Shown: positions 1 through 64,000, numbered from the stretch's first letter. The stretch: 64,000 nucleotides of DNA from Acetivibrio alkalicellulosi (GCA_008125075.1 VLTH01000002.1:1307965-1371964); one strand, 5' to 3'. Translations and numbers: made by a program. Notes: generated by a model not told the origin, from the sequence alone.

Positions 1-3000
1 CACCTATTTTTATTTCAACTTCTTTCTGGCCTCTGCTAGTTAGTCTTGTTGCAAAAAACTCTACAACTCCACTTTCTACTGAAGTTCCCTTGTTTTCAAC
101 TGCTGCTCTTACACGAGTAAGTTCACCTTCATTTGGATGTACACCAATATCATAATATGCATATTTAGACTCTGTTTGTAAAGTATGAGGATCAATATCA
201 TAATAAATTCTGGCATATTCAAGCTTCTCTATTACAGAACCCATACTAAAGTCTATAGAATAACTTGCAGGGTAATAATACCTCTCTTGATTATTTAAAT
301 ATCCTTCAGGCTTTACCTGTGACATTGGTGTTTCATCTACTATGTAAATATATCCATTATTTTTCCACACATTATTTCTACTTAAACTAACCTCTTCTTC
401 ACCATCAACAATCCTTGTTACAGAGCGTATTGGAGTATCTGGCAAAGGATCTTTAAGCATTAAAACCTGATACCTTGGCATTTCTGGTTTATTTGGATCT
501 TCCTCTAGAGCTGGAACACTAAATTCTAATGTAGTTTCATTTTCACCATCTGGCTGTTTTTCAACCTTCAGACTTTGAGGCACATAAATCGGAAGCCTCA
601 TTCCAGTGTTTAAATTAATCAGATAATTTGGAAATCCTGTCTCCCCTACGTCAACAAGGCTCAAAACACCATCATCCCCACTGTCGTCTAAGAATAGATT
701 GTCTTTACCTATTATTTCAGTTGATATCCCAACTATTAAAGGATTTAATTGCACTCCCTTGTAGTCTCGGTGAGTAAGTGTTGCTCTAAAGTCACGGAAC
801 TCTCCTTCAAAAGGCTCTGCTCCCTCTTCTTCCTCATACATATCCCATCTTACTAGCCAGTATCCACTTGTACGCTGACCAGGCTCTATATTACCTAAAT
901 TAAGCCTGAATCTGTTGCCTGTATTGCTTCCAAAGGATGTCTCCAATATATTAAATTCAGTTAATAATCCCGGCTGATTTGCTGAAATACTAAGCTGTCC
1001 TGAATCTATAACAAGATTTTTTGCCTCTCCATATCCCATATTTTCAGCAACCACTCCAAGCCTGAAAGGTTGACCGGATTGAACTTTTCCTGGTATATAG
1101 TAGTTTAGCTTAATCTTTGGCTGTGGATATATTGTTATCTCCTCAGGCTGAGTCTGAGTCTCTACATAACGTCCATTTACATAGTAAGACACTATTGCTC
1201 GGGCAAGATAAACCTTACCTTCAGCCTCTTGACCTCCTAAGCCTTCACCAGGTATTAGCTGCCAAGTAGCAGTCATATTATCACCTGCTGACAGGGAATC
1301 TGCCCCATCAAGAGAAGATATCCCCGTTATCCCTGTAGGTATAATAAAGTTTTGACCTGTTACATCATTTCCCTCTTCATCAGTTATAGTAACTCTTACC
1401 TCAAGATTATCCAGAGAATTATCAGGATAACCGTTTGATACCATTAAAGTAGCATCAAATGCCTGTCTCTCAAGAGTAGCTGTCTGACCAAGTTTAAGGC
1501 TTACTATCTGATAATCTCCCCCACTACTTCCGCTATTATCTTTTCTGTCTCTAATGGGGTGAAAATAGTCATACTCAAATAAATCACCCTCTGGTATATT
1601 TACTTCTATTTCTTCCTCAGTATCTTTTATCTTTAAAACAGCAGTTCTCTCACCAGGATTATACATTGGTAGAGCTCCCATAACTTCTTTTGGCGGATAC
1701 TCAGGAAGTCCTGTATCAGAATCAAAGCTTACATATTTACCCTGTAGTATTATTGCATTATAAGGCAAACCTATATCTCTGTTAATGCCACTTTTTAAAT
1801 TGTAATAACCTGGTTGTATCATGATGCTTATTCTGGCACTTCCATGGGCTGGAATTTCACCTATATAACCTCCACCAACGATGCTTATTCCCATATCTGA
1901 AAGGTTTTCTCTAAGCACTGAAGCTGTAACATCTGTAATTGCAACAAGTCCTGTATTAATCACTTGTGCCTCAACAATTACAGTTTCATTTATCTGTTTT
2001 GCTACAGTTACCCATGGTGGTACAAATCCAAATTTCGGACGTGGAATATTTGTACCAAAGGTTAACTCCAACTCAATGTCATATTTGTCTTCGATTGTAG
2101 TAGGTACAACAGTCCATTCTATTGTAACAGGCTGTACTTCCATTATAACTTCAACTAAGGCAGCATCTCTCATAGGCATTACCTGTGCAGTACCATCTAC
2201 TCTGTTTCTACCTCGTGCTCTTATTGTATAGTCGTATTCTCCCAAAGGTGTGTTATCAAATGTAACTATTCCATTACTATTAGTTCTTCCATAATAGTTT
2301 TCATAATAGGTTACTTCTTGTCCCCTTATAACCTGTATATATGGCTCTTTCCCAACAATAGTAACTTCAGCATTTTCCACCCTTTCACCTGTTTCATCAC
2401 TTACAACAAATGATAATGATCCTCTGTTTGCACTTGAAACTTCTACACCCACAGCAACCGTGGTACTATATTTTCCATCAGTTACAACTATATTATCCTG
2501 ATATTGTCCTAACGAAGTGCCCTCTGGTGGATTTATTAAAATATCAAAGCTGGTTGACTCTCCTGGTGCTAAGTTAGTCTTTTCTAGATTAACACCTCTT
2601 ATCCAAGGTAAATCTTTAGGAGATTCTAGCCTTATGTTATCCATCCTTCCAAGACCTTTATTAGTAAGGGTAATTCTTTTTACAGCATTACCACCTGGAT
2701 TCACACCTACTTTTACTCCTTTTTGCTCAGTCACCGGCATTGGTACTGCAGGTCTTAAATGAAGCTTAATATTAGATGTATACGTTGCTCCCTGAGCACT
2801 GCTAAATATCACCTGATACTCTGCTATGTCCTCACAGTCTAGAGGTGCATTGAAGTTTAGCATTACCCCACTTTTTCCTCCTGATGTAATAACAGATGAA
2901 AGTGAAGATGTATCCATTACAGCCCTCACTCCACTTTCAGGAGTAAGATTTACCAGAACTGCACTGACTCCTGTCAGGCTATGCCCTGCATGTGCCATAT

Positions 3001-6000
3001 TTTCAACAGATATAAACCTTGAAAAACTTGAATTTTTAGAGGAAACAATTGATAAATTGGATGGTGATGCCTTCATTCCCCACACAGTAAAGTCTGTAAC
3101 AGCAACGTTTCCAACACCCATTTCATATGCAAATGCATGTACATTCCATTTTCCTGCACCTAAAGTGGTAGGAAGAAAATCCATCTCAAAGTATCCATTT
3201 TCATCTGTATTCACAAAACGAATAGTTTCAGCATGCCATATTTTCATAATCTGCTTTCCATTTATAATTGCCGGAACAGGAAATGGAAGCCTTGGCTCTA
3301 GGAATAAATTTAACACTATCCTTTCATTTGCAACAGGACTTCCATCCCTAAATCTGAACTGACCAGATATTCGAACTGTTTCCCCATGTTGGTAAGCTCT
3401 TTTATCTGTATTAACTGTTGCAACAGTCTCCTGCACCATCATAATATTACTTGAAAGAGTTATATTTTCTACTCCATCCCCTACTTCAACAGTTAATCTA
3501 TATCTACCTGATTCTAATGACATGACAGGAAGCTGTCCTTTAAAAGCACCTTCTGCAAAATCATATCCAATTTCACCATCCATAATAATTTGAGCATCTC
3601 TTCTTAATGTATAAAATGCACTTATACCATCATTTGGCCCTAGAACTCTTGAAAGATCACTTGCTTTTTTCACTATTGCCCTAATAGGTATAAAGTTATC
3701 TGTTGTTGAATATACATGTGCCATAAACTGTTCACTCTGATCATGTGGATCTGGGTTAACTTGTACAACTAATGCATCAGCAACATTAAAACTCTCTTGC
3801 CAACTTCGTCTAACTCCCTCTTTTATAGGTTGCTGAACTATCCTGTCTGCTTTGTCAACAACTATTTTGACATCTACATCTCCTGTTTTTTGAGGAATCC
3901 ATGTTAAGTCCACAATTGCAGTACTATGGCCTCTTAGCCCGGAAACTTGTTTTCTGGCTACCTGCTCTCCCTCTACATAAAGCCCAACATTAAATTGATC
4001 AAATATGGAGGTTACGCTCTGATTGCTTACCCTTGCAATAAATGTTACTGGTTCTCCATACTTTATTGACATAGGTGACCACTGCACATCAGAAATATGT
4101 AAGTCAGGATAAATCATTCTTAATTCGGGTACCTTTGCATCTACTCTGATTTCATCTTTATCTCCCGTAACAATTCCTAATGGATCAGCAATAACACTTA
4201 CCGAATGACTACCGGGCCTTGCTAACCATCTTGTCCATACTTCCCTTTCTTCTCCTGCACTAAGCCCATCTATGGTAATAGTTCTTATTCTTTCTCCATT
4301 TACTACAAAATCTACATCAAACTTGTTTATTATATCAATATCCCCTGTATTTCTTACAGTTGTTTCAAATGTCAGGGATGTACCATCTGTAAGTATTGTT
4401 TCTCGTGGCAACCAAGTTACACCAGATAGTTCAATTTGAGGATAAGTCACCCTAAACTCAGGTGTAACTACACTCATGATATTATTGTCTCTGTCAAGTT
4501 CTAATAATGAGGGATCTGGGTCGTCAACTTTAACAGTTACTTCATGTTTTCCATCTTCAGGTCTTACCACAAACATAATCTCTCTAGTTTGATCAACATC
4601 AAGTACATTTACATGCTGTTTTGCTACCCACTCACCATTTATATAAAGTGATACATAAAACCTTTCAGCTCTAGCTGTACCTATATTAGCTATAGCTGCT
4701 CTGTAACCAAAGTGGCTCTCACTGTCAATATCCACTTTATCTCCTGATGTCCATGTAATATCAACTACCTTTACATCTGGAAAATTAACCTGAGTGGTAG
4801 TTAATGGAATAGATTTTGAATTATTGCTCATATCTATTTCCTTTAGGTTGTCTAGTATATCGTTGGCTACAACTTTCACAACATGAACTCCTGGTTCTGC
4901 AATCCATGTAAAAGGTACTTGAACACTCTCCCCTGGCTCAATGCTTTCATCTACCCTTACATAACCTAAATACCTGTTGTTAATATAAAATCCTGTTAAG
5001 AACCCTTGCTTATTAGCTCCATTACCTATATTACCTATGTGTGCAGTAATTTTTACCTGATCTCCCTCATCAGGGCTAATTGGTTCCCATACAATATCAT
5101 TTACAATAAGATCTGGTCTATTGTCTAGAACTTTTACCGTTACAGCATCCTCAGATACTGCTCCATTGTTGTCTGTTACAGCAAGACTTATATTGTATTG
5201 TCCTGGAATCTGATATACATGAGTAATGATTGCACCACTTTTTATAGCACCATCACCTAAATCCCATGTGTATGATACTATTCTTCCATCAGTATCTGAA
5301 GATTCGCTTCCATCTAAAGAAAGCCTGTCTCCCGAATAAATCTGCTCACTTGTTTTGATATAAGCAGTTGGAGCTTTATTTAACCTTATTTCACTATAGA
5401 GTGTATTGTTATCTAGATCAATGTCCTCAGTTCCTGGTAATGTGTCAACTACCACCTTTATATTTACAGGACTCTCCAAGTTTTTATCTGGAATCCAGCT
5501 AATAGATGCCTCTGTAGAATTCATACTTCTTACTTCAACTATAGTACTTCCAATACTACTCCATTCATCATTATCCTGAATGTAAAAGCTCACATTACCA
5601 TGAGCCTTTGCATATGCAAGGTTTTTAATAAGTGCAGTAATTTCTCCTTCTCTTTCATAAGTAGGCAATCCTGGACTTGTACTTATTTGTGTAACTGTAA
5701 GATCACTTTTTGCTGAAGGAACACCTGAAACCTGGTTTGAGTTTTCACTCTCATTTCCTGCCATATCCACTGCTCTTACAACATAGTGATAAATCACTCC
5801 ATTCTCAAGTCCAGTATCTCTATAAACAAGGCCTTTTGTACTTTCAACTAATATAAAAGGTCCTCCACTTTCAGTTGCTCTATATAGTGCATATTTTTCC
5901 ACATCATCGCTTAAGCTTCTTTCCCATGAAAGATGAAGCTCTCCACCTGAATGAGAATCCATTACTGCAAGATTTGAAGGTGCTAATGGTATCTCTCTAT

Positions 6001-9000
6001 CAACAATATACCTTTTTATAAATGAAGTTTCATTATTTCCCTTATTTATAGCTGAGGCACGTACTGCATATGTTCCAGATGCTAGATGCGACACATCCCA
6101 TATATAAGATGAAATATAGTAGTTTTCTCCTATTCCCACTTGAGGTATGTCTCCATCCATAATAATTTCGAGAATATCCTCTAAATCCAGTGTTTCACCT
6201 TGCCTTGGTGAAATATCTTCACCTATAATATGCCATATTTCATCGCCAGTAATATTAGCATATGGAGATTCTCCAAGATAAGCATATTCATATATTAGAC
6301 TTACTCCAACTGGATCACTTATAATTGTTTCTAGTTCTAAAGTGCTGTTTGTTCTAAAAAATTCATAAGGCATCATATCAAGAATCAATGGATTAGAAGC
6401 TTGATGCAGTGATCTTATATCAATATGTTCACTTATGATTTCATCATTTGAATAGTCATAAGTACTCTCACTTTCTCTTCCTAAATCGTTAACTACTGCA
6501 ACCTTATAGAAGTATTCTATTTGAGGATCCTTCATTGTATCTATAAATACATTTGAAGTGGTGCGCTCAACTATCTTCTTCCATTCTCCGTCTCTTCCTT
6601 CTTTTCTATAGAGAACATAATAACGAAAATCAGGCCTTAGTACAGGGGACCAACTAACAACCATTTGCCATTCTCCAGCTTTTACATAGAGATACTCAGG
6701 TGGTAATGGAGGGTCATTTGTCAATGTATAAGTATGTACTTTTTCTGAATAATTTCCCGCCTCATCACTTACAACAACCCTAATCTGATATTCTCCATCT
6801 GAATAAATGTAATTCCCATCTGAATCTTTTGCAAGAGTATCCCATATAACTGTAACCTCCTGCTGTGTAGCATTATGTACTTCTCCTATAAGAGTCCACT
6901 CTTCCACATCAAGGGGTCTAAATTCAAACGAGTATAATGATACACCTTTATTGTCCCGTGCATAGGCAGATATTTCAACATTTCCTCTGATTGGAGAACC
7001 ACTTACAGGAGTAAATCTTATAATTTCAGGAGGAGTTACATCTCTTCCTGGAGTTACATTTACTATGTTTGAAGGCTCACTTTCACTTCCTAAAATATTA
7101 ACTGCCGTCACCTTATAATAACTTGCACTATCTAAAGGTGCCTTATAATCTGTATAAAAAGTACTTTGAGTTCTTGCTATTAATTCGAAACTTTCAAGCT
7201 CTTCACTGTGAATACTTCTATATATTCTAAAATGATCAAAGTTTTCAGGTATTTTTACCAACTCCCAATTAAGGGTAATACCAAGTTCAATAGGGCTCGC
7301 CTCAAGAACAGGCGTATCTGGAGGTATACTGTCAATTATGTATGATACTATAGCTTCACTGCTGTTATTTGATGTATCTGTCACCACTACTTTAACAAAG
7401 TATATGCCATCTTCAACATGTTGAGTATCCCAGTCTATTACTCCTGATGTTGTTACACCTATACTTATCCATAAGTCCTCTGTCAAATCTTTAGAGTATA
7501 AAAACTCTGTATTTTTAACTTTCACATTGTCTTTTGAAACAACATTTAACCTTACTATTTCTCCAATATAACTTCCATCCGCAGGTGTTATGCTAATTAT
7601 TTCAGGTGGTGTTGTATCAGGTAAAACAGTCACCGGCAGACTTATTATACCTTCACCCTCAACTCCAAAACTGTCTATCACTGTCACTTTATATGTATAA
7701 GTAGTTCCTTCTAAAAGGTTGGTGTCAGTATATGAAGTTGAAATCAACTGACTTATAAGTTGATATTCTTCACCATTTGCACTTTTGTAAATTCTATACC
7801 TATGGACATTTTCATCCACCTTAGACCACACAACATCAACCTTAAGTTCACCAGCAGTCACAAATATTTCTTCAGGAGTGCCTGGAATTTTAATATCTGC
7901 ACTTAAAGGTTGACTCTCTTCACTTTCATTACCTGCCTTATCATATGCTGTAACAGTATATGTATATATATTATCAGTACTAACATCTTCATCAGTATAT
8001 CTGTTTATATTAGATGATCCAATCTTTTCACCATCACGGTAAACATTATAACCTTCAACTCTTACATTATCAGTTGAGTTGTTCCATATAAGGGTAATAG
8101 ATGATTGAGTTTTTGAATTAATTCTCAAGTTTCCAGGAATAGTGGGGGGCTCAGTATCAACAGCTGCCGTTACAGTTATGCTCTCACTTTCACCCGAACG
8201 ATTTCCAGCAACATCATATGCCTCAACCGTATAAACATATGTTTCATCTGGTGTTAATCCTGTATCAGTAAAGCTTGTTTGAGTTATATTTCTAATAAAG
8301 GAACCATTTCTGTATACTCTATATCCTGATACGCCTATGTTATCAGAAGATGCTGTCCATTGTATTGTAACTGAAGTAGGTGTAACTGAAACAACTTCAA
8401 CATCTTGTGGTACTGTTGGAGGTTCATTATCATATGTTACACTACTACTTATATCAGATACATTACCTGATGCATCATAGGCTTTAACTGTATATACATA
8501 TGTTCCTGGTTGTAAGTGGCTATCTGTGTATCTGGTATTTGTTGTATCTGCTATGTGAGTATCGTTTCGCAATACTTTGTATCCTGCAACTGCAGCATTG
8601 TCTGTTGAAGCAGACCAAGACAAAGATACAGAGGTATCTGTTCTTGAGCTTATACTTAAATTTCGTGGAATTGTAGGTGGTTCATCATCAACATCAGTAG
8701 TAGCACTTATAGCTTCACTGTCATCAGAAAAGTTTCTTGAAGGATCATATGCCCTTACTGTATATGTGTATTGAGTGTTTGGTGTAAGCCCCTGATCAAT
8801 ATACCTAAGAGTCCTTGTATTACCCACTCTTATACCATTTCTATATATGTCATAGCCTTCTACCTGAACATTGTCAGTAGATTCATCCCATTCTATAGTA
8901 ATTGTAGTCAATGTCTTTCCTGTTACCCTTATATTCTCAGGTACTGTAGGCGGCTGGTGGTCTGCCACATCTTCAATTAATGTATTCCAAACAGGTATTG

Positions 9001-12000
9001 AATTAAATGAGTATCCTCCTCCATCTAAAGGCTTTGTTATTACAAGTTCATTAAATCCAGAGTCGGATGGATTTTGAAATGAAACCCATTGTAGCTGGGA
9101 ACCACTTAAAATTGATCTGTGGCTTTGTGTTGCCCTAAAATTAACTATACTTGAGTTAGTAAATGTATTTCTAATTTGTGTAAAATTCCCCCTTACCTCT
9201 AAAATCCCCGATGTAAGATATCCATTGTGATTATAACGGCTTTGAGTTACAAATTGTCCTATGATCCTTACATAATCGTTTTCATTATTCATCCTGATAT
9301 ATCCATTACTATTTCCATATGAAAAACTTCCATCGGTCTGATAATTTTTGCTTTGTATTCTATAATCACCGTCTACAAAAAGCTGGCCTCCATTTATATT
9401 TATAGTTCCTCCTGCTTGTATAAGGTTGCCACCTACTGTAAGATTATACTTGTTTAAATTAAGAGTTCCACCATGAACATAAAGGCTACCTTTAATTTCT
9501 ATATCATTTTGCAAGGTACGGTTCTCTTCAATACTTATATCATAGGGCCAAACATGCCAGTTTACCTTAGCATTTGCCCCAAGAAATAAATATTCTCCTC
9601 CCTGCACAGGAGATAATGTTTCCATTATTTCTCCTGTCACCACAGTTTTAGAAGTAAACCTTACTCCATTTTGTGAAGTATTTTTAATTTCTAAAATATT
9701 AATAGTTGAATTTGAACTTGCAGAACTTTCAAAACTTATTCTTTGAAGTGAATCTCCATTAAGTACCACCTTGTGATTATCTGTAGATCTAAAGTTGTTT
9801 TGTGCACTGTGAATTTTTTGAATAAAGTCTCCTGCAACTTCTAATATACCTTCTTTAAGATAATCTAGATGACTATATTGGCTTTGGGTTACAAAATCTC
9901 CTTCAACCCTTACAACATCATCTTCATGTGTCATCTTTAAGTATCCATTACTGTAAATATATATTTTTTCATCATTTGTTGGAATCTCAGTCTGAATTTT
10001 ATAATCACCCTTAACAATTAGCTGACCTCCATTTATGTCCATGACACCACCAGACTGTATTAAATCTCCATGAACAGTTAAAACATATCCATCTAAGTCA
10101 AGTACTCCTGCTCCAAGATACAAATTACCATCATAATCTTGGTCACTTAAAAGCTTCCATCCTGTTAACTGTTCTTCTCCAGGGAATTTTATCTTACATC
10201 CATTATCTATAAATGTACTTGCATTTAACGCCTGATTAAATTCTATGCCTTCCTCTGAATAATTTTGTATTTCAAGTATGTTAAACCTAGATTGCGGAGT
10301 TTGTATAGTTACCGTTTGTAAACTTTCACCACTTAGTATTGTCCTGTGGCTTCCTGAAGCAATAAATTCGTCTCTATTCCATCTATGCGTTCTCTGTACA
10401 AAGTCTCCCTTCACTTCTAAAACACCAGCAGTTATCCTATTATTGTTTACAAAATATGACTGAGTAATAAAATTTCCTTCAACACATATATAACCGTCTG
10501 CCTTGTCCATAAATAAGTATGCATAATCTGCGTCTCCATAAGTTATATCACCCTGATTGTTTACATTTTCTGTCTGTATCCGGTAATCTCCTTTTACAAT
10601 AAGCTCTCCACCATTTATATTCAAAGTTCCTCTTGAATGTATTAGATTGCCTTTTATAGTCAGTTTTTTCTCGTTTAAATTAAATGTTCCGTTACGTATG
10701 TAAAAATTCCCTTCTATCGCCATATCATTTTGCATGGTGCGATTATCCTCTATACTCAAATCATATGGCCATATCTCCCAATTTACCTCTGCATTTACTC
10801 CCAGGTATAAATTCTTTCCTCCTGTAATAGGGGTTGATGTTTCTTTTATTTCTCCATTTACTACTACCTTTGATGTAAACTCTATTCCGCCTTCGGAGGT
10901 GTTTGTAATTTCAAGTATGTTTATAACTGAATTTGAACTAACAGAATTCTGAAAATTTACTTTTTGCATATTTTCTCCGCTTAATACCACCTTGTGATTA
11001 CTAGTAGGCCTAAAATTATTCTGTGCACTATGGATTCTATGGGTAAAGTCTCCTAAAACCTCCAACACACCTTCTGTAAGATAACTATTATGACTATGTT
11101 GACTGTGGGTTATAAAGTCTCCTTCTACTTTTACATATGCACCTTCTTCTGTCATTTTTAAATACCCATTACTATGTATGTAACTTTTATTTCCCTCTAC
11201 ATCTTCTATTTCTGTCTGAAGTCTGTAATCTCCTTCTATGTGAAGCTTTCCTCCATTTACATCCACTGTTCCTCCAGACTGTATTAAGTTACCATTTATT
11301 ATTAGTTGGTATCCATTTAAGTCTAGTACTCCTCCTCCAAGGTAAAGATCTCCATTATATACTTGATCACCTGTCAAACTCCATCCAACAATTTCTGAAC
11401 GAGGAAATATCACTATACACCCATTGTCTATAAAGACATTTGCATTTAGCGATTGAACAAATTCTACTCCTTCATCTGAATAATTTTTTATTTCAAGTAT
11501 GTTAAATCTGGATATTTGCGTTTCTAAACTGACTGTTTGCAAACCATTTCCACTTATTATAGTCCTGTGACTTCCAGTAGCAGTAAAATCATCTCTACCC
11601 CATCTATGTGTCAATTGGACAAAATCTCCTTTTACTTCTAGTATCCCCCCAGTTATCCTATTATTATTTGTATAACATGCCTGCATTATAAAATTTCCTT
11701 CAACACATATGTAGTCATCTACATTATCCATAATTAAATATGCATATTCTGCACCTACATAAGTTATATCTCCCTGATTATTTGTATTTTCTCTCTGGGT
11801 TCGGAAGTCTCCATTTACAATTAGTTCTCCACCATTTATGCTCAAAGTTCCTCTTGCGTGTATCAAGTTTCCTTCCACTATCAGCTTGTAGCCATTTAAA
11901 TTAAGTGATCCATTATCAATATATAAATCTCCAAAAACTGTGTCTTCAAATAAAGCAGTTGGAGAATTAATTACTGTTTTTTCCCTTGGTGTAGTAACAT

Positions 12001-12790
12001 ATAATTCATTGCTAGGCTCTGAGATACTTCCTTCTATATCTACTGCCTTTATGGTAAATATATAATGTGTATAAGGTGAAAGATTTTCTATTATACATGA
12101 TGTATACATAGCATCAACTGTTTTAATTAGAGAATTGTCTTCATAAATATTATAATAACTTATATCTTCATTATCTGAACCTTCTGTCCACTCTAATTCT
12201 ACTTTTGTACTGGTCTTTGATTTCAATACAAGATTTTGTGGTGCTAAAGGAGTTAAAACATCTTCTTCAGTTAGCATTTCATTGTCTTCTATTAGTTCTT
12301 CTGTTTCCTCTGACACCTCAGTAAAATCTTCTTCAGCTCCTGATTCTACCAACTCATCTTCAAAGTCAATCCCTTCTAAAGCATCTAATTTCATACCTTC
12401 TTGACCACTGATGTTCTCGTCTTTTAATCCATCTATTTCTATACTTTCACGATCATTTATGTGCTTATTTTCTAAATCCATGTCTTCTTCTATTATTAGT
12501 TCAAATACATCATCATAGACATATGCCTCTTTTGCTATATCCCCATGACCATCGGCGTACTCATCTTTTGTACTCCCATTGTCATTTATTACTTCTTCTA
12601 AGTTATGGTCATAGAGTTTCTCCTTTTCACCCACATATTCATGTTCATCATCATAAAATTGTTGATTTTTATTGATCATTTCTCCTACTGAAGCATCAGC
12701 AAGAACATATGAATTCTGATAAGAAAAACTCATGGTCAGACACATAACTATAACCATTATAAATGCCACGTACCTATTAAAAATACTCAC
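1..12790 (-). CDS. Giant secreted multi-domain surface protein, 5' part only (more than 4260 aa in window; the C-terminus lies beyond the window start). Order of parts: signal peptide, acidic region, FN3 domain, at least 5 right-handed beta-helix modules, then a long array of FN3/Ig-like domains.
   Basis: Uninterrupted minus-strand reading frame from a GTG at 12790 to position 1. My hand translation of both ends finds no stops. The six-frame track shows only short plus-strand ORFs here, which is consistent with a single partial ORF running off the window. An RBS-like AAAGGGGTG lies 7 nt upstream of the GTG. The N-terminus MSIFNRYVAFIMVIVMCLTMSF...VLADA looks like a signal peptide. The translated segment GDLYIDNGSLNLNGYKLIVEGNLIHARGTLSINGGELIVNG is typical of a parallel beta-helix. 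Further 3' along the minus strand, units of about 270-275 nt recur, each encoding the FN3-like signature AYD...GN.S. Confidence 0.8.
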   Translation of the reverse strand, partial: MSIFNRYVAFIMVIVMCLTMSFSYQNSYVLADASVGEMINKNQQFYDDEHEYVGEKEKLYDHNLEEVINDNGSTKDEYADGHGDIAKEAYVYDDVFELIIEEDMDLENKHINDRESIEIDGLKDENISGQEGMKLDALEGIDFEDELVESGAEEDFTEVSEETEELIEDNEMLTEEDVLTPLAPQNLVLKSKTSTKVELEWTEGSDNEDISYYNIYEDNSLIKTVDAMYTSCIIENLSPYTHYIFTIKAVDIEGSISEPSNELYVTTPREKTVINSPTALFEDTVFGDLYIDNGSLNLNGYKLIVEGNLIHARGTLSINGGELIVNGDFRTQRENTNNQGDITYVGAEYAYLIMDNVDDYICVEGNFIMQACYTNNNRITGGILEVKGDFVQLTHRWGRDDFTATGSHRTIISGNGLQTVSLETQISRFNILEIKNYSDEGVEFVQSLNANVFIDNGCIVIFPRSEIVGWSLTGDQVYNGDLYLGGGVLDLNGYQLIINGNLIQSGGTVDVNGGKLHIEGDYRLQTEIEDVEGNKSYIHSNGYLKMTEEGAYVKVEGDFITHSQHSHNSYLTEGVLEVLGDFTHRIHSAQNNFRPTSNHKVVLSGENMQKVNFQNSVSSNSVINILEITNTSEGGIEFTSKVVVNGEIKETSTPITGGKNLYLGVNAEVNWEIWPYDLSIEDNRTMQNDMAIEGNFYIRNGTFNLNEKKLTIKGNLIHSRGTLNINGGELIVKGDYRIQTENVNNQGDITYGDADYAYLFMDKADGYICVEGNFITQSYFVNNNRITAGVLEVKGDFVQRTHRWNRDEFIASGSHRTILSGESLQTVTIQTPQSRFNILEIQNYSEEGIEFNQALNASTFIDNGCKIKFPGEEQLTGWKLLSDQDYDGNLYLGAGVLDLDGYVLTVHGDLIQSGGVMDINGGQLIVKGDYKIQTEIPTNDEKIYIYSNGYLKMTHEDDVVRVEGDFVTQSQYSHLDYLKEGILEVAGDFIQKIHSAQNNFRSTDNHKVVLNGDSLQRISFESSASSNSTINILEIKNTSQNGVRFTSKTVVTGEIMETLSPVQGGEYLFLGANAKVNWHVWPYDISIEENRTLQNDIEIKGSLYVHGGTLNLNKYNLTVGGNLIQAGGTININGGQLFVDGDYRIQSKNYQTDGSFSYGNSNGYIRMNNENDYVRIIGQFVTQSRYNHNGYLTSGILEVRGNFTQIRNTFTNSSIVNFRATQSHRSILSGSQLQWVSFQNPSDSGFNELVITKPLDGGGYSFNSIPVWNTLIEDVADHQPPTVPENIRVTGKTLTTITIEWDESTDNVQVEGYDIYRNGIRVGNTRTLRYIDQGLTPNTQYTYTVRAYDPSRNFSDDSEAISATTDVDDEPPTIPRNLSISSRTDTSVSLSWSASTDNAAVAGYKVLRNDTHIADTTNTRYTDSHLQPGTYVYTVKAYDASGNVSDISSSVTYDNEPPTVPQDVEVVSVTPTSVTIQWTASSDNIGVSGYRVYRNGSFIRNITQTSFTDTGLTPDETYVYTVEAYDVAGNRSGESESITVTAAVDTEPPTIPGNLRINSKTQSSITLIWNNSTDNVRVEGYNVYRDGEKIGSSNINRYTDEDVSTDNIYTYTVTAYDKAGNESEESQPLSADIKIPGTPEEIFVTAGELKVDVVWSKVDENVHRYRIYKSANGEEYQLISQLISTSYTDTNLLEGTTYTYKVTVIDSFGVEGEGIISLPVTVLPDTTPPEIISITPADGSYIGEIVRLNVVSKDNVKVKNTEFLYSKDLTEDLWISIGVTTSGVIDWDTQHVEDGIYFVKVVVTDTSNNSSEAIVSYIIDSIPPDTPVLEASPIELGITLNWELVKIPENFDHFRIYRSIHSEELESFELIARTQSTFYTDYKAPLDSASYYKVTAVNILGSESEPSNIVNVTPGRDVTPPEIIRFTPVSGSPIRGNVEISAYARDNKGVSLYSFEFRPLDVEEWTLIGEVHNATQQEVTVIWDTLAKDSDGNYIYSDGEYQIRVVVSDEAGNYSEKVHTYTLTNDPPLPPEYLYVKAGEWQMVVSWSPVLRPDFRYYVLYRKEGRDGEWKKIVERTTSNVFIDTMKDPQIEYFYKVAVVNDLGRESESTYDYSNDEIISEHIDIRSLHQASNPLILDMMPYEFFRTNSTLELETIISDPVGVSLIYEYAYLGESPYANITGDEIWHIIGEDISPRQGETLDLEDILEIIMDGDIPQVGIGENYYISSYIWDVSHLASGTYAVRASAINKGNNETSFIKRYIVDREIPLAPSNLAVMDSHSGGELHLSWERSLSDDVEKYALYRATESGGPFILVESTKGLVYRDTGLENGVIYHYVVRAVDMAGNESENSNQVSGVPSAKSDLTVTQISTSPGLPTYEREGEITALIKNLAYAKAHGNVSFYIQDNDEWSSIGSTIVEVRSMNSTEASISWIPDKNLESPVNIKVVVDTLPGTEDIDLDNNTLYSEIRLNKAPTAYIKTSEQIYSGDRLSLDGSESSDTDGRIVSYTWDLGDGAIKSGAIITHVYQIPGQYNISLAVTDNNGAVSEDAVTVKVLDNRPDLIVNDIVWEPISPDEGDQVKITAHIGNIGNGANKQGFLTGFYINNRYLGYVRVDESIEPGESVQVPFTWIAEPGVHVVKVVANDILDNLKEIDMSNNSKSIPLTTTQVNFPDVKVVDITWTSGDKVDIDSESHFGYRAAIANIGTARAERFYVSLYINGEWVAKQHVNVLDVDQTREIMFVVRPEDGKHEVTVKVDDPDPSLLELDRDNNIMSVVTPEFRVTYPQIELSGVTWLPRETILTDGTSLTFETTVRNTGDIDIINKFDVDFVVNGERIRTITIDGLSAGEEREVWTRWLARPGSHSVSVIADPLGIVTGDKDEIRVDAKVPELRMIYPDLHISDVQWSPMSIKYGEPVTFIARVSNQSVTSIFDQFNVGLYVEGEQVARKQVSGLRGHSTAIVDLTWIPQKTGDVDVKIVVDKADRIVQQPIKEGVRRSWQESFNVADALVVQVNPDPHDQSEQFMAHVYSTTDNFIPIRAIVKKASDLSRVLGPNDGISAFYTLRRDAQIIMDGEIGYDFAEGAFKGQLPVMSLESGRYRLTVEVGDGVENITLSSNIMMVQETVATVNTDKRAYQHGETVRISGQFRFRDGSPVANERIVLNLFLEPRLPFPVPAIINGKQIMKIWHAETIRFVNTDENGYFEMDFLPTTLGAGKWNVHAFAYEMGVGNVAVTDFTVWGMKASPSNLSIVSSKNSSFSRFISVENMAHAGHSLTGVSAVLVNLTPESGVRAVMDTSSLSSVITSGGKSGVMLNFNAPLDCEDIAEYQVIFSSAQGATYTSNIKLHLRPAVPMPVTEQKGVKVGVNPGGNAVKRITLTNKGLGRMDNIRLESPKDLPWIRGVNLEKTNLAPGESTSFDILINPPEGTSLGQYQDNIVVTDGKYSTTVAVGVEVSSANRGSLSFVVSDETGERVENAEVTIVGKEPYIQVIRGQEVTYYENYYGRTNSNGIVTFDNTPLGEYDYTIRARGRNRVDGTAQVMPMRDAALVEVIMEVQPVTIEWTVVPTTIEDKYDIELELTFGTNIPRPKFGFVPPWVTVAKQINETVIVEAQVINTGLVAITDVTASVLRENLSDMGISIVGGGYIGEIPAHGSARISIMIQPGYYNLKSGINRDIGLPYNAIILQGKYVSFDSDTGLPEYPPKEVMGALPMYNPGERTAVLKIKDTEEEIEVNIPEGDLFEYDYFHPIRDRKDNSGSSGGDYQIVSLKLGQTATLERQAFDATLMVSNGYPDNSLDNLEVRVTITDEEGNDVTGQNFIIPTGITGISSLDGADSLSAGDNMTATWQLIPGEGLGGQEAEGKVYLARAIVSYYVNGRYVETQTQPEEITIYPQPKIKLNYYIPGKVQSGQPFRLGVVAENMGYGEAKNLVIDSGQLSISANQPGLLTEFNILETSFGSNTGNRFRLNLGNIEPGQRTSGYWLVRWDMYEEEEGAEPFEGEFRDFRATLTHRDYKGVQLNPLIVGISTEIIGKDNLFLDDSGDDGVLSLVDVGETGFPNYLINLNTGMRLPIYVPQSLKVEKQPDGENETTLEFSVPALEEDPNKPEMPRYQVLMLKDPLPDTPIRSVTRIVDGEEEVSLSRNNVWKNNGYIYIVDETPMSQVKPEGYLNNQERYYYPASYSIDFSMGSVIEKLEYARIYYDIDPHTLQTESKYAYYDIGVHPNEGELTRVRAAVENKGTSVESGVVEFFATRLTSRGQKEVEIKIG
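9150..11950 (-). repeat. Tandem intragenic repeat of alternating A/B modules, each about 600 bp (a super-repeat of about 1.2 kb, at least 2.5 copies). These encode the beta-helix modules of the giant protein.
   Basis: Near-identical stretches recur at about 9190, 9830, 10400, 11045 and 11620. For example, 11617-11700 resembles 10396-10480, and 11041-11130 resembles 9826-9915. A-type and B-type copies alternate. Confidence 0.75.
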
Positions 12791-12861
12791 AAATACACCC
12801 CTTTTTTTACCCACATAAAAATTAAACTCTGTTATTATTATTTAAGTAAGAATGGAAGATT

Positions 12862-12990
12862 GAATATATACTATTCTTCTCAAAAAGTTCTTTTTACTAA
12901 ACTTTTATACATTAAGTCTTATAGCTTAAGTTTCATAAGACTCTTTTTGAGAAAATGTAGTTCCTCTGTTTATTGCATCGAACTTACTAA
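12862..12990 (-). repeat. R4-c: a diverged copy of the roughly 120-bp R4 repeat in reverse orientation. It carries an inserted AAGTCTT...AAGACT hairpin and sits 70-200 bp upstream of the giant gene.
   Basis: 12856-12880 is identical to the reverse complement of the R4 end (tatatactattcttctcaaaaagtt). The internal block tagttcctctgtttat is conserved. Overall identity to the reverse complement of R4-a is about 70%, and there is an insertion of about 35 bp. Confidence 0.55.
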
Positions 12991-13353
12991 CTTGATTTGA
13001 GCTTACGCTGAGAAATGTATATGAGTTCATCAAATAATTAAATACTCTACTACGTAATTTCAAAACGGCTTAACAGCTTATGCAGGATATTAAATAATTT
13101 TTATTTAATTAACATTATGTATAATTATATAATTAACCACCTCTAAAATCAACTTATATTGTTTAAGAATTTAAGAAAGGTGTATTTAATATATGTGAAG
13201 AAAAATATTCCAGAAACTTAAGTTTCCCAGTCTAGAGCCAGTAAATACTCCTGGAGGCGGAGCAAGTTAGCCTTTAACATAAAAAAGTGTTTAAGTAACT
13301 TTTTGAGTTGACAAAGGGACGAAGGTGTTAACTATCGTCCCTTTGTTAAAATT

Positions 13354-13419
13354 CTTGGAACAAAGTGAAAGACTTAAAATCGAAGGGGCTCGATGCCCCG
13401 TAAATATTTCAGACATTCC
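13354..13419 (+). repeat. R1-A element (two hairpins ending in GGGGCTCGATGCCCC) fused to a right-end fragment of the R2 element (gtaaatatttcagacattcc). It probably also acts as the terminator of the binding-lipoprotein gene.
   Basis: The sequence cttggaacaaagtgaaagacttaaaatcgaaggggctcgatgcccc is shared with copies at 25633, 53585 and 48803 (the last in reverse). The final 20 nt match the right inverted repeat of R2 copies at 18162-18181 and 62275-62294. Confidence 0.7.
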
Positions 13420-15078
13420 TTAATTAAAAGGTATATACCATTTTGAATAATCCTCATATTTATTCCATATACTTGGATTTAATTCTCCTCGTATCTTCCT
13501 ATTAAATAAAGCGGCATCGTTATAAAAGTATAACCCCAAATATGGTACATCTTGGTTTATTAATCTTCTCATATTTATAAAATATGATTTCTTCCTTGAA
13601 AAGTTATTTTCCTTTAGAATAAGATCAAGATACATGTCAACCCCTTCTCTTTCGTAACCTGCTATATTAAAACCTCCTATTTCTTTTGAAGAATACATAA
13701 AAGAAATATCGGCTACTGAAGTTATTGTACATCCAATTAAAACCATGTCGAATTTACCCGAGCTAATCCTTTGATTCATTTCATCCCACGTAACCTCATC
13801 TATTTCTATTTCTATTCCTATTTCTTTTAGCTGATTTTTTATCTCATGAGCAACTTTTATTCGAGTACTGTTATCATTGTTTACCAGTAGCTCAAGCTTT
13901 AGAGGTTTATTAGCCCAACCAATTTTCTTATGAAGCACACCCTGATTGTTTTCTTCCCATCCACTTTCTAAAATAAGTTCTCTTGCCTTATTTATATTTA
14001 CTTCTTTAGAAATGATATTGGTATCATAAATCCATGTGTCAGGTATTACTGGCATCTCTGAAGCTATAGCTTCACCTGGCATAATATTATTTATTAATTT
14101 ATCTCTGTCAACAGTATAAGCTATTGCATTTCTTATTTCACTCTCTTGTAAAATACTATTGGAAAGATTAAAGGCAATAAACTCAAACTTATTACTAGGA
14201 TATTTTTTCAGTGCAATGTCTGATCTGCCAATGTACCTTATCCAAGCTGATCTATCCATATGAATTATGTCAACCTCTTTAGATTGAAAGGCATCACCAA
14301 TTGACATATTCCTTGGAAATATTTTTATAACAATTTGAGAGATATAGGGAAGGTTAATTTCATTTTCCCCTTCTCCCTCACCTCTCCACCAATTTTCATT
14401 TTTTATAAGCTTAATATGCTTATTTGCCTCATACTCTGAAAACTTATAAGGGCCAGTTCCCACTGGTCTGTTATTCCTATCCGTTGTAAGTATCTCTTCT
14501 TCGTAAAAATAGTGTTTAGGGATAATTGGAAATGACAGAAGCTCCGGAGTAAAAGAGTTAGGACTGTTTAGTTCCACTTTAAATGTCATATTGTCAACTA
14601 CTGAAAAAGCACTTATATTTTTAAGATTGATTCTATAGTGACTATTAACAGAACTACTAAGTATTACATTAAAAGTAAACTCCACATCTTCCGATGTAAA
14701 AGGTATATTATCATGCCAGTAAACATTTTCTCTTAAATAAAAAGTCCATTGAAGACCATCATCAGAAACTTCCCAACTTCTAGCAAGTAAAGGAACTGGC
14801 TTTTGTCTTCTGTCTATCTCTACGAGACTCTCAAATATAAATTCCGAATAATCTTTAACATAGGCATTTTTTGTCAGTAAAGGATTGAGTGTATCTGGCT
14901 GGGTAGAAAAAAGATTTAACACTCCACCTTCTTCAGGTCCTCTATCTATAACATCATCTAGAATATAATTTAATGGCATATTCTCTTCATCAGGTTCTTC
15001 TTCATAAATATATAATTCACAGGATGAAATAAATATACTAAATATTATTAATATGATTATAACTATAGTTTTTTTCAA
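13420..15078 (-). CDS. ABC-transporter substrate-binding lipoprotein, family 5 (oligopeptide/dipeptide-binding, OppA/DppA-like). It is an orphan: no permease or ATPase genes lie next to it.
   Basis: 552-aa ORF. The lipoprotein signal MKKTIVIIILIIFSIFISSC ends in a lipobox cysteine. Size and sequence character fit cluster-5 solute-binding proteins. I recognise the family from the translation. Confidence 0.75.
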   Translation of the reverse strand: MKKTIVIIILIIFSIFISSCELYIYEEEPDEENMPLNYILDDVIDRGPEEGGVLNLFSTQPDTLNPLLTKNAYVKDYSEFIFESLVEIDRRQKPVPLLARSWEVSDDGLQWTFYLRENVYWHDNIPFTSEDVEFTFNVILSSSVNSHYRINLKNISAFSVVDNMTFKVELNSPNSFTPELLSFPIIPKHYFYEEEILTTDRNNRPVGTGPYKFSEYEANKHIKLIKNENWWRGEGEGENEINLPYISQIVIKIFPRNMSIGDAFQSKEVDIIHMDRSAWIRYIGRSDIALKKYPSNKFEFIAFNLSNSILQESEIRNAIAYTVDRDKLINNIMPGEAIASEMPVIPDTWIYDTNIISKEVNINKARELILESGWEENNQGVLHKKIGWANKPLKLELLVNNDNSTRIKVAHEIKNQLKEIGIEIEIDEVTWDEMNQRISSGKFDMVLIGCTITSVADISFMYSSKEIGGFNIAGYEREGVDMYLDLILKENNFSRKKSYFINMRRLINQDVPYLGLYFYNDAALFNRKIRGELNPSIWNKYEDYSKWYIPFN

Positions 15079-15173
15079 AAATATCTCCCTTTCTTAGACA
15101 AGGAATTGTTATATACAATAAAATTTATTCTAATACTCCACCTTAAGCCCCAATGTTTCACTTTATTGCAAAA

Positions 15174-16004
15174 CTAATTAATTTGCATAATGGCTGCTAA
15201 AGTACCAGTTTTACCTTTATGTCCTCTATGTGAAAAAAACATATCCTTATTGCATTTTGTACAGATTTTGCAATTAAAAATATTCTCATCTCTTAGACCT
15301 TGATATATTAAGCTCTTTATAATTAATGATTGAAGATCCACTTTCCACTTGATACCATCTTTATTATAAAGTAGCTCACTCCAGTAAGCATTCTTTTCAA
15401 ACTCCTTTAATGCATCATCTTCAACTTCAAAACAACACCTTCCAATAGAAGGCCCTATAATTACCTCTATATTTGACTCTATGCTTCCATACTCTTCTTT
15501 CATTAATTTTACTGCCTCAACAGATATATTTTTTACCGTTCCTCTCCACCCTGAGTGAACAAGTGAAATAACTGTTTTGACTGGGTCAAATAAAAAAACT
15601 GGCACACAATCTGCATAAAAAGTTACCAATGCAACATTTTTTACATTTGTAACAAGACCATCAAATCCAATAATATCACTTTCTCTGATTATTCCCTTTC
15701 CTCTATCATCCTCATTAACTACTCTAATTTTACTATCATGAACTTGATTAGAAAAAACCATATTTTTTATATCAATATCAATAGACTTTGCAACTCTTTT
15801 ATAATTTTCTTCAACATTTTTTCTATCATCACTTTTATTAAATGCCATATTTAAAGATTGATACTCACTTTTACTTACTCCACCATTTCTTGTTGTAAAA
15901 CAGTGAGTAATATTATTGTATTTTAAAAATTTATTAAACTGTAACAATTCAACTCCATTATATTCCTTTAACACAACACCGTTATTACTAAACCTATGAT
16001 TCAA
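15174..16004 (-). CDS. pgeF: PgeF/YfiH-family protein (DUF152, laccase-domain, purine nucleoside phosphorylase/peptidoglycan editing factor).
   Basis: The ORF contains NGGVS...HSGWRG...CCFEV, which is typical of the YfiH/PgeF family. The ORF track extends it to 16127. I place the start at the in-frame TTG at 16004, which has an AGGAGG 10 nt upstream and gives the usual family length of about 276 aa. The start remains uncertain. Confidence 0.7.
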   Translation of the reverse strand: MNHRFSNNGVVLKEYNGVELLQFNKFLKYNNITHCFTTRNGGVSKSEYQSLNMAFNKSDDRKNVEENYKRVAKSIDIDIKNMVFSNQVHDSKIRVVNEDDRGKGIIRESDIIGFDGLVTNVKNVALVTFYADCVPVFLFDPVKTVISLVHSGWRGTVKNISVEAVKLMKEEYGSIESNIEVIIGPSIGRCCFEVEDDALKEFEKNAYWSELLYNKDGIKWKVDLQSLIIKSLIYQGLRDENIFNCKICTKCNKDMFFSHRGHKGKTGTLAAIMQIN

Positions 16005-16152
16005 TGTATGTTTTCCTCCTAAAATGCAATATACGTAAAAATCAATTAAATAAACAATAGAACCTTTGATTTTATGCCCATGAGTGTCTATATAAAACAA
16101 TATATCATACACCATTTTAGTTTGCAATGCACCTTAATATGGGTTATTTGTA

Positions 16153-17277
16153 CTATTTTAAAGCTTCATGACACTCTTTTAGTTGTTTCCTTATTTCAAT
16201 TTTTTGAGGACATTTAGTTTCACAAATTCCGCACTGGTTGCAGGCATCTGCTCTATTACCCTTAACCCATTCATTTGTTCCAATTTCTGCATACCCATTT
16301 TGTGCGTACTCTTTAATACCGTAAACTCTATAATAATTCATCATCTCAAAAATTCTAGGAATATTAACATCTCTAGGGCATGGCATGCAGTATTTACAGG
16401 CTGTACAATAGAGTTTAGATAATTTTTCATTTTCTACCATCATTTCATTTATTGCTTTTATTTCATCTTTTGACAATGGCTCATTGTTAGATCCAGTAGA
16501 CGCATTTTCTTCAACCATATCAATGTTGCTCATTCCTGACAATGCACAATCTATATTTCTATTAGAAAAGACAAACCTTAGTGCAAGTTCAGCATTACTA
16601 TTTACTTTTATGCCCAATCTATCTGCCAACTCTTTCGGGAGACCTGATACACGACCTCCTCCAACAGGCCCCATAACAACAACACCAAGCCCCTTTTCTT
16701 TAGCATACCTGATAGATTCTTCACAACTTCTATCTATGGCATTGTATTGGCATAAAACAGACTCAAACATCTCTAGATCAATTAGTTTTTTCATGTTTTC
16801 AGGTTTATCATGAAATGAAAATGAAATATGTTTAATTAAGCCTTCTTCTTTTGCCTTCTGCGCTTCACTAATCCATTTTGATTTCTTATCCGTATTAAAA
16901 AGGCTCTCATATCCTATACCATGAAAATGATAAAAATCAATGTGATCCATATCCAGTCGTACAAGCTGTTCTTCAAGTATTCTTCTGTAGTCGCCTTCTT
17001 TTTTCAACAGATGTCCTGGACTCTTCGAAGACACATATACCTTATCTCTAATGCCTTTTAAAGCCTTTCCCACCATATTCTCACTTAAATTATTGCAATA
17101 AAAGTATGCTGTATCAAAATAATTTACACCTAGTTCATATGCCCTGTTAATCATATTTATAGCTTTATCTTCATCAATAATATCCTTGCCATTAACTTTT
17201 ATCATTGGAAACCTCATGCACCCAAAACCTAACCTTGATATATTAATGCCAGTATTTCCAAATTTACAATACTTCAT
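16153..17277 (-). CDS. Aldo/keto reductase fused to a C-terminal 4Fe-4S ferredoxin-like domain.
   Basis: 374 aa. The N-terminal AKR region reads GFGCMRF...LGVNYFDTAYFY. The C-terminus carries CTACKYCMPCP and CNQCGICETKCP, which are two CxxCxxCxxxCP ferredoxin motifs. Confidence 0.85.
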   Translation of the reverse strand: MKYCKFGNTGINISRLGFGCMRFPMIKVNGKDIIDEDKAINMINRAYELGVNYFDTAYFYCNNLSENMVGKALKGIRDKVYVSSKSPGHLLKKEGDYRRILEEQLVRLDMDHIDFYHFHGIGYESLFNTDKKSKWISEAQKAKEEGLIKHISFSFHDKPENMKKLIDLEMFESVLCQYNAIDRSCEESIRYAKEKGLGVVVMGPVGGGRVSGLPKELADRLGIKVNSNAELALRFVFSNRNIDCALSGMSNIDMVEENASTGSNNEPLSKDEIKAINEMMVENEKLSKLYCTACKYCMPCPRDVNIPRIFEMMNYYRVYGIKEYAQNGYAEIGTNEWVKGNRADACNQCGICETKCPQKIEIRKQLKECHEALK

Positions 17278-17465
17278 ATCTAAAACACCTCTTTACTATT
17301 GTATATTTTGACAACTTCTACTATTAGTTTTAAAAAATCAGTCTAATTTATTTTTCACAAGCCTATTTTAGCATTTAATTATGCATAAGTCTAATTTACA
17401 TTTAAAAACGGTGAATATTTTTCTTCGCATTTATTAAATTCACCCTAAAAAATTTAGTATTTAAA

Positions 17466-17505
17466 TAAGTGAACTCGTTTTAGCTAAAGCTAAACGAGTT
17501 CACTT
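17466..17505 (-). terminator. Perfect 14-bp-stem hairpin, aagtgaactcgttt/aaacgagttcactt. Likely a terminator or processing site downstream of the small secreted-protein gene.
   Basis: The perfect inverted repeat is seen directly. The flanking T-run is weak, so the terminator function is inferred. Confidence 0.4.
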
Positions 17506-17506
17506 G

Positions 17507-17604
17507 GGAATGCTGAAAATATAACTTCAACTACTATTTCTCTTCAGGTCTTATTTGATGCCAAATAGCCCCCATGAGGAGTGCAAGTAATATTTCAGCT
17601 AATC
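17507..17604 (+). repeat. R2-a: MITE-like palindromic element, about 98 bp, with terminal inverted repeats of about 17-25 bp (GGAATGCTGAAAATATAACTTCCAC ... GTGGAAGTAATATTTCAG).
   Basis: Terminal inverted repeats are visible. Related copies lie at 18031-18181, 53469-53556 (reversed), 62221-62294 and the fragment at 13400-13419. The internal segment GGCCTTATTTGATGCCAAATAG forms a nested hairpin. Confidence 0.8.
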
Positions 17605-17619
17605 TCTATTTAAATTATA

Positions 17620-17988
17620 TTATTGTATTTGATGCATAAATACCTGTACCAAATACATTCGTGTTTCCTGAGAGTATGCTTGCATATTCTCAAAAGAATC
17701 CTCACATATTTCTTCAAATTTTTCATTTACAACTTTTTTCACATCGTCATAGTCCTTATCCTCCAATAAAATCAATACAACCCTTTCTCCATCAGTATCA
17801 GATAATTCAATTTTTTCTTTTAACACTTGGGTAATTTTTTCTTGGTCACAGTCATTGCTTGTTACTTCAAAATCATTTTGATTTTCTTCATTAAAAGTAC
17901 CAAACACCTCCTCTGAGATTGAACCCCCAAGTATTAAAACTACGTACAACACAAACATTGACAAACTAAGTGCTAACTTTTTTGCCAT
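17620..17988 (-). CDS. Small secreted hypothetical protein (signal peptide, acidic). It is flanked by two direct copies of the R2 element.
   Basis: Start taken at the second ATG, with AGGAGG 7 nt upstream. Translation: MAKKLALSLSMFVLYVVLILGGSISEEVFG.... No family recognised. Confidence 0.5.
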   Translation of the reverse strand: MAKKLALSLSMFVLYVVLILGGSISEEVFGTFNEENQNDFEVTSNDCDQEKITQVLKEKIELSDTDGERVVLILLEDKDYDDVKKVVNEKFEEICEDSFENMQAYSQETRMYLVQVFMHQIQ

Positions 17989-18030
17989 ATACATGCCTCC
18001 TTTAAAAATTTTTTTATATTTTAATATTTA

Positions 18031-18181
18031 GGAATGCTGAAAATATAACTCCCACTACTATTTCACTACAGGCCTTATTATAAGATCAAAGTGAATACTA
18101 AAAAGGTCCTGCTCAATGCTCCGAGCTTTTGTTGGTGCTAAATAGACCCCATGAAAAGTAGAAGTAATATTTCAGACAACC
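18031..18181 (+). repeat. R2-b: a longer (151 bp) copy of the R2 MITE-like element with an internal insertion.
   Basis: Its left end ggaatgctgaaaatataactcccac and right end gaagtaatatttcagac match the R2-a and R2-c termini. Confidence 0.8.
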
Positions 18182-18546
18182 CTTAATAAAATATTGTCGT
18201 AATTTTTGTTTTGTTGTCCAAGAAAATATTGTATATTAAAATTATAATTTTGTCAAACTTTCCGCACCACTTTTAGGTAATTATAGGAATATGCTTCATT
18301 AAAGTTGTATATGATTATATATTTTTGTGAACTGGTTTAGCTAAATCTAACATCAGGGCTTCAAGTGGATACTCTACTTCATCTAAAGATTACAAGAGAA
18401 ACTCTACCTTATATAAGGTGTCTTAAAATAATATAAAAAACCCTCTTGAACAAGCTGAAATCTGCCGATAAATTATATGTATATTATTTATCTTGTTATT
18501 AAACATAACTTATCTCTTATTTCTAATAATTTAAGGAGTTGATCTA

Positions 18547-21072
18547 ATGAAATTTTTCATAAATCAAAAAATAGGCCTTAAATTGATAATAGCAATTACA
18601 TTATCATTTATTATTGCTATAACTATTAATATCACTCTTGCTATTACTCAATTTAGCAGCTATAATTATGATTTTAGTGAAGAGCAAGCTATTAAGGGGA
18701 TGCGTGGTTTAGAAACCGAACTTAATAATTTAAAAAATAAGGCCTTAGATTTTGGAAATATCCTATCTGTCCATCCTGACATAGTTAATAGCATAGAAGA
18801 AAGGGATTTTAATAACCTTAATTTTACTCTTGATTTATTAAAAAACAAGAGCGGTGTAGACTTTATAACAGTAACAGACGGGAATGGTACAGTTATTGCA
18901 AGAACTCATGATCCTGAAAAAATCGGTGATAACATCACCAGTCAGGTTAATATTCAAACAGCTCTTTCTGGAAAGGCCTTTTCAACATTTGAAGAAGGTA
19001 ATTCAATAGGATTTGCAGCTCGAGCAGGCGTTCCAATTTATGGGGATTCAGACGAAATTATAGGTGTTGTTTCAACTGGATATAGGCTTGACACCTGGAG
19101 TATATTAGATAATTTAAAGCAAATTTACAATACGGAACTTACATTATTTTTAGGTGATTTAAGGTATAATACTACTATACAAATGAATGGTCAAAGAATA
19201 CTGGGAACAAAACTTGATAGTAGTATAGCTGATAGAATATTATTAAGAAATGAGCAGTATTCAGGAAATGCAAATATACTTGAATCACAATATGTAGTAG
19301 CTTATAAGCCCTTAATTGATGGAAACAATCAAACTATAGGAGTTATTTTTGCAGGACAGGAATTTGGCGAAGTTGTTGCAGCAAGAAATAGAATAGCTGT
19401 AAGTATATTAATAGTTACATTTATATTAATTGCTGTCCTACTAGTTTTTGTTGGAGTATTTGTAAGAAAAGTTATAACCAAACCATTAGGAAATCTTGTG
19501 GAGGTTTCAAATACTTTAGCTAAAGGAGACGTAGATATATCTGTTCATTCAACATCAAAAGACGAAATAGGAGAACTTACAACTTCCTTTGGCAAAATGA
19601 TAGATAATATAAAACATCAGGCAAATGCTGCTGAAAAAATAGCACAGGGCGACCTTAATGTTAATATAAAACCAAAATCAGAAAAAGATATTCTTTCAAA
19701 TAGTATGAATCTTGTTGCTTCATCACTTTCTAGTTTGGTTAATGAAACACAAATGTTAACAAGATCTGCTGTTGACGGAGAGCTTGATACAAGAGGAGAT
19801 ATAACTAAATTTAACGGTGTATATAGAGAGATAATTGAAGGTGTTAACAGTACATTAGATGCTGTGCTAGAACCAGTAAAAGAAGCATCTCAGGTATTAC
19901 AGAAGCTTTCCACTGGTAATTTAAAAGAATATGTTATGGGAAATTATAAGGGAGATCATGCTGTCATAAAAGATTCTTTAAATAGCACGGTAAAAATACT
20001 ATCTGAATATATCAGTGAAATTACCTATGTTTTAACACAGTTATCAAAAGGCAACTTAAATATATCTATTAACAGTGAATATAAGGGAGACTTTATAGAA
20101 ATAAAAAACTCACTTAACTTAATTGTTGATTCCTTCAATACTGTTTTATTAGAAATAAATAATGCATCAGAACAGGTTGCCTCTGGTGCAAAACAGGTAT
20201 CAGAAACTAGTATGTCATTATCTCAAGGCTCCACAGAACAAGCTAGTTCCATTGAAGAACTTAGTTCATCAGTTGAAGAAGTTGCTAATCAGACCAAGCA
20301 AAATGCTGTCAGTGCAAATCAAGCTAATGAGTTAGCTTTAACAGCTAAAAATACTGCTGTTGAAGGAAATGAAAGAATGTATGAAATGTTACAGGCAATA
20401 AATAAAATAAATGAGGCTTCAGGTAACATTTCAAAAATAATAAAAGTAATAGATGAAATTGCTTTTCAAACTAATATTCTAGCTTTAAATGCAGCTGTAG
20501 AGGCAGCTAGAGCAGGTCAATATGGAAAAGGATTTGCCGTAGTAGCCGAAGAGGTGAGAAACCTTGCTGGAAAAAGTTCTAATGCAGCTAAAGAAACTTC
20601 TGCTCTTATAGAAGGATCCATAGAGAAAGTGGAGACAGGTACTAAAATAGCAAATGAAACTGCAGAAGCATTAAGTAGAATTGTTGATGATATAGATAAA
20701 GTATTTAATTATGTTGGAAGCATAGCTGACTCTTCTAATCATCAGGCAACAGCAATTTCACAGATAAATGATGGTATAAATCAAGTCTCCCAGGTAGTTC
20801 AAACAAATTCTGCAATATCAGAAGAATGTGCAGCAGCTAGCCAGGAACTTTCAAGTCATTCACAAATATTAAAAGAGTTAGTTGGTAAATTTGAGTTAAA
20901 AGCTATTGACTTAAAAAAAGTAAAAAGTCAGGAATTATCTCCTGAAATAATAAAAATGTTGGAACAATTAGCATTTAACAAACAACCACGAGATACTGCA
21001 CAAACTCCAAAAAACCACAAAAATAACAAGCATATAATTGATTTAAAAGATTCTGACTTTGGTAAATATTAA
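18547..21072 (+). CDS. Methyl-accepting chemotaxis protein: N-terminal transmembrane segment, Cache-like sensor, second transmembrane segment, HAMP, four repeated linker modules of about 40 aa, then the MCP signalling domain.
   Basis: AAGGAG RBS 8 nt upstream. Two transmembrane segments. The highly conserved MCP signalling core is present (AFQTNILALNAAVEAARAGQYGKGFAVVAEEVRNLAGKS). Repeated motifs GxL...G.YKGD...IK.SLN are visible. Confidence 0.9.
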   Translation: MKFFINQKIGLKLIIAITLSFIIAITINITLAITQFSSYNYDFSEEQAIKGMRGLETELNNLKNKALDFGNILSVHPDIVNSIEERDFNNLNFTLDLLKNKSGVDFITVTDGNGTVIARTHDPEKIGDNITSQVNIQTALSGKAFSTFEEGNSIGFAARAGVPIYGDSDEIIGVVSTGYRLDTWSILDNLKQIYNTELTLFLGDLRYNTTIQMNGQRILGTKLDSSIADRILLRNEQYSGNANILESQYVVAYKPLIDGNNQTIGVIFAGQEFGEVVAARNRIAVSILIVTFILIAVLLVFVGVFVRKVITKPLGNLVEVSNTLAKGDVDISVHSTSKDEIGELTTSFGKMIDNIKHQANAAEKIAQGDLNVNIKPKSEKDILSNSMNLVASSLSSLVNETQMLTRSAVDGELDTRGDITKFNGVYREIIEGVNSTLDAVLEPVKEASQVLQKLSTGNLKEYVMGNYKGDHAVIKDSLNSTVKILSEYISEITYVLTQLSKGNLNISINSEYKGDFIEIKNSLNLIVDSFNTVLLEINNASEQVASGAKQVSETSMSLSQGSTEQASSIEELSSSVEEVANQTKQNAVSANQANELALTAKNTAVEGNERMYEMLQAINKINEASGNISKIIKVIDEIAFQTNILALNAAVEAARAGQYGKGFAVVAEEVRNLAGKSSNAAKETSALIEGSIEKVETGTKIANETAEALSRIVDDIDKVFNYVGSIADSSNHQATAISQINDGINQVSQVVQTNSAISEECAAASQELSSHSQILKELVGKFELKAIDLKKVKSQELSPEIIKMLEQLAFNKQPRDTAQTPKNHKNNKHIIDLKDSDFGKY

Positions 21073-21094
21073 ATTTATACTTGATGGGCGGTTA

Positions 21095-22417
21095 TCATTT
21101 GCTTTTCATATAGGGCTTTAATGCTTCAATATCTTTATCAAGTTGATCTAAAACAGTTTGAGAGCAATTATTAAGTAATGTAGCAGCAGGAACTGATATG
21201 TTTGAGCTATCCTTAAAGACCTCACTCCACCAGATTGTTCTTGCTTTTTCATCTAGTGGAGTAAGGTTATAGTCAGGTATTCTTTCAATTAGCATCCTAT
21301 ATAGCCTATCAATATCCTGATCACCAAATAAAACATCATTGTAAACATTAGTATCATTAGGTTTCATAACCTCACCAATTATCTCTATGTGCCTGTTTGA
21401 AAGCAATTCCACAACTGTCCATGCAGCTTCTTTGTTGCTGGCCTCAGATGAAATTGCTGCAACAGCACTATTTGCCCAACTATATATACCAAATGGTAAT
21501 CGGGTCATGCGCCATTTTCCATCTTCTTTACCATTTGTCAACTTTTTCAGAGTATCTATATCTGAAAAAGTTGACTGAAACATTATAGTTTTACCAGTTT
21601 CAATAGAGCTTTCCTTATTAAAATCAGTTAAATTTACCATATGTGCTAAACCTAGAGAATCCACAGTTCTTCCTAATTCCAGCATATTAACAAAAAGATT
21701 GGTGTTTCGCATAAAATTTAAATTTGAGTCAAATACATTTGAACTGATATCTGCGTAAAATAGAGGCTCATAGGTCCAGGAGATCATATACTTATCATTT
21801 TCCCTAAAAGTCTTAGCCATTTGCAGCCAGTTATTTATGTTTTCCATATACACAGCAAGCTCTTCTGGATCTGCAGGAAAGCCTGCAGCCTTCATTGCAT
21901 CGTATCTATAAAAGGTTACAGCCGGAAAAAGCTCAACTGGCAAAGCTATGAGTTTTTTTCCATCTAATGAACGTAGAGCTTTTTTTAAGTTTTCTGGATA
22001 TTCATTAATGATAGACTCAGCATTAAAAGTATTAAGATCAATAAATGCATTGGTAGAGTTAAAACTTCCCATCAAAATAGGATCTAAAATAAAAACATCA
22101 GGCAACTCACCCATACTATGTGCCAGTGAATAAACATTAGTTGCTTCAAAAGGAGAAATAACCCGATAGTTAATTATACTATTCGAAATGCCCTTGTGAA
22201 TCAACTCCTTAATCTCTTCACTTATCTCATAAAAAGACCATATAGTTAATTCTTCTATCTTTTTGATTTCTGAGTAATCTTCTAAAATATTATTTTGTTC
22301 AGGCATCTCAACACCATGTCCCGGTCTAATAACTATAGGTTCCCTTTTCTCTCCATAGTTGCATGCAATCAGTAAAAGCATAGTGCTATAAATCAAAAAC
22401 AAAATATACTTTTTCAC
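21095..22417 (-). CDS. Lipoprotein resembling an ABC substrate-binding protein (family 1-like). Translationally coupled downstream of the GGDEF-EAL gene and likely its ligand-sensing partner.
   Basis: GTG start 2 nt after the upstream stop, with AAGGAGTG inside the end of the upstream gene. Signal peptide plus lipobox LLIAC. Size of 440 aa fits a solute-binding protein. The family assignment is tentative. Confidence 0.65.
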   Translation of the reverse strand: MKKYILFLIYSTMLLLIACNYGEKREPIVIRPGHGVEMPEQNNILEDYSEIKKIEELTIWSFYEISEEIKELIHKGISNSIINYRVISPFEATNVYSLAHSMGELPDVFILDPILMGSFNSTNAFIDLNTFNAESIINEYPENLKKALRSLDGKKLIALPVELFPAVTFYRYDAMKAAGFPADPEELAVYMENINNWLQMAKTFRENDKYMISWTYEPLFYADISSNVFDSNLNFMRNTNLFVNMLELGRTVDSLGLAHMVNLTDFNKESSIETGKTIMFQSTFSDIDTLKKLTNGKEDGKWRMTRLPFGIYSWANSAVAAISSEASNKEAAWTVVELLSNRHIEIIGEVMKPNDTNVYNDVLFGDQDIDRLYRMLIERIPDYNLTPLDEKARTIWWSEVFKDSSNISVPAATLLNNCSQTVLDQLDKDIEALKPYMKSK

Positions 22418-22418
22418 T

Positions 22419-25022
22419 TTAAAAGATCACTCCTTCTATGACTTTTGAATTGTCCATACACTGCTCCCACATTTGAGTAAAACTTTCTTTATTCATTGGT
22501 TGATAAAAGTAGTGCCCCTGCATTTCATCACAATGATATCTCTTTAAAAAACTCCTTTCAGACTCTATTTCAATGCCTTCAGCTACTACTTTTAAGTTCA
22601 TTCCATGGGCTAGTGCAATAATAGCTTTTACAATAGAACTATTGTTCCTATTAGTACCAACACTTCGAACAAAGGATTTATCAATTTTTACTACACTGAT
22701 TGGAAAATGTTTTAGCTGTTTTAGGGAAGAATATCCAGTTCCAAAATCATCAATAGAAATTGTCACTCCCATATCTTTTAGCTGTCGTAACACCTTGTTC
22801 ACATAGTCAACGTCTTTTATCATAAACCCCTCTGTAATTTCTAGTTCAAGGTATCTAGGCTCTAATCCTGTCTCATCTAATATCATTCGAATCTCTTCTA
22901 TAATACGCTCATTGTAAAATTGCCTCGCTGATAAGTTAACAGCAACACGTATTTTAGGAAATCCCGCATCCTGCCATTTTTTATTCTGCAAGCATGCTTC
23001 TCTTAAAACCCATTTCCCAACAGGGATAATAAGACCAGATTGCTCAGCTACTGGAATGAATTGACTAGGAGAAATAAATCCTTTTTGGGGATGATTCCAT
23101 CTAATTAGTGCTTCTATCCCTTGTATTTCTGATGTAACTCCATCAACTATTGCTTGATAATATATGGTAAGCTGTTTTGTATCTAGAACTTTACGCAATT
23201 GATTTTCCAACCACAATTGTTCATTAAGTCTCGTTTGAAAAGACTCAGTATAAAAAGAGTAAGTATTTCTTCCTTCTTCCTTAGCAATATACATAGATGC
23301 ATCTGCAAACCTCATTAGTGTTTCTGCATTATCCCCATCCTTAGGATACAATGCAATCCCAATGCTTGATGTTATATGCAGTTCATGTTGATCTATATAA
23401 ACGGGCTTTCTAATTAATCCCAAAATATGTTGTGCTATACACTCAGCCCACTCCTGATCCATCTGTTCTCCAATCACAACAAACTCATCTCCACTTATAC
23501 GAAATACTCGAATAGTATCTGATTCAATTGTGGCAAGTCGTGCAGAAATTTCTTTTAGCAACCGATCACCTACAGCATGCCCAAGAGAATCATTTACTTG
23601 TTTAAAACGATCAAGGTCAAAGAATAATAGTGCGAAAAAGCTGTCCTTAGAAGAACATTGAAATAATGAGTTTAGTGCATCCTGCATTGATAGGCGATTA
23701 GGCAAGCCTGTAAGTAAATCATAATATGCCAGACGATGGGTTCTATGAAACATACTCTTTAAGTTGTCTGCCACTGTTTTGAAGTTACATGCTAATGTAT
23801 CAATTTCTACTATACTACTCTTATTCCATTCGATCTGGTTTTGCCCAGCTAGACGTGCAGGGATTCCTGTTGTAGTATCTGCAAGTTTTGCCAGTGGTTT
23901 AAAGAATATGTGTTCAAATAGAATACTAAGAAAAATCATACCTGAACAAAAAAACAAATACACCCAAAGTTGAGATATATATAAGCTTAATAAATTTGAT
24001 AAAAATGACTCAAAAGGCATCATAATGACTACCTTTAACTGCATATCATAAAAAACTTTTTCTCTTATAACATATGCATAACTCCATTTCTCTAATTGAC
24101 TTTTAAATTCTCCATTAGGTACCCAATAAAAGATATTACTAAACTCAGCTGCTACGCTTCCCCCTCTATACCAAACAAAATTTTCTCCTCTCAGAGGTTC
24201 TAAATTAGATCCTATTACCATATCATAGAGGTTAGTGATAACAATTTCTGTACCACTGTCTGCTGAGATTTCCCCTAAAATTTGATTTAATCGAGATACT
24301 TGAACAACGCCATGGTGTTTTAGCGCAAATAAGTCAGTATTTGTGTGATTTTTCAGGTGGCTTTCTATAGCCTGCATTTGAGATACAAATGTTCCATCAG
24401 CTAAATCTATAATACCCAGTGTGTTTTTGTAACCATTGAAACTCATATATATCAAGTATGGAATTGTAATAGCCACTAGAGTTGTATGGATCATAATACA
24501 ATTAAAGCGAAAACCCTTTTTAGAACCACCCATTTGTTTTAAAGGACCATATGTAAATAAAATATCTACAAACAAGCTACTAATTAGTGCCGTAATTATT
24601 TCTTTTAGAATTATAAAAATGCTAATTTGAGCCATCTCACCATTTGCAATTGTAAACGTAATAGCCATAAGTGGCCCACCTATCAATAACCAAAACAGTA
24701 AGGTATTTTGAATTAGTCCATTGGGATTGTTTTTCATTCTATATGATATAAATGCTACAGCCAAAATGTAAATTACGCCCATTTGTAAATTTATAGCACT
24801 CATTAACACAGCACATCCATATATGACGAAAGCAGCCAATATAGTTTCTCTGATTCGATACAAGCAAATAATGACAAGTAATGAAATAGTAGCCAAAGAC
24901 AAGCTGATACCAGCAAATAAAATAATGGGTTGCGTTAGTAAAAACAAAGATAATGCCACTAGAGCTATGTATATAAAAAACCTCATTGCCCATTTGGGTA
25001 TAAAATTTTTAATTGGCATCAA
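22419..25022 (-). CDS. Multi-pass membrane sensor protein with GGDEF and EAL domains for c-di-GMP turnover. The GGDEF motif is degenerate (SGDEF) and the EAL motif is intact, so it is likely a phosphodiesterase.
   Basis: 867 aa. The N-terminal half has multiple transmembrane helices. RISGDEFVV replaces the GGDEF motif. QGIEALIRW, DDFGTGYSS and ELEITE match EAL-domain motifs. Confidence 0.9.
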   Translation of the reverse strand: MMPIKNFIPKWAMRFFIYIALVALSLFLLTQPIILFAGISLSLATISLLVIICLYRIRETILAAFVIYGCAVLMSAINLQMGVIYILAVAFISYRMKNNPNGLIQNTLLFWLLIGGPLMAITFTIANGEMAQISIFIILKEIITALISSLFVDILFTYGPLKQMGGSKKGFRFNCIMIHTTLVAITIPYLIYMSFNGYKNTLGIIDLADGTFVSQMQAIESHLKNHTNTDLFALKHHGVVQVSRLNQILGEISADSGTEIVITNLYDMVIGSNLEPLRGENFVWYRGGSVAAEFSNIFYWVPNGEFKSQLEKWSYAYVIREKVFYDMQLKVVIMMPFESFLSNLLSLYISQLWVYLFFCSGMIFLSILFEHIFFKPLAKLADTTTGIPARLAGQNQIEWNKSSIVEIDTLACNFKTVADNLKSMFHRTHRLAYYDLLTGLPNRLSMQDALNSLFQCSSKDSFFALLFFDLDRFKQVNDSLGHAVGDRLLKEISARLATIESDTIRVFRISGDEFVVIGEQMDQEWAECIAQHILGLIRKPVYIDQHELHITSSIGIALYPKDGDNAETLMRFADASMYIAKEEGRNTYSFYTESFQTRLNEQLWLENQLRKVLDTKQLTIYYQAIVDGVTSEIQGIEALIRWNHPQKGFISPSQFIPVAEQSGLIIPVGKWVLREACLQNKKWQDAGFPKIRVAVNLSARQFYNERIIEEIRMILDETGLEPRYLELEITEGFMIKDVDYVNKVLRQLKDMGVTISIDDFGTGYSSLKQLKHFPISVVKIDKSFVRSVGTNRNNSSIVKAIIALAHGMNLKVVAEGIEIESERSFLKRYHCDEMQGHYFYQPMNKESFTQMWEQCMDNSKVIEGVIF

Positions 25023-25250
25023 AAAATACTCCCTCCAATAGTTTGATATACAATAACAAATAAAATCAAATGTTCATTCATACTGCCATTATTGACGAAT
25101 TTTTTATGTATATAGAATAATAGTTCAACGAATTTTTACAAAACCCTTCTTTTTTAAATATATTTTTTCCTTTTTAAAGTTAAATTCCTTTTACTTGCAT
25201 AGGGAAATATTTCATATTTCCCAGTTTTTCAAAGCTTTTCAAACTATATC

Positions 25251-25449
25251 GGGTGCATATTATTTAAGTGAAGAAAAATATGGAAGAAACATTGTAAAGC
25301 AATTAGTAGAGCCTGTTAATGCGACGAGGAAAGGGAGAGCATTGTTTGAGCGAAGCGAGTTTTGCTCGATGCCGAGGAGTATTTACAGGCTCTAAACTGC
25401 GAAACTTTAGTTTCTGGAATATTTTTCTTCACATTTGTTACATGCACCC
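25251..25449 (+). repeat. R3-a: a 199-bp MITE-like element with roughly 30-bp terminal inverted repeats (GGGTGCAT..TTTAAGTGAAGAAAAATAT). Its interior holds an R1-like core (gagcgaagcgag...gctcgatgcc).
   Basis: The left end gggtgcatattatttaagtgaagaaaaatat matches the reverse complement of the right end gaatatttttcttcacatttgttacatgcaccc. Fragments of the left end recur at 52674, 55143, 58585, 62163 and 12826/13180. Confidence 0.75.
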
Positions 25450-25632
25450 AACTATATCAGATAATTTGACAACTACTAACTTGCAATCAAAGAACATATC
25501 TTTGTAAATTTCTTTTTATATTATAACACATTTGTTTTTTTCTTCAATGATCTAAGTTAAAAATGGTCACCTCCTTCTAAGAATTCTAATGAAAAAAGGG
25601 GCTTAGCTAATAGCTAAAACCCTTTCTCATTA

Positions 25633-25696
25633 GAAGTCTTGGAACGAAAGTGAAAGACTTAAAAGCGAAGGGGCTCGATGCCCCAAGCTTTTATTT
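25633..25696 (+). repeat. R1-B element (hairpin 1 aagtctt/aagactt; hairpin 2 ggggctcgatgcccc; T-tract). Terminator-like on both strands.
   Basis: gaagtcttggaacgaaagtgaaagacttaaaagcgaaggggctcgatgccccaagcttttattt. It lies between the 3' end of the giant ATPase gene and the promoter region of the GGDEF-EAL gene. Confidence 0.7.
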
Positions 25697-25853
25697 AATA
25701 TTAAAGGTCAATACTTGATCTTTTTGCTCATGAATGTCTAATTCAATTACACCTGATACATGCCTTATCATTAATACGTAGTCTGTATTGTCTATATTAC
25801 CATCGCCATTAATAATCAAATGTATCTAGCAACAGCCTATCTTTTTTACATCT

Positions 25854-28800
25854 CTATTTTTTCCCTTGGGATATACGTTCAACAAATTTTTGAACCCCAT
25901 TTGAGTGCATATCTTTTAACTCAGTCATTATCTCAACAAGGTTTTCAAGTTCTTTCTTTTCTACACCTTTTGCAAGCACCTCTTTTATGTTTTCCAACAT
26001 TAGTACTGCCTGCCCTACTTTATCATCACCTTTAACAAGCTTGTTTTTATTGAAAAATACTTTAATCTCTTCCCATCTAACTTTTTCCTCTTCATTGAGA
26101 CAACCCACAAGTTCCTTCCATTTAAGCATATTTGCTTCTGCACCAGTAGTAAGTGTTTGTGAATCATTTTCATATGCAGAGATAACAAGTTCATTTACTT
26201 CGTCGTCGTTCATAACAGCTACTATTTTCTCGGCTATTTTGTTCATATTTCTGTATGAACCTTGAAGTTTAAATGGAGGTTCTGTCCTGTACTCATCAGC
26301 CTGTGCTGCCGAACGTATATATTCCATATTTATCTTTAAAACTACGTCTCTTACCTTAATAAGCTTTTTAAATACATCTGTAAACTCATTAATTTCTTCA
26401 ATAGAGTAATTCCCCTCAAAATTCATATCTTCCATATGAGAACCTTGAGCTATTTCTATTAATGAGTAAATATCCTTTCTACTCCTATTTGAAAGCTTGC
26501 TTAGAACTGGATTAGATGTTAAGCTGTTCTCAATAAAGCTTAAAATAAAGGCATCATTATTCTCTCTTGTCATATCCCCAAGATTGTATACATCTGCTCT
26601 ATTTGAAAGCATATCTGGAATTTGAAATTTATCTCCACTTTCAGTATAAGGATTTCCAGCCATTACAACAGCAACTTTTTTACCTCTTAAATCATAACTT
26701 TGACCAACACCTTTATAAACCCCTTCTATTTTTCTCTGTCCATCACAAAGAGGTATAAACTTTTGCAAAAATTCTGGATTACAGTGCTGAATATCGTCAA
26801 CATATATCATTATGTTATTACCCATCTTAAATGCTAAATTAAGCTTTCTAAGCTCCTCTTTAGCACTTGCATTTTTTGCGCTTTCAGGGTCTAAAGAAGT
26901 AACTTCATGTCCTAGTGCCGGCCCATTTATTTTTATCAGTGTAATTCCAAGTCTGTTTGCAACATACTCCATCAACGTAGTTTTACCATAACCTGGAGGT
27001 GAAATCAAAAGAAGCATTCCCATTAAGTCAGTACGCTTGTTTTCTCCGGCTACACCTATTTGCTTTGCCAAATTATGCCCTATAAGAGGCAAGTAAACTT
27101 TGTCAATAAGTTGACTTCGAACAAATGACGATAATACTCCAGTTTTAAACTCATCCATCCTAAGCTCATCTTTACATTCTTGAATAAGCTTTTTCTTTAA
27201 TTCTTGGAAATTTATATAATCCGGTACTGCACCCTTTTCAAAGCTCTGTAGCTTTTTCATAAACTCTGTATATGATAAAATATACTCTCCATTTTTTATA
27301 ATTGGGTGACTTCCACTCAAGTCTTTAATTGTCAGCGATGTCTTTGTCTGTATTAAATTTCTTGCATCATAGCCATTTAAAATGAACATAACCGCAACTT
27401 CATCTACTAAACCCCTGACATTATCAAATTCTCTATCAACTAAAAATGCCATCAACCATTCTCGTATTAAATAGTATAAACCTTCTAAATCTTTGACTGA
27501 GGCTTTAAGCGAATCTGTAAAAAGATCATATGCATTTTTATCTTTCAAATCATCTAAAAACTCAAAATACAAATCATGGGCTTCCATACTAATTACAAAA
27601 GAATTCCCACGCATTAATTCCATACATAGGTACTCGGAAGCTTCGCTAATAAGTCCAACCTCAAAAAATGTCATGCTACAAAGTGATTGCTCCATAGATT
27701 TTTTTACTAAAGGCAAATAATCACTTAAATTAGGTTTTCTATTAAAATATAGAGAAACTTTTGACAATTCTTTTAGCCTTATTTCAAATTTTTCTTTCAT
27801 TTCATCACTAGCAAAGCGCTTCCAGAAAAGCTGTGCAAACGCCCTAGCTGATGGACTGTAAATTAAAAGATCAATATCTACATGTAGTTTTATTAGTTCT
27901 TTTAAAATAATAAGGCAGTCCATATCATGAACACCTTTTGTATAACTCTCTTGATACCTAGGCTCCATAAACTTTTGTATGAATTCTAGAAGCTCTTGAT
28001 CTGAATATCTTTGTAAGCTTTCGATATTTTTGTTTTCTGCTTCAAATATTTTATAAGTAAGATATTCTCCCCTGTAAACTTCTTTGTTTTCAGATAAAAC
28101 TTCCTGATCCCAGCTGGCACGATATTTGTTAATCTCTTGGGATGTAACTCTTTCCCAAAAATCAGTACCTGAAATATGAAAGTAAAAACCATCATCTTTT
28201 TTTACCATTGAAAGATCAAGTGGTTTTGTATTAACGGAAAATAAATTATTCCCAAACTTCACAACATTCTTACCACCAACAAAAAGCTCCTGTTTATCCT
28301 TAAGCTGGCGTATTGCATCTTCCCTAACTGTTTTTAATCTAGACTGTATTTCATCTGACTTAACTGTATCGTTAAGAGAAATAAGCTGACTTGCAATATC
28401 TCTTACCTTTTCAATCATAATGTCAGATGCAAAATAACCATTAATCTCTTCTATTTCATTAAAACTGTTTAGTCTGTTTCCAATTCCCTTAAGAAGTCTA
28501 TCGGCTGCCGACATAAGAGCAGTAATCTTTTTGTTTTGCCTATCTAATATTGATTGTTTTTTTGTTTCAAATGCATTGTAAAGCTCTTCTCTTTTTTCAG
28601 TCAGATCTACTATATACTCTTCAAAATCCGCAAACTTTCCCTCTAACTCTTCAATCTGAACTATTACCTTATTTAAATACTCGTCACATTTATCAACTGA
28701 GTCAGAAATATCAAGATAATTAACTACAGCATGGTTTAATAGCTTCATTTGTGAATGAAACTGTGCAGACCCCTCTGTTTTTAAAAGATCGTCCATGCAT

Positions 28801-30821
28801 GTTTTAAGTCTTGCTTTTCCTTGATTTAATTTTGAATATATAGAAGATATACTGTCAATAATTTCTGTTGTTTTTGTAGTATCTTCAATTTTAAAATTAG
28901 TAACTATATCAATTAAAAGCTCTAGTTCTGAAGATGTCTTTGACATCTCTTCTCCAAGTGCTTTTCCTTCCATTGTCTTTTCAATTTTACCAACTTTCTC
29001 ATTATGCAATTCAACCTGTTGTATATAAGGCTTAAGACCTTCTGGTGTTAAAAGAAAATCAACACACCTCTTAGAGAAATCTTCATTTTTTTGTTTAACC
29101 TTATCTTCTAAACTCTCAACTAAAGAAATATCTGTATACCTTAAATCTTTTAAAGATACAATTTCTCCACGAAGCATCCTTAAATTTGATAAAACACCTA
29201 CATACTCATCAACAGTACTAAGATTACCAAATTCAATTTCTTTTAAAAGGCTTAGAGCCTTTTCTTCTACATCATTAATTTGTTTTTGGGTAGCTTCTTT
29301 TATTCGTGTAACCTTTTCAAATTCAGCTACTGCTGATGCTGCTGTATCTCTTATATTTCCCATTACTGATTTTAAATCAAATGCTTCTTGTTCACTAATC
29401 CAAAAATATGAGTCTATAATGATATCTGATTCTTTAACAATATCAACATAAATCTCAGAATAACTCTCTCCTTTTAAAATCAAATTAAATACAACTTTGC
29501 AATCAGCCATAGCCCTTACAATATCTTTATTTCCAATTTTAAATAGTAGACAATCATTCTTTGTATGGGTAACATAATCCTTTCCCACATAAGGAGTTTG
29601 CCAAATTTGAATCATATGATTCCTTTGGGGCTCGGCTTCATGCCGAAAAACAATCATTTCTCCACTTGAAAAATGGGAGTACCCACTACATACAATAGGA
29701 GTATCAAGAGACTGTTCTATTAGATTATATGAATACACAAAGTATATTCCGCTTTCAGTATTATAGAAAATGTACTGATAATCCTCCCCATTTGGAGACT
29801 CTATTTTTTGATCAAAAATACAGTTATGGGCAGGTACATCAAATAATTTGTATTCTCCACTTTGTAAATAGTAACCCTTTGGAAAAATAAGACCGTGATC
29901 ATCAGGTAATAACATACAAACATCTTCTATTGCATCTATACGAACAACACTTTTAAGTTTGTCATTATAAATAAAGTATCTGTAGTTTTTTTCTTTATAT
30001 GGTCTGATTTTTAGCAAAACAATATGACCTAAAATAGCATAAAGTATTTCAGCATCATCTAATGTCTGATCCTTATTTTCAACTGGCTCGGAATATATCC
30101 CCTTTCCAATATCTGTGTTATCTTCAACTTTAATTGTCAAATCTCCTCGAAGAGTTTCAACAAACACCCTATCTTTAATTGAAACATGTGGATACTTTCC
30201 ACCCCTATGATCTTCTCTTCTTACCCTTACCCAATCAAAATCCTGGCGATTTGAAAACTTAACTTCTTGATCACTTCTGTTGTCAACGTATGCAAGTTTA
30301 TTGTCTTTTATAAGCCACTTAAATACTTTAGTGTCTATTGAACTTTTTCCTGTCTGAAATATCATATATAAATAAGGGCCTTGTATTGTAAACTTAGCAA
30401 AAAAGGTATTTTTATAATATTTGTACAATTCGTTAAAATCGTTTATAAACTGTTTATCTTCAATAAGTGAAAGGTTTAGTTTGTGAAATGATCTGTCTTT
30501 ATACTCATATATAGAAAAAACGTCCTCAATCTCAACCTTTGATTTAAGTCCCATATGAACATTATAACCAAATATAAACCAATTACCTATAGGAGCCATA
30601 TCTCTTGGGACACAGTTATTTTCAGTTATAATCCTTTCACTTCCTAAAATGGTGGTTTCAATAGCTCCAAAAACTTCTTTTCTCTTATCATTTAATCTAT
30701 CAAGTCGCTCTTTTAATTCGTTGCCATGCTTTAATAAACGACTTTTTATAACCTCATAGGTTCCATTTTCTAAACCACCATTTTTCTCATTATCTTGCCC
30801 CTTTGCTTTTATATCAACCAC
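25854..30821 (-). CDS. Giant (1655 aa) uncharacterised protein: N-terminal aromatic-rich beta-domain, long helical middle region, and a C-terminal MoxR/AAA_5-like AAA+ ATPase domain.
   Basis: GTG start with a GAGGTG RBS 8 nt upstream. Walker A reads LLLISPPGYGKTTL, Walker B IMIYVDDIQ, and sensor-1 VVMAGNPYTESG...SNRADV in the MoxR/AAA_5 style. A possible own promoter (TTGCAT, 17 nt, TATAAA) sits at about 30850-30880. Confidence 0.85.
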   Translation of the reverse strand: MVDIKAKGQDNEKNGGLENGTYEVIKSRLLKHGNELKERLDRLNDKRKEVFGAIETTILGSERIITENNCVPRDMAPIGNWFIFGYNVHMGLKSKVEIEDVFSIYEYKDRSFHKLNLSLIEDKQFINDFNELYKYYKNTFFAKFTIQGPYLYMIFQTGKSSIDTKVFKWLIKDNKLAYVDNRSDQEVKFSNRQDFDWVRVRREDHRGGKYPHVSIKDRVFVETLRGDLTIKVEDNTDIGKGIYSEPVENKDQTLDDAEILYAILGHIVLLKIRPYKEKNYRYFIYNDKLKSVVRIDAIEDVCMLLPDDHGLIFPKGYYLQSGEYKLFDVPAHNCIFDQKIESPNGEDYQYIFYNTESGIYFVYSYNLIEQSLDTPIVCSGYSHFSSGEMIVFRHEAEPQRNHMIQIWQTPYVGKDYVTHTKNDCLLFKIGNKDIVRAMADCKVVFNLILKGESYSEIYVDIVKESDIIIDSYFWISEQEAFDLKSVMGNIRDTAASAVAEFEKVTRIKEATQKQINDVEEKALSLLKEIEFGNLSTVDEYVGVLSNLRMLRGEIVSLKDLRYTDISLVESLEDKVKQKNEDFSKRCVDFLLTPEGLKPYIQQVELHNEKVGKIEKTMEGKALGEEMSKTSSELELLIDIVTNFKIEDTTKTTEIIDSISSIYSKLNQGKARLKTCMDDLLKTEGSAQFHSQMKLLNHAVVNYLDISDSVDKCDEYLNKVIVQIEELEGKFADFEEYIVDLTEKREELYNAFETKKQSILDRQNKKITALMSAADRLLKGIGNRLNSFNEIEEINGYFASDIMIEKVRDIASQLISLNDTVKSDEIQSRLKTVREDAIRQLKDKQELFVGGKNVVKFGNNLFSVNTKPLDLSMVKKDDGFYFHISGTDFWERVTSQEINKYRASWDQEVLSENKEVYRGEYLTYKIFEAENKNIESLQRYSDQELLEFIQKFMEPRYQESYTKGVHDMDCLIILKELIKLHVDIDLLIYSPSARAFAQLFWKRFASDEMKEKFEIRLKELSKVSLYFNRKPNLSDYLPLVKKSMEQSLCSMTFFEVGLISEASEYLCMELMRGNSFVISMEAHDLYFEFLDDLKDKNAYDLFTDSLKASVKDLEGLYYLIREWLMAFLVDREFDNVRGLVDEVAVMFILNGYDARNLIQTKTSLTIKDLSGSHPIIKNGEYILSYTEFMKKLQSFEKGAVPDYINFQELKKKLIQECKDELRMDEFKTGVLSSFVRSQLIDKVYLPLIGHNLAKQIGVAGENKRTDLMGMLLLISPPGYGKTTLMEYVANRLGITLIKINGPALGHEVTSLDPESAKNASAKEELRKLNLAFKMGNNIMIYVDDIQHCNPEFLQKFIPLCDGQRKIEGVYKGVGQSYDLRGKKVAVVMAGNPYTESGDKFQIPDMLSNRADVYNLGDMTRENNDAFILSFIENSLTSNPVLSKLSNRSRKDIYSLIEIAQGSHMEDMNFEGNYSIEEINEFTDVFKKLIKVRDVVLKINMEYIRSAAQADEYRTEPPFKLQGSYRNMNKIAEKIVAVMNDDEVNELVISAYENDSQTLTTGAEANMLKWKELVGCLNEEEKVRWEEIKVFFNKNKLVKGDDKVGQAVLMLENIKEVLAKGVEKKELENLVEIMTELKDMHSNGVQKFVERISQGKK

Positions 30822-30930
30822 AGCTTTTACACCTCATCTTTATATTTTAAGAAAGGCTAAGATGCAATAATTCTTTAAGCACTTAGCCAATATCACTATA
30901 TTTTATTATTACCTTTTAGATTTAATGATT

Positions 30931-30955
30931 TGCAGCAGGTTAATCACCTGCTGCA
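30931..30955 (-). other. 10-bp-stem hairpin (gcagcaggt/acctgctgc) immediately after the flotillin stop codon. It has no U-tract, so it may be an attenuator, a processing site or a partial terminator.
   Basis: Inverted repeat seen directly in the 143-bp gap between floT and the ATPase gene. Confidence 0.4.
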
Positions 30956-30964
30956 TCCATTAGT

Positions 30965-33037
30965 TTAATTTTGAATTCTTTTAATTTTCTCAGCTGGTTC
31001 ATTACCAAATCCAGCTTTTTCAACTGCATCTAAAAGCCTTGTTAATAATGGCTTTTCTGTTGTGTTTGCATTGCTCATCATTTTATGAATAGCTCCAGAT
31101 ATTGTTAAATTCTTTAAGTCTTCTGAAGTCAAATTAAATCTAGATGTAAAGTTTTCTAGTTGATTCTTAAAATAGTCAGCATCGCCAGTAATAAATGTAT
31201 TTTTTACATCTTGTAACACTTCACTGCTTCCTACCATACGATCAAAAGACTTTCCTCTTGTAACAGACTCAACAATTTTATCAAAGAACATTGTCTCACC
31301 ACCAACAATATCGATTGATGCAGATTTAAGTGCCTGGCTAATAACCTCTGCTTGAGCTTTTGCAATTTCTCTTTGAATATTGATACTTGCAAGTTCAATT
31401 TCTTTTTCTTTTTCAAGTCTAAGCTTAAATTCTTCATGTCCTCTTCCTGCTTCATCAAGTGCCTTCATACTATTAGCCTTCTGAGCAATACCTTCTGCTT
31501 CTGCTCTATATTTTTTAGCAAGAATTTCTGCTTCAACAGTTCCTTCTTTTTCTTTAACCAATACTTTTGCTTCCTGGCCTTTAGCTTCAGCTTCAGCAGT
31601 AGCTTGAAGAATTTTAGCCTTAGCCTCTCCTTCTTTTTCAAAAGCAACAGCTTTAGCTTCAATAATACGAGCTTCTGCAAGTCCTGTCTTAGCTTCTTGT
31701 AAAACTTCTGCATCAGCTATCAATTTAATTGCATCAGCTTCTTTTTGTGATGCCTTAAGTTTTGCTTCTGCCTCAATAATCTTTTGTTCAGCCATTCTTT
31801 CTGAAGCTTGTTTAGAAGCTTCTGCAGACTTTACTTCTACAATTAGTTTTTTCTCTGCTTCTTCTTCCGCCTGTTTTATAGATACAGTTTTCAAACGTTC
31901 AGCTTCTGCTATAGCTTTAGTGTCTTTAATCTTTTCTTCTTCTATAACAACATCTTTTTCAACTGCAACTCTTTCTCGAATAACAGTCTGAATATTTTTC
32001 TTTTCTTCTTCTAAAGATTTTTGTTTTTCAATCTCAGCTAATTCTACAAGTTTTTCTTTCTCAGTTTTTTCCAAAAGACGCTTTTTGTCAACACGTTCAG
32101 TTTCAATAGCATCTGTACTTTCTTTTGATTTTTGTGCAACAATAATTTGTCTTTGTTTATTTTCTTCTGCAATTAAAAGCTCTTCATCTGCTTTTATTTT
32201 AGCCATTCCAGCCTTTAGTCTCTCTTCTTCAGCTACTTTATCAGCTTCAGCCTTTTCTCTTGATTTAATAATTGAAACTTCTCTTTGTTGACGAGCTTCT
32301 GCTTCTTCGTTTTGCTTTTGCAACTCTAAGATAGCCTCTCTTGCAGTTACATCTTGCTGTTTAATTGTCTTTTCTTTTTCTCTTTCTATTTGATTTGCAA
32401 GTACCAACTGATTTGAGGTTAACTCTGTAATCTTTTTAATACCTTCTGCATCAAGAATATTATTACTATTTAGCTTTGCCAAATCTGTCTGTTCAAGATA
32501 ATCTATAGCAGCATCATCTAATACATGCCCATTAAGATCAGTTCCTATAATTTGTAGTATTTCATTTTTAAAAGTTTCCCTCTCTGTATAAAGCTGAACA
32601 AAATCAAACTTCTTACCTACAGTCTTTAACGCTTCAGAAAACTTTGCATCATATATCTCCATAAGAGTTCCTTTATCAGAAGCCTTTTGACAGCCTAATG
32701 ACTGTGCAACTTTTAAAACAGCTTCTTTAGTTTGATTAACTCTTATAAAAAAGGCCACTCTTATATCTGCTCTAAGGTTATCCTTACAAATAAGACCATC
32801 CTTACCTTCTCTATTAATCTCAACTCTTTTTACCGATATATCCATTATTTCTGCATGATGAAGTATAGGAACAACAACCATTCCACCAAAGGATACTGTT
32901 GGTCCACCAACACCATTTCTTACAATTGCCTTCCCTTGTTCAACCTTTCGATAAAACCTAGTAAACATAGCTAGTATACCAAAAAATAGTATTATACCAG
33001 CTACAATAACTACAGCTATAACTTGCGCAGTACTCAT
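30965..33037 (-). CDS. floT: Flotillin-family SPFH/band-7 protein (FloT/YuaG-like) with an N-terminal transmembrane helix and a long Ala/Glu/Lys-rich coiled coil.
   Basis: 690 aa. The SPFH domain follows the transmembrane helix, and an extended EAxxK coiled coil follows that. Its ATG overlaps the stop of the upstream NfeD-like gene (TGAATG). Confidence 0.88.
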   Translation of the reverse strand: MSTAQVIAVVIVAGIILFFGILAMFTRFYRKVEQGKAIVRNGVGGPTVSFGGMVVVPILHHAEIMDISVKRVEINREGKDGLICKDNLRADIRVAFFIRVNQTKEAVLKVAQSLGCQKASDKGTLMEIYDAKFSEALKTVGKKFDFVQLYTERETFKNEILQIIGTDLNGHVLDDAAIDYLEQTDLAKLNSNNILDAEGIKKITELTSNQLVLANQIEREKEKTIKQQDVTAREAILELQKQNEEAEARQQREVSIIKSREKAEADKVAEEERLKAGMAKIKADEELLIAEENKQRQIIVAQKSKESTDAIETERVDKKRLLEKTEKEKLVELAEIEKQKSLEEEKKNIQTVIRERVAVEKDVVIEEEKIKDTKAIAEAERLKTVSIKQAEEEAEKKLIVEVKSAEASKQASERMAEQKIIEAEAKLKASQKEADAIKLIADAEVLQEAKTGLAEARIIEAKAVAFEKEGEAKAKILQATAEAEAKGQEAKVLVKEKEGTVEAEILAKKYRAEAEGIAQKANSMKALDEAGRGHEEFKLRLEKEKEIELASINIQREIAKAQAEVISQALKSASIDIVGGETMFFDKIVESVTRGKSFDRMVGSSEVLQDVKNTFITGDADYFKNQLENFTSRFNLTSEDLKNLTISGAIHKMMSNANTTEKPLLTRLLDAVEKAGFGNEPAEKIKRIQN

Positions 33038-33038
33038 T

Positions 33039-33665
33039 TCACTCTACCCCCTTGAATTTTTTAACATAATAAAAATCTTTCTCAGTATCTTTACAAATAA
33101 CTAAAACTTTATCACCCTTTTTAAGGCTCTCGCCTTCCTCAACTTTTACATTGATTCTAAAAGGTGCACCTTCTCTTTCTACTTCTGCCTGCCCTAATCT
33201 TACATTATCTACGTCACATAACAAACTACAAAGCATTCCCTCGACTTTTTCATGAGCACTATTATCCTTATACATTTGTCTAAACAGACCTTTTAATGGG
33301 GTTGTTATTACTTTTGTAATAAGGACACTTAAGATAAAAGCAGGAATCAATAAAAGACCTCTAGATAGTTCTCCGAACTCAGGCGTCATCATATAAGTTA
33401 TCATTGACACTGCCCAAAAAACAAGATTTATAACACTTAAAACAAGCATAAGAGGAAGATCTGCTAGATTAATAAATGTGAGAATGCCATGAAAAGGACC
33501 AGAAATAGGACCAGCATCTGATACATCCGTATCAACATCCACATCAAGAAAATCAATATCAACAACACCTATTATAACAGTCAACCAATAAAAAATAGTC
33601 AATCCCAACAAAGTAGTTGGTATGATGTTCACACCTGTTACAATTGTTTTAAAAAATTCCAACAT
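33039..33665 (-). CDS. nfeD: Short-form NfeD-like membrane protein (YuaF-like; transmembrane helices plus a C-terminal OB-fold beta-barrel), the usual operon partner of flotillin.
   Basis: Start taken at the second ATG (AGGGGAG, 6 nt, ATG); the first ATG at 33692 has no RBS. There are three or four transmembrane helices. The C-terminal segment VEREGAPFRINVKVEEGESLKKGDKVLV is typical of the NfeD OB-fold. Confidence 0.8.
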   Translation of the reverse strand: MLEFFKTIVTGVNIIPTTLLGLTIFYWLTVIIGVVDIDFLDVDVDTDVSDAGPISGPFHGILTFINLADLPLMLVLSVINLVFWAVSMITYMMTPEFGELSRGLLLIPAFILSVLITKVITTPLKGLFRQMYKDNSAHEKVEGMLCSLLCDVDNVRLGQAEVEREGAPFRINVKVEEGESLKKGDKVLVICKDTEKDFYYVKKFKGVE

Positions 33666-34017
33666 AATTATCTCCCCTGTTTCTAACCTCATTTTAGTAT
33701 ATACTATTTTTTCTTATAAAAGTATTAAAACATAAAACTATATTTAATAAAAAAACAGTATATATCATCAAAGCTTCATTAATAGAAATCTTTAATTATT
33801 CTCTGCAATTGAATACAGCAAATCACTTATTGGATATTCAATATTTTTAGGTAGTGCTTCATAAAAACCAAACAAACAACAATGGATCAAGTGTCATTTG
33901 ATTTAAGGCATCCTTTTTGAAATGACTTAGTTTTAGTGTAACACATTAAAAAAAATATATCTCAATTTACTTGATTTGTCAATACTTTTTGATAATTTTA
34001 CATTAGTTTTAATAAAA

Positions 34018-34335
34018 TTAAATTACCTCTGTAATAAAAATCATTTCATTTGTAATGTCAATATTAACTTGTTTTTTAAGTTTTTTATCATCAACATTCC
34101 ATACACATTGACACACATAAATACCTTTACTCACTTCTTCTAGTTTTTCTAGTTCAAACACTTCATTAAATCCTTTTTTCATTAAAGACTCCATTATTTC
34201 TGAGGAGTTTTTAAAAAAAGAATATTCGATATATTCGGATATTTTACTAAGATATTCTACCAGTTCATTTGATTTCATATAAACTCTCCTTTCTAGAATT
34301 ATTACAGATTTGCATTTTAGTTGTATTATTAGCAA
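34018..34335 (-). CDS. Hypothetical small protein (105 aa; it may start at the internal Met, giving 86 aa).
   Basis: ORF only. No recognisable motif. Coding-like codon usage. Confidence 0.35.
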   Translation of the reverse strand: MLIIQLKCKSVIILERRVYMKSNELVEYLSKISEYIEYSFFKNSSEIMESLMKKGFNEVFELEKLEEVSKGIYVCQCVWNVDDKKLKKQVNIDITNEMIFITEVI

Positions 34336-34644
34336 ATTACCATACTTATTAAGTAACAGCTTGGTGGATTGAGTCTAGGTCTTTTTAAGTCTTTCAAGAC
34401 TTCTAATATTACAATATAAACTAAGTTTATATTGCATAATATATTAATCGGTATTTTTATTTAGATTATTTAGGTTAGTATTTAAAATCCCCTTCACTTC
34501 TTTAAAACCTAACAATAATACAACTAAACTTTAAACTTTTTGTAGATATTTAATATAAAAATAAAAAATATTAATATTTCTTAGACTTTTTTTGATTTAT
34601 ATCGTATAATTAATTAAGAACATTAATTCAAGGAGTGATTTTAA

Positions 34645-34815
34645 ATGAATGATGGATTGATAAAAAATATTTTATACTTAATAGTTATAGTTGTGTTGGT
34701 AGTTTTTGCAGTAAGGGTGCTTATGTGGGCACTTAGTATAGTATTGCCAATTGCCATTGTAATAATTGCCGTGTACATTGTTTACAGAGTTATTACTGGT
34801 AGAAAAGGGTTTTAG
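34645..34815 (+). CDS. Small (56 aa) hydrophobic two-helix membrane protein. Not in the ORF track because it is shorter than 60 aa.
   Basis: AAGGAGTG RBS 6 nt upstream of the ATG at 34645. Translation: MNDGLIKNILYLIVIVVLVVFAVRVLMWALSIVLPIAIVIIAVYIVYRVITGRKGF, which shows two hydrophobic helices and a basic C-terminus. Confidence 0.5.
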   Translation: MNDGLIKNILYLIVIVVLVVFAVRVLMWALSIVLPIAIVIIAVYIVYRVITGRKGF

Positions 34816-34887
34816 AATAATATAAGCTTATAGAAATAGTAAGAAACAGCTTTTAATACAAAGCCTTTTCTTACTATGCTTTAAGCT

Positions 34888-35454
34888 TTAGAGTATTTTC
34901 TTAATACACTCCCATAGAACATCACACAATTGTGGTGAATCAAAGTCACTTCCAAATCCACTAAGATTATAATTATTACTTCCTGCTTCAAATCCTATTT
35001 CTCCACTATCTACCAACATGTAAAAGTCAACGGATTTAGAACTGTTCTTAGCTAAAATCTCAATCATTTGACCAATAGATAAAAGTGGTACACAATCTAT
35101 TTTGCTAAAATCCACTGGACGTTGGTAGGAAAAATCAAACTCCTCTTCCATAACATCTTCAAATAGTTCCTCATCATCATTAACTTCAATTTCCTCATCT
35201 AGTTCATCATCGCCTTCACAGCATTTATCAGCAGTATCAGGCAAATATCTTAAATCATATACTCTTAAACGATTATTAAGCACTCTTATGTCACCTATAA
35301 CAAATTCAATTTCATCGTATTCCTCTTCTTCAGCATCTTTACATATATAAGCAACTGCAACATCATATTTTTGTGGAAGCCAAAGTTCATTTAAACGTAG
35401 TTTTTGACTTTCATTTAGTTTTGAAACGTCTTCTTTTGCTATATGATTTTTCAT
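34888..35454 (-). CDS. Highly acidic hypothetical protein (188 aa, Asp/Glu-rich, with a CC pair).
   Basis: ORF with an AAAGGGTAAGGTGA RBS. No recognisable domain. Its own promoter region follows the PilM terminator. Confidence 0.5.
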   Translation of the reverse strand: MKNHIAKEDVSKLNESQKLRLNELWLPQKYDVAVAYICKDAEEEEYDEIEFVIGDIRVLNNRLRVYDLRYLPDTADKCCEGDDELDEEIEVNDDEELFEDVMEEEFDFSYQRPVDFSKIDCVPLLSIGQMIEILAKNSSKSVDFYMLVDSGEIGFEAGSNNYNLSGFGSDFDSPQLCDVLWECIKKIL

Positions 35455-35535
35455 AATTTATCACCTTACCCTTTAGTTAATTAGTATAATAAAGGTAGCA
35501 CTTAATTCATTCACAACCTTCTGCAAAGCATAAAA

Positions 35536-35575
35536 TTAAAAGCACTTTATTATTACTACAAAAGTGCTTTTAGAA
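35536..35575 (-). terminator. Rho-independent terminator after the PilM-like gene.
   Basis: Hairpin aaagcacttt...aaagtgcttt followed by a T-run on the minus strand. Confidence 0.6.
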
Positions 35576-35583
35576 CTTAAATA

Positions 35584-36690
35584 CTATAGAGAAATACCAA
35601 CTGAATTTATTAAATAATTAAGTTTTTCTCTATCAAGATTTTTCCTAAGCTCAACGCCTTTAAGGCTAAGTAAACCTACCGGATAAACCGGAACATTAAA
35701 TATTGAAAACAAATACTGGTCTAATCCATTTAGTTGAGATCCTCCACCAATTATAAAAATTTTAGAAATCTGTGACCCATAACAACGTTCAATATAAAAC
35801 TCAAAACACTTAACGATCTGAGTAACTAATCTTTCTATGAAGGTATTTACTTTGCCATACGCAATAACATGCTCTCTCTTAGAAAGACTATTTGGCGGAT
35901 TCATCCCATACATTTTCTTGATTCTTTCAGCTTCTTGCAAAGTTATGCTCATCTCATTAGAAATATGGTTATCGATATTTGAACTACCTGATAATATAAC
36001 TTTGTTAAACTCTAGTACCCTGTCTTTTAAAAAGTTAACAATAGTTGTCTCAGAACCAAAATCCAACACAGCATAAGTATCACTTTGAACATTTTTATGC
36101 TTTCTTTTAGAATAATACTCATCCATATCTTTAGTGTATATATCCCTATTAAAAAACTTTGCTGTGCTGTTTGCCGGGATATCAACTGCTAATGGTTTTA
36201 AATCAAGACCTTGCAAAACCTCGATATAGCTTTCTAATATTTTTCTTGGAACTGCAGTAACAAAAACTTTATACTTTTCTTGATTTTTGTCTCTAACAGT
36301 TGTAAGAAGCTTATAGTCCACCCTGTAGTTGTCAATATCAACAGGAAGAAAATTTGGCATACTGTTTTTTATAGTAAAGTCTTCACTCTCGCCTTCCGCT
36401 TTATCAATCATATATATCCTGGTAATAATATTTGTACCCGACATAATAATTTTAGCGTTTTTAGCTTTCATACCTTCTTCTTTGATAACGGTTTTTATAA
36501 CTCTTAATACTCTCTCAACATCATATATTGCACCATTCTTAATACAATCTTCAGGAGTTGCAACTATTCCGTAGTTTTCAATAAATATATTATTGTTTTT
36601 CTTTACTGAAACTTCAACTACCTTAATGTTTCGATACCCTACATCAATGCATACCATAGATGTTTTTCTCATAAATAAATCCAAAAACAT
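35584..36690 (-). CDS. pilM: PilM-like actin-fold ATPase-family protein (type IV pilus assembly PilM / FtsA-like). It is an orphan: no pilN/O/P/Q or pilin genes lie next to it.
   Basis: 368 aa. GAGGGGGA RBS. The N-terminal MVCIDVGYRNIKVVEV and C-terminal IFIIGGGSQLNGLDQYL fit the PilM/FtsA actin-like fold. It appears to be monocistronic. Confidence 0.7.
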   Translation of the reverse strand: MFLDLFMRKTSMVCIDVGYRNIKVVEVSVKKNNNIFIENYGIVATPEDCIKNGAIYDVERVLRVIKTVIKEEGMKAKNAKIIMSGTNIITRIYMIDKAEGESEDFTIKNSMPNFLPVDIDNYRVDYKLLTTVRDKNQEKYKVFVTAVPRKILESYIEVLQGLDLKPLAVDIPANSTAKFFNRDIYTKDMDEYYSKRKHKNVQSDTYAVLDFGSETTIVNFLKDRVLEFNKVILSGSSNIDNHISNEMSITLQEAERIKKMYGMNPPNSLSKREHVIAYGKVNTFIERLVTQIVKCFEFYIERCYGSQISKIFIIGGGSQLNGLDQYLFSIFNVPVYPVGLLSLKGVELRKNLDREKLNYLINSVGISL

Positions 36691-36894
36691 TTACATATCC
36701 CCCTCTAAAGTGCAGAACACTTATGTTAAACACATAAACACTATATATTATACGATATATTAACTCAGGGCACAACATATTTGTTATATAAAATAAAAAT
36801 TTATATAATAAAGATATGCCTTTTTACAATAAACTTGTATACTTTTTTTATTATAGCACATTATTTATTATAATTCCAGCATATTTACATCACT

Positions 36895-38058
36895 TTACTT
36901 AAATAAACACTTATTAATATTTTCGGATATTTCCCTAATTGAATTTAGTAGTATTTCAATTTCTTTTTCCGTATTAAAAAATCCAACACTTATTCTTACT
37001 GCTCCTGTTTTTATTGTTTTTAGAGTTTCATGAGAAAGAGGAGAACAATGGAGACCCGAACGGCAAGCTATATTATAGACTTTATCAAATATATAACTTA
37101 TTTCACTTGATAAAATGCCATTAAAATTAAATGCAACAATTCCTGAATTTTTTGTTTTTTCTACTCTACTATAAACGTTAACATTTTTAAGTTGTATTAT
37201 TCCCTCATATATCTTCTTTATAAGTTTGTGTTTTTGTTTATTTATTTCTTCAATGCCCACGCTGTTAATAAACTCTATTCCACATGCCAATCCAACTATT
37301 CCCGGTGTATTTAATGTTCCACTTTCATGTACGTCAGGATATATCTCAGGCTGAGCAAAGCTTTCCGAGTTACTACCAGTACCACCTGTCATAATTGGAC
37401 ATACTTTAATCCCTTCCCTTATATAAAGCCCACCTGTGCCTTGAGGACCTAATAGTCCTTTATGCCCTGGAAAAGCTAACATATCAACATTTAATTCATT
37501 TACGTCAATTTTAAAAGATCCAGCTCCTTGAGAACCATCAATTAAATACAAAATCCCTTTATTATGTGCAATAGTACCGATTTCTTTTACAGGCATTATT
37601 ATGCCATTTACATTGGATGACAAAGTGCTTACTATGAGTTTTGTATTTTTTTTAATTGCCTTTTTTATGTCTTCTGCATCAATCTCTCCAAATTCATTTC
37701 CCTTAATAATTGATACTTCAACATTATTTGCTTTTTCCATTAGTTTTAAGGGTCTTATTACAGAGTTATGCTCCATACACGTTGTAACAACATGATCTCC
37801 TGGTTTTAGTACTCCCGTAATAGCAATGTTTATAGCTTCAGTAGCATTTTTAGTAAATACAATATTCATTGGATTTTTTATATTAAAAAAACTGGAAATA
37901 ATTTGCCTGGCATTCAATATGGCTCTTCCTGATTCAAGAGACATTTTATGACTTCCTCTACCTGGGTTTGCACAGTAATATTTCATGCACCTTAACATCT
38001 CCTCTAAAACCTTATCAGGCTTTGGATATGAAGTTGCAGCATTGTCAAGATAAATCAT
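36895..38058 (-). CDS. Cysteine desulfurase / class-V aminotransferase-fold PLP enzyme (NifS/IscS/Csd-like).
   Basis: Start placed at the ATG at 38058 (GAGGTG, 6 nt, ATG); the track extends to a GTG at 38067. The sequence has the class-V fold character and the motifs HKGLLGPQG and SGLHC near the C-terminus. Confidence 0.85.
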   Translation of the reverse strand: MIYLDNAATSYPKPDKVLEEMLRCMKYYCANPGRGSHKMSLESGRAILNARQIISSFFNIKNPMNIVFTKNATEAINIAITGVLKPGDHVVTTCMEHNSVIRPLKLMEKANNVEVSIIKGNEFGEIDAEDIKKAIKKNTKLIVSTLSSNVNGIIMPVKEIGTIAHNKGILYLIDGSQGAGSFKIDVNELNVDMLAFPGHKGLLGPQGTGGLYIREGIKVCPIMTGGTGSNSESFAQPEIYPDVHESGTLNTPGIVGLACGIEFINSVGIEEINKQKHKLIKKIYEGIIQLKNVNVYSRVEKTKNSGIVAFNFNGILSSEISYIFDKVYNIACRSGLHCSPLSHETLKTIKTGAVRISVGFFNTEKEIEILLNSIREISENINKCLFK

Positions 38059-38273
38059 CTTTTCCACCTCAATAATTTTTTCTTAAATATGCAAGATCGA
38101 CTTTTTTATAAGTGTCAATAATGCTTTTAATTGAATGTACATGTAGTAAATGTAAAGAATAATATGTAACATCGGGGTAAAGCCCCACCTCTACCTCAGT
38201 AAATTGTATCCTTATCTTATTTTATTAACCTACTATCTAAATATGTGCCACATGGACAACTCTTTTGATAAAG

Positions 38274-39578
38274 TTAATTTCTTAAATATGATGGCAGCTT
38301 TAGTCCTGCCTTATTAGCTGCATAAATAGCTGCATCAAGATCAACCATATTTTTATCGTCATAAATCCTATAGTTTGATCTGTATTTTAAAGGTGTGTTA
38401 ATTAGCATTATTGTGTTTGCTCCTGCTTTTAAAGCCCACACCTGAGCATCCCTATCAAGGGAAGCTAGCGCTGTAGTTGAAGGAATATATACTTTTTTGC
38501 ACACTATCCTAGTAACAGCCATGGTCCTTAAAGTTAAATCAATATCTCCATGGGGTAGAATTTCAAAAGGCGTTCCCTCTGCTGGAATAAAAGGACCTAT
38601 ACCTATCATGTTTATTCCCATATCTTTAAAATACATAATATCTTTAGCAATATCTCTTATTGTCTGCCCAGGTATTCCAATTATATTACCTGATCCGTTT
38701 ATGTATCCTAACTCTTTGAGCCATTTAGAACATTTAAGCCTTAAGTGATAATCGCCATCTGGATGAATAAAATCAAAAAGCTTTTTATTTGTCGTTTCAA
38801 TTTTCAAAAGAAAATTATTAGCACCTGATTTCTTTAGTATTTCATAATCGTTAAAGGACTTTTCACCAACGCTTAAAGTTATTCTCATTCCGGTTTTGTC
38901 TTTTATTCTTTTAATTAATTTTGCCAACCTTTCAGTACTCCAGCTTTGATCTTCACCCGATTGAAGTATTACAGTCCTTATACCAATATCATGTATATCT
39001 TTTATAACTTCCATTATTTCATTCTCATCCATCCTGTATCTTTGCACACCGTTGTTTAGTGAATTTATCCCACAGTATTTACATTTTTTTGCACAATAAT
39101 TTGAAAACTCTATAGCACCTCTTATTTCAAGTACATCGCCAACAGTTTCTCTTCTTATTCTATCTGCAGTAGCATAAATTGTTTCAATTTCCTTTTCTCT
39201 GTTAGTGGATAGAATATATATAATTTCTTTCTCTAAAAGATTTTCTCCTTCTTCAATTTTTTTGAGTATATTTAAAAACTCACTTGTAACAGACAAGCCA
39301 ATTTTTTCATCAATAAGACCTTGAAGCCTCATCTTTTTATCTTCAAATATTCCAGTTATATTTATCTTGCTATCATGTATCATAGATTTAGCTTTTTCTA
39401 AATCTCTCTCTACTACCTTTACAGCCACTGCACATACTGTGCCCGATTCAGGTGGTGCAGGAACTAAATCTGTTTCTATTCCATTATCCTTTAAAGTTTT
39501 ATTTACAAGAAGCATTTGCGCACTATTATGTGCAACTATCAAATAAGCTTTTTCTTCCAAGGTGCCACTTCCTTTCAC
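38274..39578 (-). CDS. hydE: [FeFe]-hydrogenase maturase HydE-like radical-SAM enzyme with an N-terminal DUF3343-like (putative S/Se-carrier) domain fused to it.
   Basis: The motif EIRGAIEFSNYCAKKCKYCGI matches the HydE radical-SAM cluster motif. The N-terminal roughly 90 aa (YLIVAHNSAQMLLVNKTLKDNGIETDLVPAPPESGTVCAVAVKV) match the DUF3343 pattern. The start is ambiguous: GTG at 39578 or TTG at 39560. The coding region begins 2 nt after the hydG stop. Confidence 0.7.
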   Translation of the reverse strand: MKGSGTLEEKAYLIVAHNSAQMLLVNKTLKDNGIETDLVPAPPESGTVCAVAVKVVERDLEKAKSMIHDSKINITGIFEDKKMRLQGLIDEKIGLSVTSEFLNILKKIEEGENLLEKEIIYILSTNREKEIETIYATADRIRRETVGDVLEIRGAIEFSNYCAKKCKYCGINSLNNGVQRYRMDENEIMEVIKDIHDIGIRTVILQSGEDQSWSTERLAKLIKRIKDKTGMRITLSVGEKSFNDYEILKKSGANNFLLKIETTNKKLFDFIHPDGDYHLRLKCSKWLKELGYINGSGNIIGIPGQTIRDIAKDIMYFKDMGINMIGIGPFIPAEGTPFEILPHGDIDLTLRTMAVTRIVCKKVYIPSTTALASLDRDAQVWALKAGANTIMLINTPLKYRSNYRIYDDKNMVDLDAAIYAANKAGLKLPSYLRN

Positions 39579-39580
39579 AC

Positions 39581-40924
39581 TTAAAAATAAATGTCCCTCT
39601 TGCCTTTTTCAATTTCAATTAACTTTTCTTTTACTAATTCTTTCATCTTATCATCTTGAATCTCCTCTAATGCTTTCTCAATTAATTCACTACCTAATTT
39701 ATTTAGTGATTGATCTCCATAATCAAGAAGGTTCTCTTTAAACGTCAAAATTGCATTGGGTTGGCAAAATTCATGGATTTCTCCTTCTTTTGCATATTCC
39801 ATAAAAGCTTCGCCTGTTCTGCACCTTCTATAACATGCTGTACAAAAACTAGGTATATATCCCTTATCACATATAGTGGCAAGTACTTTTGACAAACTTC
39901 TATGGTCACTTACCTCAAACTGATCAGCCTTTTGATCATTTTCCTTATATCCCCCTGGATTTGTCTTTGAACCAGCACTAATCTGGGATACACCAAGGCT
40001 TAAAAGTTCATCTCTTAGCTCTGGGCTTTCTCTTGTTGATAAAATAATACCAGTGTATGGAACTGCTAACCTATATATTGAAATAATCTTTTTAAAATCA
40101 CTGTCACAAACAGGATAGGGAATTTCTTTAAGTCCCCAACCAAGGGCAGGACGTAACCTAGGAACTGAAATAGTATGTGGCCCAACACCATATTTTTTCT
40201 CAAAGCTCATACAGTGAGTTAAAAGATTTAAAACCTCATATTTGTAGTCATATAGCCCCAAAAGAGCACCAACACCTACATCATCAATTCCAGCTTCAAA
40301 AGCACGGTCAATTGCTGTAATTCTATAATCATAATCTGACTTTAATCCAACCGGATGCATCTTTTTGTAAACCTCTCTATTGTAAGTCTCTTGAAATATT
40401 ACATAAGTACCGATTCCTGCTTCCTTTAGTTGCCTGTATTCTTCCACTTTCATAGGCGCAGTTTCAACATTTATTCTTTTAATATTTGTATTTTTATAAA
40501 TTAATTCCATTGATGATGTGATGTGTTTAACATTTGTCTTTTGGGGATCCTCTCCACATATGAGTAAAATTCTTTTATGCCCCTGCCCTTCTATTTCTTT
40601 TGCCTCATTTATAATTTCTTCTTTGGTTAATGTCTTTCTGTGAAGTTCCTTGTTATCTCTTCTAAAACCACAATAAAGGCAATTATTTGTACATTCATTG
40701 CTTGTATAAAGGGGAGCAAACAACACAACCCTTTTTCCATAAACTCTGTTTTTCACATACTTAGCTGTTTCATATAAAAGGTTCAATTGCTCTTCATCCT
40801 CTATATTAAGAAGACATGCAACCTCCTCTAAATTTAACCCTCTACATTCCCGTGCTTTAAAAAGAATATCTTCCACACTTCTTCTTTCAACATTTCTAGC
40901 ACTCTCAATTAATGATAAAACCAT
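39581..40924 (-). CDS. hydG: [FeFe]-hydrogenase maturase HydG (radical-SAM tyrosine lyase, ThiH-like).
   Basis: The motif LFAPLYTSNECTNNCLYCGF is the radical-SAM cluster. A C-terminal CTACYRRC...C motif supplies an auxiliary-cluster site. I moved the start to the ATG at 40924 (GGAGG, 5 nt, ATG). The 43 codons upstream in the track ORF look spurious. Confidence 0.85.
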   Translation of the reverse strand: MVLSLIESARNVERRSVEDILFKARECRGLNLEEVACLLNIEDEEQLNLLYETAKYVKNRVYGKRVVLFAPLYTSNECTNNCLYCGFRRDNKELHRKTLTKEEIINEAKEIEGQGHKRILLICGEDPQKTNVKHITSSMELIYKNTNIKRINVETAPMKVEEYRQLKEAGIGTYVIFQETYNREVYKKMHPVGLKSDYDYRITAIDRAFEAGIDDVGVGALLGLYDYKYEVLNLLTHCMSFEKKYGVGPHTISVPRLRPALGWGLKEIPYPVCDSDFKKIISIYRLAVPYTGIILSTRESPELRDELLSLGVSQISAGSKTNPGGYKENDQKADQFEVSDHRSLSKVLATICDKGYIPSFCTACYRRCRTGEAFMEYAKEGEIHEFCQPNAILTFKENLLDYGDQSLNKLGSELIEKALEEIQDDKMKELVKEKLIEIEKGKRDIYF

Positions 40925-41298
40925 AATAACCTCCAATAATCCGGACAAGTTCATGTCCACTTTTATTCCCTTAAAAATCAAAAAACCCTTCAAGACTATG
41001 ATTAATGTCTTAAAGAGTTTACATACCACTTTAGTGCACTTTAAAAGTAACACATAAAATACTATTTACTCAAAACTTTGAGTACTATAGCAGATTGTAG
41101 ATTCAATCTACAACCACAGTAATAAGAACAGAACACTTTGCTCCATTCCCCCTTCGATAAGACAAAATCCATTTCGTCAGGTAAATCACAGCATAGATTC
41201 TATAAATGCCAGGAATAACTCCTCACATTCTAGATTTGTTCTATAACTGCAATAAATTATATTTAATTTTAGCCTTTCAATTTGTTCAATATTACTAG

Positions 41299-41544
41299 TT
41301 AATGGGTTATTGCTACCTTTGCCTTAATTCCATTAATGTTTCCCAATTTTCCAGCAAGTGCACCTATTTGATCATTTGTACCATCAACAATAATGGAAAT
41401 AACCGATATACCTTTTTCCTTATATGGAATACCCATCCTTCCAACGATTATATTAGCATAATCACTTAATATGTCATTTACTTTAGCAGATGTCTCCTCA
41501 CGATTATTTACCACTATACCCAATACAGCTATTTTATTATCCAT
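41299..41544 (-). CDS. Small TM1266-like protein (putative iron-only hydrogenase system regulator, ACT/NikR-C-like fold) that commonly accompanies hydG and hydE.
   Basis: 81 aa, directly upstream of hydG. Size and position fit the TIGR03959-type family. I recall this from family knowledge and have not verified a motif. Confidence 0.5.
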   Translation of the reverse strand: MDNKIAVLGIVVNNREETSAKVNDILSDYANIIVGRMGIPYKEKGISVISIIVDGTNDQIGALAGKLGNINGIKAKVAITH

Positions 41545-41841
41545 AACTATCCTCGTTAATGTTTTAACTATATACCCATTATACCACCTTTTAATTACCT
41601 GTAAACACCTTTTTATTTAATCTCGACCCCCTTCTCATTCTTCTTTCTTAGTAATTTAAGATAAATCTACAGTATTTAATTTAAACTTTATATAAAAATA
41701 TATTTTAATTTTTTACATTGCATCTAAAAGAATTTAAAAAGAAATTTATTTTTTTAAAAAATGATGATATTATATAGTATAGTTATGATAACATTAATTT
41801 TTTATGAAATCTAAACAATATTAATTATATTGGAGACAAAA

Positions 41842-42327
41842 ATGAAAAAATTAATTTACTATTTAAAAATAACTGGATTATCTTTAATTATATGGATTAT
41901 ATTAAGTGAAAGCATCTCACTATACAACCTGACATTAGGTGTTTTTTTCACGTTCTTATCAATATTTATTGTTGAAAAAATTTTAGGTTTAAACTACTTT
42001 AATATAATTCACAATTTAAAACTAAAAATAGTTGTAAAGTATGCTATATATCTGATTTATCAGATATATTTTTCCGGGTTTTCTGCCATTTCCAAAATAA
42101 TATCTGGTAAGACAAATGTAGGAATAGTAGAAATTAGCACAAATTTAAAAGATGACATGTTTATTTCATTACTGGCAAATTCCATAACTCTTACTCCTGG
42201 AACAGTTACTTTGGATAAGTCTGGTAACAAACTAAAAGTACTTTGCCTTGATATAGTTACTTATGAGAGTGAAAAAGCTGGTAAACTAATAAAAAAAGAT
42301 TTTGAAAAAATATTATCCGGAGGTTAA
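41842..42327 (+). CDS. mrpE: Mrp/Mnh-type cation/proton antiporter subunit E.
   Basis: The motif SITLTPGTVT is characteristic of MnhE. Start placed at the ATG at 41842 (GGAGA, 5 nt, ATG). Confidence 0.8.
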   Translation: MKKLIYYLKITGLSLIIWIILSESISLYNLTLGVFFTFLSIFIVEKILGLNYFNIIHNLKLKIVVKYAIYLIYQIYFSGFSAISKIISGKTNVGIVEISTNLKDDMFISLLANSITLTPGTVTLDKSGNKLKVLCLDIVTYESEKAGKLIKKDFEKILSGG

Positions 42328-42331
42328 CACT

Positions 42332-42589
42332 TTGTTTGTTAATTATGCATTAATATCTTTAATTATACTTGCTTTAGCAGGATCATTAAGAATAGTTTTA
42401 GGACCTACTATATGGGATAGGCTTTTAGGACTTAATATTTTTTCAGCTAAAATTATAATGATGATTGTTTTATTTTCTGTTATAATGGGTAAACCCTACC
42501 TACTTGACATAGCAATTGTATATGCTCTCTTAGGCTTTATAGGAATTATTCTAATTGCAAGATTTATTGAGTGGAGGGGAAAAATATGA
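42332..42589 (+). CDS. mrpF: Mrp antiporter subunit F.
   Basis: TTG start 8 nt after GGAGG. Three transmembrane helices. The sequence LRIVLGPTIWDRLLGLN is MrpF-like. Confidence 0.75.
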   Translation: MFVNYALISLIILALAGSLRIVLGPTIWDRLLGLNIFSAKIIMMIVLFSVIMGKPYLLDIAIVYALLGFIGIILIARFIEWRGKI

Positions 42590-42900
42590 GCATATTTGAT
42601 ATTATTGGGTATATTTTAATAACTTGTGGTATTATATTATCTGGAATTGGAGTGTATGGTATTTTTAGATTTAAAAATTTTTACTCTAGAATACTTGTAT
42701 CATCAAAAGTTGATACTGTAGGCTTTATGACTATCATGCTTGGTGTAATGTTTATAAATGGCTTAAGTTTTTTTTCTTTAAAAGTGCTATTAATAGTTAT
42801 CATTGCAGTTATTACAACACCGCTTGCAACTCATTCTATAGCGCGTTCAGCTTATCTTAGTGGTTATAAAATAAAAAAGGGGAAATATTATGGTAATTAA
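42586..42900 (+). CDS. mrpG: Mrp antiporter subunit G.
   Basis: ATG after a GGAGGGG RBS. Three transmembrane helices. MSIFDIIGYILITCGI... is MnhG-like. It overlaps mrpF by 4 nt. Confidence 0.75.
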   Translation: MSIFDIIGYILITCGIILSGIGVYGIFRFKNFYSRILVSSKVDTVGFMTIMLGVMFINGLSFFSLKVLLIVIIAVITTPLATHSIARSAYLSGYKIKKGKYYGN

Positions 42901-43423
42901 CATATTTCTTATGCTTATAATAGTATTTGCAATTTTATCAATTCAATCCAACAGCCTTAGACGTGCAGTAATATATTTAGGCATCCTTTCACTGGTTAGC
43001 TCATTTTGTTATCTTTTATATGGATCACCTGATGTTGCAATAGCTCAAGCTGTAATTGGAAGCACTCTTTCAACAATACTTTATCTGGTAGCACTCAAAA
43101 AATACAAACTGTTTACTATATATTATGTACTGCAAAACACAGACACAGAAGAATTGGATTCAGACAATACTGAGAGAAAAGTAATTGATATAATTGAAAG
43201 TTTTTGTTTTGAAAGGGAGCTTGAGCCTGACGTTGTCCATACATCTGAAAATCTCGAAAATATAGAAGCCCACTATCAGTATGATGTAATTGTTTTACAA
43301 AAAGAAAGAGGTATCTGTCTTTATGGAAATAAGGAAAATTACTTGTTAGACTCATTACAAAAACACTTGGTTAAAAAGTTAGGAAATAAACTTAATGTTT
43401 CATATGTTCAAAATACTGTATGA
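42890..43423 (+). CDS. MnhB-N-terminal (DUF4040-like) membrane domain fused to a soluble acidic C-terminal domain of about 100 aa. This arrangement is unusual.
   Basis: Two transmembrane helices with AIAQAVIGSTLSTILYLVAL, followed by a hydrophilic domain. Its position falls between mrpG and mnhB. Confidence 0.55.
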   Translation: MVINIFLMLIIVFAILSIQSNSLRRAVIYLGILSLVSSFCYLLYGSPDVAIAQAVIGSTLSTILYLVALKKYKLFTIYYVLQNTDTEELDSDNTERKVIDIIESFCFERELEPDVVHTSENLENIEAHYQYDVIVLQKERGICLYGNKENYLLDSLQKHLVKKLGNKLNVSYVQNTV

Positions 43424-43438
43424 AGGGATTGACAATAA

Positions 43439-43699
43439 GTGCGAAGAATCATTATTTTTATAATTATGTCTTTTATTTTTACAGTCTTTATGTTTATATA
43501 TAAAGATTCAATAGTTGTATTTCCAAACCAAGTGTCTGATTATATTAAAAGTAACTTTATTATAGATACAGGTGCTAGAAATGCAGTTACTTCAATTTAT
43601 TTAAATTATAGAGTATATGATACATTTTTTGAGACCCTGACTCTTTTAGTGAGCATTATAGGTGTAATACATTTTTCAAAACACGAAGGAGAATTATAA
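43439..43699 (+). CDS. Small MnhB-like membrane protein. It may be one half of a split mnhB gene.
   Basis: The segment TGARNAVTSIYLNYRVYDTFFETLTLLVSIIGVI resembles the conserved MnhB segment. Confidence 0.55.
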   Translation: MRRIIIFIIMSFIFTVFMFIYKDSIVVFPNQVSDYIKSNFIIDTGARNAVTSIYLNYRVYDTFFETLTLLVSIIGVIHFSKHEGEL

Positions 43700-43701
43700 T
43701 T

Positions 43702-44088
43702 ATGAACAAGGATTCTGAAATTATATCAAATACAGTAAGTTTGCTCTATCCCTTTATTATTCTATTTGCCTTTTATATTATATTAAATGGTCATATAACA
43801 CCAGGAGGTGGATTTCAAGGAGGGGCACTTTTATCTGCAATTTTTATTACTAAATATATGGGAATTCCAACAAATGATACAGACCTTAAAAATTTTAAAA
43901 TAATTGAAAAGATAATGTTTATAATTATTATGATAATTCCAATGATTTTTTTATTTAATGGACTTAATAAAAAGTTCTCCTTTTTAAATGAGTACTACCT
44001 TATATTAATGAATATTCTCATAGGTATTAAGGTTTGCTGTGGACTTAGTATAATATTTTTCAGATTTGTGTTTTACGAAAGTAGGTGA
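43702..44088 (+). CDS. mrpB: Mrp antiporter subunit B.
   Basis: NGHITPGGGFQGGALLSA is the hallmark MnhB motif. Confidence 0.75.
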   Translation: MNKDSEIISNTVSLLYPFIILFAFYIILNGHITPGGGFQGGALLSAIFITKYMGIPTNDTDLKNFKIIEKIMFIIIMIIPMIFLFNGLNKKFSFLNEYYLILMNILIGIKVCCGLSIIFFRFVFYESR

Positions 44089-44092
44089 TTCT

Positions 44093-44446
44093 ATGAGCTT
44101 TAACGGAGAAACTGCAAGTATAATTTTATTTTTCATAGGACTTTTTGGTCTTATTGGAAGACGTAACATTGTAAAAACAGTTATATCCTTAGGAATAATG
44201 GAAACCGCTGTTATATTATTTTTTATATCTACCAATTTCACAGAAGGGAGACTTCCTCCTATAGGTGATATAAATCCTGACAAAATGGCTGATCCCCTTC
44301 CTCAGGCACTTATGATCACTGCAATTGTAATTGGAGTATCATTAACAGCAGTCAGCCTTACAATGTTTATTACACTATACCACAAATACGGAAGTACTAA
44401 CTGGGCAAAAGTAAATAGAAAAAGGATAGATGAAACCGATGATTAA
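44093..44446 (+). CDS. mrpC: Mrp antiporter subunit C (NuoK-like).
   Basis: About 117 aa with three transmembrane helices. The sequence IILFFIGLFGLIGRRNIVKTVISLGIMETAVILFF is MnhC/NuoK-like. Confidence 0.8.
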   Translation: MSFNGETASIILFFIGLFGLIGRRNIVKTVISLGIMETAVILFFISTNFTEGRLPPIGDINPDKMADPLPQALMITAIVIGVSLTAVSLTMFITLYHKYGSTNWAKVNRKRIDETDD

Positions 44447-46034
44447 TCTTTATTTTTTTGTATTGCTGCCAATATTAACAGCAGTTTTGATATATCTATT
44501 TTCAAAAAAGTATATGAAAAATTTAGCATTGCTAGTACAATTGTTCTTTTTAGTTGCAACAGTTGTTAATTTCAACTATGTAAAAAAACATGGTACAATA
44601 ATAGAAACTATAGGTGGATGGACAAATTATACAGGCATTTCACTTAAAATGGATCTCCTTGCTTCTGTTATGGTTATGCTTGTTGCCTTTTTATTTTTAG
44701 CCTTTTTAATATTTGATTATCCAAAAAAGTATGTAAATAAACTATTTTTATTACTCTTTTTAATCCTTCAAGCTTTAATAACAGGCATAATTCTTTCAAA
44801 CGACCTCTTTAATATTTATGTATTAGTTGAAGTGTCAACTATTGTTGTTGCTATATTAATTATGTTTAAAAAAGATAGTCGTTCTTTATATGATGGAATA
44901 GTTTACCTCCTTATCAACATCGTAGCTATGACATTTTTTCTTTTTGGTGTAGGGTTTTTATACAAAACATTCGGTGTCTTAGATTTACAGGGAATAAAAG
45001 AAGGTATTAGCCTTTTAGAAGACACAAAACCTCTTATACTTCCCTACTCTATGATGATAACAGCTGCCGGTTTAAAGTCTTCTCTAATTTCCCTCTTTAA
45101 CAGGCTGGCTAAAGCCCATGTAACACCAAGTGCTCCCTCTATAGTATCAGCCCTATTGTCCGGTATATATGTAAAAACTGGCATATATTTATTTATACGA
45201 CTCCAGGATATGTTCTCCCCAGCCATTAATACATCAAACTTTTTTATGATAGTCGGGTTTTTAACTGGAGTTATTGGGTTTATTCTCGCTCTTTCTCAGA
45301 CAGACATAAATCTTATGCTTGCTTATAGTACAATATCTCAAATAGGTCTAATAATGATTGGTATAAATTATCCAAGTGAAGATGCTTACTGGGGCTCTAT
45401 ATACCATATTGTAAATCATGCTTTTTTTAAATCAACTCTATTTTTAATAACCGGAATTATCATTGAAAAATATGGTACAAGAAATATTAATAAAATACAA
45501 GGGGTTTTTAAAAGAATGCCTTTTATATCAATAGCTTCTTTTTTGGCTATACTTGGTATTACAGGTGCTCCTTTTTTTAATGGTAGTTTCTCAAAATATC
45601 TTATTAAGACAGCTCTTAGCGGAAATCCTTTAGAGTATGGTATTATTTTAATTAACCTTGGAACGGTATTGTACTTTTTAAAGTTTTTATCTATATTTAA
45701 AAATGGCACAGGTAAAACTCCTTTTAAAATTGATAATTACAGACGATCAATTACCATAGTTTTATCATTTATGTGCTTTATTGGAGGTATCTTAGGTCAG
45801 TTTTTTGTCAAATTTCTCTTCAATCATACTGTTATATTTGATTTTTCAAACTATTTTCAAAATATCATTTTATTTATACTCACATTAATAGCAGGTTTAG
45901 TTATTTATAAATACATAATTCCAAAGCTAAAATGGCTATCAAGAATAAAAGAAGTGGAGTTAGATTTTAATAATATTTGCCTCTTAATTACTCTTTTCTT
46001 TATAATTGTCACTTTAACAGTTTTTTTTAATTGA
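44430..46034 (+). CDS. mrpD: Mrp antiporter subunit D (NuoN/NuoM-like proton-pumping subunit).
   Basis: 534 aa, about 14 transmembrane helices, and complex-I antiporter-like character. No larger MrpA-type gene is present in the cluster. Confidence 0.85.
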   Translation: MKPMINLYFFVLLPILTAVLIYLFSKKYMKNLALLVQLFFLVATVVNFNYVKKHGTIIETIGGWTNYTGISLKMDLLASVMVMLVAFLFLAFLIFDYPKKYVNKLFLLLFLILQALITGIILSNDLFNIYVLVEVSTIVVAILIMFKKDSRSLYDGIVYLLINIVAMTFFLFGVGFLYKTFGVLDLQGIKEGISLLEDTKPLILPYSMMITAAGLKSSLISLFNRLAKAHVTPSAPSIVSALLSGIYVKTGIYLFIRLQDMFSPAINTSNFFMIVGFLTGVIGFILALSQTDINLMLAYSTISQIGLIMIGINYPSEDAYWGSIYHIVNHAFFKSTLFLITGIIIEKYGTRNINKIQGVFKRMPFISIASFLAILGITGAPFFNGSFSKYLIKTALSGNPLEYGIILINLGTVLYFLKFLSIFKNGTGKTPFKIDNYRRSITIVLSFMCFIGGILGQFFVKFLFNHTVIFDFSNYFQNIILFILTLIAGLVIYKYIIPKLKWLSRIKEVELDFNNICLLITLFFIIVTLTVFFN

Positions 46035-46063
46035 TAATATCCTATTATATCCTTCTCCCCCCT

Positions 46064-46095
46064 TGATGTATATATTTTCTTATGATAAAATATCC
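46064..46095 (+). promoter_or_regulatory. Putative sigma-A promoter for the P-type ATPase gene.
   Basis: TTGATG, a 17-nt spacer, then TAAAAT, about 25 nt upstream of the GAAAGGTGG RBS. Confidence 0.35.
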
Positions 46096-46115
46096 ACTTG
46101 AAAGGTGGTGTATAT

Positions 46116-48788
46116 ATGGCTGATAAAATCAATTGGCATTCTATTTCTATTGAAAAAGTCCTTGAAAAACTTGATACATCTGATAATGGTTTGTCACAAA
46201 ATGAGATCAAAAGCCGTCTAGAAAAACATGGTTATAATAAGCTACCAGAAGCAAAAAAGTCTAATTTGTTTATGAGATTTATTGTTCATTTTAACAATGC
46301 ATTAATCTATGTGTTAGTTATTGCAGCAATTATAACAGCTTTAATGGATCACTGGATTGACACCTGGGTAATTCTTGGCGTAGTTGTTATAAATGCTATA
46401 ATTGGCTTTGTGCAAGAAGGTAAAGCAGAAAAAGCACTTGAAGGCATTAAACATATGCTTTCATTAAAAGCAACTGTATACAGAGATGGTAAGAGGGAAG
46501 AAATTGAGGCAGAAAATATTGTACCTGGTGATATTATTCTACTTACTTCTGGTGATAAGATTCCAGCAGATTTGCGCATATTAAGTGCTAGTAATTTAAA
46601 AGTAGAGGAATCGCCTCTTACAGGAGAGTCAACTGCAGTTACAAAAACTCCCCAACCAGTTAATGAAGAATCCGTTTTAGGTGACAGGGTAAGTATGGCA
46701 TATTCAGGAACAACTGTAAGGCACGGTAGTGGAAAAGGAGTTGTTGTTGCAACTGGAAGCAAAACGGAACTTGGTAAAATTAATGAGATGATTTCACAAG
46801 CACAAGAGATTACTACTCCTTTAATCAAGCAAATGAATAATTTTGCCAAATGGCTCTCTATCATAATAATCGGATTATCTGCTTTGTTTTTTGCCTTTGG
46901 ATACTTAATGCGTGATTATGATATAAGTGAGCTATTTTTAATTACTATTGGCCTTGCTGTTGCAGCTATACCTGAAGGTTTGCCTGCTGTGCTAACAATT
47001 ACACTTGCTATTGGTGTTCAGAGAATGGCAAAGCGAAATGCCATTATTAGAAATTTGCCATCAGTTGAAACATTAGGATCTGTTTCTGTTATTTGCTCCG
47101 ACAAAACAGGTACACTAACTAAAAATGAAATGACTGCAAAATCTATAATAACAATTGATAATCAATTTGAAGTTGAAGGTTCAGGTTATGCACCAGAAGG
47201 AAAAATCAAAAAAGATAGTACTGACGTAGAAATAAACAATGACCCAGTATTACAAAAGCTTCTTCAAACAATGTGGCTTTGTAATAACTCAGGAATTTTA
47301 AAAAACGAGGAAGGTCATTGGGATGTATCAGGTTATCCTACAGAAGGAGCTCTAATAACTTTAGGATATAAGGCTGGATTAAAAGGTCTTAAAGCTAAAC
47401 GCCTTGCAAGTATTCCTTTTGATTCCGAGTATAAATACATGGCAACTTTAGATGATTTAGAAGGCAAACGATTTATCTTTTTAAAGGGAGCACCAGATAG
47501 ATTACTTGATTTATGTAAAGTCCAGCTTTCAAATGATGGTGAAAAACCCATTGACAAAAAACTCTGGGCTGAAAAAATGGATATGATTGCCAAAAAAGGT
47601 CAAAGAATGATCGGTGCAGCATTTTGTAATGTTGATTCTGAAACTGAAAGTTTAAGCCATGATAATATTAAAGAAAATATGATATTTTTAGGTGTTGTAG
47701 GTATTATTGATCCGCCTCGCCCTGAAGCTATTGAAGCAATACGTGAATGCACTGAAGCAGGAATTAGAGTTAAAATGATTACCGGAGATCATGCTGGAAC
47801 TGCTAAATCAATTGGAAAAGAAATGGGTATTTGCGACGGCAACAAAGCAATTACTGGTGTAGAATTAGAAAAAATGACAGACGAAGAAATGAAAAAAGCC
47901 GTGGATGAATATGATATTTTTGCCCGTACAAGCCCTGAACACAAGCTACGTCTTGTAAAAGCCCTTCAGTCTAATGGAAAGATTTGTGCTATGACTGGTG
48001 ATGGTGTAAATGATGCACCTGCCTTAAAACAGGCTGATGTAGGAATTGCTATGGGAATTAAGGGAACGGAAGTAACCAAGGATTCTGCTTCTATGGTTCT
48101 TGCCGATGATAACTTTGCATCCATTGTAAATGCAGTAGAAGAAGGTCGTACTATATACGATAATCTTAAAAAAGCTATATTGTTTATTCTACCCACAAAT
48201 GGTGCAGAAGCTCTTGTGCTTATTATGGGACTTATTTTAGGAATAGCAATACCAATTACCCCTGTTCAAATTCTTTGGGTCAACATGGTTACCGCAGTAA
48301 CTCTTGCTCTTGCTCTATCTTTTGAGCCAATGGAAAGCAAAACAATGAAACTGCCCCCTAGAAACCCTAAAGAATCTATTTTAAACACCTACTTTTTGTG
48401 GCGAATTATATTTGTATCAGTACTTATAGGAAGTTTGGTTTTTCTAGTTTTTATGTATTTTAAAAATCAAGGTTATTCTATCGAAATAACACAGACAGTA
48501 CTTATAAACACTCTTGTAGCAGGTCAAATGTTTTATCTTTTTAACTGTCGTAAAATACATGAGCCTGCATTTTCAAAAGGCTTTTTTGAAAACAGAATTG
48601 TGTTTTTAGTAAGTCTAATATTAATATTTTTACAGTTAATCTTTACTTACGTTCCTTTTATGAACAATACTTTTGGAACTTATCCAATAGCCTTAGAATA
48701 TTGGATTTATCCTCTTTTAGCAGGTGTGGCAGTATTTTTAGCAGTTGAACTAGAAAAAATTATTGTAAATGGTGTTTTTAAAAAGTGA
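46116..48788 (+). CDS. P-type cation-transporting ATPase (PMCA/SERCA-like Ca2+ or related type-II P-type ATPase).
   Basis: The phosphorylation motif SDKTGTLT and the hinge MTGDGVNDAPALK are present, with 10 transmembrane helices. Start placed at the ATG at 46116 (AAAGGTGG RBS). Confidence 0.9.
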   Translation: MADKINWHSISIEKVLEKLDTSDNGLSQNEIKSRLEKHGYNKLPEAKKSNLFMRFIVHFNNALIYVLVIAAIITALMDHWIDTWVILGVVVINAIIGFVQEGKAEKALEGIKHMLSLKATVYRDGKREEIEAENIVPGDIILLTSGDKIPADLRILSASNLKVEESPLTGESTAVTKTPQPVNEESVLGDRVSMAYSGTTVRHGSGKGVVVATGSKTELGKINEMISQAQEITTPLIKQMNNFAKWLSIIIIGLSALFFAFGYLMRDYDISELFLITIGLAVAAIPEGLPAVLTITLAIGVQRMAKRNAIIRNLPSVETLGSVSVICSDKTGTLTKNEMTAKSIITIDNQFEVEGSGYAPEGKIKKDSTDVEINNDPVLQKLLQTMWLCNNSGILKNEEGHWDVSGYPTEGALITLGYKAGLKGLKAKRLASIPFDSEYKYMATLDDLEGKRFIFLKGAPDRLLDLCKVQLSNDGEKPIDKKLWAEKMDMIAKKGQRMIGAAFCNVDSETESLSHDNIKENMIFLGVVGIIDPPRPEAIEAIRECTEAGIRVKMITGDHAGTAKSIGKEMGICDGNKAITGVELEKMTDEEMKKAVDEYDIFARTSPEHKLRLVKALQSNGKICAMTGDGVNDAPALKQADVGIAMGIKGTEVTKDSASMVLADDNFASIVNAVEEGRTIYDNLKKAILFILPTNGAEALVLIMGLILGIAIPITPVQILWVNMVTAVTLALALSFEPMESKTMKLPPRNPKESILNTYFLWRIIFVSVLIGSLVFLVFMYFKNQGYSIEITQTVLINTLVAGQMFYLFNCRKIHEPAFSKGFFENRIVFLVSLILIFLQLIFTYVPFMNNTFGTYPIALEYWIYPLLAGVAVFLAVELEKIIVNGVFKK

Positions 48789-48802
48789 GAGTATTAGAGC
48801 TT

Positions 48803-48852
48803 ATGGCATCGTGCCTTACCCATTTTAAGTCTTTCACTTGGTTCCAAAACTT
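48803..48852 (-). repeat. R1-D element in reverse orientation, immediately 3' of the P-type ATPase gene.
   Basis: The reverse complement reads gttttggaaccaagtgaaagacttaaaatgggtaaggcacgatgcc, which matches the R1 core. The second hairpin is altered. Confidence 0.6.
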
Positions 48853-48857
48853 CTAAT

Positions 48858-48890
48858 AAAAAAAAGTGGTATAAAACCACTTTTTTTTAT
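48858..48890. terminator. Bidirectional rho-independent terminator between the convergent P-type ATPase and PPK2 genes.
   Basis: The sequence aaaaaaagtggtataaaaccacttttttttat is a stem flanked by A-runs and T-runs on both sides. Confidence 0.8.
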
Positions 48891-48899
48891 CTTAATTTA

Positions 48900-49760
48900 C
48901 TAGCTATCTAATAATAATTCCCTATACTTTTGAAGATTACTACCTGTTTCCTCATCAATTTTAGGAAAATCTATATCCAATTCTTCCATTACACTGACCA
49001 TTATCTCAGAAACTAAAAACCTGGCAAACCATTTTTTATCAGATGGTATCACATACCAAGGACTATATCTTGTTGCCGTATTAGCTATTGCTTCTTGATA
49101 ACAAAACTGATAATCTTCCCAAAAAGCTCTCTCTTTTATATCGGCTTCAGAAAACTTCCAGTTTTTATGCTCATTATCTATACGTGAAATTAATCTATTC
49201 TTTTGTTCATCTTTCGAAATATGAAGGAAAAACTTCACAGTAATAATTCCATTTTCTTGTAAGTACCTTTCATAATCACGTATTTGTCTAAATCTCACCT
49301 TCCACAAATCTTTACCTATAAGTGACTCTGGTATAAGTTGATCTTTAACAATATCATGAACCCTTGCAACAAGTACTTCTTCATAATATGATCTATTAAA
49401 TATACCTATGTGTCCTCTCTCTGGTAATGCTTTATTGTGTCTCCAAAGGTAATCGTGATTAAGTTCTTCTTCAGTAGGTTTTTTAAAACTTTTAACACTA
49501 ACACCTTGAGGATTAAGACCTGTCATCACATGTCTTATAGCCCCATCCTTTCCTGCTGTATCCATTGCTTGAAATATAACCAGTATAGAATACTTACTGT
49601 GTGCATATAATTTGTTTTGCAATTCAAACATCTTTTTTTTGTTCTTTTCCATAAGGGATAATGCTTTTTCTTTTGACATATCACCTCCAAACAGAGTATC
49701 AAAATGAGATAAATCAAAATTTTTAGAATTTCTAACCCTGTATTTCTTAATATCCAACAT
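48900..49760 (-). CDS. ppk2: Polyphosphate kinase 2 family protein (PPK2; polyphosphate:nucleotide phosphotransferase).
   Basis: Walker A VIFQAMDTAGKDG is PPK2-type. Size is 286 aa. AAGGAGGG RBS. Confidence 0.85.
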   Translation of the reverse strand: MLDIKKYRVRNSKNFDLSHFDTLFGGDMSKEKALSLMEKNKKKMFELQNKLYAHSKYSILVIFQAMDTAGKDGAIRHVMTGLNPQGVSVKSFKKPTEEELNHDYLWRHNKALPERGHIGIFNRSYYEEVLVARVHDIVKDQLIPESLIGKDLWKVRFRQIRDYERYLQENGIITVKFFLHISKDEQKNRLISRIDNEHKNWKFSEADIKERAFWEDYQFCYQEAIANTATRYSPWYVIPSDKKWFARFLVSEIMVSVMEELDIDFPKIDEETGSNLQKYRELLLDS

Positions 49761-50000
49761 ATTATATCCCTCCTTTTAGATGTGCTAGATAGTATTACGT
49801 TGTAAAAATTAACAGGCGCATGCATAAAAACATTAATTTCTGTTATACTTTCTACTTTATGTCAACCAGCTTTATGATCATGAATGACTTATTCTAAAAA
49901 ATATATTTAGTGCAAAGTACTAGTATATCCTTTTTTATTTGTATTATATAATTTTACCACAAAAATATTTATTTTGTTACAATTTTTTTGAAAGATTTAT

Positions 50001-50036
50001 AAAAGAGAGGGGGCAATGCCCCCTCTCTTTTATTTA
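50001..50036. terminator. Bidirectional terminator (gagagggggcaatgccccctctc) between the PPK2 start region and the xylanase 3' end.
   Basis: GC-rich 10-bp stem flanked by A-runs and T-runs on both sides. Confidence 0.75.
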
Positions 50037-50083
50037 AAGAATTAGTTTTACCAACCCTTTTTAATTTGTACCGTTATATTTTA

Positions 50084-52177
<2,094 letters not shown>

Positions 52178-52487
52178 TTATAATAAATTTATATATTACA
52201 CCACAAAAACATATTAACATAATATGTCATTTGCGAAGTAATTGCAAAAAATTACAGCAGAGTTGAATATTCCTTTATATTTTGAGGTTTTTAATTTACT
52301 TTCTAATCGCTTCATTTTATAATACGAAAACATCATAAATTTTAAGATGGTATTTTAAAAAATTTTTTTAATCTTTGAAATTTTTTTTGCAAATGGATTT
52401 TTACTAATTAATTTTAGTAAAGCATGAAGTGTCTACGTTCGTGTATTTTTTATTTAAATTAAATATTCAAATTCGACATAATTATAT

Positions 52488-52605
52488 CATATCGCAGCGG
52501 AAGCTGCAATCATAGTAGTTAAGTTCCGCTGCGATAAACAGAGGAACTATATCTTCTAAAAAGTTTGCTAAAAAAGCAAACTTTTTGAGAAGAATAGTAT
52601 ATATC
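52488..52605 (+). repeat. R4-a: a 118-bp repeat with two perfect hairpins (atcgcagcggaa...ttccgctgcgat and aaaaagtttgc...gcaaacttttt). It is about 97% identical to the copy at 61823-61940.
   Basis: The near-identical copy is visible directly. It sits 320-440 bp upstream of the xylanase start. Confidence 0.85.
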
Positions 52606-52673
52606 AGACTCTGTCATCAATAAAAAGTAGCTAAAAAATTAAAATTAATACCAGGCCTAACAGCATGACATGA

Positions 52674-52765
52674 GTGGATATTATTTAAGTGAAGAAAAAT
52701 ATGGAAGAAAGGCTTCTAATGCGACAGGATAGGGTGAGCATCCTGCCTGACATATTTCAATTGAT
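52674..52765 (+). repeat. R3-b: a truncated copy of the R3 element (left inverted repeat plus part of the interior).
   Basis: The sequence gtggatattatttaagtgaagaaaaatatggaagaaa...taatgcgacaggatagggtgagcat parallels 25255-25345. Confidence 0.65.
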
Positions 52766-52822
52766 TTTTAATCTTTTATATGATAAAATTTTTATTATTC
52801 ACTTGGAGGTGATAACAAGGTT

Positions 52823-52951
52823 ATGGATTCTAGAATTTTTATCTATTTATTTTCTGCAATAGCTGTTTTAGGTGTTTCGTTTTTTTTAATGATCCGTTCT
52901 GCAGACAAAAAACTTAAAGAATTAAAACCAAAAGCAAAAAAAAAGCGGTAA
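52823..52951 (+). CDS. Possible small (42 aa) single-pass membrane protein.
   Basis: GGAGGTGA RBS 9 nt upstream of the ATG. Translation: MDSRIFIYLFSAIAVLGVSFFLMIRSADKKLKELKPKAKKKR, a transmembrane helix followed by a basic tail. Not in the ORF track because it is shorter than 60 aa. Confidence 0.35.
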   Translation: MDSRIFIYLFSAIAVLGVSFFLMIRSADKKLKELKPKAKKKR

Positions 52952-53263
52952 TTGAAAGGCTATTTTGTTTTAGTAAAAAAGCTATGCTAATAAGTGAATA
53001 TTTTTAAAAAGCTTAAGAATTAGCATCTTAAGCTTTTTATACTTTAATGCTTTGAAATTATAGTGTATCCTACAGTTCTTAATATTTTCATATTTGACTA
53101 TAAGAAATCTTGATATAAATTTCTTTAGGTGGTATAATTTTTATATAAGACATCCAATATAGCTTATCTGTTGCGTGTAGTTCCTATCTTAGGCTGGTAA
53201 TATATAAAAAATAGTCAATTATATATATTTACATAAAGCATTTTTTTTATTGGGGGGAGTTTT

Positions 53264-53464
53264 ATGAGTTCATCTCAACACAGCAAAAAGCTGATTACAA
53301 AATTCAATCAGATTCAGGAAGAAATTTTAAAGATAGGTTGGAACGGTATAATTCAAAAATATCATCCAGATATGAATTGTGAAAATCCTGAATCAGCAAA
53401 ATTATTTAAGATGTATAAAAGTATTTACGAAAACATGAAAAAACGTGTTTTAGTGGATAACTAA
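53264..53464 (+). CDS. Stand-alone small J-domain protein (66 aa, DnaJ-like HPD motif).
   Basis: GGGGGGAG RBS. KYHPDMN...AKLFKMYKSIYENM matches J-domain helix II, the HPD motif and helix III. No other domain is present. Confidence 0.55.
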   Translation: MSSSQHSKKLITKFNQIQEEILKIGWNGIIQKYHPDMNCENPESAKLFKMYKSIYENMKKRVLVDN

Positions 53465-53468
53465 TTAA

Positions 53469-53556
53469 GGATTAGCTGAAATATTACTTCCACTTTTCAC
53501 AGAGCCTATTTGGCATCAAATAAGGCCTGTAGTGAAAAACTATTTTCAGAAATTCT
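53469..53556 (-). repeat. R2-d: an R2 MITE-like element in reverse orientation.
   Basis: The reverse complement reads gaatttctgaaaatag...acaggccttatttgatgccaaatagg...gtggaagtaatatttcagc, which matches the R2 consensus. Confidence 0.75.
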
Positions 53557-53583
53557 AAGGAGCAACAAGCTCCTTTTTTTATT
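53557..53583 (+). terminator. Rho-independent terminator (ggagcaacaagctcc followed by 7 T) for the J-domain gene.
   Basis: Stem-loop followed by a T-run, seen directly. Confidence 0.7.
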
Positions 53584-53584
53584 A

Positions 53585-53712
53585 AAAGCCTTGGAGCGAA
53601 GTGAAAGGCTTAAAATCGATGGGCTCGATGCCCTGAGATTTTCTTAGTAAAAGCCTTGGAGCGAAGTTAAACTATAAAAAGTGTGGGGCTCAATGCCACC
53701 ACACTTCTGTTC
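53585..53712 (+). repeat. R1-C and R1-C': two tandem R1 copies. The first carries compensatory changes in hairpin 1 (aagcctt/aaggctt). The second ends in an 11-bp hairpin, gtgtggggc/gccaccacac, which serves as a terminator for the convergent nfeD gene.
   Basis: The first copy reads ccttggagcgaagtgaaaggcttaaaatcgatgggctcgatgccctg. In the second copy the element is repeated with the stem swapped. Confidence 0.7.
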
Positions 53713-53736
53713 TTAAATGTCATAAAGTTTAATTGT

Positions 53737-55050
53737 TTAATTCTCATTTATTTTACCCACTACAATTCTTGCACCTTCAACTCTTAAAACTTCAATATCC
53801 GTATCCTTTGGCAAAAACTCACCATCAGTAACTGCATCTACTCTCTTGTCATCAATTAAAATAGTACCTGCTGGTCTCAGAGTAGTAATGGTCTTGCCTT
53901 TTTTACCTGTTAGATATTCATTTCCTTTAACATTTACATATCCGTTTTCAACTGTTTCGGCTTCAGATAATACCAATCGTTTAAATAAATTTGTCTTTTT
54001 ACTAATAATTTTAAATAATATTGGTATAATAATTATAGATACTAATATAGCAATACCTAAAGACGAAATCCCCTGTGTCCAATCAGGTGCTGCTAGTACT
54101 ACACTTACAACCATAGATGCAATCCCCCCTATTCCTAATACTCCAAATCCAGGCATAATTATTTCAGCAACCAACAAACCTAAACCTAAAATAAACAAAA
54201 TCATTGGCCACCACTGAGTATAGCCAGCTATCATATTTCCTCCAAAATAAAGAGTAAAACATGTTATTCCCACAATACCTGCTGCCCCAAATCCTGATGT
54301 TGATATTTCTACAAAAATAGCAATTGTCCCAATACTTAAAAGAATTGAAGCAACAGCATAACTAGTTAAAAACTGAGCAATCCTCATGCTTAATGATAAT
54401 GATTTTTCTACTACAATTACATCTGACCAGTCCATAAAATCAAGAATCTCTTGTCTTGTAGAAAATATTTCGTCTGCATAACCATACTCCTTAGCATCCG
54501 ATGCTTTCATGGACAAAATCTCTCCTTTTCCTACTAAGCCCTCTATTTCTATGTTTTTGTCAACCATAGCTTCGGCAATTTTAGGGTCTCTTCCCCTTGC
54601 ATCGGCAGTAGCTCCAAATTCGCCCCTTACAAATGCAACTGTTTTTTCATCAAAAGGTCTTGGTTCTGCGGCACCAATTTGACTTGCTGGAGCCATAATA
54701 ATGGTTTCCGCAGCTATTGTAATCAATGCTCCTGCCGATATAGCTCTTTCCTGAACATACACTACTACCGGTATGTCTGAGTTAATTATTGAATTTTTCA
54801 TAGATAAAGCTGAATCAACTCTTCCCCCAAGCGTCGACATTTCAATTATTATTCCCTGTGCTCCACTTATATTGGCATTAGTAATCTCTTCTGCCAAAAA
54901 AGCTGCCATAGTTGGAGTAATTTCATCCTTAACTGGTATTATATATACAACATTACCTGAACCAGCAAACCCAATTGGTATAAAGGATGCGACTAACCCC
55001 AAAAGAATAAAAAGAACTGCAATAATTCTACGTATAATCATAGTCATCAT
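53737..55050 (-). CDS. nfeD: Long-form NfeD: membrane-bound ClpP-class serine protease domain, transmembrane region, and a C-terminal OB-fold.
   Basis: 437 aa. The N-terminal ClpP/SppA-like fold region (GIIIEMSTLGGRV...AISAGALI) is followed by about 5 transmembrane helices and a C-terminal beta-barrel. No stomatin/SPFH gene lies next to it. Confidence 0.82.
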   Translation of the reverse strand: MMTMIIRRIIAVLFILLGLVASFIPIGFAGSGNVVYIIPVKDEITPTMAAFLAEEITNANISGAQGIIIEMSTLGGRVDSALSMKNSIINSDIPVVVYVQERAISAGALITIAAETIIMAPASQIGAAEPRPFDEKTVAFVRGEFGATADARGRDPKIAEAMVDKNIEIEGLVGKGEILSMKASDAKEYGYADEIFSTRQEILDFMDWSDVIVVEKSLSLSMRIAQFLTSYAVASILLSIGTIAIFVEISTSGFGAAGIVGITCFTLYFGGNMIAGYTQWWPMILFILGLGLLVAEIIMPGFGVLGIGGIASMVVSVVLAAPDWTQGISSLGIAILVSIIIIPILFKIISKKTNLFKRLVLSEAETVENGYVNVKGNEYLTGKKGKTITTLRPAGTILIDDKRVDAVTDGEFLPKDTDIEVLRVEGARIVVGKINEN

Positions 55051-55142
55051 TCCATTTCATATATATTTTTTTTAATCATGTAAAATACTCTAAACATATT
55101 ATATCGCAGATTTTGCAAATATTCTAGTATATATTTAGTAGT

Positions 55143-55175
55143 GTGCATATTATTTAAGTTTAGAAATTCCCCCGT
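55143..55175 (+). repeat. R3-c: a fragment of the R3 left inverted repeat.
   Basis: gtgtgcatattatttaagtttagaaattccccc. Confidence 0.5.
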
Positions 55176-55186
55176 TTAGTTTTAGT

Positions 55187-55477
55187 TCAATCTACATATA
55201 TAATCTCTGTAGTGTAGTCAAACAATTCAGCCCTTCCATCATTTTCTATGAAATTCACCATATTTGCCATCATGCTATCTGCATGGCTAGATTTATTTGA
55301 AATACATGTAATACCTATAACGGCACTTTTCCATACATCATTTAGTTCAACTTCAGCAACTGAAGCATTATATCTTGACTTTAATCTTTCAACAATACTT
55401 TTTACAATGTGCCTCTTTTCTTTTAATGAAAATGCTTTATCTATTCTAAGTATTACTTTACAGACACCAACAACCAT
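55187..55477 (-). CDS. DUF503 (YlxP-like) small protein.
   Basis: MVVGVCKVILRIDKAFSLKEKRHIVKSIVERLKSRYNASVAEVELNDVWKSAVIGI closely resembles B. subtilis YlxP-family proteins. Start placed at the ATG 5 nt after GGAGGAG; the track ORF begins at an upstream TTG. Confidence 0.7.
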   Translation of the reverse strand: MVVGVCKVILRIDKAFSLKEKRHIVKSIVERLKSRYNASVAEVELNDVWKSAVIGITCISNKSSHADSMMANMVNFIENDGRAELFDYTTEIIYVD

Positions 55478-55663
55478 ATGCTCCTCCAAAACTTAATAAA
55501 ATTTATTCACATTCTCTAATATACTACTATTTTATAAAAATTAGTTCAAAAATACAACTTTTATAGGGAGACATAAAAAGTTATGGCATTTATATAGAAA
55601 ATTAGTTTAAAACTTGATATAATATTTAATATAAACTCACTGTACCTTAAAGGAGTAATTCTA

Positions 55664-56818
55664 ATGCCAAAGATATTAGTAATTGACGATGAAAAAACCA
55701 TTCTCGAAAACATCAAATTTGTATTAGAACTCGATAATAACGAAGTTATAACTGCATCAGACAGCAAAAAAGGATTAGAAATTTTTCGAGATAATTACAT
55801 GGATATTGACGTTGTTATTACAGATATGAAAATGCCAAATTTATCAGGCATGGATATTCTTAGAGAAATAAAGAAGATTATGCCTGAGATGAGTGTCATT
55901 ATACTTACTGGCCATGGAGACCTTGAAAATGCAATTCTTGCAATGAAAGAAGGTGCATTTGAGTACTTAAAAAAACCAGTTACTGCCGATAACCTTACAA
56001 TTGCTATTAATAATGCTGTTAATAAAAAAAATCTTTTACTTGAAAATGCTCGCATTAACAAAGAACTACTAGATCACCGAAACTATCTGCAAGGTTTACA
56101 TGATTCAGCACTTAAAATTCTCATGAACATGCTTCCAAAAAAGCTCCCTACTATACCAGGATTTAATTTTGAAATTGAGTACAAAAGCTGTGATGATGTT
56201 GGTGGGGACATGTATGATGTTTGCGATATTGGAAAGTATATATGTTTTTATGTTTTTGATGTATCCAGTCATGGAATTTTAGCTTCAGTTATATCAACAA
56301 TAATTAAAAGTTTTCTTCAAAACATAGAATACAATTATAAGCAGGGAATTAATAAAAGAAGATTTCCTGAAATTGTACTAGATCTTAATTTGGAGCTTTT
56401 TTCTAATACAGCTCAAAACATATTTGCTTCTTTAGTTTTAGGTTTTATAGATAAAGAAACTAAGGTTTTATATACAGTTTCTGCTGGACACATTAACCAA
56501 TATGTTATACAAGATCAAAACTATATTACTTTAGAATCTACTGGTCCAATCCTTGGAGTTTTTGATGATGCAGCCTATAATTGCAGTGTTAATCAGTTAA
56601 ATAAAGGCGATAAAATATGGCTTTTCACTGATGGAATAATTGAAGTAACGTCAAAAGATAAGATATATGGCGAACAAAACATGCTTAATCTTCTTAATAG
56701 CTGCAAAAACTGTACTCTCAATGGAACTATTCAAAAAATTATGAAGGTAACACAAGATTTCTCAGATGGTATTTGTTATGACGATATAACAATTTTAGGA
56801 ATAGAGGTTACAGAATAA
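55664..56818 (+). CDS. Response regulator with a receiver domain fused to a PP2C-type (SpoIIE/RsbU-like) Ser/Thr phosphatase domain.
   Basis: AAGGAG RBS. The REC domain has ILVIDDE and a phospho-acceptor Asp in VVITDMKMP. The C-terminal PP2C region reads GGDMYDV...LFTDGIIE. Confidence 0.9.
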   Translation: MPKILVIDDEKTILENIKFVLELDNNEVITASDSKKGLEIFRDNYMDIDVVITDMKMPNLSGMDILREIKKIMPEMSVIILTGHGDLENAILAMKEGAFEYLKKPVTADNLTIAINNAVNKKNLLLENARINKELLDHRNYLQGLHDSALKILMNMLPKKLPTIPGFNFEIEYKSCDDVGGDMYDVCDIGKYICFYVFDVSSHGILASVISTIIKSFLQNIEYNYKQGINKRRFPEIVLDLNLELFSNTAQNIFASLVLGFIDKETKVLYTVSAGHINQYVIQDQNYITLESTGPILGVFDDAAYNCSVNQLNKGDKIWLFTDGIIEVTSKDKIYGEQNMLNLLNSCKNCTLNGTIQKIMKVTQDFSDGICYDDITILGIEVTE

Positions 56819-58566
56819 TGATATCAAACAATGAATTTTCTCAGACCCATCAAGTAGCAGAATTGTTGGAAAGTATTATGATTAGTTCCACCGAACATGG
56901 TATTATTTCAACAGACATTAATAACCGAATTATCCTTTGGAATAAAGGTGCAGAAAAAATTTATGGATATTCTCATGCTGAGATGATTGGTCATGAATTA
57001 CCTTCTAATCTTCACAAAAAAGGAGCCCTTGACAACGAGTTTTTATTTTTAGCTGATAATGCTCTAAAGTCAAATTTTATTGATTATAAAATGAGTGCTG
57101 TAAGAAAAGACGGTTCTTTACTTCCTGTTTCTATTACTGTTACTCCTAGAATAAATAAAAAAAATCATATGGTTGGTTTACTAATAATAACGAGAGATAT
57201 TACAAAATACGTCCATCAGGATCAATGCAAAGCTGCACTTATTGAAATTGCACAACTTGTAAATTCGCCAAAATCTATAGATGAAATGTGTTTATCCATA
57301 TGCAACACAATAAGCTCTTTTTTAAATATACCAGCGGTATTTATATGCTTGTTTGATTATAAAAGTAACTCTTTTTGTATTAATTCCCAATCAGGCTTAT
57401 GCAAAAATTTCAAATCCCATAAATGTAGTTATTACTCAAACCAACATAATGTTCCTGAAAAAATAAAGGGATGCTTTGAAACATATTCACAATTCATAAT
57501 AAACTCAGAAAAACTTGAAAAACATGAAATCTACAAATATTTAGATCATACTAATTCAAACGATGATTTATCAATAATACACATTCCTCTTTCTTCGGAT
57601 GTCTCCTTAATGGGAATTCTTCATATTATAGTTTCCACCTCCCATATGAAATTTTTACTTAAGGAATCACAGGTATTAAGTCTTATAGCTAATGAAATAA
57701 CTGCAGGTATACAAAGAAAACGCCTTGTTGAAGAAATACAAGATTATGCTGATAATCTTGAAAAAATGGTTAAAATTCGAACAGACCAACTCCGTGAAAA
57801 AGATGCCCAGTTAATTCAATCTGGAAAGCTTGCCACTTTAGGTGAAATGGCAACAGGTATAGCTCATGAAATAAATCAACCATTAGGTGGCATTAGCCTT
57901 ATCACTCAAGGACTTATTCTGGCAAAAGTCAGAAATAAGCTAAATGATAAACTTTTTTTTGAAAAACTAAATGCCATAATTGAACAAATTGAGAGGATAA
58001 ATAAAATAATTGGACATTTGAGAACCTTTGCAAGACAATCTGATCATACAAAAAAAGAAATATATATAACCAAACCCCTATTGGATGTATTTAAACTTAT
58101 AGGTGAACAACTTACTAAAAAAGCTATAACTATAGAACTTGATCTTGAAGATAATTTACAACCAGTATTTGCAGATCACAACAAACTTGAGCAAGTGTTT
58201 TTAAATATTATTGGTAATGCTAAAGACGCAATTTTAGATCTTGAAAAACTTGGTGCCCAGCTAAAAACTGGTGACGAAAGGGCTAAGTGGTTAGATTCCT
58301 TTAAAAAGAAAATAATAATAAGAGGCTATTGTGACAAGGAAAATGTTATAATTGAAATTATAGATAATGGAATAGGAATTTCTAAACCAGTTATTCAAAA
58401 AATCTTTGAACCATTTTTCACTACCAAAGAAGTAGGAAAAGGTACGGGATTAGGCCTTTCAATAACATATGGAATTATACGAGAATTTGATGGCACAATA
58501 GATATAGAATCAGAAGAAATGAAAGGAAGTAAATTTATAATAAAGCTCCCCATATACAAAAAATAG
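56818..58566 (+). CDS. Cytoplasmic sensor histidine kinase (PAS - GAF-like - HisKA - HATPase_c).
   Basis: Its start overlaps the upstream stop (ATGA). H-box HEINQPLGG is present, as are the N-box/G-box residues NAKDA...DNGIGI...GTGLGLSI. No transmembrane segments. Confidence 0.9.
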   Translation: MISNNEFSQTHQVAELLESIMISSTEHGIISTDINNRIILWNKGAEKIYGYSHAEMIGHELPSNLHKKGALDNEFLFLADNALKSNFIDYKMSAVRKDGSLLPVSITVTPRINKKNHMVGLLIITRDITKYVHQDQCKAALIEIAQLVNSPKSIDEMCLSICNTISSFLNIPAVFICLFDYKSNSFCINSQSGLCKNFKSHKCSYYSNQHNVPEKIKGCFETYSQFIINSEKLEKHEIYKYLDHTNSNDDLSIIHIPLSSDVSLMGILHIIVSTSHMKFLLKESQVLSLIANEITAGIQRKRLVEEIQDYADNLEKMVKIRTDQLREKDAQLIQSGKLATLGEMATGIAHEINQPLGGISLITQGLILAKVRNKLNDKLFFEKLNAIIEQIERINKIIGHLRTFARQSDHTKKEIYITKPLLDVFKLIGEQLTKKAITIELDLEDNLQPVFADHNKLEQVFLNIIGNAKDAILDLEKLGAQLKTGDERAKWLDSFKKKIIIRGYCDKENVIIEIIDNGIGISKPVIQKIFEPFFTTKEVGKGTGLGLSITYGIIREFDGTIDIESEEMKGSKFIIKLPIYKK

Positions 58567-58584
58567 TCCTTTCTCCCACTTACC

Positions 58585-58640
58585 CACACTTCAGAGTTCA
58601 TATTTTTTAAGTGAAGAAAAACATTCACTAAATACACCCC
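58585..58640 (+). repeat. R3-d: a fragment of the R3 left inverted repeat.
   Basis: gttcatattttttaagtgaagaaaaacattcac. Confidence 0.5.
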
Positions 58641-58663
58641 CCTACTTCCCCACTTCAAAAACA

Positions 58664-58692
58664 ATTGTTAATAAACTCTCAAAGTGGTATAA
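58664..58692 (+). promoter_or_regulatory. Sigma-A-type promoter (TTGTTA, 17 nt, TGgTATAAT extended -10) driving rqcH through a 5' leader of about 150 nt.
   Basis: Motifs and spacing seen directly. The leader contains the inverted repeats cattcc...ggaatg and cccg...cggg. Confidence 0.5.
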
Positions 58693-58846
58693 TAACTAAT
58701 GGCTAAGAAATAACATCCGATTCTCATCGTCCAAAACCCGTTAAAACATCGGGATTTTGTCCTTGAGAATACGAAGTTATTTCTAAAGCATTCCTAACTA
58801 CGGAATGTCTGACTATTTTAATTATTGTGTAAAAGAGGTGTGAAAG

Positions 58847-60616
58847 GTGCCATTTGATGGTGTAGTAGTAAAAAATATTGTTAATGATTTGTCCATTGCA
58901 CTTACAGGAGGACGAATTGAAAAAATATATCAACCAGAATATGATGAAATACTAATAAATTTAAGATCAAAAGGTCAAAACCACAAGCTTGTAATGTCTG
59001 CAAATGCAAGCTATCCAAGAATTCATTTAACCAATAATACAAAGGAGAATCCTTCTTCTCCACCTGTTTTTTGTATGCTTTTGAGAAAGCATTTATCAGG
59101 GGGAAAAATAACAGGTGTAAGCTTTCATGACTTTGAAAGAATAGTTACAATACATATAGAAAACATAAGTGAATTAGGTGATTTAACATACAAAAGTCTA
59201 ATAATTGAAATAATGGGTAAGCACAGTAATATAATCCTTGTTAACTCCGAGAATAAAATTATTGATTCTATAAAACATGTAGACAGCGACATTAGCAGTG
59301 TAAGAGAAGTTATGCCTGCAAGACAATATACCCCTCCCCCTTTGCAGGATAAAGTAAGCCCTGACAATCTTGACATTGAGAATTTATTTAGCTCATCAGA
59401 AAAATTAACAAACTTAAGAGTATCTAAATACCTATTAAGTAACATTAAAGGATTTAGCCCTCTTCTTTGTAAAGAGGTTTGTTTTCGTGCCGGAGTTGAT
59501 GATGATGCTTTTATTGATAATCTCTCATCTAAAGAAACTGAAAATATAAAACTAGCTTTAAGAGACTTGTTTTTAAATATTATTGACTCAAAATTCTCAC
59601 CCTGTATAATATGGAGTGATAAGAGTATTTTAAAACCACTTGATTTTCATTCAATTGAAATAAAACAGTATAATGATATAGATAAGTATGATTCAATCAG
59701 TCATGTATTAGATATGTTTTATTCTTCAAAAGATAATTCTGAAAGACTTGTACAAAAAAAATCAGTAATGTTTAAAACTCTTAACAATAGTATTGAACGC
59801 TGTAACAGAAAAATAACAATATATCAGGACATAATAAGAGAATCATCCCAAATGGAAAAATACAAGTTATTTGGAGAGTTAATAACCGCAAATATCTACT
59901 GTATTCCAAAAAACTCCGATAAAATTTCACTAATCAATTATTATAGTGAAGATAATGAGTATGTAGAAATATCACTTGATAAAAACCTTTTACCTCATGA
60001 AAATGCCCAAAAGTACTATAAAAAGTATACCAAATCAAAAACCGCATATGGTCACGCTAAGGAACAGCTTAAAGAAACACTTTCTGAATTAGAGTATTTA
60101 GAAAGCGTCCATCACAACCTTGAAAACTGTTCATCTTTATTAGAAATTGAAGAAATTAAACAAGAATTAATATTGGGTGGATATATGGTTTCAAGTAAAA
60201 AAAAGAAATCTAAAAAACATGCCCCAGCCTCGGCTCCTCTAACATATAAATCTTCAGATGGACTTTTAATATATGTGGGTAAAAATAATGTGCAAAATGA
60301 TATTTTAACACTGAAAATGTCCTCTTCAAATGATATCTGGCTTCACACAAAAAACATTCCTGGCTCACATGTTATAATCAAAAAAGACAGAAATGATATT
60401 CCAGATACTACACTTTTAGAAGGTGCATTACTAGCTGCATATCATAGCAAAGCAAAACAGTCATCACATGTTGAAATTGACTATACTACAGTGAAAAATG
60501 TTAAAAAACCTAATGGAGCAAAGCCTGGCATGGTAAATTATTTTAATTATAAAACTATAGTTGTTACACCTGATGATAATTCTATTAAAAATATTGAAAA
60601 AATTGATACTTATTAA
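58847..60616 (+). CDS. rqcH: RqcH/FbpA (NFACT-family ribosome quality-control protein; fibronectin-binding protein A homologue).
   Basis: GTG start with an AAGAGGTG RBS. 589 aa. N-terminal NFACT-N, a coiled coil, and a C-terminal NFACT-R/DUF814 region (IWLHTKNIPGSHVII). Confidence 0.85.
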   Translation: MPFDGVVVKNIVNDLSIALTGGRIEKIYQPEYDEILINLRSKGQNHKLVMSANASYPRIHLTNNTKENPSSPPVFCMLLRKHLSGGKITGVSFHDFERIVTIHIENISELGDLTYKSLIIEIMGKHSNIILVNSENKIIDSIKHVDSDISSVREVMPARQYTPPPLQDKVSPDNLDIENLFSSSEKLTNLRVSKYLLSNIKGFSPLLCKEVCFRAGVDDDAFIDNLSSKETENIKLALRDLFLNIIDSKFSPCIIWSDKSILKPLDFHSIEIKQYNDIDKYDSISHVLDMFYSSKDNSERLVQKKSVMFKTLNNSIERCNRKITIYQDIIRESSQMEKYKLFGELITANIYCIPKNSDKISLINYYSEDNEYVEISLDKNLLPHENAQKYYKKYTKSKTAYGHAKEQLKETLSELEYLESVHHNLENCSSLLEIEEIKQELILGGYMVSSKKKKSKKHAPASAPLTYKSSDGLLIYVGKNNVQNDILTLKMSSSNDIWLHTKNIPGSHVIIKKDRNDIPDTTLLEGALLAAYHSKAKQSSHVEIDYTTVKNVKKPNGAKPGMVNYFNYKTIVVTPDDNSIKNIEKIDTY

Positions 60617-60632
60617 GTAAGGAGTGTTTTAA

Positions 60633-61817
60633 ATGATATCAAAAAAAATAGTTGAAAATCTTTCAAATTCCTCATGGATTCGTGCAATGTTTGAAGAAGG
60701 AGCAAAACTTCGTAAACTTCATGGAGACAATAATGTGTATGATTTCACATTGGGCAACCCCGATCCTGAGCCACCTGAAAGTGTAAAAGAATCTCTTAAA
60801 AATTTGGTTATGTCCGGTAAACCAGGTATTCATAGATATATGAGTAATGCTGGTTTTAATGATGTAAGAGAAAAAATTGCAGAAAATATTAATAATGAAA
60901 CAGGACTTATATTATCAGAAAGTCACATTATAATGACATGTGGCGCTGCTGGAGGTCTTAATGTTGTTTTGAAAACCCTTTTAAATCCTGATGAAGAAGT
61001 TATTATTTTTTCTCCATATTTTGCAGAATATAAATTTTACATTGAAAACCACAGTGGAAAAACAGTTGTAGTATCACCAGTAAAGGATACCTTTGAACCT
61101 GATATGAAGGAATTTGAAAATAGTATTAACAAAAACACAAAAGCAATAATTATTAATTCTCCTAATAATCCTTCAGGCTATATCTATAGGGAAGATACTT
61201 TAAGGAGTATTTTGAAAATTATAGAGGATAAAGAAAAACAATTCAACACCACTATTTATGTAATATCTGACGAGCCTTATAACAAGCTGATTTATGACGA
61301 TGTGAAACTTCCTAGTATTTTAAAAATTTTTAAAAATTCCTTTGTAATAAATTCATTTAGTAAATCCCTATCATTACCTGGCGAAAGAATAGGTTATATT
61401 GCAGTCAATCCTCAACTATCTGATATTGACCTTTTAATTAACTCTCTAGTTTTCTGCAATCGCATATTAGGGTATGTTAATGCCCCTGCATTATTTCAAA
61501 AAGTTATAGCTCAATCAATTGATGCAAATGTTGATGTAGAAATTTATAAAACAAGACGTGACTTATTGTATGATATTCTTACTAAAACAGGTTTTTCATG
61601 TACTAAACCTCAAGGTGCTTTCTATCTGTTTCCTAAATCGCCTATTGATGATGATGTTGAGTTTGTTAAGCACGCATTAAAGTACAATCTCCTTTTAGTA
61701 CCAGGAAAAGGATTTGGTTGTCCAGGTTATTTTAGACTGACATATTGTGTTAGTAATGAAACTATAAAAAACTCCTATTCTGCTTTTGAATCATTAGCAA
61801 AAGACTACGGACTATAA
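60633..61817 (+). CDS. Class I/II pyridoxal-phosphate-dependent aminotransferase (aspartate/aromatic aminotransferase-like).
   Basis: TAAGGAG RBS. SFSKSLSLPGERIGY carries the PLP-lysine motif. The NPSG motif is present. 394 aa. Confidence 0.85.
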   Translation: MISKKIVENLSNSSWIRAMFEEGAKLRKLHGDNNVYDFTLGNPDPEPPESVKESLKNLVMSGKPGIHRYMSNAGFNDVREKIAENINNETGLILSESHIIMTCGAAGGLNVVLKTLLNPDEEVIIFSPYFAEYKFYIENHSGKTVVVSPVKDTFEPDMKEFENSINKNTKAIIINSPNNPSGYIYREDTLRSILKIIEDKEKQFNTTIYVISDEPYNKLIYDDVKLPSILKIFKNSFVINSFSKSLSLPGERIGYIAVNPQLSDIDLLINSLVFCNRILGYVNAPALFQKVIAQSIDANVDVEIYKTRRDLLYDILTKTGFSCTKPQGAFYLFPKSPIDDDVEFVKHALKYNLLLVPGKGFGCPGYFRLTYCVSNETIKNSYSAFESLAKDYGL

Positions 61818-61822
61818 AAATG

Positions 61823-61940
61823 TCATATCGCAGCGGAAGCTGCAATCATAGTAGTTAAGTTCCGTTGCGATAAACAGAGGAACTATATCTTCTAAAAAGT
61901 TTGCTAAAAAAATCAAACTTTTTGAGAAGAATAGTATATA
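61823..61940 (+). repeat. R4-b: the second near-identical copy of the R4 double-hairpin repeat. It starts 6 bp after the aminotransferase stop and lies 390-500 bp upstream of the GH9 gene.
   Basis: About 97% identical to 52488-52605. Confidence 0.85.
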
Positions 61941-62162
61941 GTATTTGCCCCCTAAAAAAAAGAATTGTTAGCGAATACTATAATATGAGGTATGTATAAG
62001 GTGTTATTACTACTCGTTCATGGCGACTCTACTCAACCTAAAGATACTTAGAGGAACTCCAACTTAATAGAAGGTGGAGTTATAGAATAAAATATAAGAT
62101 AAAAAGTTTATAGGTAATTTTTTACCTGATGCTTAATATCAATTATCTCTTTGTGAAAGGAT

Positions 62163-62210
62163 GTATTAAGTGAATTTTTTTCTTCACTTAAAAAATATGC
62201 ACCCTTTGTG
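62163..62210 (-). repeat. R3-e: a minimal R3 element consisting almost only of the two inverted repeats (a palindrome aagtgaa...ttcactt).
   Basis: The reverse complement reads gggtgcatattttttaagtgaagaaaaaaattcacttaatac. Confidence 0.6.
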
Positions 62211-62220
62211 AAACGACATA

Positions 62221-62294
62221 GAAATGCTGAAAATATAACTTCCACAGGCCTTATCTTACACTGTAACAAGTGGAAGTAATATTTCAGACATTCC
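62221..62294 (+). repeat. R2-c: a minimal R2 MITE (25-bp terminal inverted repeats around a 24-nt loop) located 33 bp upstream of the GH9 start codon, so it is probably transcribed in the 5' UTR.
   Basis: gaaatgctgaaaatataacttccac aggccttatcttacactgtaacaa gtggaagtaatatttcagacattcc. Confidence 0.8.
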
Positions 62295-62326
62295 TTAAAT
62301 AAAAATTTTAAAGGAGCGATGTACAA

Positions 62327-64000
62327 TGAAAAAAATTATTAGTGTAGTTATTGTTGTTGCTGTTTTGGTGGGAGTTTTAACAGTTACTCCATCTCCAGCA
62401 GAGGCATCAACTTTTAACTACGGAGAAGCATTACAAAAATCTATTATGTTTTATGAATTTCAGATGTCAGGTAAGCTTCCGGACAACTTAAGAACCAACT
62501 GGCGTGGGGATTCTTGTTTAGATGACGGAAGCGATGTAGGATTAGATCTTACAGGTGGTTGGTTTGACGCAGGAGACCATATAAAGTTTAATCTTCCCAT
62601 GTCTTACACTTCTACCATGCTTGCATGGGCAGTATACGAGTACAAGGATGCACTTGAAAGAAGCGGCCAGCTTCCATACATAAAACAACAAATCAGATGG
62701 GCAACAGAGTACTTTATAAAATGCCATCCAGAAAAATATGTTTATTACTATCAGGTTGGTGACGGTATTACCGATCATAGATGGTGGGTACCCGCAGAAG
62801 TAATTCATCTTCAATCTGTTAGAAAATCTCATAAAGTAACACTAGACAGCCCTGGTTCTGCAGTTGTTGCTGGAACAGCTGCTGCACTTGCATCAGCTGC
62901 AATAGTTTTTCAAGACTCAGACCCTGCATATGCTGCATTATGTCTTAAACATGCAAAAGATTTATTTGATTTTGCCGACAGAACCCAAAGTGATGCAGGT
63001 TATACTGCTGCAAATAACTACTATGACTCATGGAGCGGTTTTTGGGACGAGTTATCATGGGCAGGCGTATGGATTTACATGGCAAGTGGAGAAAAAGCAT
63101 TTCTAGATAAAGCTGAAAGTTATGTAGCTAACTGGAACAGAGAAGAGAGAACTAACCTTCTTGCATATAAATGGGGACACTGTTGGGATGATGTTATGTA
63201 TGGTGCATCACTTCTTCTAGCTAAAGCAACAAACAAATCAATTTACAAAGAACATGTTGAAAGACACCTTGACTACTGGTCTGTAGGTTATAACGGAGAA
63301 AGAATTACTTATACTCCAAAAGGCCTTGCTCATTTATTCGTTTGGGGAGTTCTAAGACATGCAACAACAACTGCCTTTTTAGCATCTGTATATTCTGACT
63401 GGTCAGAATGCCCTCCTGCAAAAGCAAAAACTTATATGGATTTTGCAAAGCAGCAGGTAGATTATGCTTTAGGAAGCAGTGGTAGAAGCTATGTAGTTGG
63501 GTTTGGTGTAAATCCACCTCAGCACCCTCATCACAGAACAGCTCATAGTTCATGGATTGATACAATGGAAGAGCCTTCTTATCATAGACACGTTCTTTAT
63601 GGAGCTCTTGTTGGAGGTCCTAATCAAAGTGATGCATATGTTGATGATATAGGTGATTATATAACTAATGAAGTTGCTTGTGATTACAATGCTGGTTTTG
63701 TTGGTGCTCTTGCTAAAATGTACGACGTTTATGGTGGTGACCCTATACCTGGCTTTAACGCAATTGAAGAAGTTCCATATCCAGAAATTTACGTTACAGC
63801 TTCACTAAGTAGCAGAACAACAGCAACTGAAGTAAAAGCATTTTTAATAAATAAATCTGGTTGGCCTGCAAGAGTTAAAGACACTCTATCATTTAAATAT
63901 TTTGTAGATCTAACAGATTTTATCAATGCTGGACACAGCCCTAACGAAATTACTTCATCAATAATTTATAGCGCGGCACCTACTGCTAAGATTACAGGAC
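62327..64000 (+). CDS. Secreted family-9 glycoside hydrolase (endoglucanase, GH9 theme B) followed by a CBM3c-like module. 3'-partial: it continues beyond the window end.
   Basis: Signal peptide [27 protein letters not shown]. The GH9 signatures [16 protein letters not shown] and the catalytic region [23 protein letters not shown] are present. The downstream segment [10 protein letters not shown]...[10 protein letters not shown] matches the start of a CBM3c module. Confidence 0.9.

What the first reader, a model, noticed from the sequence alone, without database searches (positions are those of the whole stretch)
52488..52605. R4: a 118-bp double-hairpin repeat found three times, each time upstream of a large secreted polysaccharide-active or surface-protein gene (xylanase, GH9 cellulase, giant protein)
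Copies at 52488-52605 and 61823-61940 are about 97% identical. Each has a perfect 12-bp stem, atcgcagcggaa/ttccgctgcgat, and a second terminator-like hairpin, aaaaagtttgc/gcaaacttttt. A diverged third copy in reverse orientation (12862-12990) has the same ends and the central block tagttcctctgtttat. The near-identity of the first two implies very recent copying or gene conversion. All three sit 70-500 bp upstream of large secreted polysaccharide-active or surface-protein genes, two in the sense orientation. Each is accompanied by an R3-type fragment. This could be a shared cis-regulatory cassette for the polysaccharide-degradation regulon, for example an anti-sigma/sigma-I-type or carbon-responsive control, or a small structured RNA. 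It could also simply be a mobile element with an insertion preference for such promoters.
Basis: partly seen in the sequence, partly recalled or inferred. Interest (0 to 1): 0.6.

Follow-up and report, generated by a model that had tools for sequence, protein, structure and literature searches.

The report
Dispersed hairpin repeat, not a CAZyme switch
The 118-bp "R4" repeat is real, but it belongs to a previously uncatalogued family of 113-155-nt hairpin-forming intergenic repeats found next to all kinds of genes in Acetivibrio-type cellulolytic clostridia, so it is an ERIC/BOX-like genomic repeat rather than a switch for polysaccharide-degradation genes.

Summary
The copies are c1 52489-52601(+), c2 61825-61938(+) and c3 12867-13016(-), which is longer than reported. 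The window comes from Acetivibrio (Clostridium) alkalicellulosi.

R4 is not specific to this genome. A 20-mer from its 3' end and a central 21-mer recovered about 30 copies in at least 10 other genomes or MAGs. Most are a 154-155-nt long form: hairpin H1, a linker, then an 18-bp stem P2 enclosing hairpins P3 and P4. c1 and c2 are a short form lacking P3. c3 is a decayed long form.

Copies in other species are 92-94% identical to c1, although the closest relative's proteins are only about 75% identical. Boundaries are sharp. There is no ORF, Rfam match, plasmid or phage match, or adjacent transposase.

Neighbouring genes elsewhere are mostly not CAZymes (Fic, PilZ, TrpE, FtsZ, ProC, Amt and others). 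Elements occur in both orientations and often fill the gap between a stop codon and the next start. Covariation is weak, and some copies are decayed or truncated.

The most likely reading is an ERIC/BOX-like structured intergenic repeat, usually co-transcribed with its neighbours. The likely sigma-I promoter of the GH9 gene lies just outside c2.

This is a new member of a known kind, of modest interest.

The parts
52489..52601 (+). R4 copy c1, short form (113 nt), intact
   Evidence: Boundaries come from the multi-genome alignment. CM score 118.9 bits, E 1e-20. MFE -50.3 kcal/mol, z -10.3.
52491..52535 (+). c1 hairpin H1: 12-13-bp outer stem ATCGCAGCGGAA/TTCCGCTGCGAT plus an inner GCUGC/GUAGU stem
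   Evidence: Compensatory GCGG/CCGC to GTGG/CCAC in L022-L024, and TCGCAG/CTGCGA to TCACAG/CTGTGA in L005.
52536..52546 (+). c1 single-stranded linker AAACAGAGGAA (part of the conserved block GATAAACAGAGGAACTATATCTTCT)
52547..52598 (+). c1 P2 long stem (CTATATCTTCTAAAAAG / CTTTTTGAGAAGAATAG) capped by the P4 hairpin GTTTGC..GCAAAC. The P3 hairpin of the long form is absent.
   Evidence: P2 is paired in 95.9% of cells across 26 copies.
61825..61938 (+). R4 copy c2, short form (114 nt). It starts 7 nt after the aminotransferase stop codon (61817).
   Evidence: CM score 113 bits. MFE -42.2 kcal/mol, z -7.6.
12867..13016 (-). R4 copy c3, long form (150 nt), decayed. H1 is lost; P3 and most of P2 are retained. 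It lies 74 nt upstream of the giant ORF start (about 12793).
   Evidence: CM score 120.2 bits. Fold z -1.5. 80% identical to c1 and c2.
61948..61982 (+). Not part of R4: a sigma-I-type promoter motif, CCCCCTAAAAAAAA-N10-CGAATACTAT, for the GH9-CBM3 gene, 10 nt 3' of c2
   Evidence: Regex scan. The motif is conserved in syntenic L035 at 6606-6640. Consensus taken from PMC4711584. Function is inferred.
52481..52509 (-). Possible hybrid outward promoter at the c1 5' junction: TTGCAG (in R4), 17 nt, then TGaTATAAT (TG from the junction, -10 from the flank), pointing toward the GH11 xylanase gene
   Evidence: Read directly from the sequence. The simple scan did not list it because the -35 matches only 3 of 6. 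Inference only. Only about 3-4 of 23 family members have a TAnnnT hexamer at this position.

Best explanation
R4 belongs to a dispersed, non-coding, strongly self-complementary intergenic repeat family shared by Acetivibrio alkalicellulosi and related uncultured Acetivibrio/Hungateiclostridiaceae-type genomes. The family is modular. The full form is 154-155 nt: hairpin H1, an A-rich linker, then an 18-bp stem P2 that encloses hairpins P3 and P4. Deletion variants lack P3 (c1, c2) or P4.

Copies have been propagated into, or retained in, intergenic DNA regardless of the function of the neighbouring genes. That step is shown. The way they spread is unknown: there are no terminal inverted repeats and at best a weak TATA-type flank duplication.

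The elements often fill the whole space between a stop codon and the next ribosome-binding site, and they carry no recognisable promoter or canonical terminator. Most copies are therefore probably transcribed as part of the neighbouring mRNA, more often in the sense orientation. There the -42 to -57 kcal/mol fold would act as a generic 3'-end or 5'-UTR stem-loop, working as an mRNA stabiliser, processing site or leaky bidirectional terminator. This is what is proposed for ERIC, BOX and REP elements and for the stem-loops of selective RNA processing and stabilisation in cellulolytic clostridia. This step is inferred.

The element is not a dedicated regulator of polysaccharide-degradation genes. 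The association seen in the window reflects a CAZyme-rich region with long intergenic spacers.
For: Family and boundaries:
- The 3' 20-mer gives 27 loci in genome contigs, and the central 21-mer gives 7 metagenome loci.
- Alignments show sharp ends, C|ATATCGCAG...GAATAGTATA|W, with unrelated flanks.
- The covariance model gives 29 hits scoring 70-190 bits in 37 sources, and only 3 in the window.

Modularity and decay:
- Short forms, a P4-less form, 5'-truncated relics, a diverged copy (L005 1771-1923) and a tandem or interrupted copy (L011) all occur.
- c3 has lost H1.

Not CAZyme-specific:
- Pfam annotation of neighbours shows this.

Both orientations:
- About 13 copies are sense and 6 antisense to the 3'-side gene.

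Tight packing:
- Copies start 4-36 nt after upstream stop codons (c2, L009, L023/24, L002, L022) and end 15-35 nt before start codons (L003, L008, L013, L019, L023/24, L025, L031).

No signals of its own:
- No sigma-70-like promoter or canonical terminator is found inside R4, and no sigma-I motif.
- No Rfam family matches.
- There is no match in plasmids, phages or IMG/VR.

Structure is real:
- 90% of cells are paired, against 39-50% in slid controls.
- Fold z-scores are -7.6 to -10.3.

Conservation:
- c1 is 92-94% identical to copies in other species, whereas the best non-self aminotransferase homologue is 75% identical and syntenic coding DNA is 69-73% identical.
- An orthologous copy pair differs at 2 of 155 nt, against a local mean of 9.9 per 155-nt window.

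Presence/absence:
- The syntenic site in the closest relative lacks R4 and has a normal terminator hairpin there.

Precedent for function:
- Stem-loop control of transcript stability is described in cellulolytic clostridia (PMC4423207, PMC8219983; listed, abstracts only).
Against: - No transcription data exist, so co-transcription and any RNA-level effect are inferred.
- Compensatory covariation is sparse: 8 of 48 pairs, with a covariation score reached by 13 of 500 shuffles. G.U versus A.C counts give no clear strand signal (50 vs 27, and 12 of the G.U belong to one consensus pair). Selection on an RNA fold is therefore not demonstrated.
- The arms of P2 are conserved in sequence rather than covarying. 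This would fit protein recognition of DNA as well as it fits an RNA fold.
- No mobilising enzyme, terminal inverted repeats or clear target duplication was found (permutation p 0.04), so mobility is not demonstrated either.
- Most copies were ascertained through an exact 3' 20-mer. This inflates the apparent conservation of the 3' end and biases the sample toward intact copies.
- The window's own genome could not be scanned beyond 64 kb.
Confidence: 0.6

Rival explanations
1. R4 is a functional structured RNA under purifying selection. It would be either a cis-acting mRNA module with a specific partner (an RNase or an RNA-binding protein) or a multi-copy small RNA, rather than a selfish or neutral repeat.
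For: - Identity across species is 92-94%, although their proteins are at most 75% identical.
- The orthologous copy in L023/L024 is among the most conserved 155-nt segments of a 5.2-kb alignment.
- The fold is very stable on the sense strand.
- A few compensatory changes occur in H1.
- One metagenome copy (L031) keeps P2 through A-to-G changes that give G.U pairs on the sense strand.
- There is a sense-orientation bias of about 13 to 6.
Against: - No conserved promoter lies upstream, and no terminator follows.
- Many copies are decayed, truncated or interrupted.
- Downstream genes are functionally unrelated.
- Covariation is weak, and the strand test is indecisive.
- There is no Rfam match.
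- The orientation bias is not significant (binomial p about 0.17).
Confidence: 0.2
2. R4 is a non-autonomous transposable element. One option is a hairpin-dependent IS200/IS605-type derivative (a PATE, possibly omega-RNA-like). The other is a MITE whose P2 arms are the transposase-binding inverted repeats. In either case it would be mobilised in trans by an element not present in the sampled DNA.
For: - The family is multi-copy with sharp ends, and subfamilies cluster by genome (OH_CFB_143 copies share their own H1 variant).
- The syntenic site in a relative lacks the element.
- High inter-species identity is compatible with horizontal spread.
- A hairpin lies 2 nt from the 5' end, and the 5' flank is conserved (C at -1 in 18 of 23 copies, often TATAAC/TATATC).
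- Some copies have perfect flank repeats (TATAAC in L017, TATATC-type in c1).
- P2 arms are conserved in sequence rather than covarying.
- The same genome holds a bona fide MITE, R3, with TIRs and a 9-bp TSD.
Against: - The outer termini are not inverted repeats.
- Target duplication is only marginal statistically (p 0.04).
- None of the about 35 neighbouring ORFs checked is a transposase.
- No plasmid, phage or viral copies were found.
- No omega-RNA/HEARO-type Rfam hit was found.
- The three window copies do not share an orientation relative to the inferred leading strand.
Confidence: 0.15
3. R4 is a cis-regulatory cassette (an operator or promoter module, for example sigma-I/anti-sigma or carbon-responsive) dedicated to secreted polysaccharide-active and surface-protein genes.
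For: All three window copies lie within 75-390 nt of the start of such genes. A sigma-I-type motif is adjacent to c2. A few copies elsewhere neighbour GH88-, GH11- or GH5-dockerin genes and a CBM-rich giant protein.
Against: - Most copies in other genomes flank housekeeping or unrelated genes, in both orientations, often immediately after stop codons.
- R4 has no sigma-I or sigma-70 promoter match.
- The sigma-I motif of the GH9 gene is conserved in a relative that lacks R4.
- c1 is antisense to the xylanase gene, and c3 has lost its first hairpin.
Confidence: 0.05

Closest known systems
ERIC (enterobacterial repetitive intergenic consensus, IRU) elements
   Same: Both are imperfect palindromes of about 110-155 nt, confined to intergenic and probably transcribed DNA. 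Both are present in many copies and in either orientation. Both have discrete size classes caused by internal insertions or deletions at fixed points. Both are unusually conserved between species, with no known transposase, TIR or TSD (ERIC properties from my own knowledge of the literature).
   Different: There is no sequence relationship. The host clade is different (Bacillota, Acetivibrio group). R4 has two separate domains (H1 plus a branched P2/P3/P4 domain) rather than one long hairpin.
BOX elements of Streptococcus pneumoniae (boxA-boxB-boxC)
   Same: Both are modular repeats in which internal modules can be missing or duplicated. Both form stable stem-loops, lie in intergenic regions of a Gram-positive genome, and can influence neighbouring gene expression. 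The mobilisation mechanism is unclear for both (BOX properties from my own knowledge).
   Different: The sequence and module architecture differ. No tandem amplification of an internal module was seen in R4; only loss of P3 or P4 was seen.
Classical bacterial MITEs (for example Correia/NEMIS, RUP, bcr1, and the R3 element in this same window)
   Same: All are small, non-coding, multi-copy and AT-rich at their insertion sites. All can create hybrid promoters with flanking DNA, as is possibly the case at the c1 5' junction.
   Different: R4's outer ends are not inverted repeats, and target-site duplication is not clear. R3 in the same window shows what a true MITE looks like here: 40-nt TIRs and a 9-bp TSD.
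Intergenic stem-loops of selective RNA processing and stabilisation (SRPS) operons in cellulolytic clostridia (PMC4423207, PMC8219983)
   Same: Both are very stable stem-loops placed directly after a stop codon and before the next gene. This is the most plausible way R4 affects expression.
   Different: SRPS stem-loops are locus-specific sequences, not a repeated family. No processing data exist for R4.
IS200/IS605-derived PATEs and TnpB/IscB omega-RNA scaffolds
   Same: Both lack TIR and TSD, have a hairpin close to an end, have a sharply defined 3' boundary followed by variable sequence, and are about 150 nt and highly structured.
   Different: No TnpA, TnpB or IscB gene was found nearby. 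The two end hairpins are unrelated to each other. There is no Rfam hit to omega-RNA/HEARO families.

Membership tests
Classical MITE | Terminal inverted repeats at the element's outer ends | tested here: not met
   The 5' end ATATCGCAGC and the 3' end GAATAGTATA are not complementary. The only long inverted repeat is internal (the P2 arms).
Classical MITE | Target-site duplication flanking each copy | tested here: inconclusive
   Own-flank matches average 4.13 of 6, against 3.89 for mismatched flanks (permutation p 0.038). Repeats are perfect only in a few copies (L017 TATAAC, c1 TATATC-type).
Classical MITE | A cognate autonomous IS with the same ends | not testable with these tools
None was seen in 36 loci, plasmids, phages or IMG/VR.
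REP/BIME (RAYT-associated) | 20-40-nt palindromic units with a conserved GTAG head, usually in alternating-orientation clusters | tested here: not met
   The units are 113-155 nt, have no GTAG head, and are mostly solitary. Tandem copies in L011 and L020 are head-to-tail.
ERIC/BOX-like structured intergenic repeats (a functional kind, not a sequence family) | Intergenic, non-coding, about 100-150-nt self-complementary unit in many copies and both orientations | tested here: met
ERIC/BOX-like structured intergenic repeats (a functional kind, not a sequence family) | Discrete size variants produced by presence or absence of internal modules | tested here: met
   The long form is 154-155 nt. The P3-less short form is 109-114 nt (c1, c2, L013, L021, L030, L031). 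L011 is P4-less.
ERIC/BOX-like structured intergenic repeats (a functional kind, not a sequence family) | Located in transcribed regions and co-transcribed with flanking genes | not testable with these tools
   This is inferred only from packing between stop and start codons and from the lack of internal promoter or terminator signals.
IS200/IS605-type PATE / omega-RNA | Subterminal hairpins at both ends, and insertion 3' of a fixed tetra- or pentanucleotide | tested here: inconclusive
   H1 starts 2 nt from the 5' end. The -1 base is C in 18 of 23 copies, with a loose TA(T/A)AC flank. The 3' hairpin is unrelated to H1.
IS200/IS605-type PATE / omega-RNA | Associated TnpA(Y1)/TnpB/IscB gene, or an omega-RNA covariance-model match | tested here: not met
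   No such Pfam domains occur in about 35 neighbouring ORFs. There are no Rfam hits at E<=1. The rest of the host genome was not searchable.
Sigma-I-dependent promoter | C-rich/AAA -35 element, 13-14 nt spacer, CGWA -10 (PMC4711584) | tested here: not met
   The regex scan finds the motif only at 61948-61982, outside R4.
Intrinsic terminator | G+C-rich stem immediately followed by a U-tract | tested here: not met
   The simple scan finds none inside any of the three copies. The P4 stem (GUUUGC/GCAAAC) is weak, and its U-run is paired with the A-run in the predicted fold.
Known RNA family (riboswitch, leader, sRNA) | Match to an Rfam covariance model | tested here: not met
   There are 0 hits at gathering threshold in the window, and 0 hits at E<=1 in three loci carrying intact long forms.

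The most novel reading that the evidence does not exclude
R4 could define a new, selectively maintained structured nucleic-acid module of the Acetivibrio/Hungateiclostridiaceae lineage. One possibility is a cis-acting RNA domain recognised by a specific factor that sets transcript boundaries and stability between adjacent genes. The other is the substrate of a hairpin-guided transposition system that needs neither terminal inverted repeats nor target duplication. Either would explain why copies stay 92-94% identical between species whose proteins are only about 70-75% identical.
Probability: 0.2. Interest if true: 0.55.

Novelty: new member of a known kind. Interest (0 to 1): 0.3.

Why it matters
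For annotating this genome, the result removes a tempting but wrong inference. R4 is not the polysaccharide-regulon operator. The likely sigma-I promoter of the GH9 cellulase gene is the motif next to it.

More generally, the work defines a repeat family, with exact ends, modules and a covariance model, in a biotechnologically important group of cellulolytic clostridia. Such elements can terminate, stabilise or process transcripts and can create hybrid promoters, so they matter for operon prediction and strain engineering.

The unusually high inter-species conservation poses the same unresolved question as ERIC elements: is it selection, gene conversion or horizontal spread? This family could be a Gram-positive test case.

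Tried and rejected
- Rfam: gathering threshold on the window, and E<=1 on three loci with intact long forms. Nothing was found.
- BLAST of the long form against PLSDB plasmids and INPHARED phages, plus three IMG/VR pattern scans. Nothing was found.
- Sigma-70 promoter and terminator scans around all three copies. Nothing lies inside R4.
- By eye I tested the conserved 3' end (TTGAGAAGAATAGTATA) as a sigma-A promoter (spacings of 19-24 nt, or a poor -35), and as sigma-H, sigma-54, ECF, sporulation-sigma, CodY, TnrA and dif sites. None fitted. This rests on recalled consensus sequences, not a formal test.
- Small-ORF reading. An ATG-initiated 10-codon frame exists only in the AGATGAAC variants, and a 33-aa TTG frame on the reverse strand of c1 is interrupted in long forms. 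Rejected.
- RNAalifold on the mixed alignment recovered only P2 and a mis-paired H1, because of indels. I therefore specified the structure by hand.
- The suspected orthology of the 1,655-aa ORFs in L020 and in the window is a coincidence of length.
- Exact-protein look-up of the window's aminotransferase failed twice, so no more of the A. alkalicellulosi genome could be fetched.
- Orientation relative to replication. GC skew tracks gene strand, and the three copies do not share an orientation relative to the inferred leading strand.
- The R3 core was not found in any locus from other genomes, so the R3-R4 co-occurrence is local.

Full report
**1. Check of the observation**

The two near-identical copies are present. 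A 45-mer spanning the first hairpin matches only these two sites at up to 3 mismatches, and none of 100 shuffles gave a match. A repeat search independently pairs 52478-52586 with 61814-61922. It also links both copies, in inverted orientation, to 12864-12889 and 12945-12980.

Aligning 23 copies from many genomes together with their flanks fixes the true ends at C|ATATCGCAG...GAGAAGAATAGTATA|(A/T). In window coordinates this gives:
- c1 = 52489-52601(+)
- c2 = 61825-61938(+)
- c3 = 12867-13016(-)

c1 and c2 differ by two substitutions and one indel (98% identity). As RNA, c1 folds to -50.3 kcal/mol (z -10.3) and c2 to -42.2 kcal/mol (z -7.6). The reverse strands fold almost as well. c3 is only 80% identical to c1 and c2, has lost the first hairpin, and folds no better than shuffles (z -1.5).

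**2. Gene context in the window**

The window has 32.5% G+C. Its aminotransferase is 100% identical to a protein of Acetivibrio alkalicellulosi; the next best homologue is 75% identical.

The genes near each copy are as follows:
- c3 lies 74 nt upstream of a minus-strand ORF of more than 4,260 aa that runs off the window start.
- c2 begins 7 nt after the stop codon of the aminotransferase gene and ends 388 nt before a GH9-CBM3 gene.
- c1 lies in a 1.57-kb spacer between a minus-strand GH11-CBM6-CBM6-CBM2 xylanase gene and some small plus-strand ORFs. It is on the strand opposite to the xylanase gene.

**3. R4 is a multi-genome family**

A scan of one genome per species with the 3'-terminal 20-mer returned 27 loci. 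They come from Bacillota/Acetivibrio-type MAGs and from A. mesophilus. A metagenome scan with the central 21-mer returned 7 more loci.

Most copies are a long form of 154-155 nt:

ATATCGCAGYGGAAGCTGCAA..TTCCRCTGCGATAAACAGAGGAACTATATCTTCTCAAAAAGTGTCTTATAACGCTTAYGCTATAAGACTTTCAGTATAAAAGTTTGCTAAAAAAACAAACTTTTTGAGAAGAATAGTATA

The predicted fold is -56.8 kcal/mol (z -9.0). It has these parts:
- H1: a 12-13-bp stem with an inner stem.
- A single-stranded linker.
- P2: an 18-bp stem with one bulged A.
- P3 (GUCUUAUA/UAUAAGAC) and P4 (GUUUGC/GCAAAC): two hairpins enclosed by P2.

c1 and c2 belong to a short form lacking P3. This form also occurs in other genomes (L013, L021, L030, L031, L034, L005). 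L011 lacks P4 instead. The 39 extra nucleotides of c3 are simply P3.

A covariance model built from 26 copies finds 29 copies at 70-190 bits in 321 kb of collected DNA. It finds only the three known copies in the window.

**4. What the family looks like**

- *Boundaries and flanks.* The boundaries are sharp and the flanks are unrelated.
- *Subfamilies.* All OH_CFB_143 copies share their own H1 variant. However, c1 and c2 are closer to copies in other species (92-94%) than to c3 in their own genome (80%).
- *Decay.* Decayed or rearranged copies are common. They include 5'-truncated relics that keep only P4 plus the 3' arm (L001, L003, L010, L015, L026), a diverged copy whose 3' arm no longer pairs (L005 1771-1923), and head-to-tail copies in L011 that share ATA, the second of which carries an insertion of about 100 nt and is truncated.
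- *No external matches.* There is no conserved ORF, no Rfam match, no plasmid, phage or IMG/VR match, and no transposase among about 35 neighbouring ORFs.
- *Ends.* The outer ends are not inverted repeats. A permutation test for target-site duplication is marginal (p 0.04). The 5' flank loosely reads TA(T/A)AC, with C at position -1 in 18 of 23 copies.

**5. Test of the regulon hypothesis**

The genes next to copies in other genomes include a Fic protein, PilZ, anthranilate synthase, a PAS histidine kinase, a ZIP transporter, two ammonium transporters, an AI-2E transporter, an FHA-ABC transporter, ProC, PrsW, transketolase, FtsZ, xylose isomerase, MutS2, HtrA and a class-III aminotransferase. 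A minority are CAZyme-related: GH88-dockerin, GH11-CBM6-dockerin-CE4, GH5-dockerin, and a 1,655-aa CBM-rich protein.

About 13 full copies are in the sense orientation relative to the gene on their 3' side and about 6 are antisense. This is not significant (binomial p about 0.17).

Many copies begin 4-36 nt after a stop codon. Many end 15-35 nt before a ribosome-binding site and start codon. In L023/L024 the element essentially fills the intergenic spacer.

The simple scans find no sigma-70-type promoter or canonical terminator inside R4. The sigma-I consensus described for cellulosome-producing clostridia (C-rich/AAA, 13-14 nt, CGWA; PMC4711584) occurs at one intergenic place in the window, 61948-61982, which is 10 nt beyond the 3' end of c2. 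The closest available relative (71-73% nucleotide identity in the syntenic genes) has the same motif upstream of its GH9 gene. It has no R4, and it has an ordinary terminator hairpin after its aminotransferase gene.

The GH9 gene therefore probably is under sigma-I control, but R4 is not the controlling element.

**6. Structure versus selection**

On the 26-copy alignment, 90% of pair cells form standard pairs, against 39-50% when partners are slid by 1-3 columns. However, only 8 of 48 pairs show a double change, and the covariation score is reached by 13 of 500 shuffles.

There are some clear compensatory cases in H1: GCGG/CCGC to GTGG/CCAC in L022-L024, and G-C to A-U in L005. G.U cells (50, of which 12 come from one consensus pair) do not greatly exceed A.C cells (27), so neither strand is clearly favoured as the RNA. 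The P2 arms are conserved in sequence rather than covarying.

In the one orthologous pair available (L023/L024, 93.6% identical over 5.2 kb), the element has 2 differences in 155 nt, against a mean of 9.9. Only 5% of sliding windows are as low. This hints at constraint or homogenisation, but it is a single case.

One caveat applies throughout. Most copies were ascertained through an exact 3' 20-mer. The copies found through the central motif or through the model (L031, L032, L034, L005b) do vary at the 3' end.

**7. Most likely mechanism**

What is shown: R4 is a generic, modular, hairpin-forming intergenic repeat that occurs regardless of gene function and in both orientations.

What is inferred: the element carries no promoter or terminator signal and is often wedged between adjacent genes. 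It is therefore probably transcribed with its neighbours, and its very stable fold would act as a 3'-end or 5'-UTR stem-loop (transcript stabiliser, processing site or leaky bidirectional terminator). This matches what is proposed for ERIC, BOX and REP elements and what has been described for intergenic stem-loops in cellulolytic clostridia (PMC4423207, PMC8219983, seen).

For the window copies this would mean:
- c2 would be the de facto 3' stem-loop of the aminotransferase transcript.
- c3 would sit in the 5' leader of the giant gene, since promoter-like sites lie upstream of it at 13152-13124 and 13063-13034.
- c1 may by accident form a minus-strand hybrid promoter with its flank, TTGCAG-17-TGaTATAAT at 52509-52481, pointing toward the xylanase gene (read). 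A closer promoter-like site exists at 52247-52219.

How the family spreads is unknown. The rival readings, with the probabilities I assign, are:
- a selected structured RNA, 0.2
- a non-autonomous transposon of hairpin or PATE type, 0.15
- the regulon cassette, 0.05

**8. Comparison with known systems, and novelty**

R4 behaves like ERIC/BOX-type repeats but has no sequence relationship to them. It fails the defining tests for a classical MITE (no TIR, unclear TSD), REP/BIME, a sigma-I promoter, an intrinsic terminator and every Rfam family. The IS200/IS605-PATE test is inconclusive.

I found no description of this family in the searchable literature. That search was limited, so absence of a prior description is not proven.

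Verdict: a new member of a known kind. It is useful for annotation and operon prediction in Acetivibrio-group cellulolytic bacteria, and its inter-species conservation remains an open question. It is not a surprising new mechanism. Interest 0.3.

Noticed in passing
window 61948-61982 (+); L035 6606-6640: There is a sigma-I-type promoter motif, CCCCCTAAAAAAAA-N10-CGAATACTAT, immediately 3' of R4 c2 and about 345 nt upstream of the GH9-CBM3 start. It is the only intergenic match in the window. It is conserved upstream of the orthologous GH9-CBM3-dockerin gene of the closest relative.
   Followed up: partly
Fragments or copies lie at 13179-13265, 17413-17445, 52674-52710, 58593-58639 and 62159-62205. 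It is absent from the 36 loci from other genomes.
   Followed up: partly
window 13338-13399, 25647-25684, 48793-48864 (rc), 49985-50022, 53574-53632, 53639-53697: A third repeat family of about 60 nt ends in a GGGGCTCGATGCCCC hairpin. It sits just after stop codons (for example after the SBP_bac_5 gene ending at 13420). This looks like a repeated terminator module.
   Followed up: no
window 17502-17618, 18026-18195, 62216-62307, 53457-53545 (rc), 13403-13429: A fourth repeat family (…GGAATGCTGAAAATATAACT… / …GAAGTAATATTTCAGACA…CCTTAA…) has one copy directly upstream of the GH9 ribosome-binding site. The aminotransferase-GH9 spacer is thus a mosaic of four different repeats plus the sigma-I motif.
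   Followed up: no
window 52481-52509 (-): The 5' end of c1 plus its flank reads TTGCAG-17 nt-TGaTATAAT on the minus strand. This is an extended -10 promoter pointing at the GH11 xylanase gene. The -35 and the TG come from R4. Only a few family members have a good -10 at this position.
   Followed up: partly
window 2-12793 (-): A giant ORF of more than 4,260 aa runs off the window start. It has an Fn3 domain near the N-terminus and internal repeats of about 1,221 nt (9344-9643/10565-10864 and 10172-10471/11393-11692).
   Followed up: no
L011 7291-7599 (-): Two R4 copies lie head-to-tail and share the trinucleotide ATA at the junction. The second has an insertion of about 100 nt in the H1 loop and is truncated after the P2 5' arm, directly before a histidine-kinase gene.
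   Followed up: partly
L023 1011-1165 vs L024 4074-4228: This is an orthologous R4 copy in two related species (93.6% identity over 5.2 kb). It has 2 differences in 155 nt, and the whole 776-1240 stretch around it is the most conserved part of the alignment.
   Followed up: partly
L025 5187-5447 (-): In A. mesophilus, an 87-aa ORF starts 26 nt after an R4 relic. It begins MSESKKLNIGRELTDDELMEMTGG..., which resembles a double-glycine leader peptide. A GH5-dockerin gene follows 680 nt downstream.
   Followed up: no
window 52823-52951 and 53264-53464 (+): Two small ORFs lie downstream of c1. One is 42 aa, hydrophobic with a lysine-rich tail, and has a strong GGAGG ribosome-binding site. The other is 66 aa. 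They are followed by a terminator-like hairpin at 53557-53575, so c1 may be 'upstream' of these rather than of the xylanase gene.
   Followed up: no
protein P0001: The only 100% match to the window's aminotransferase is an NCBI record labelled 'UNVERIFIED_CONTAM ... [Acetivibrio alkalicellulosi]' on a 3.28-Mb contig. The species' published draft genome is given as 5.3 Mb (PMC6780208). The exact protein was not on record in the contig index.
   Followed up: no
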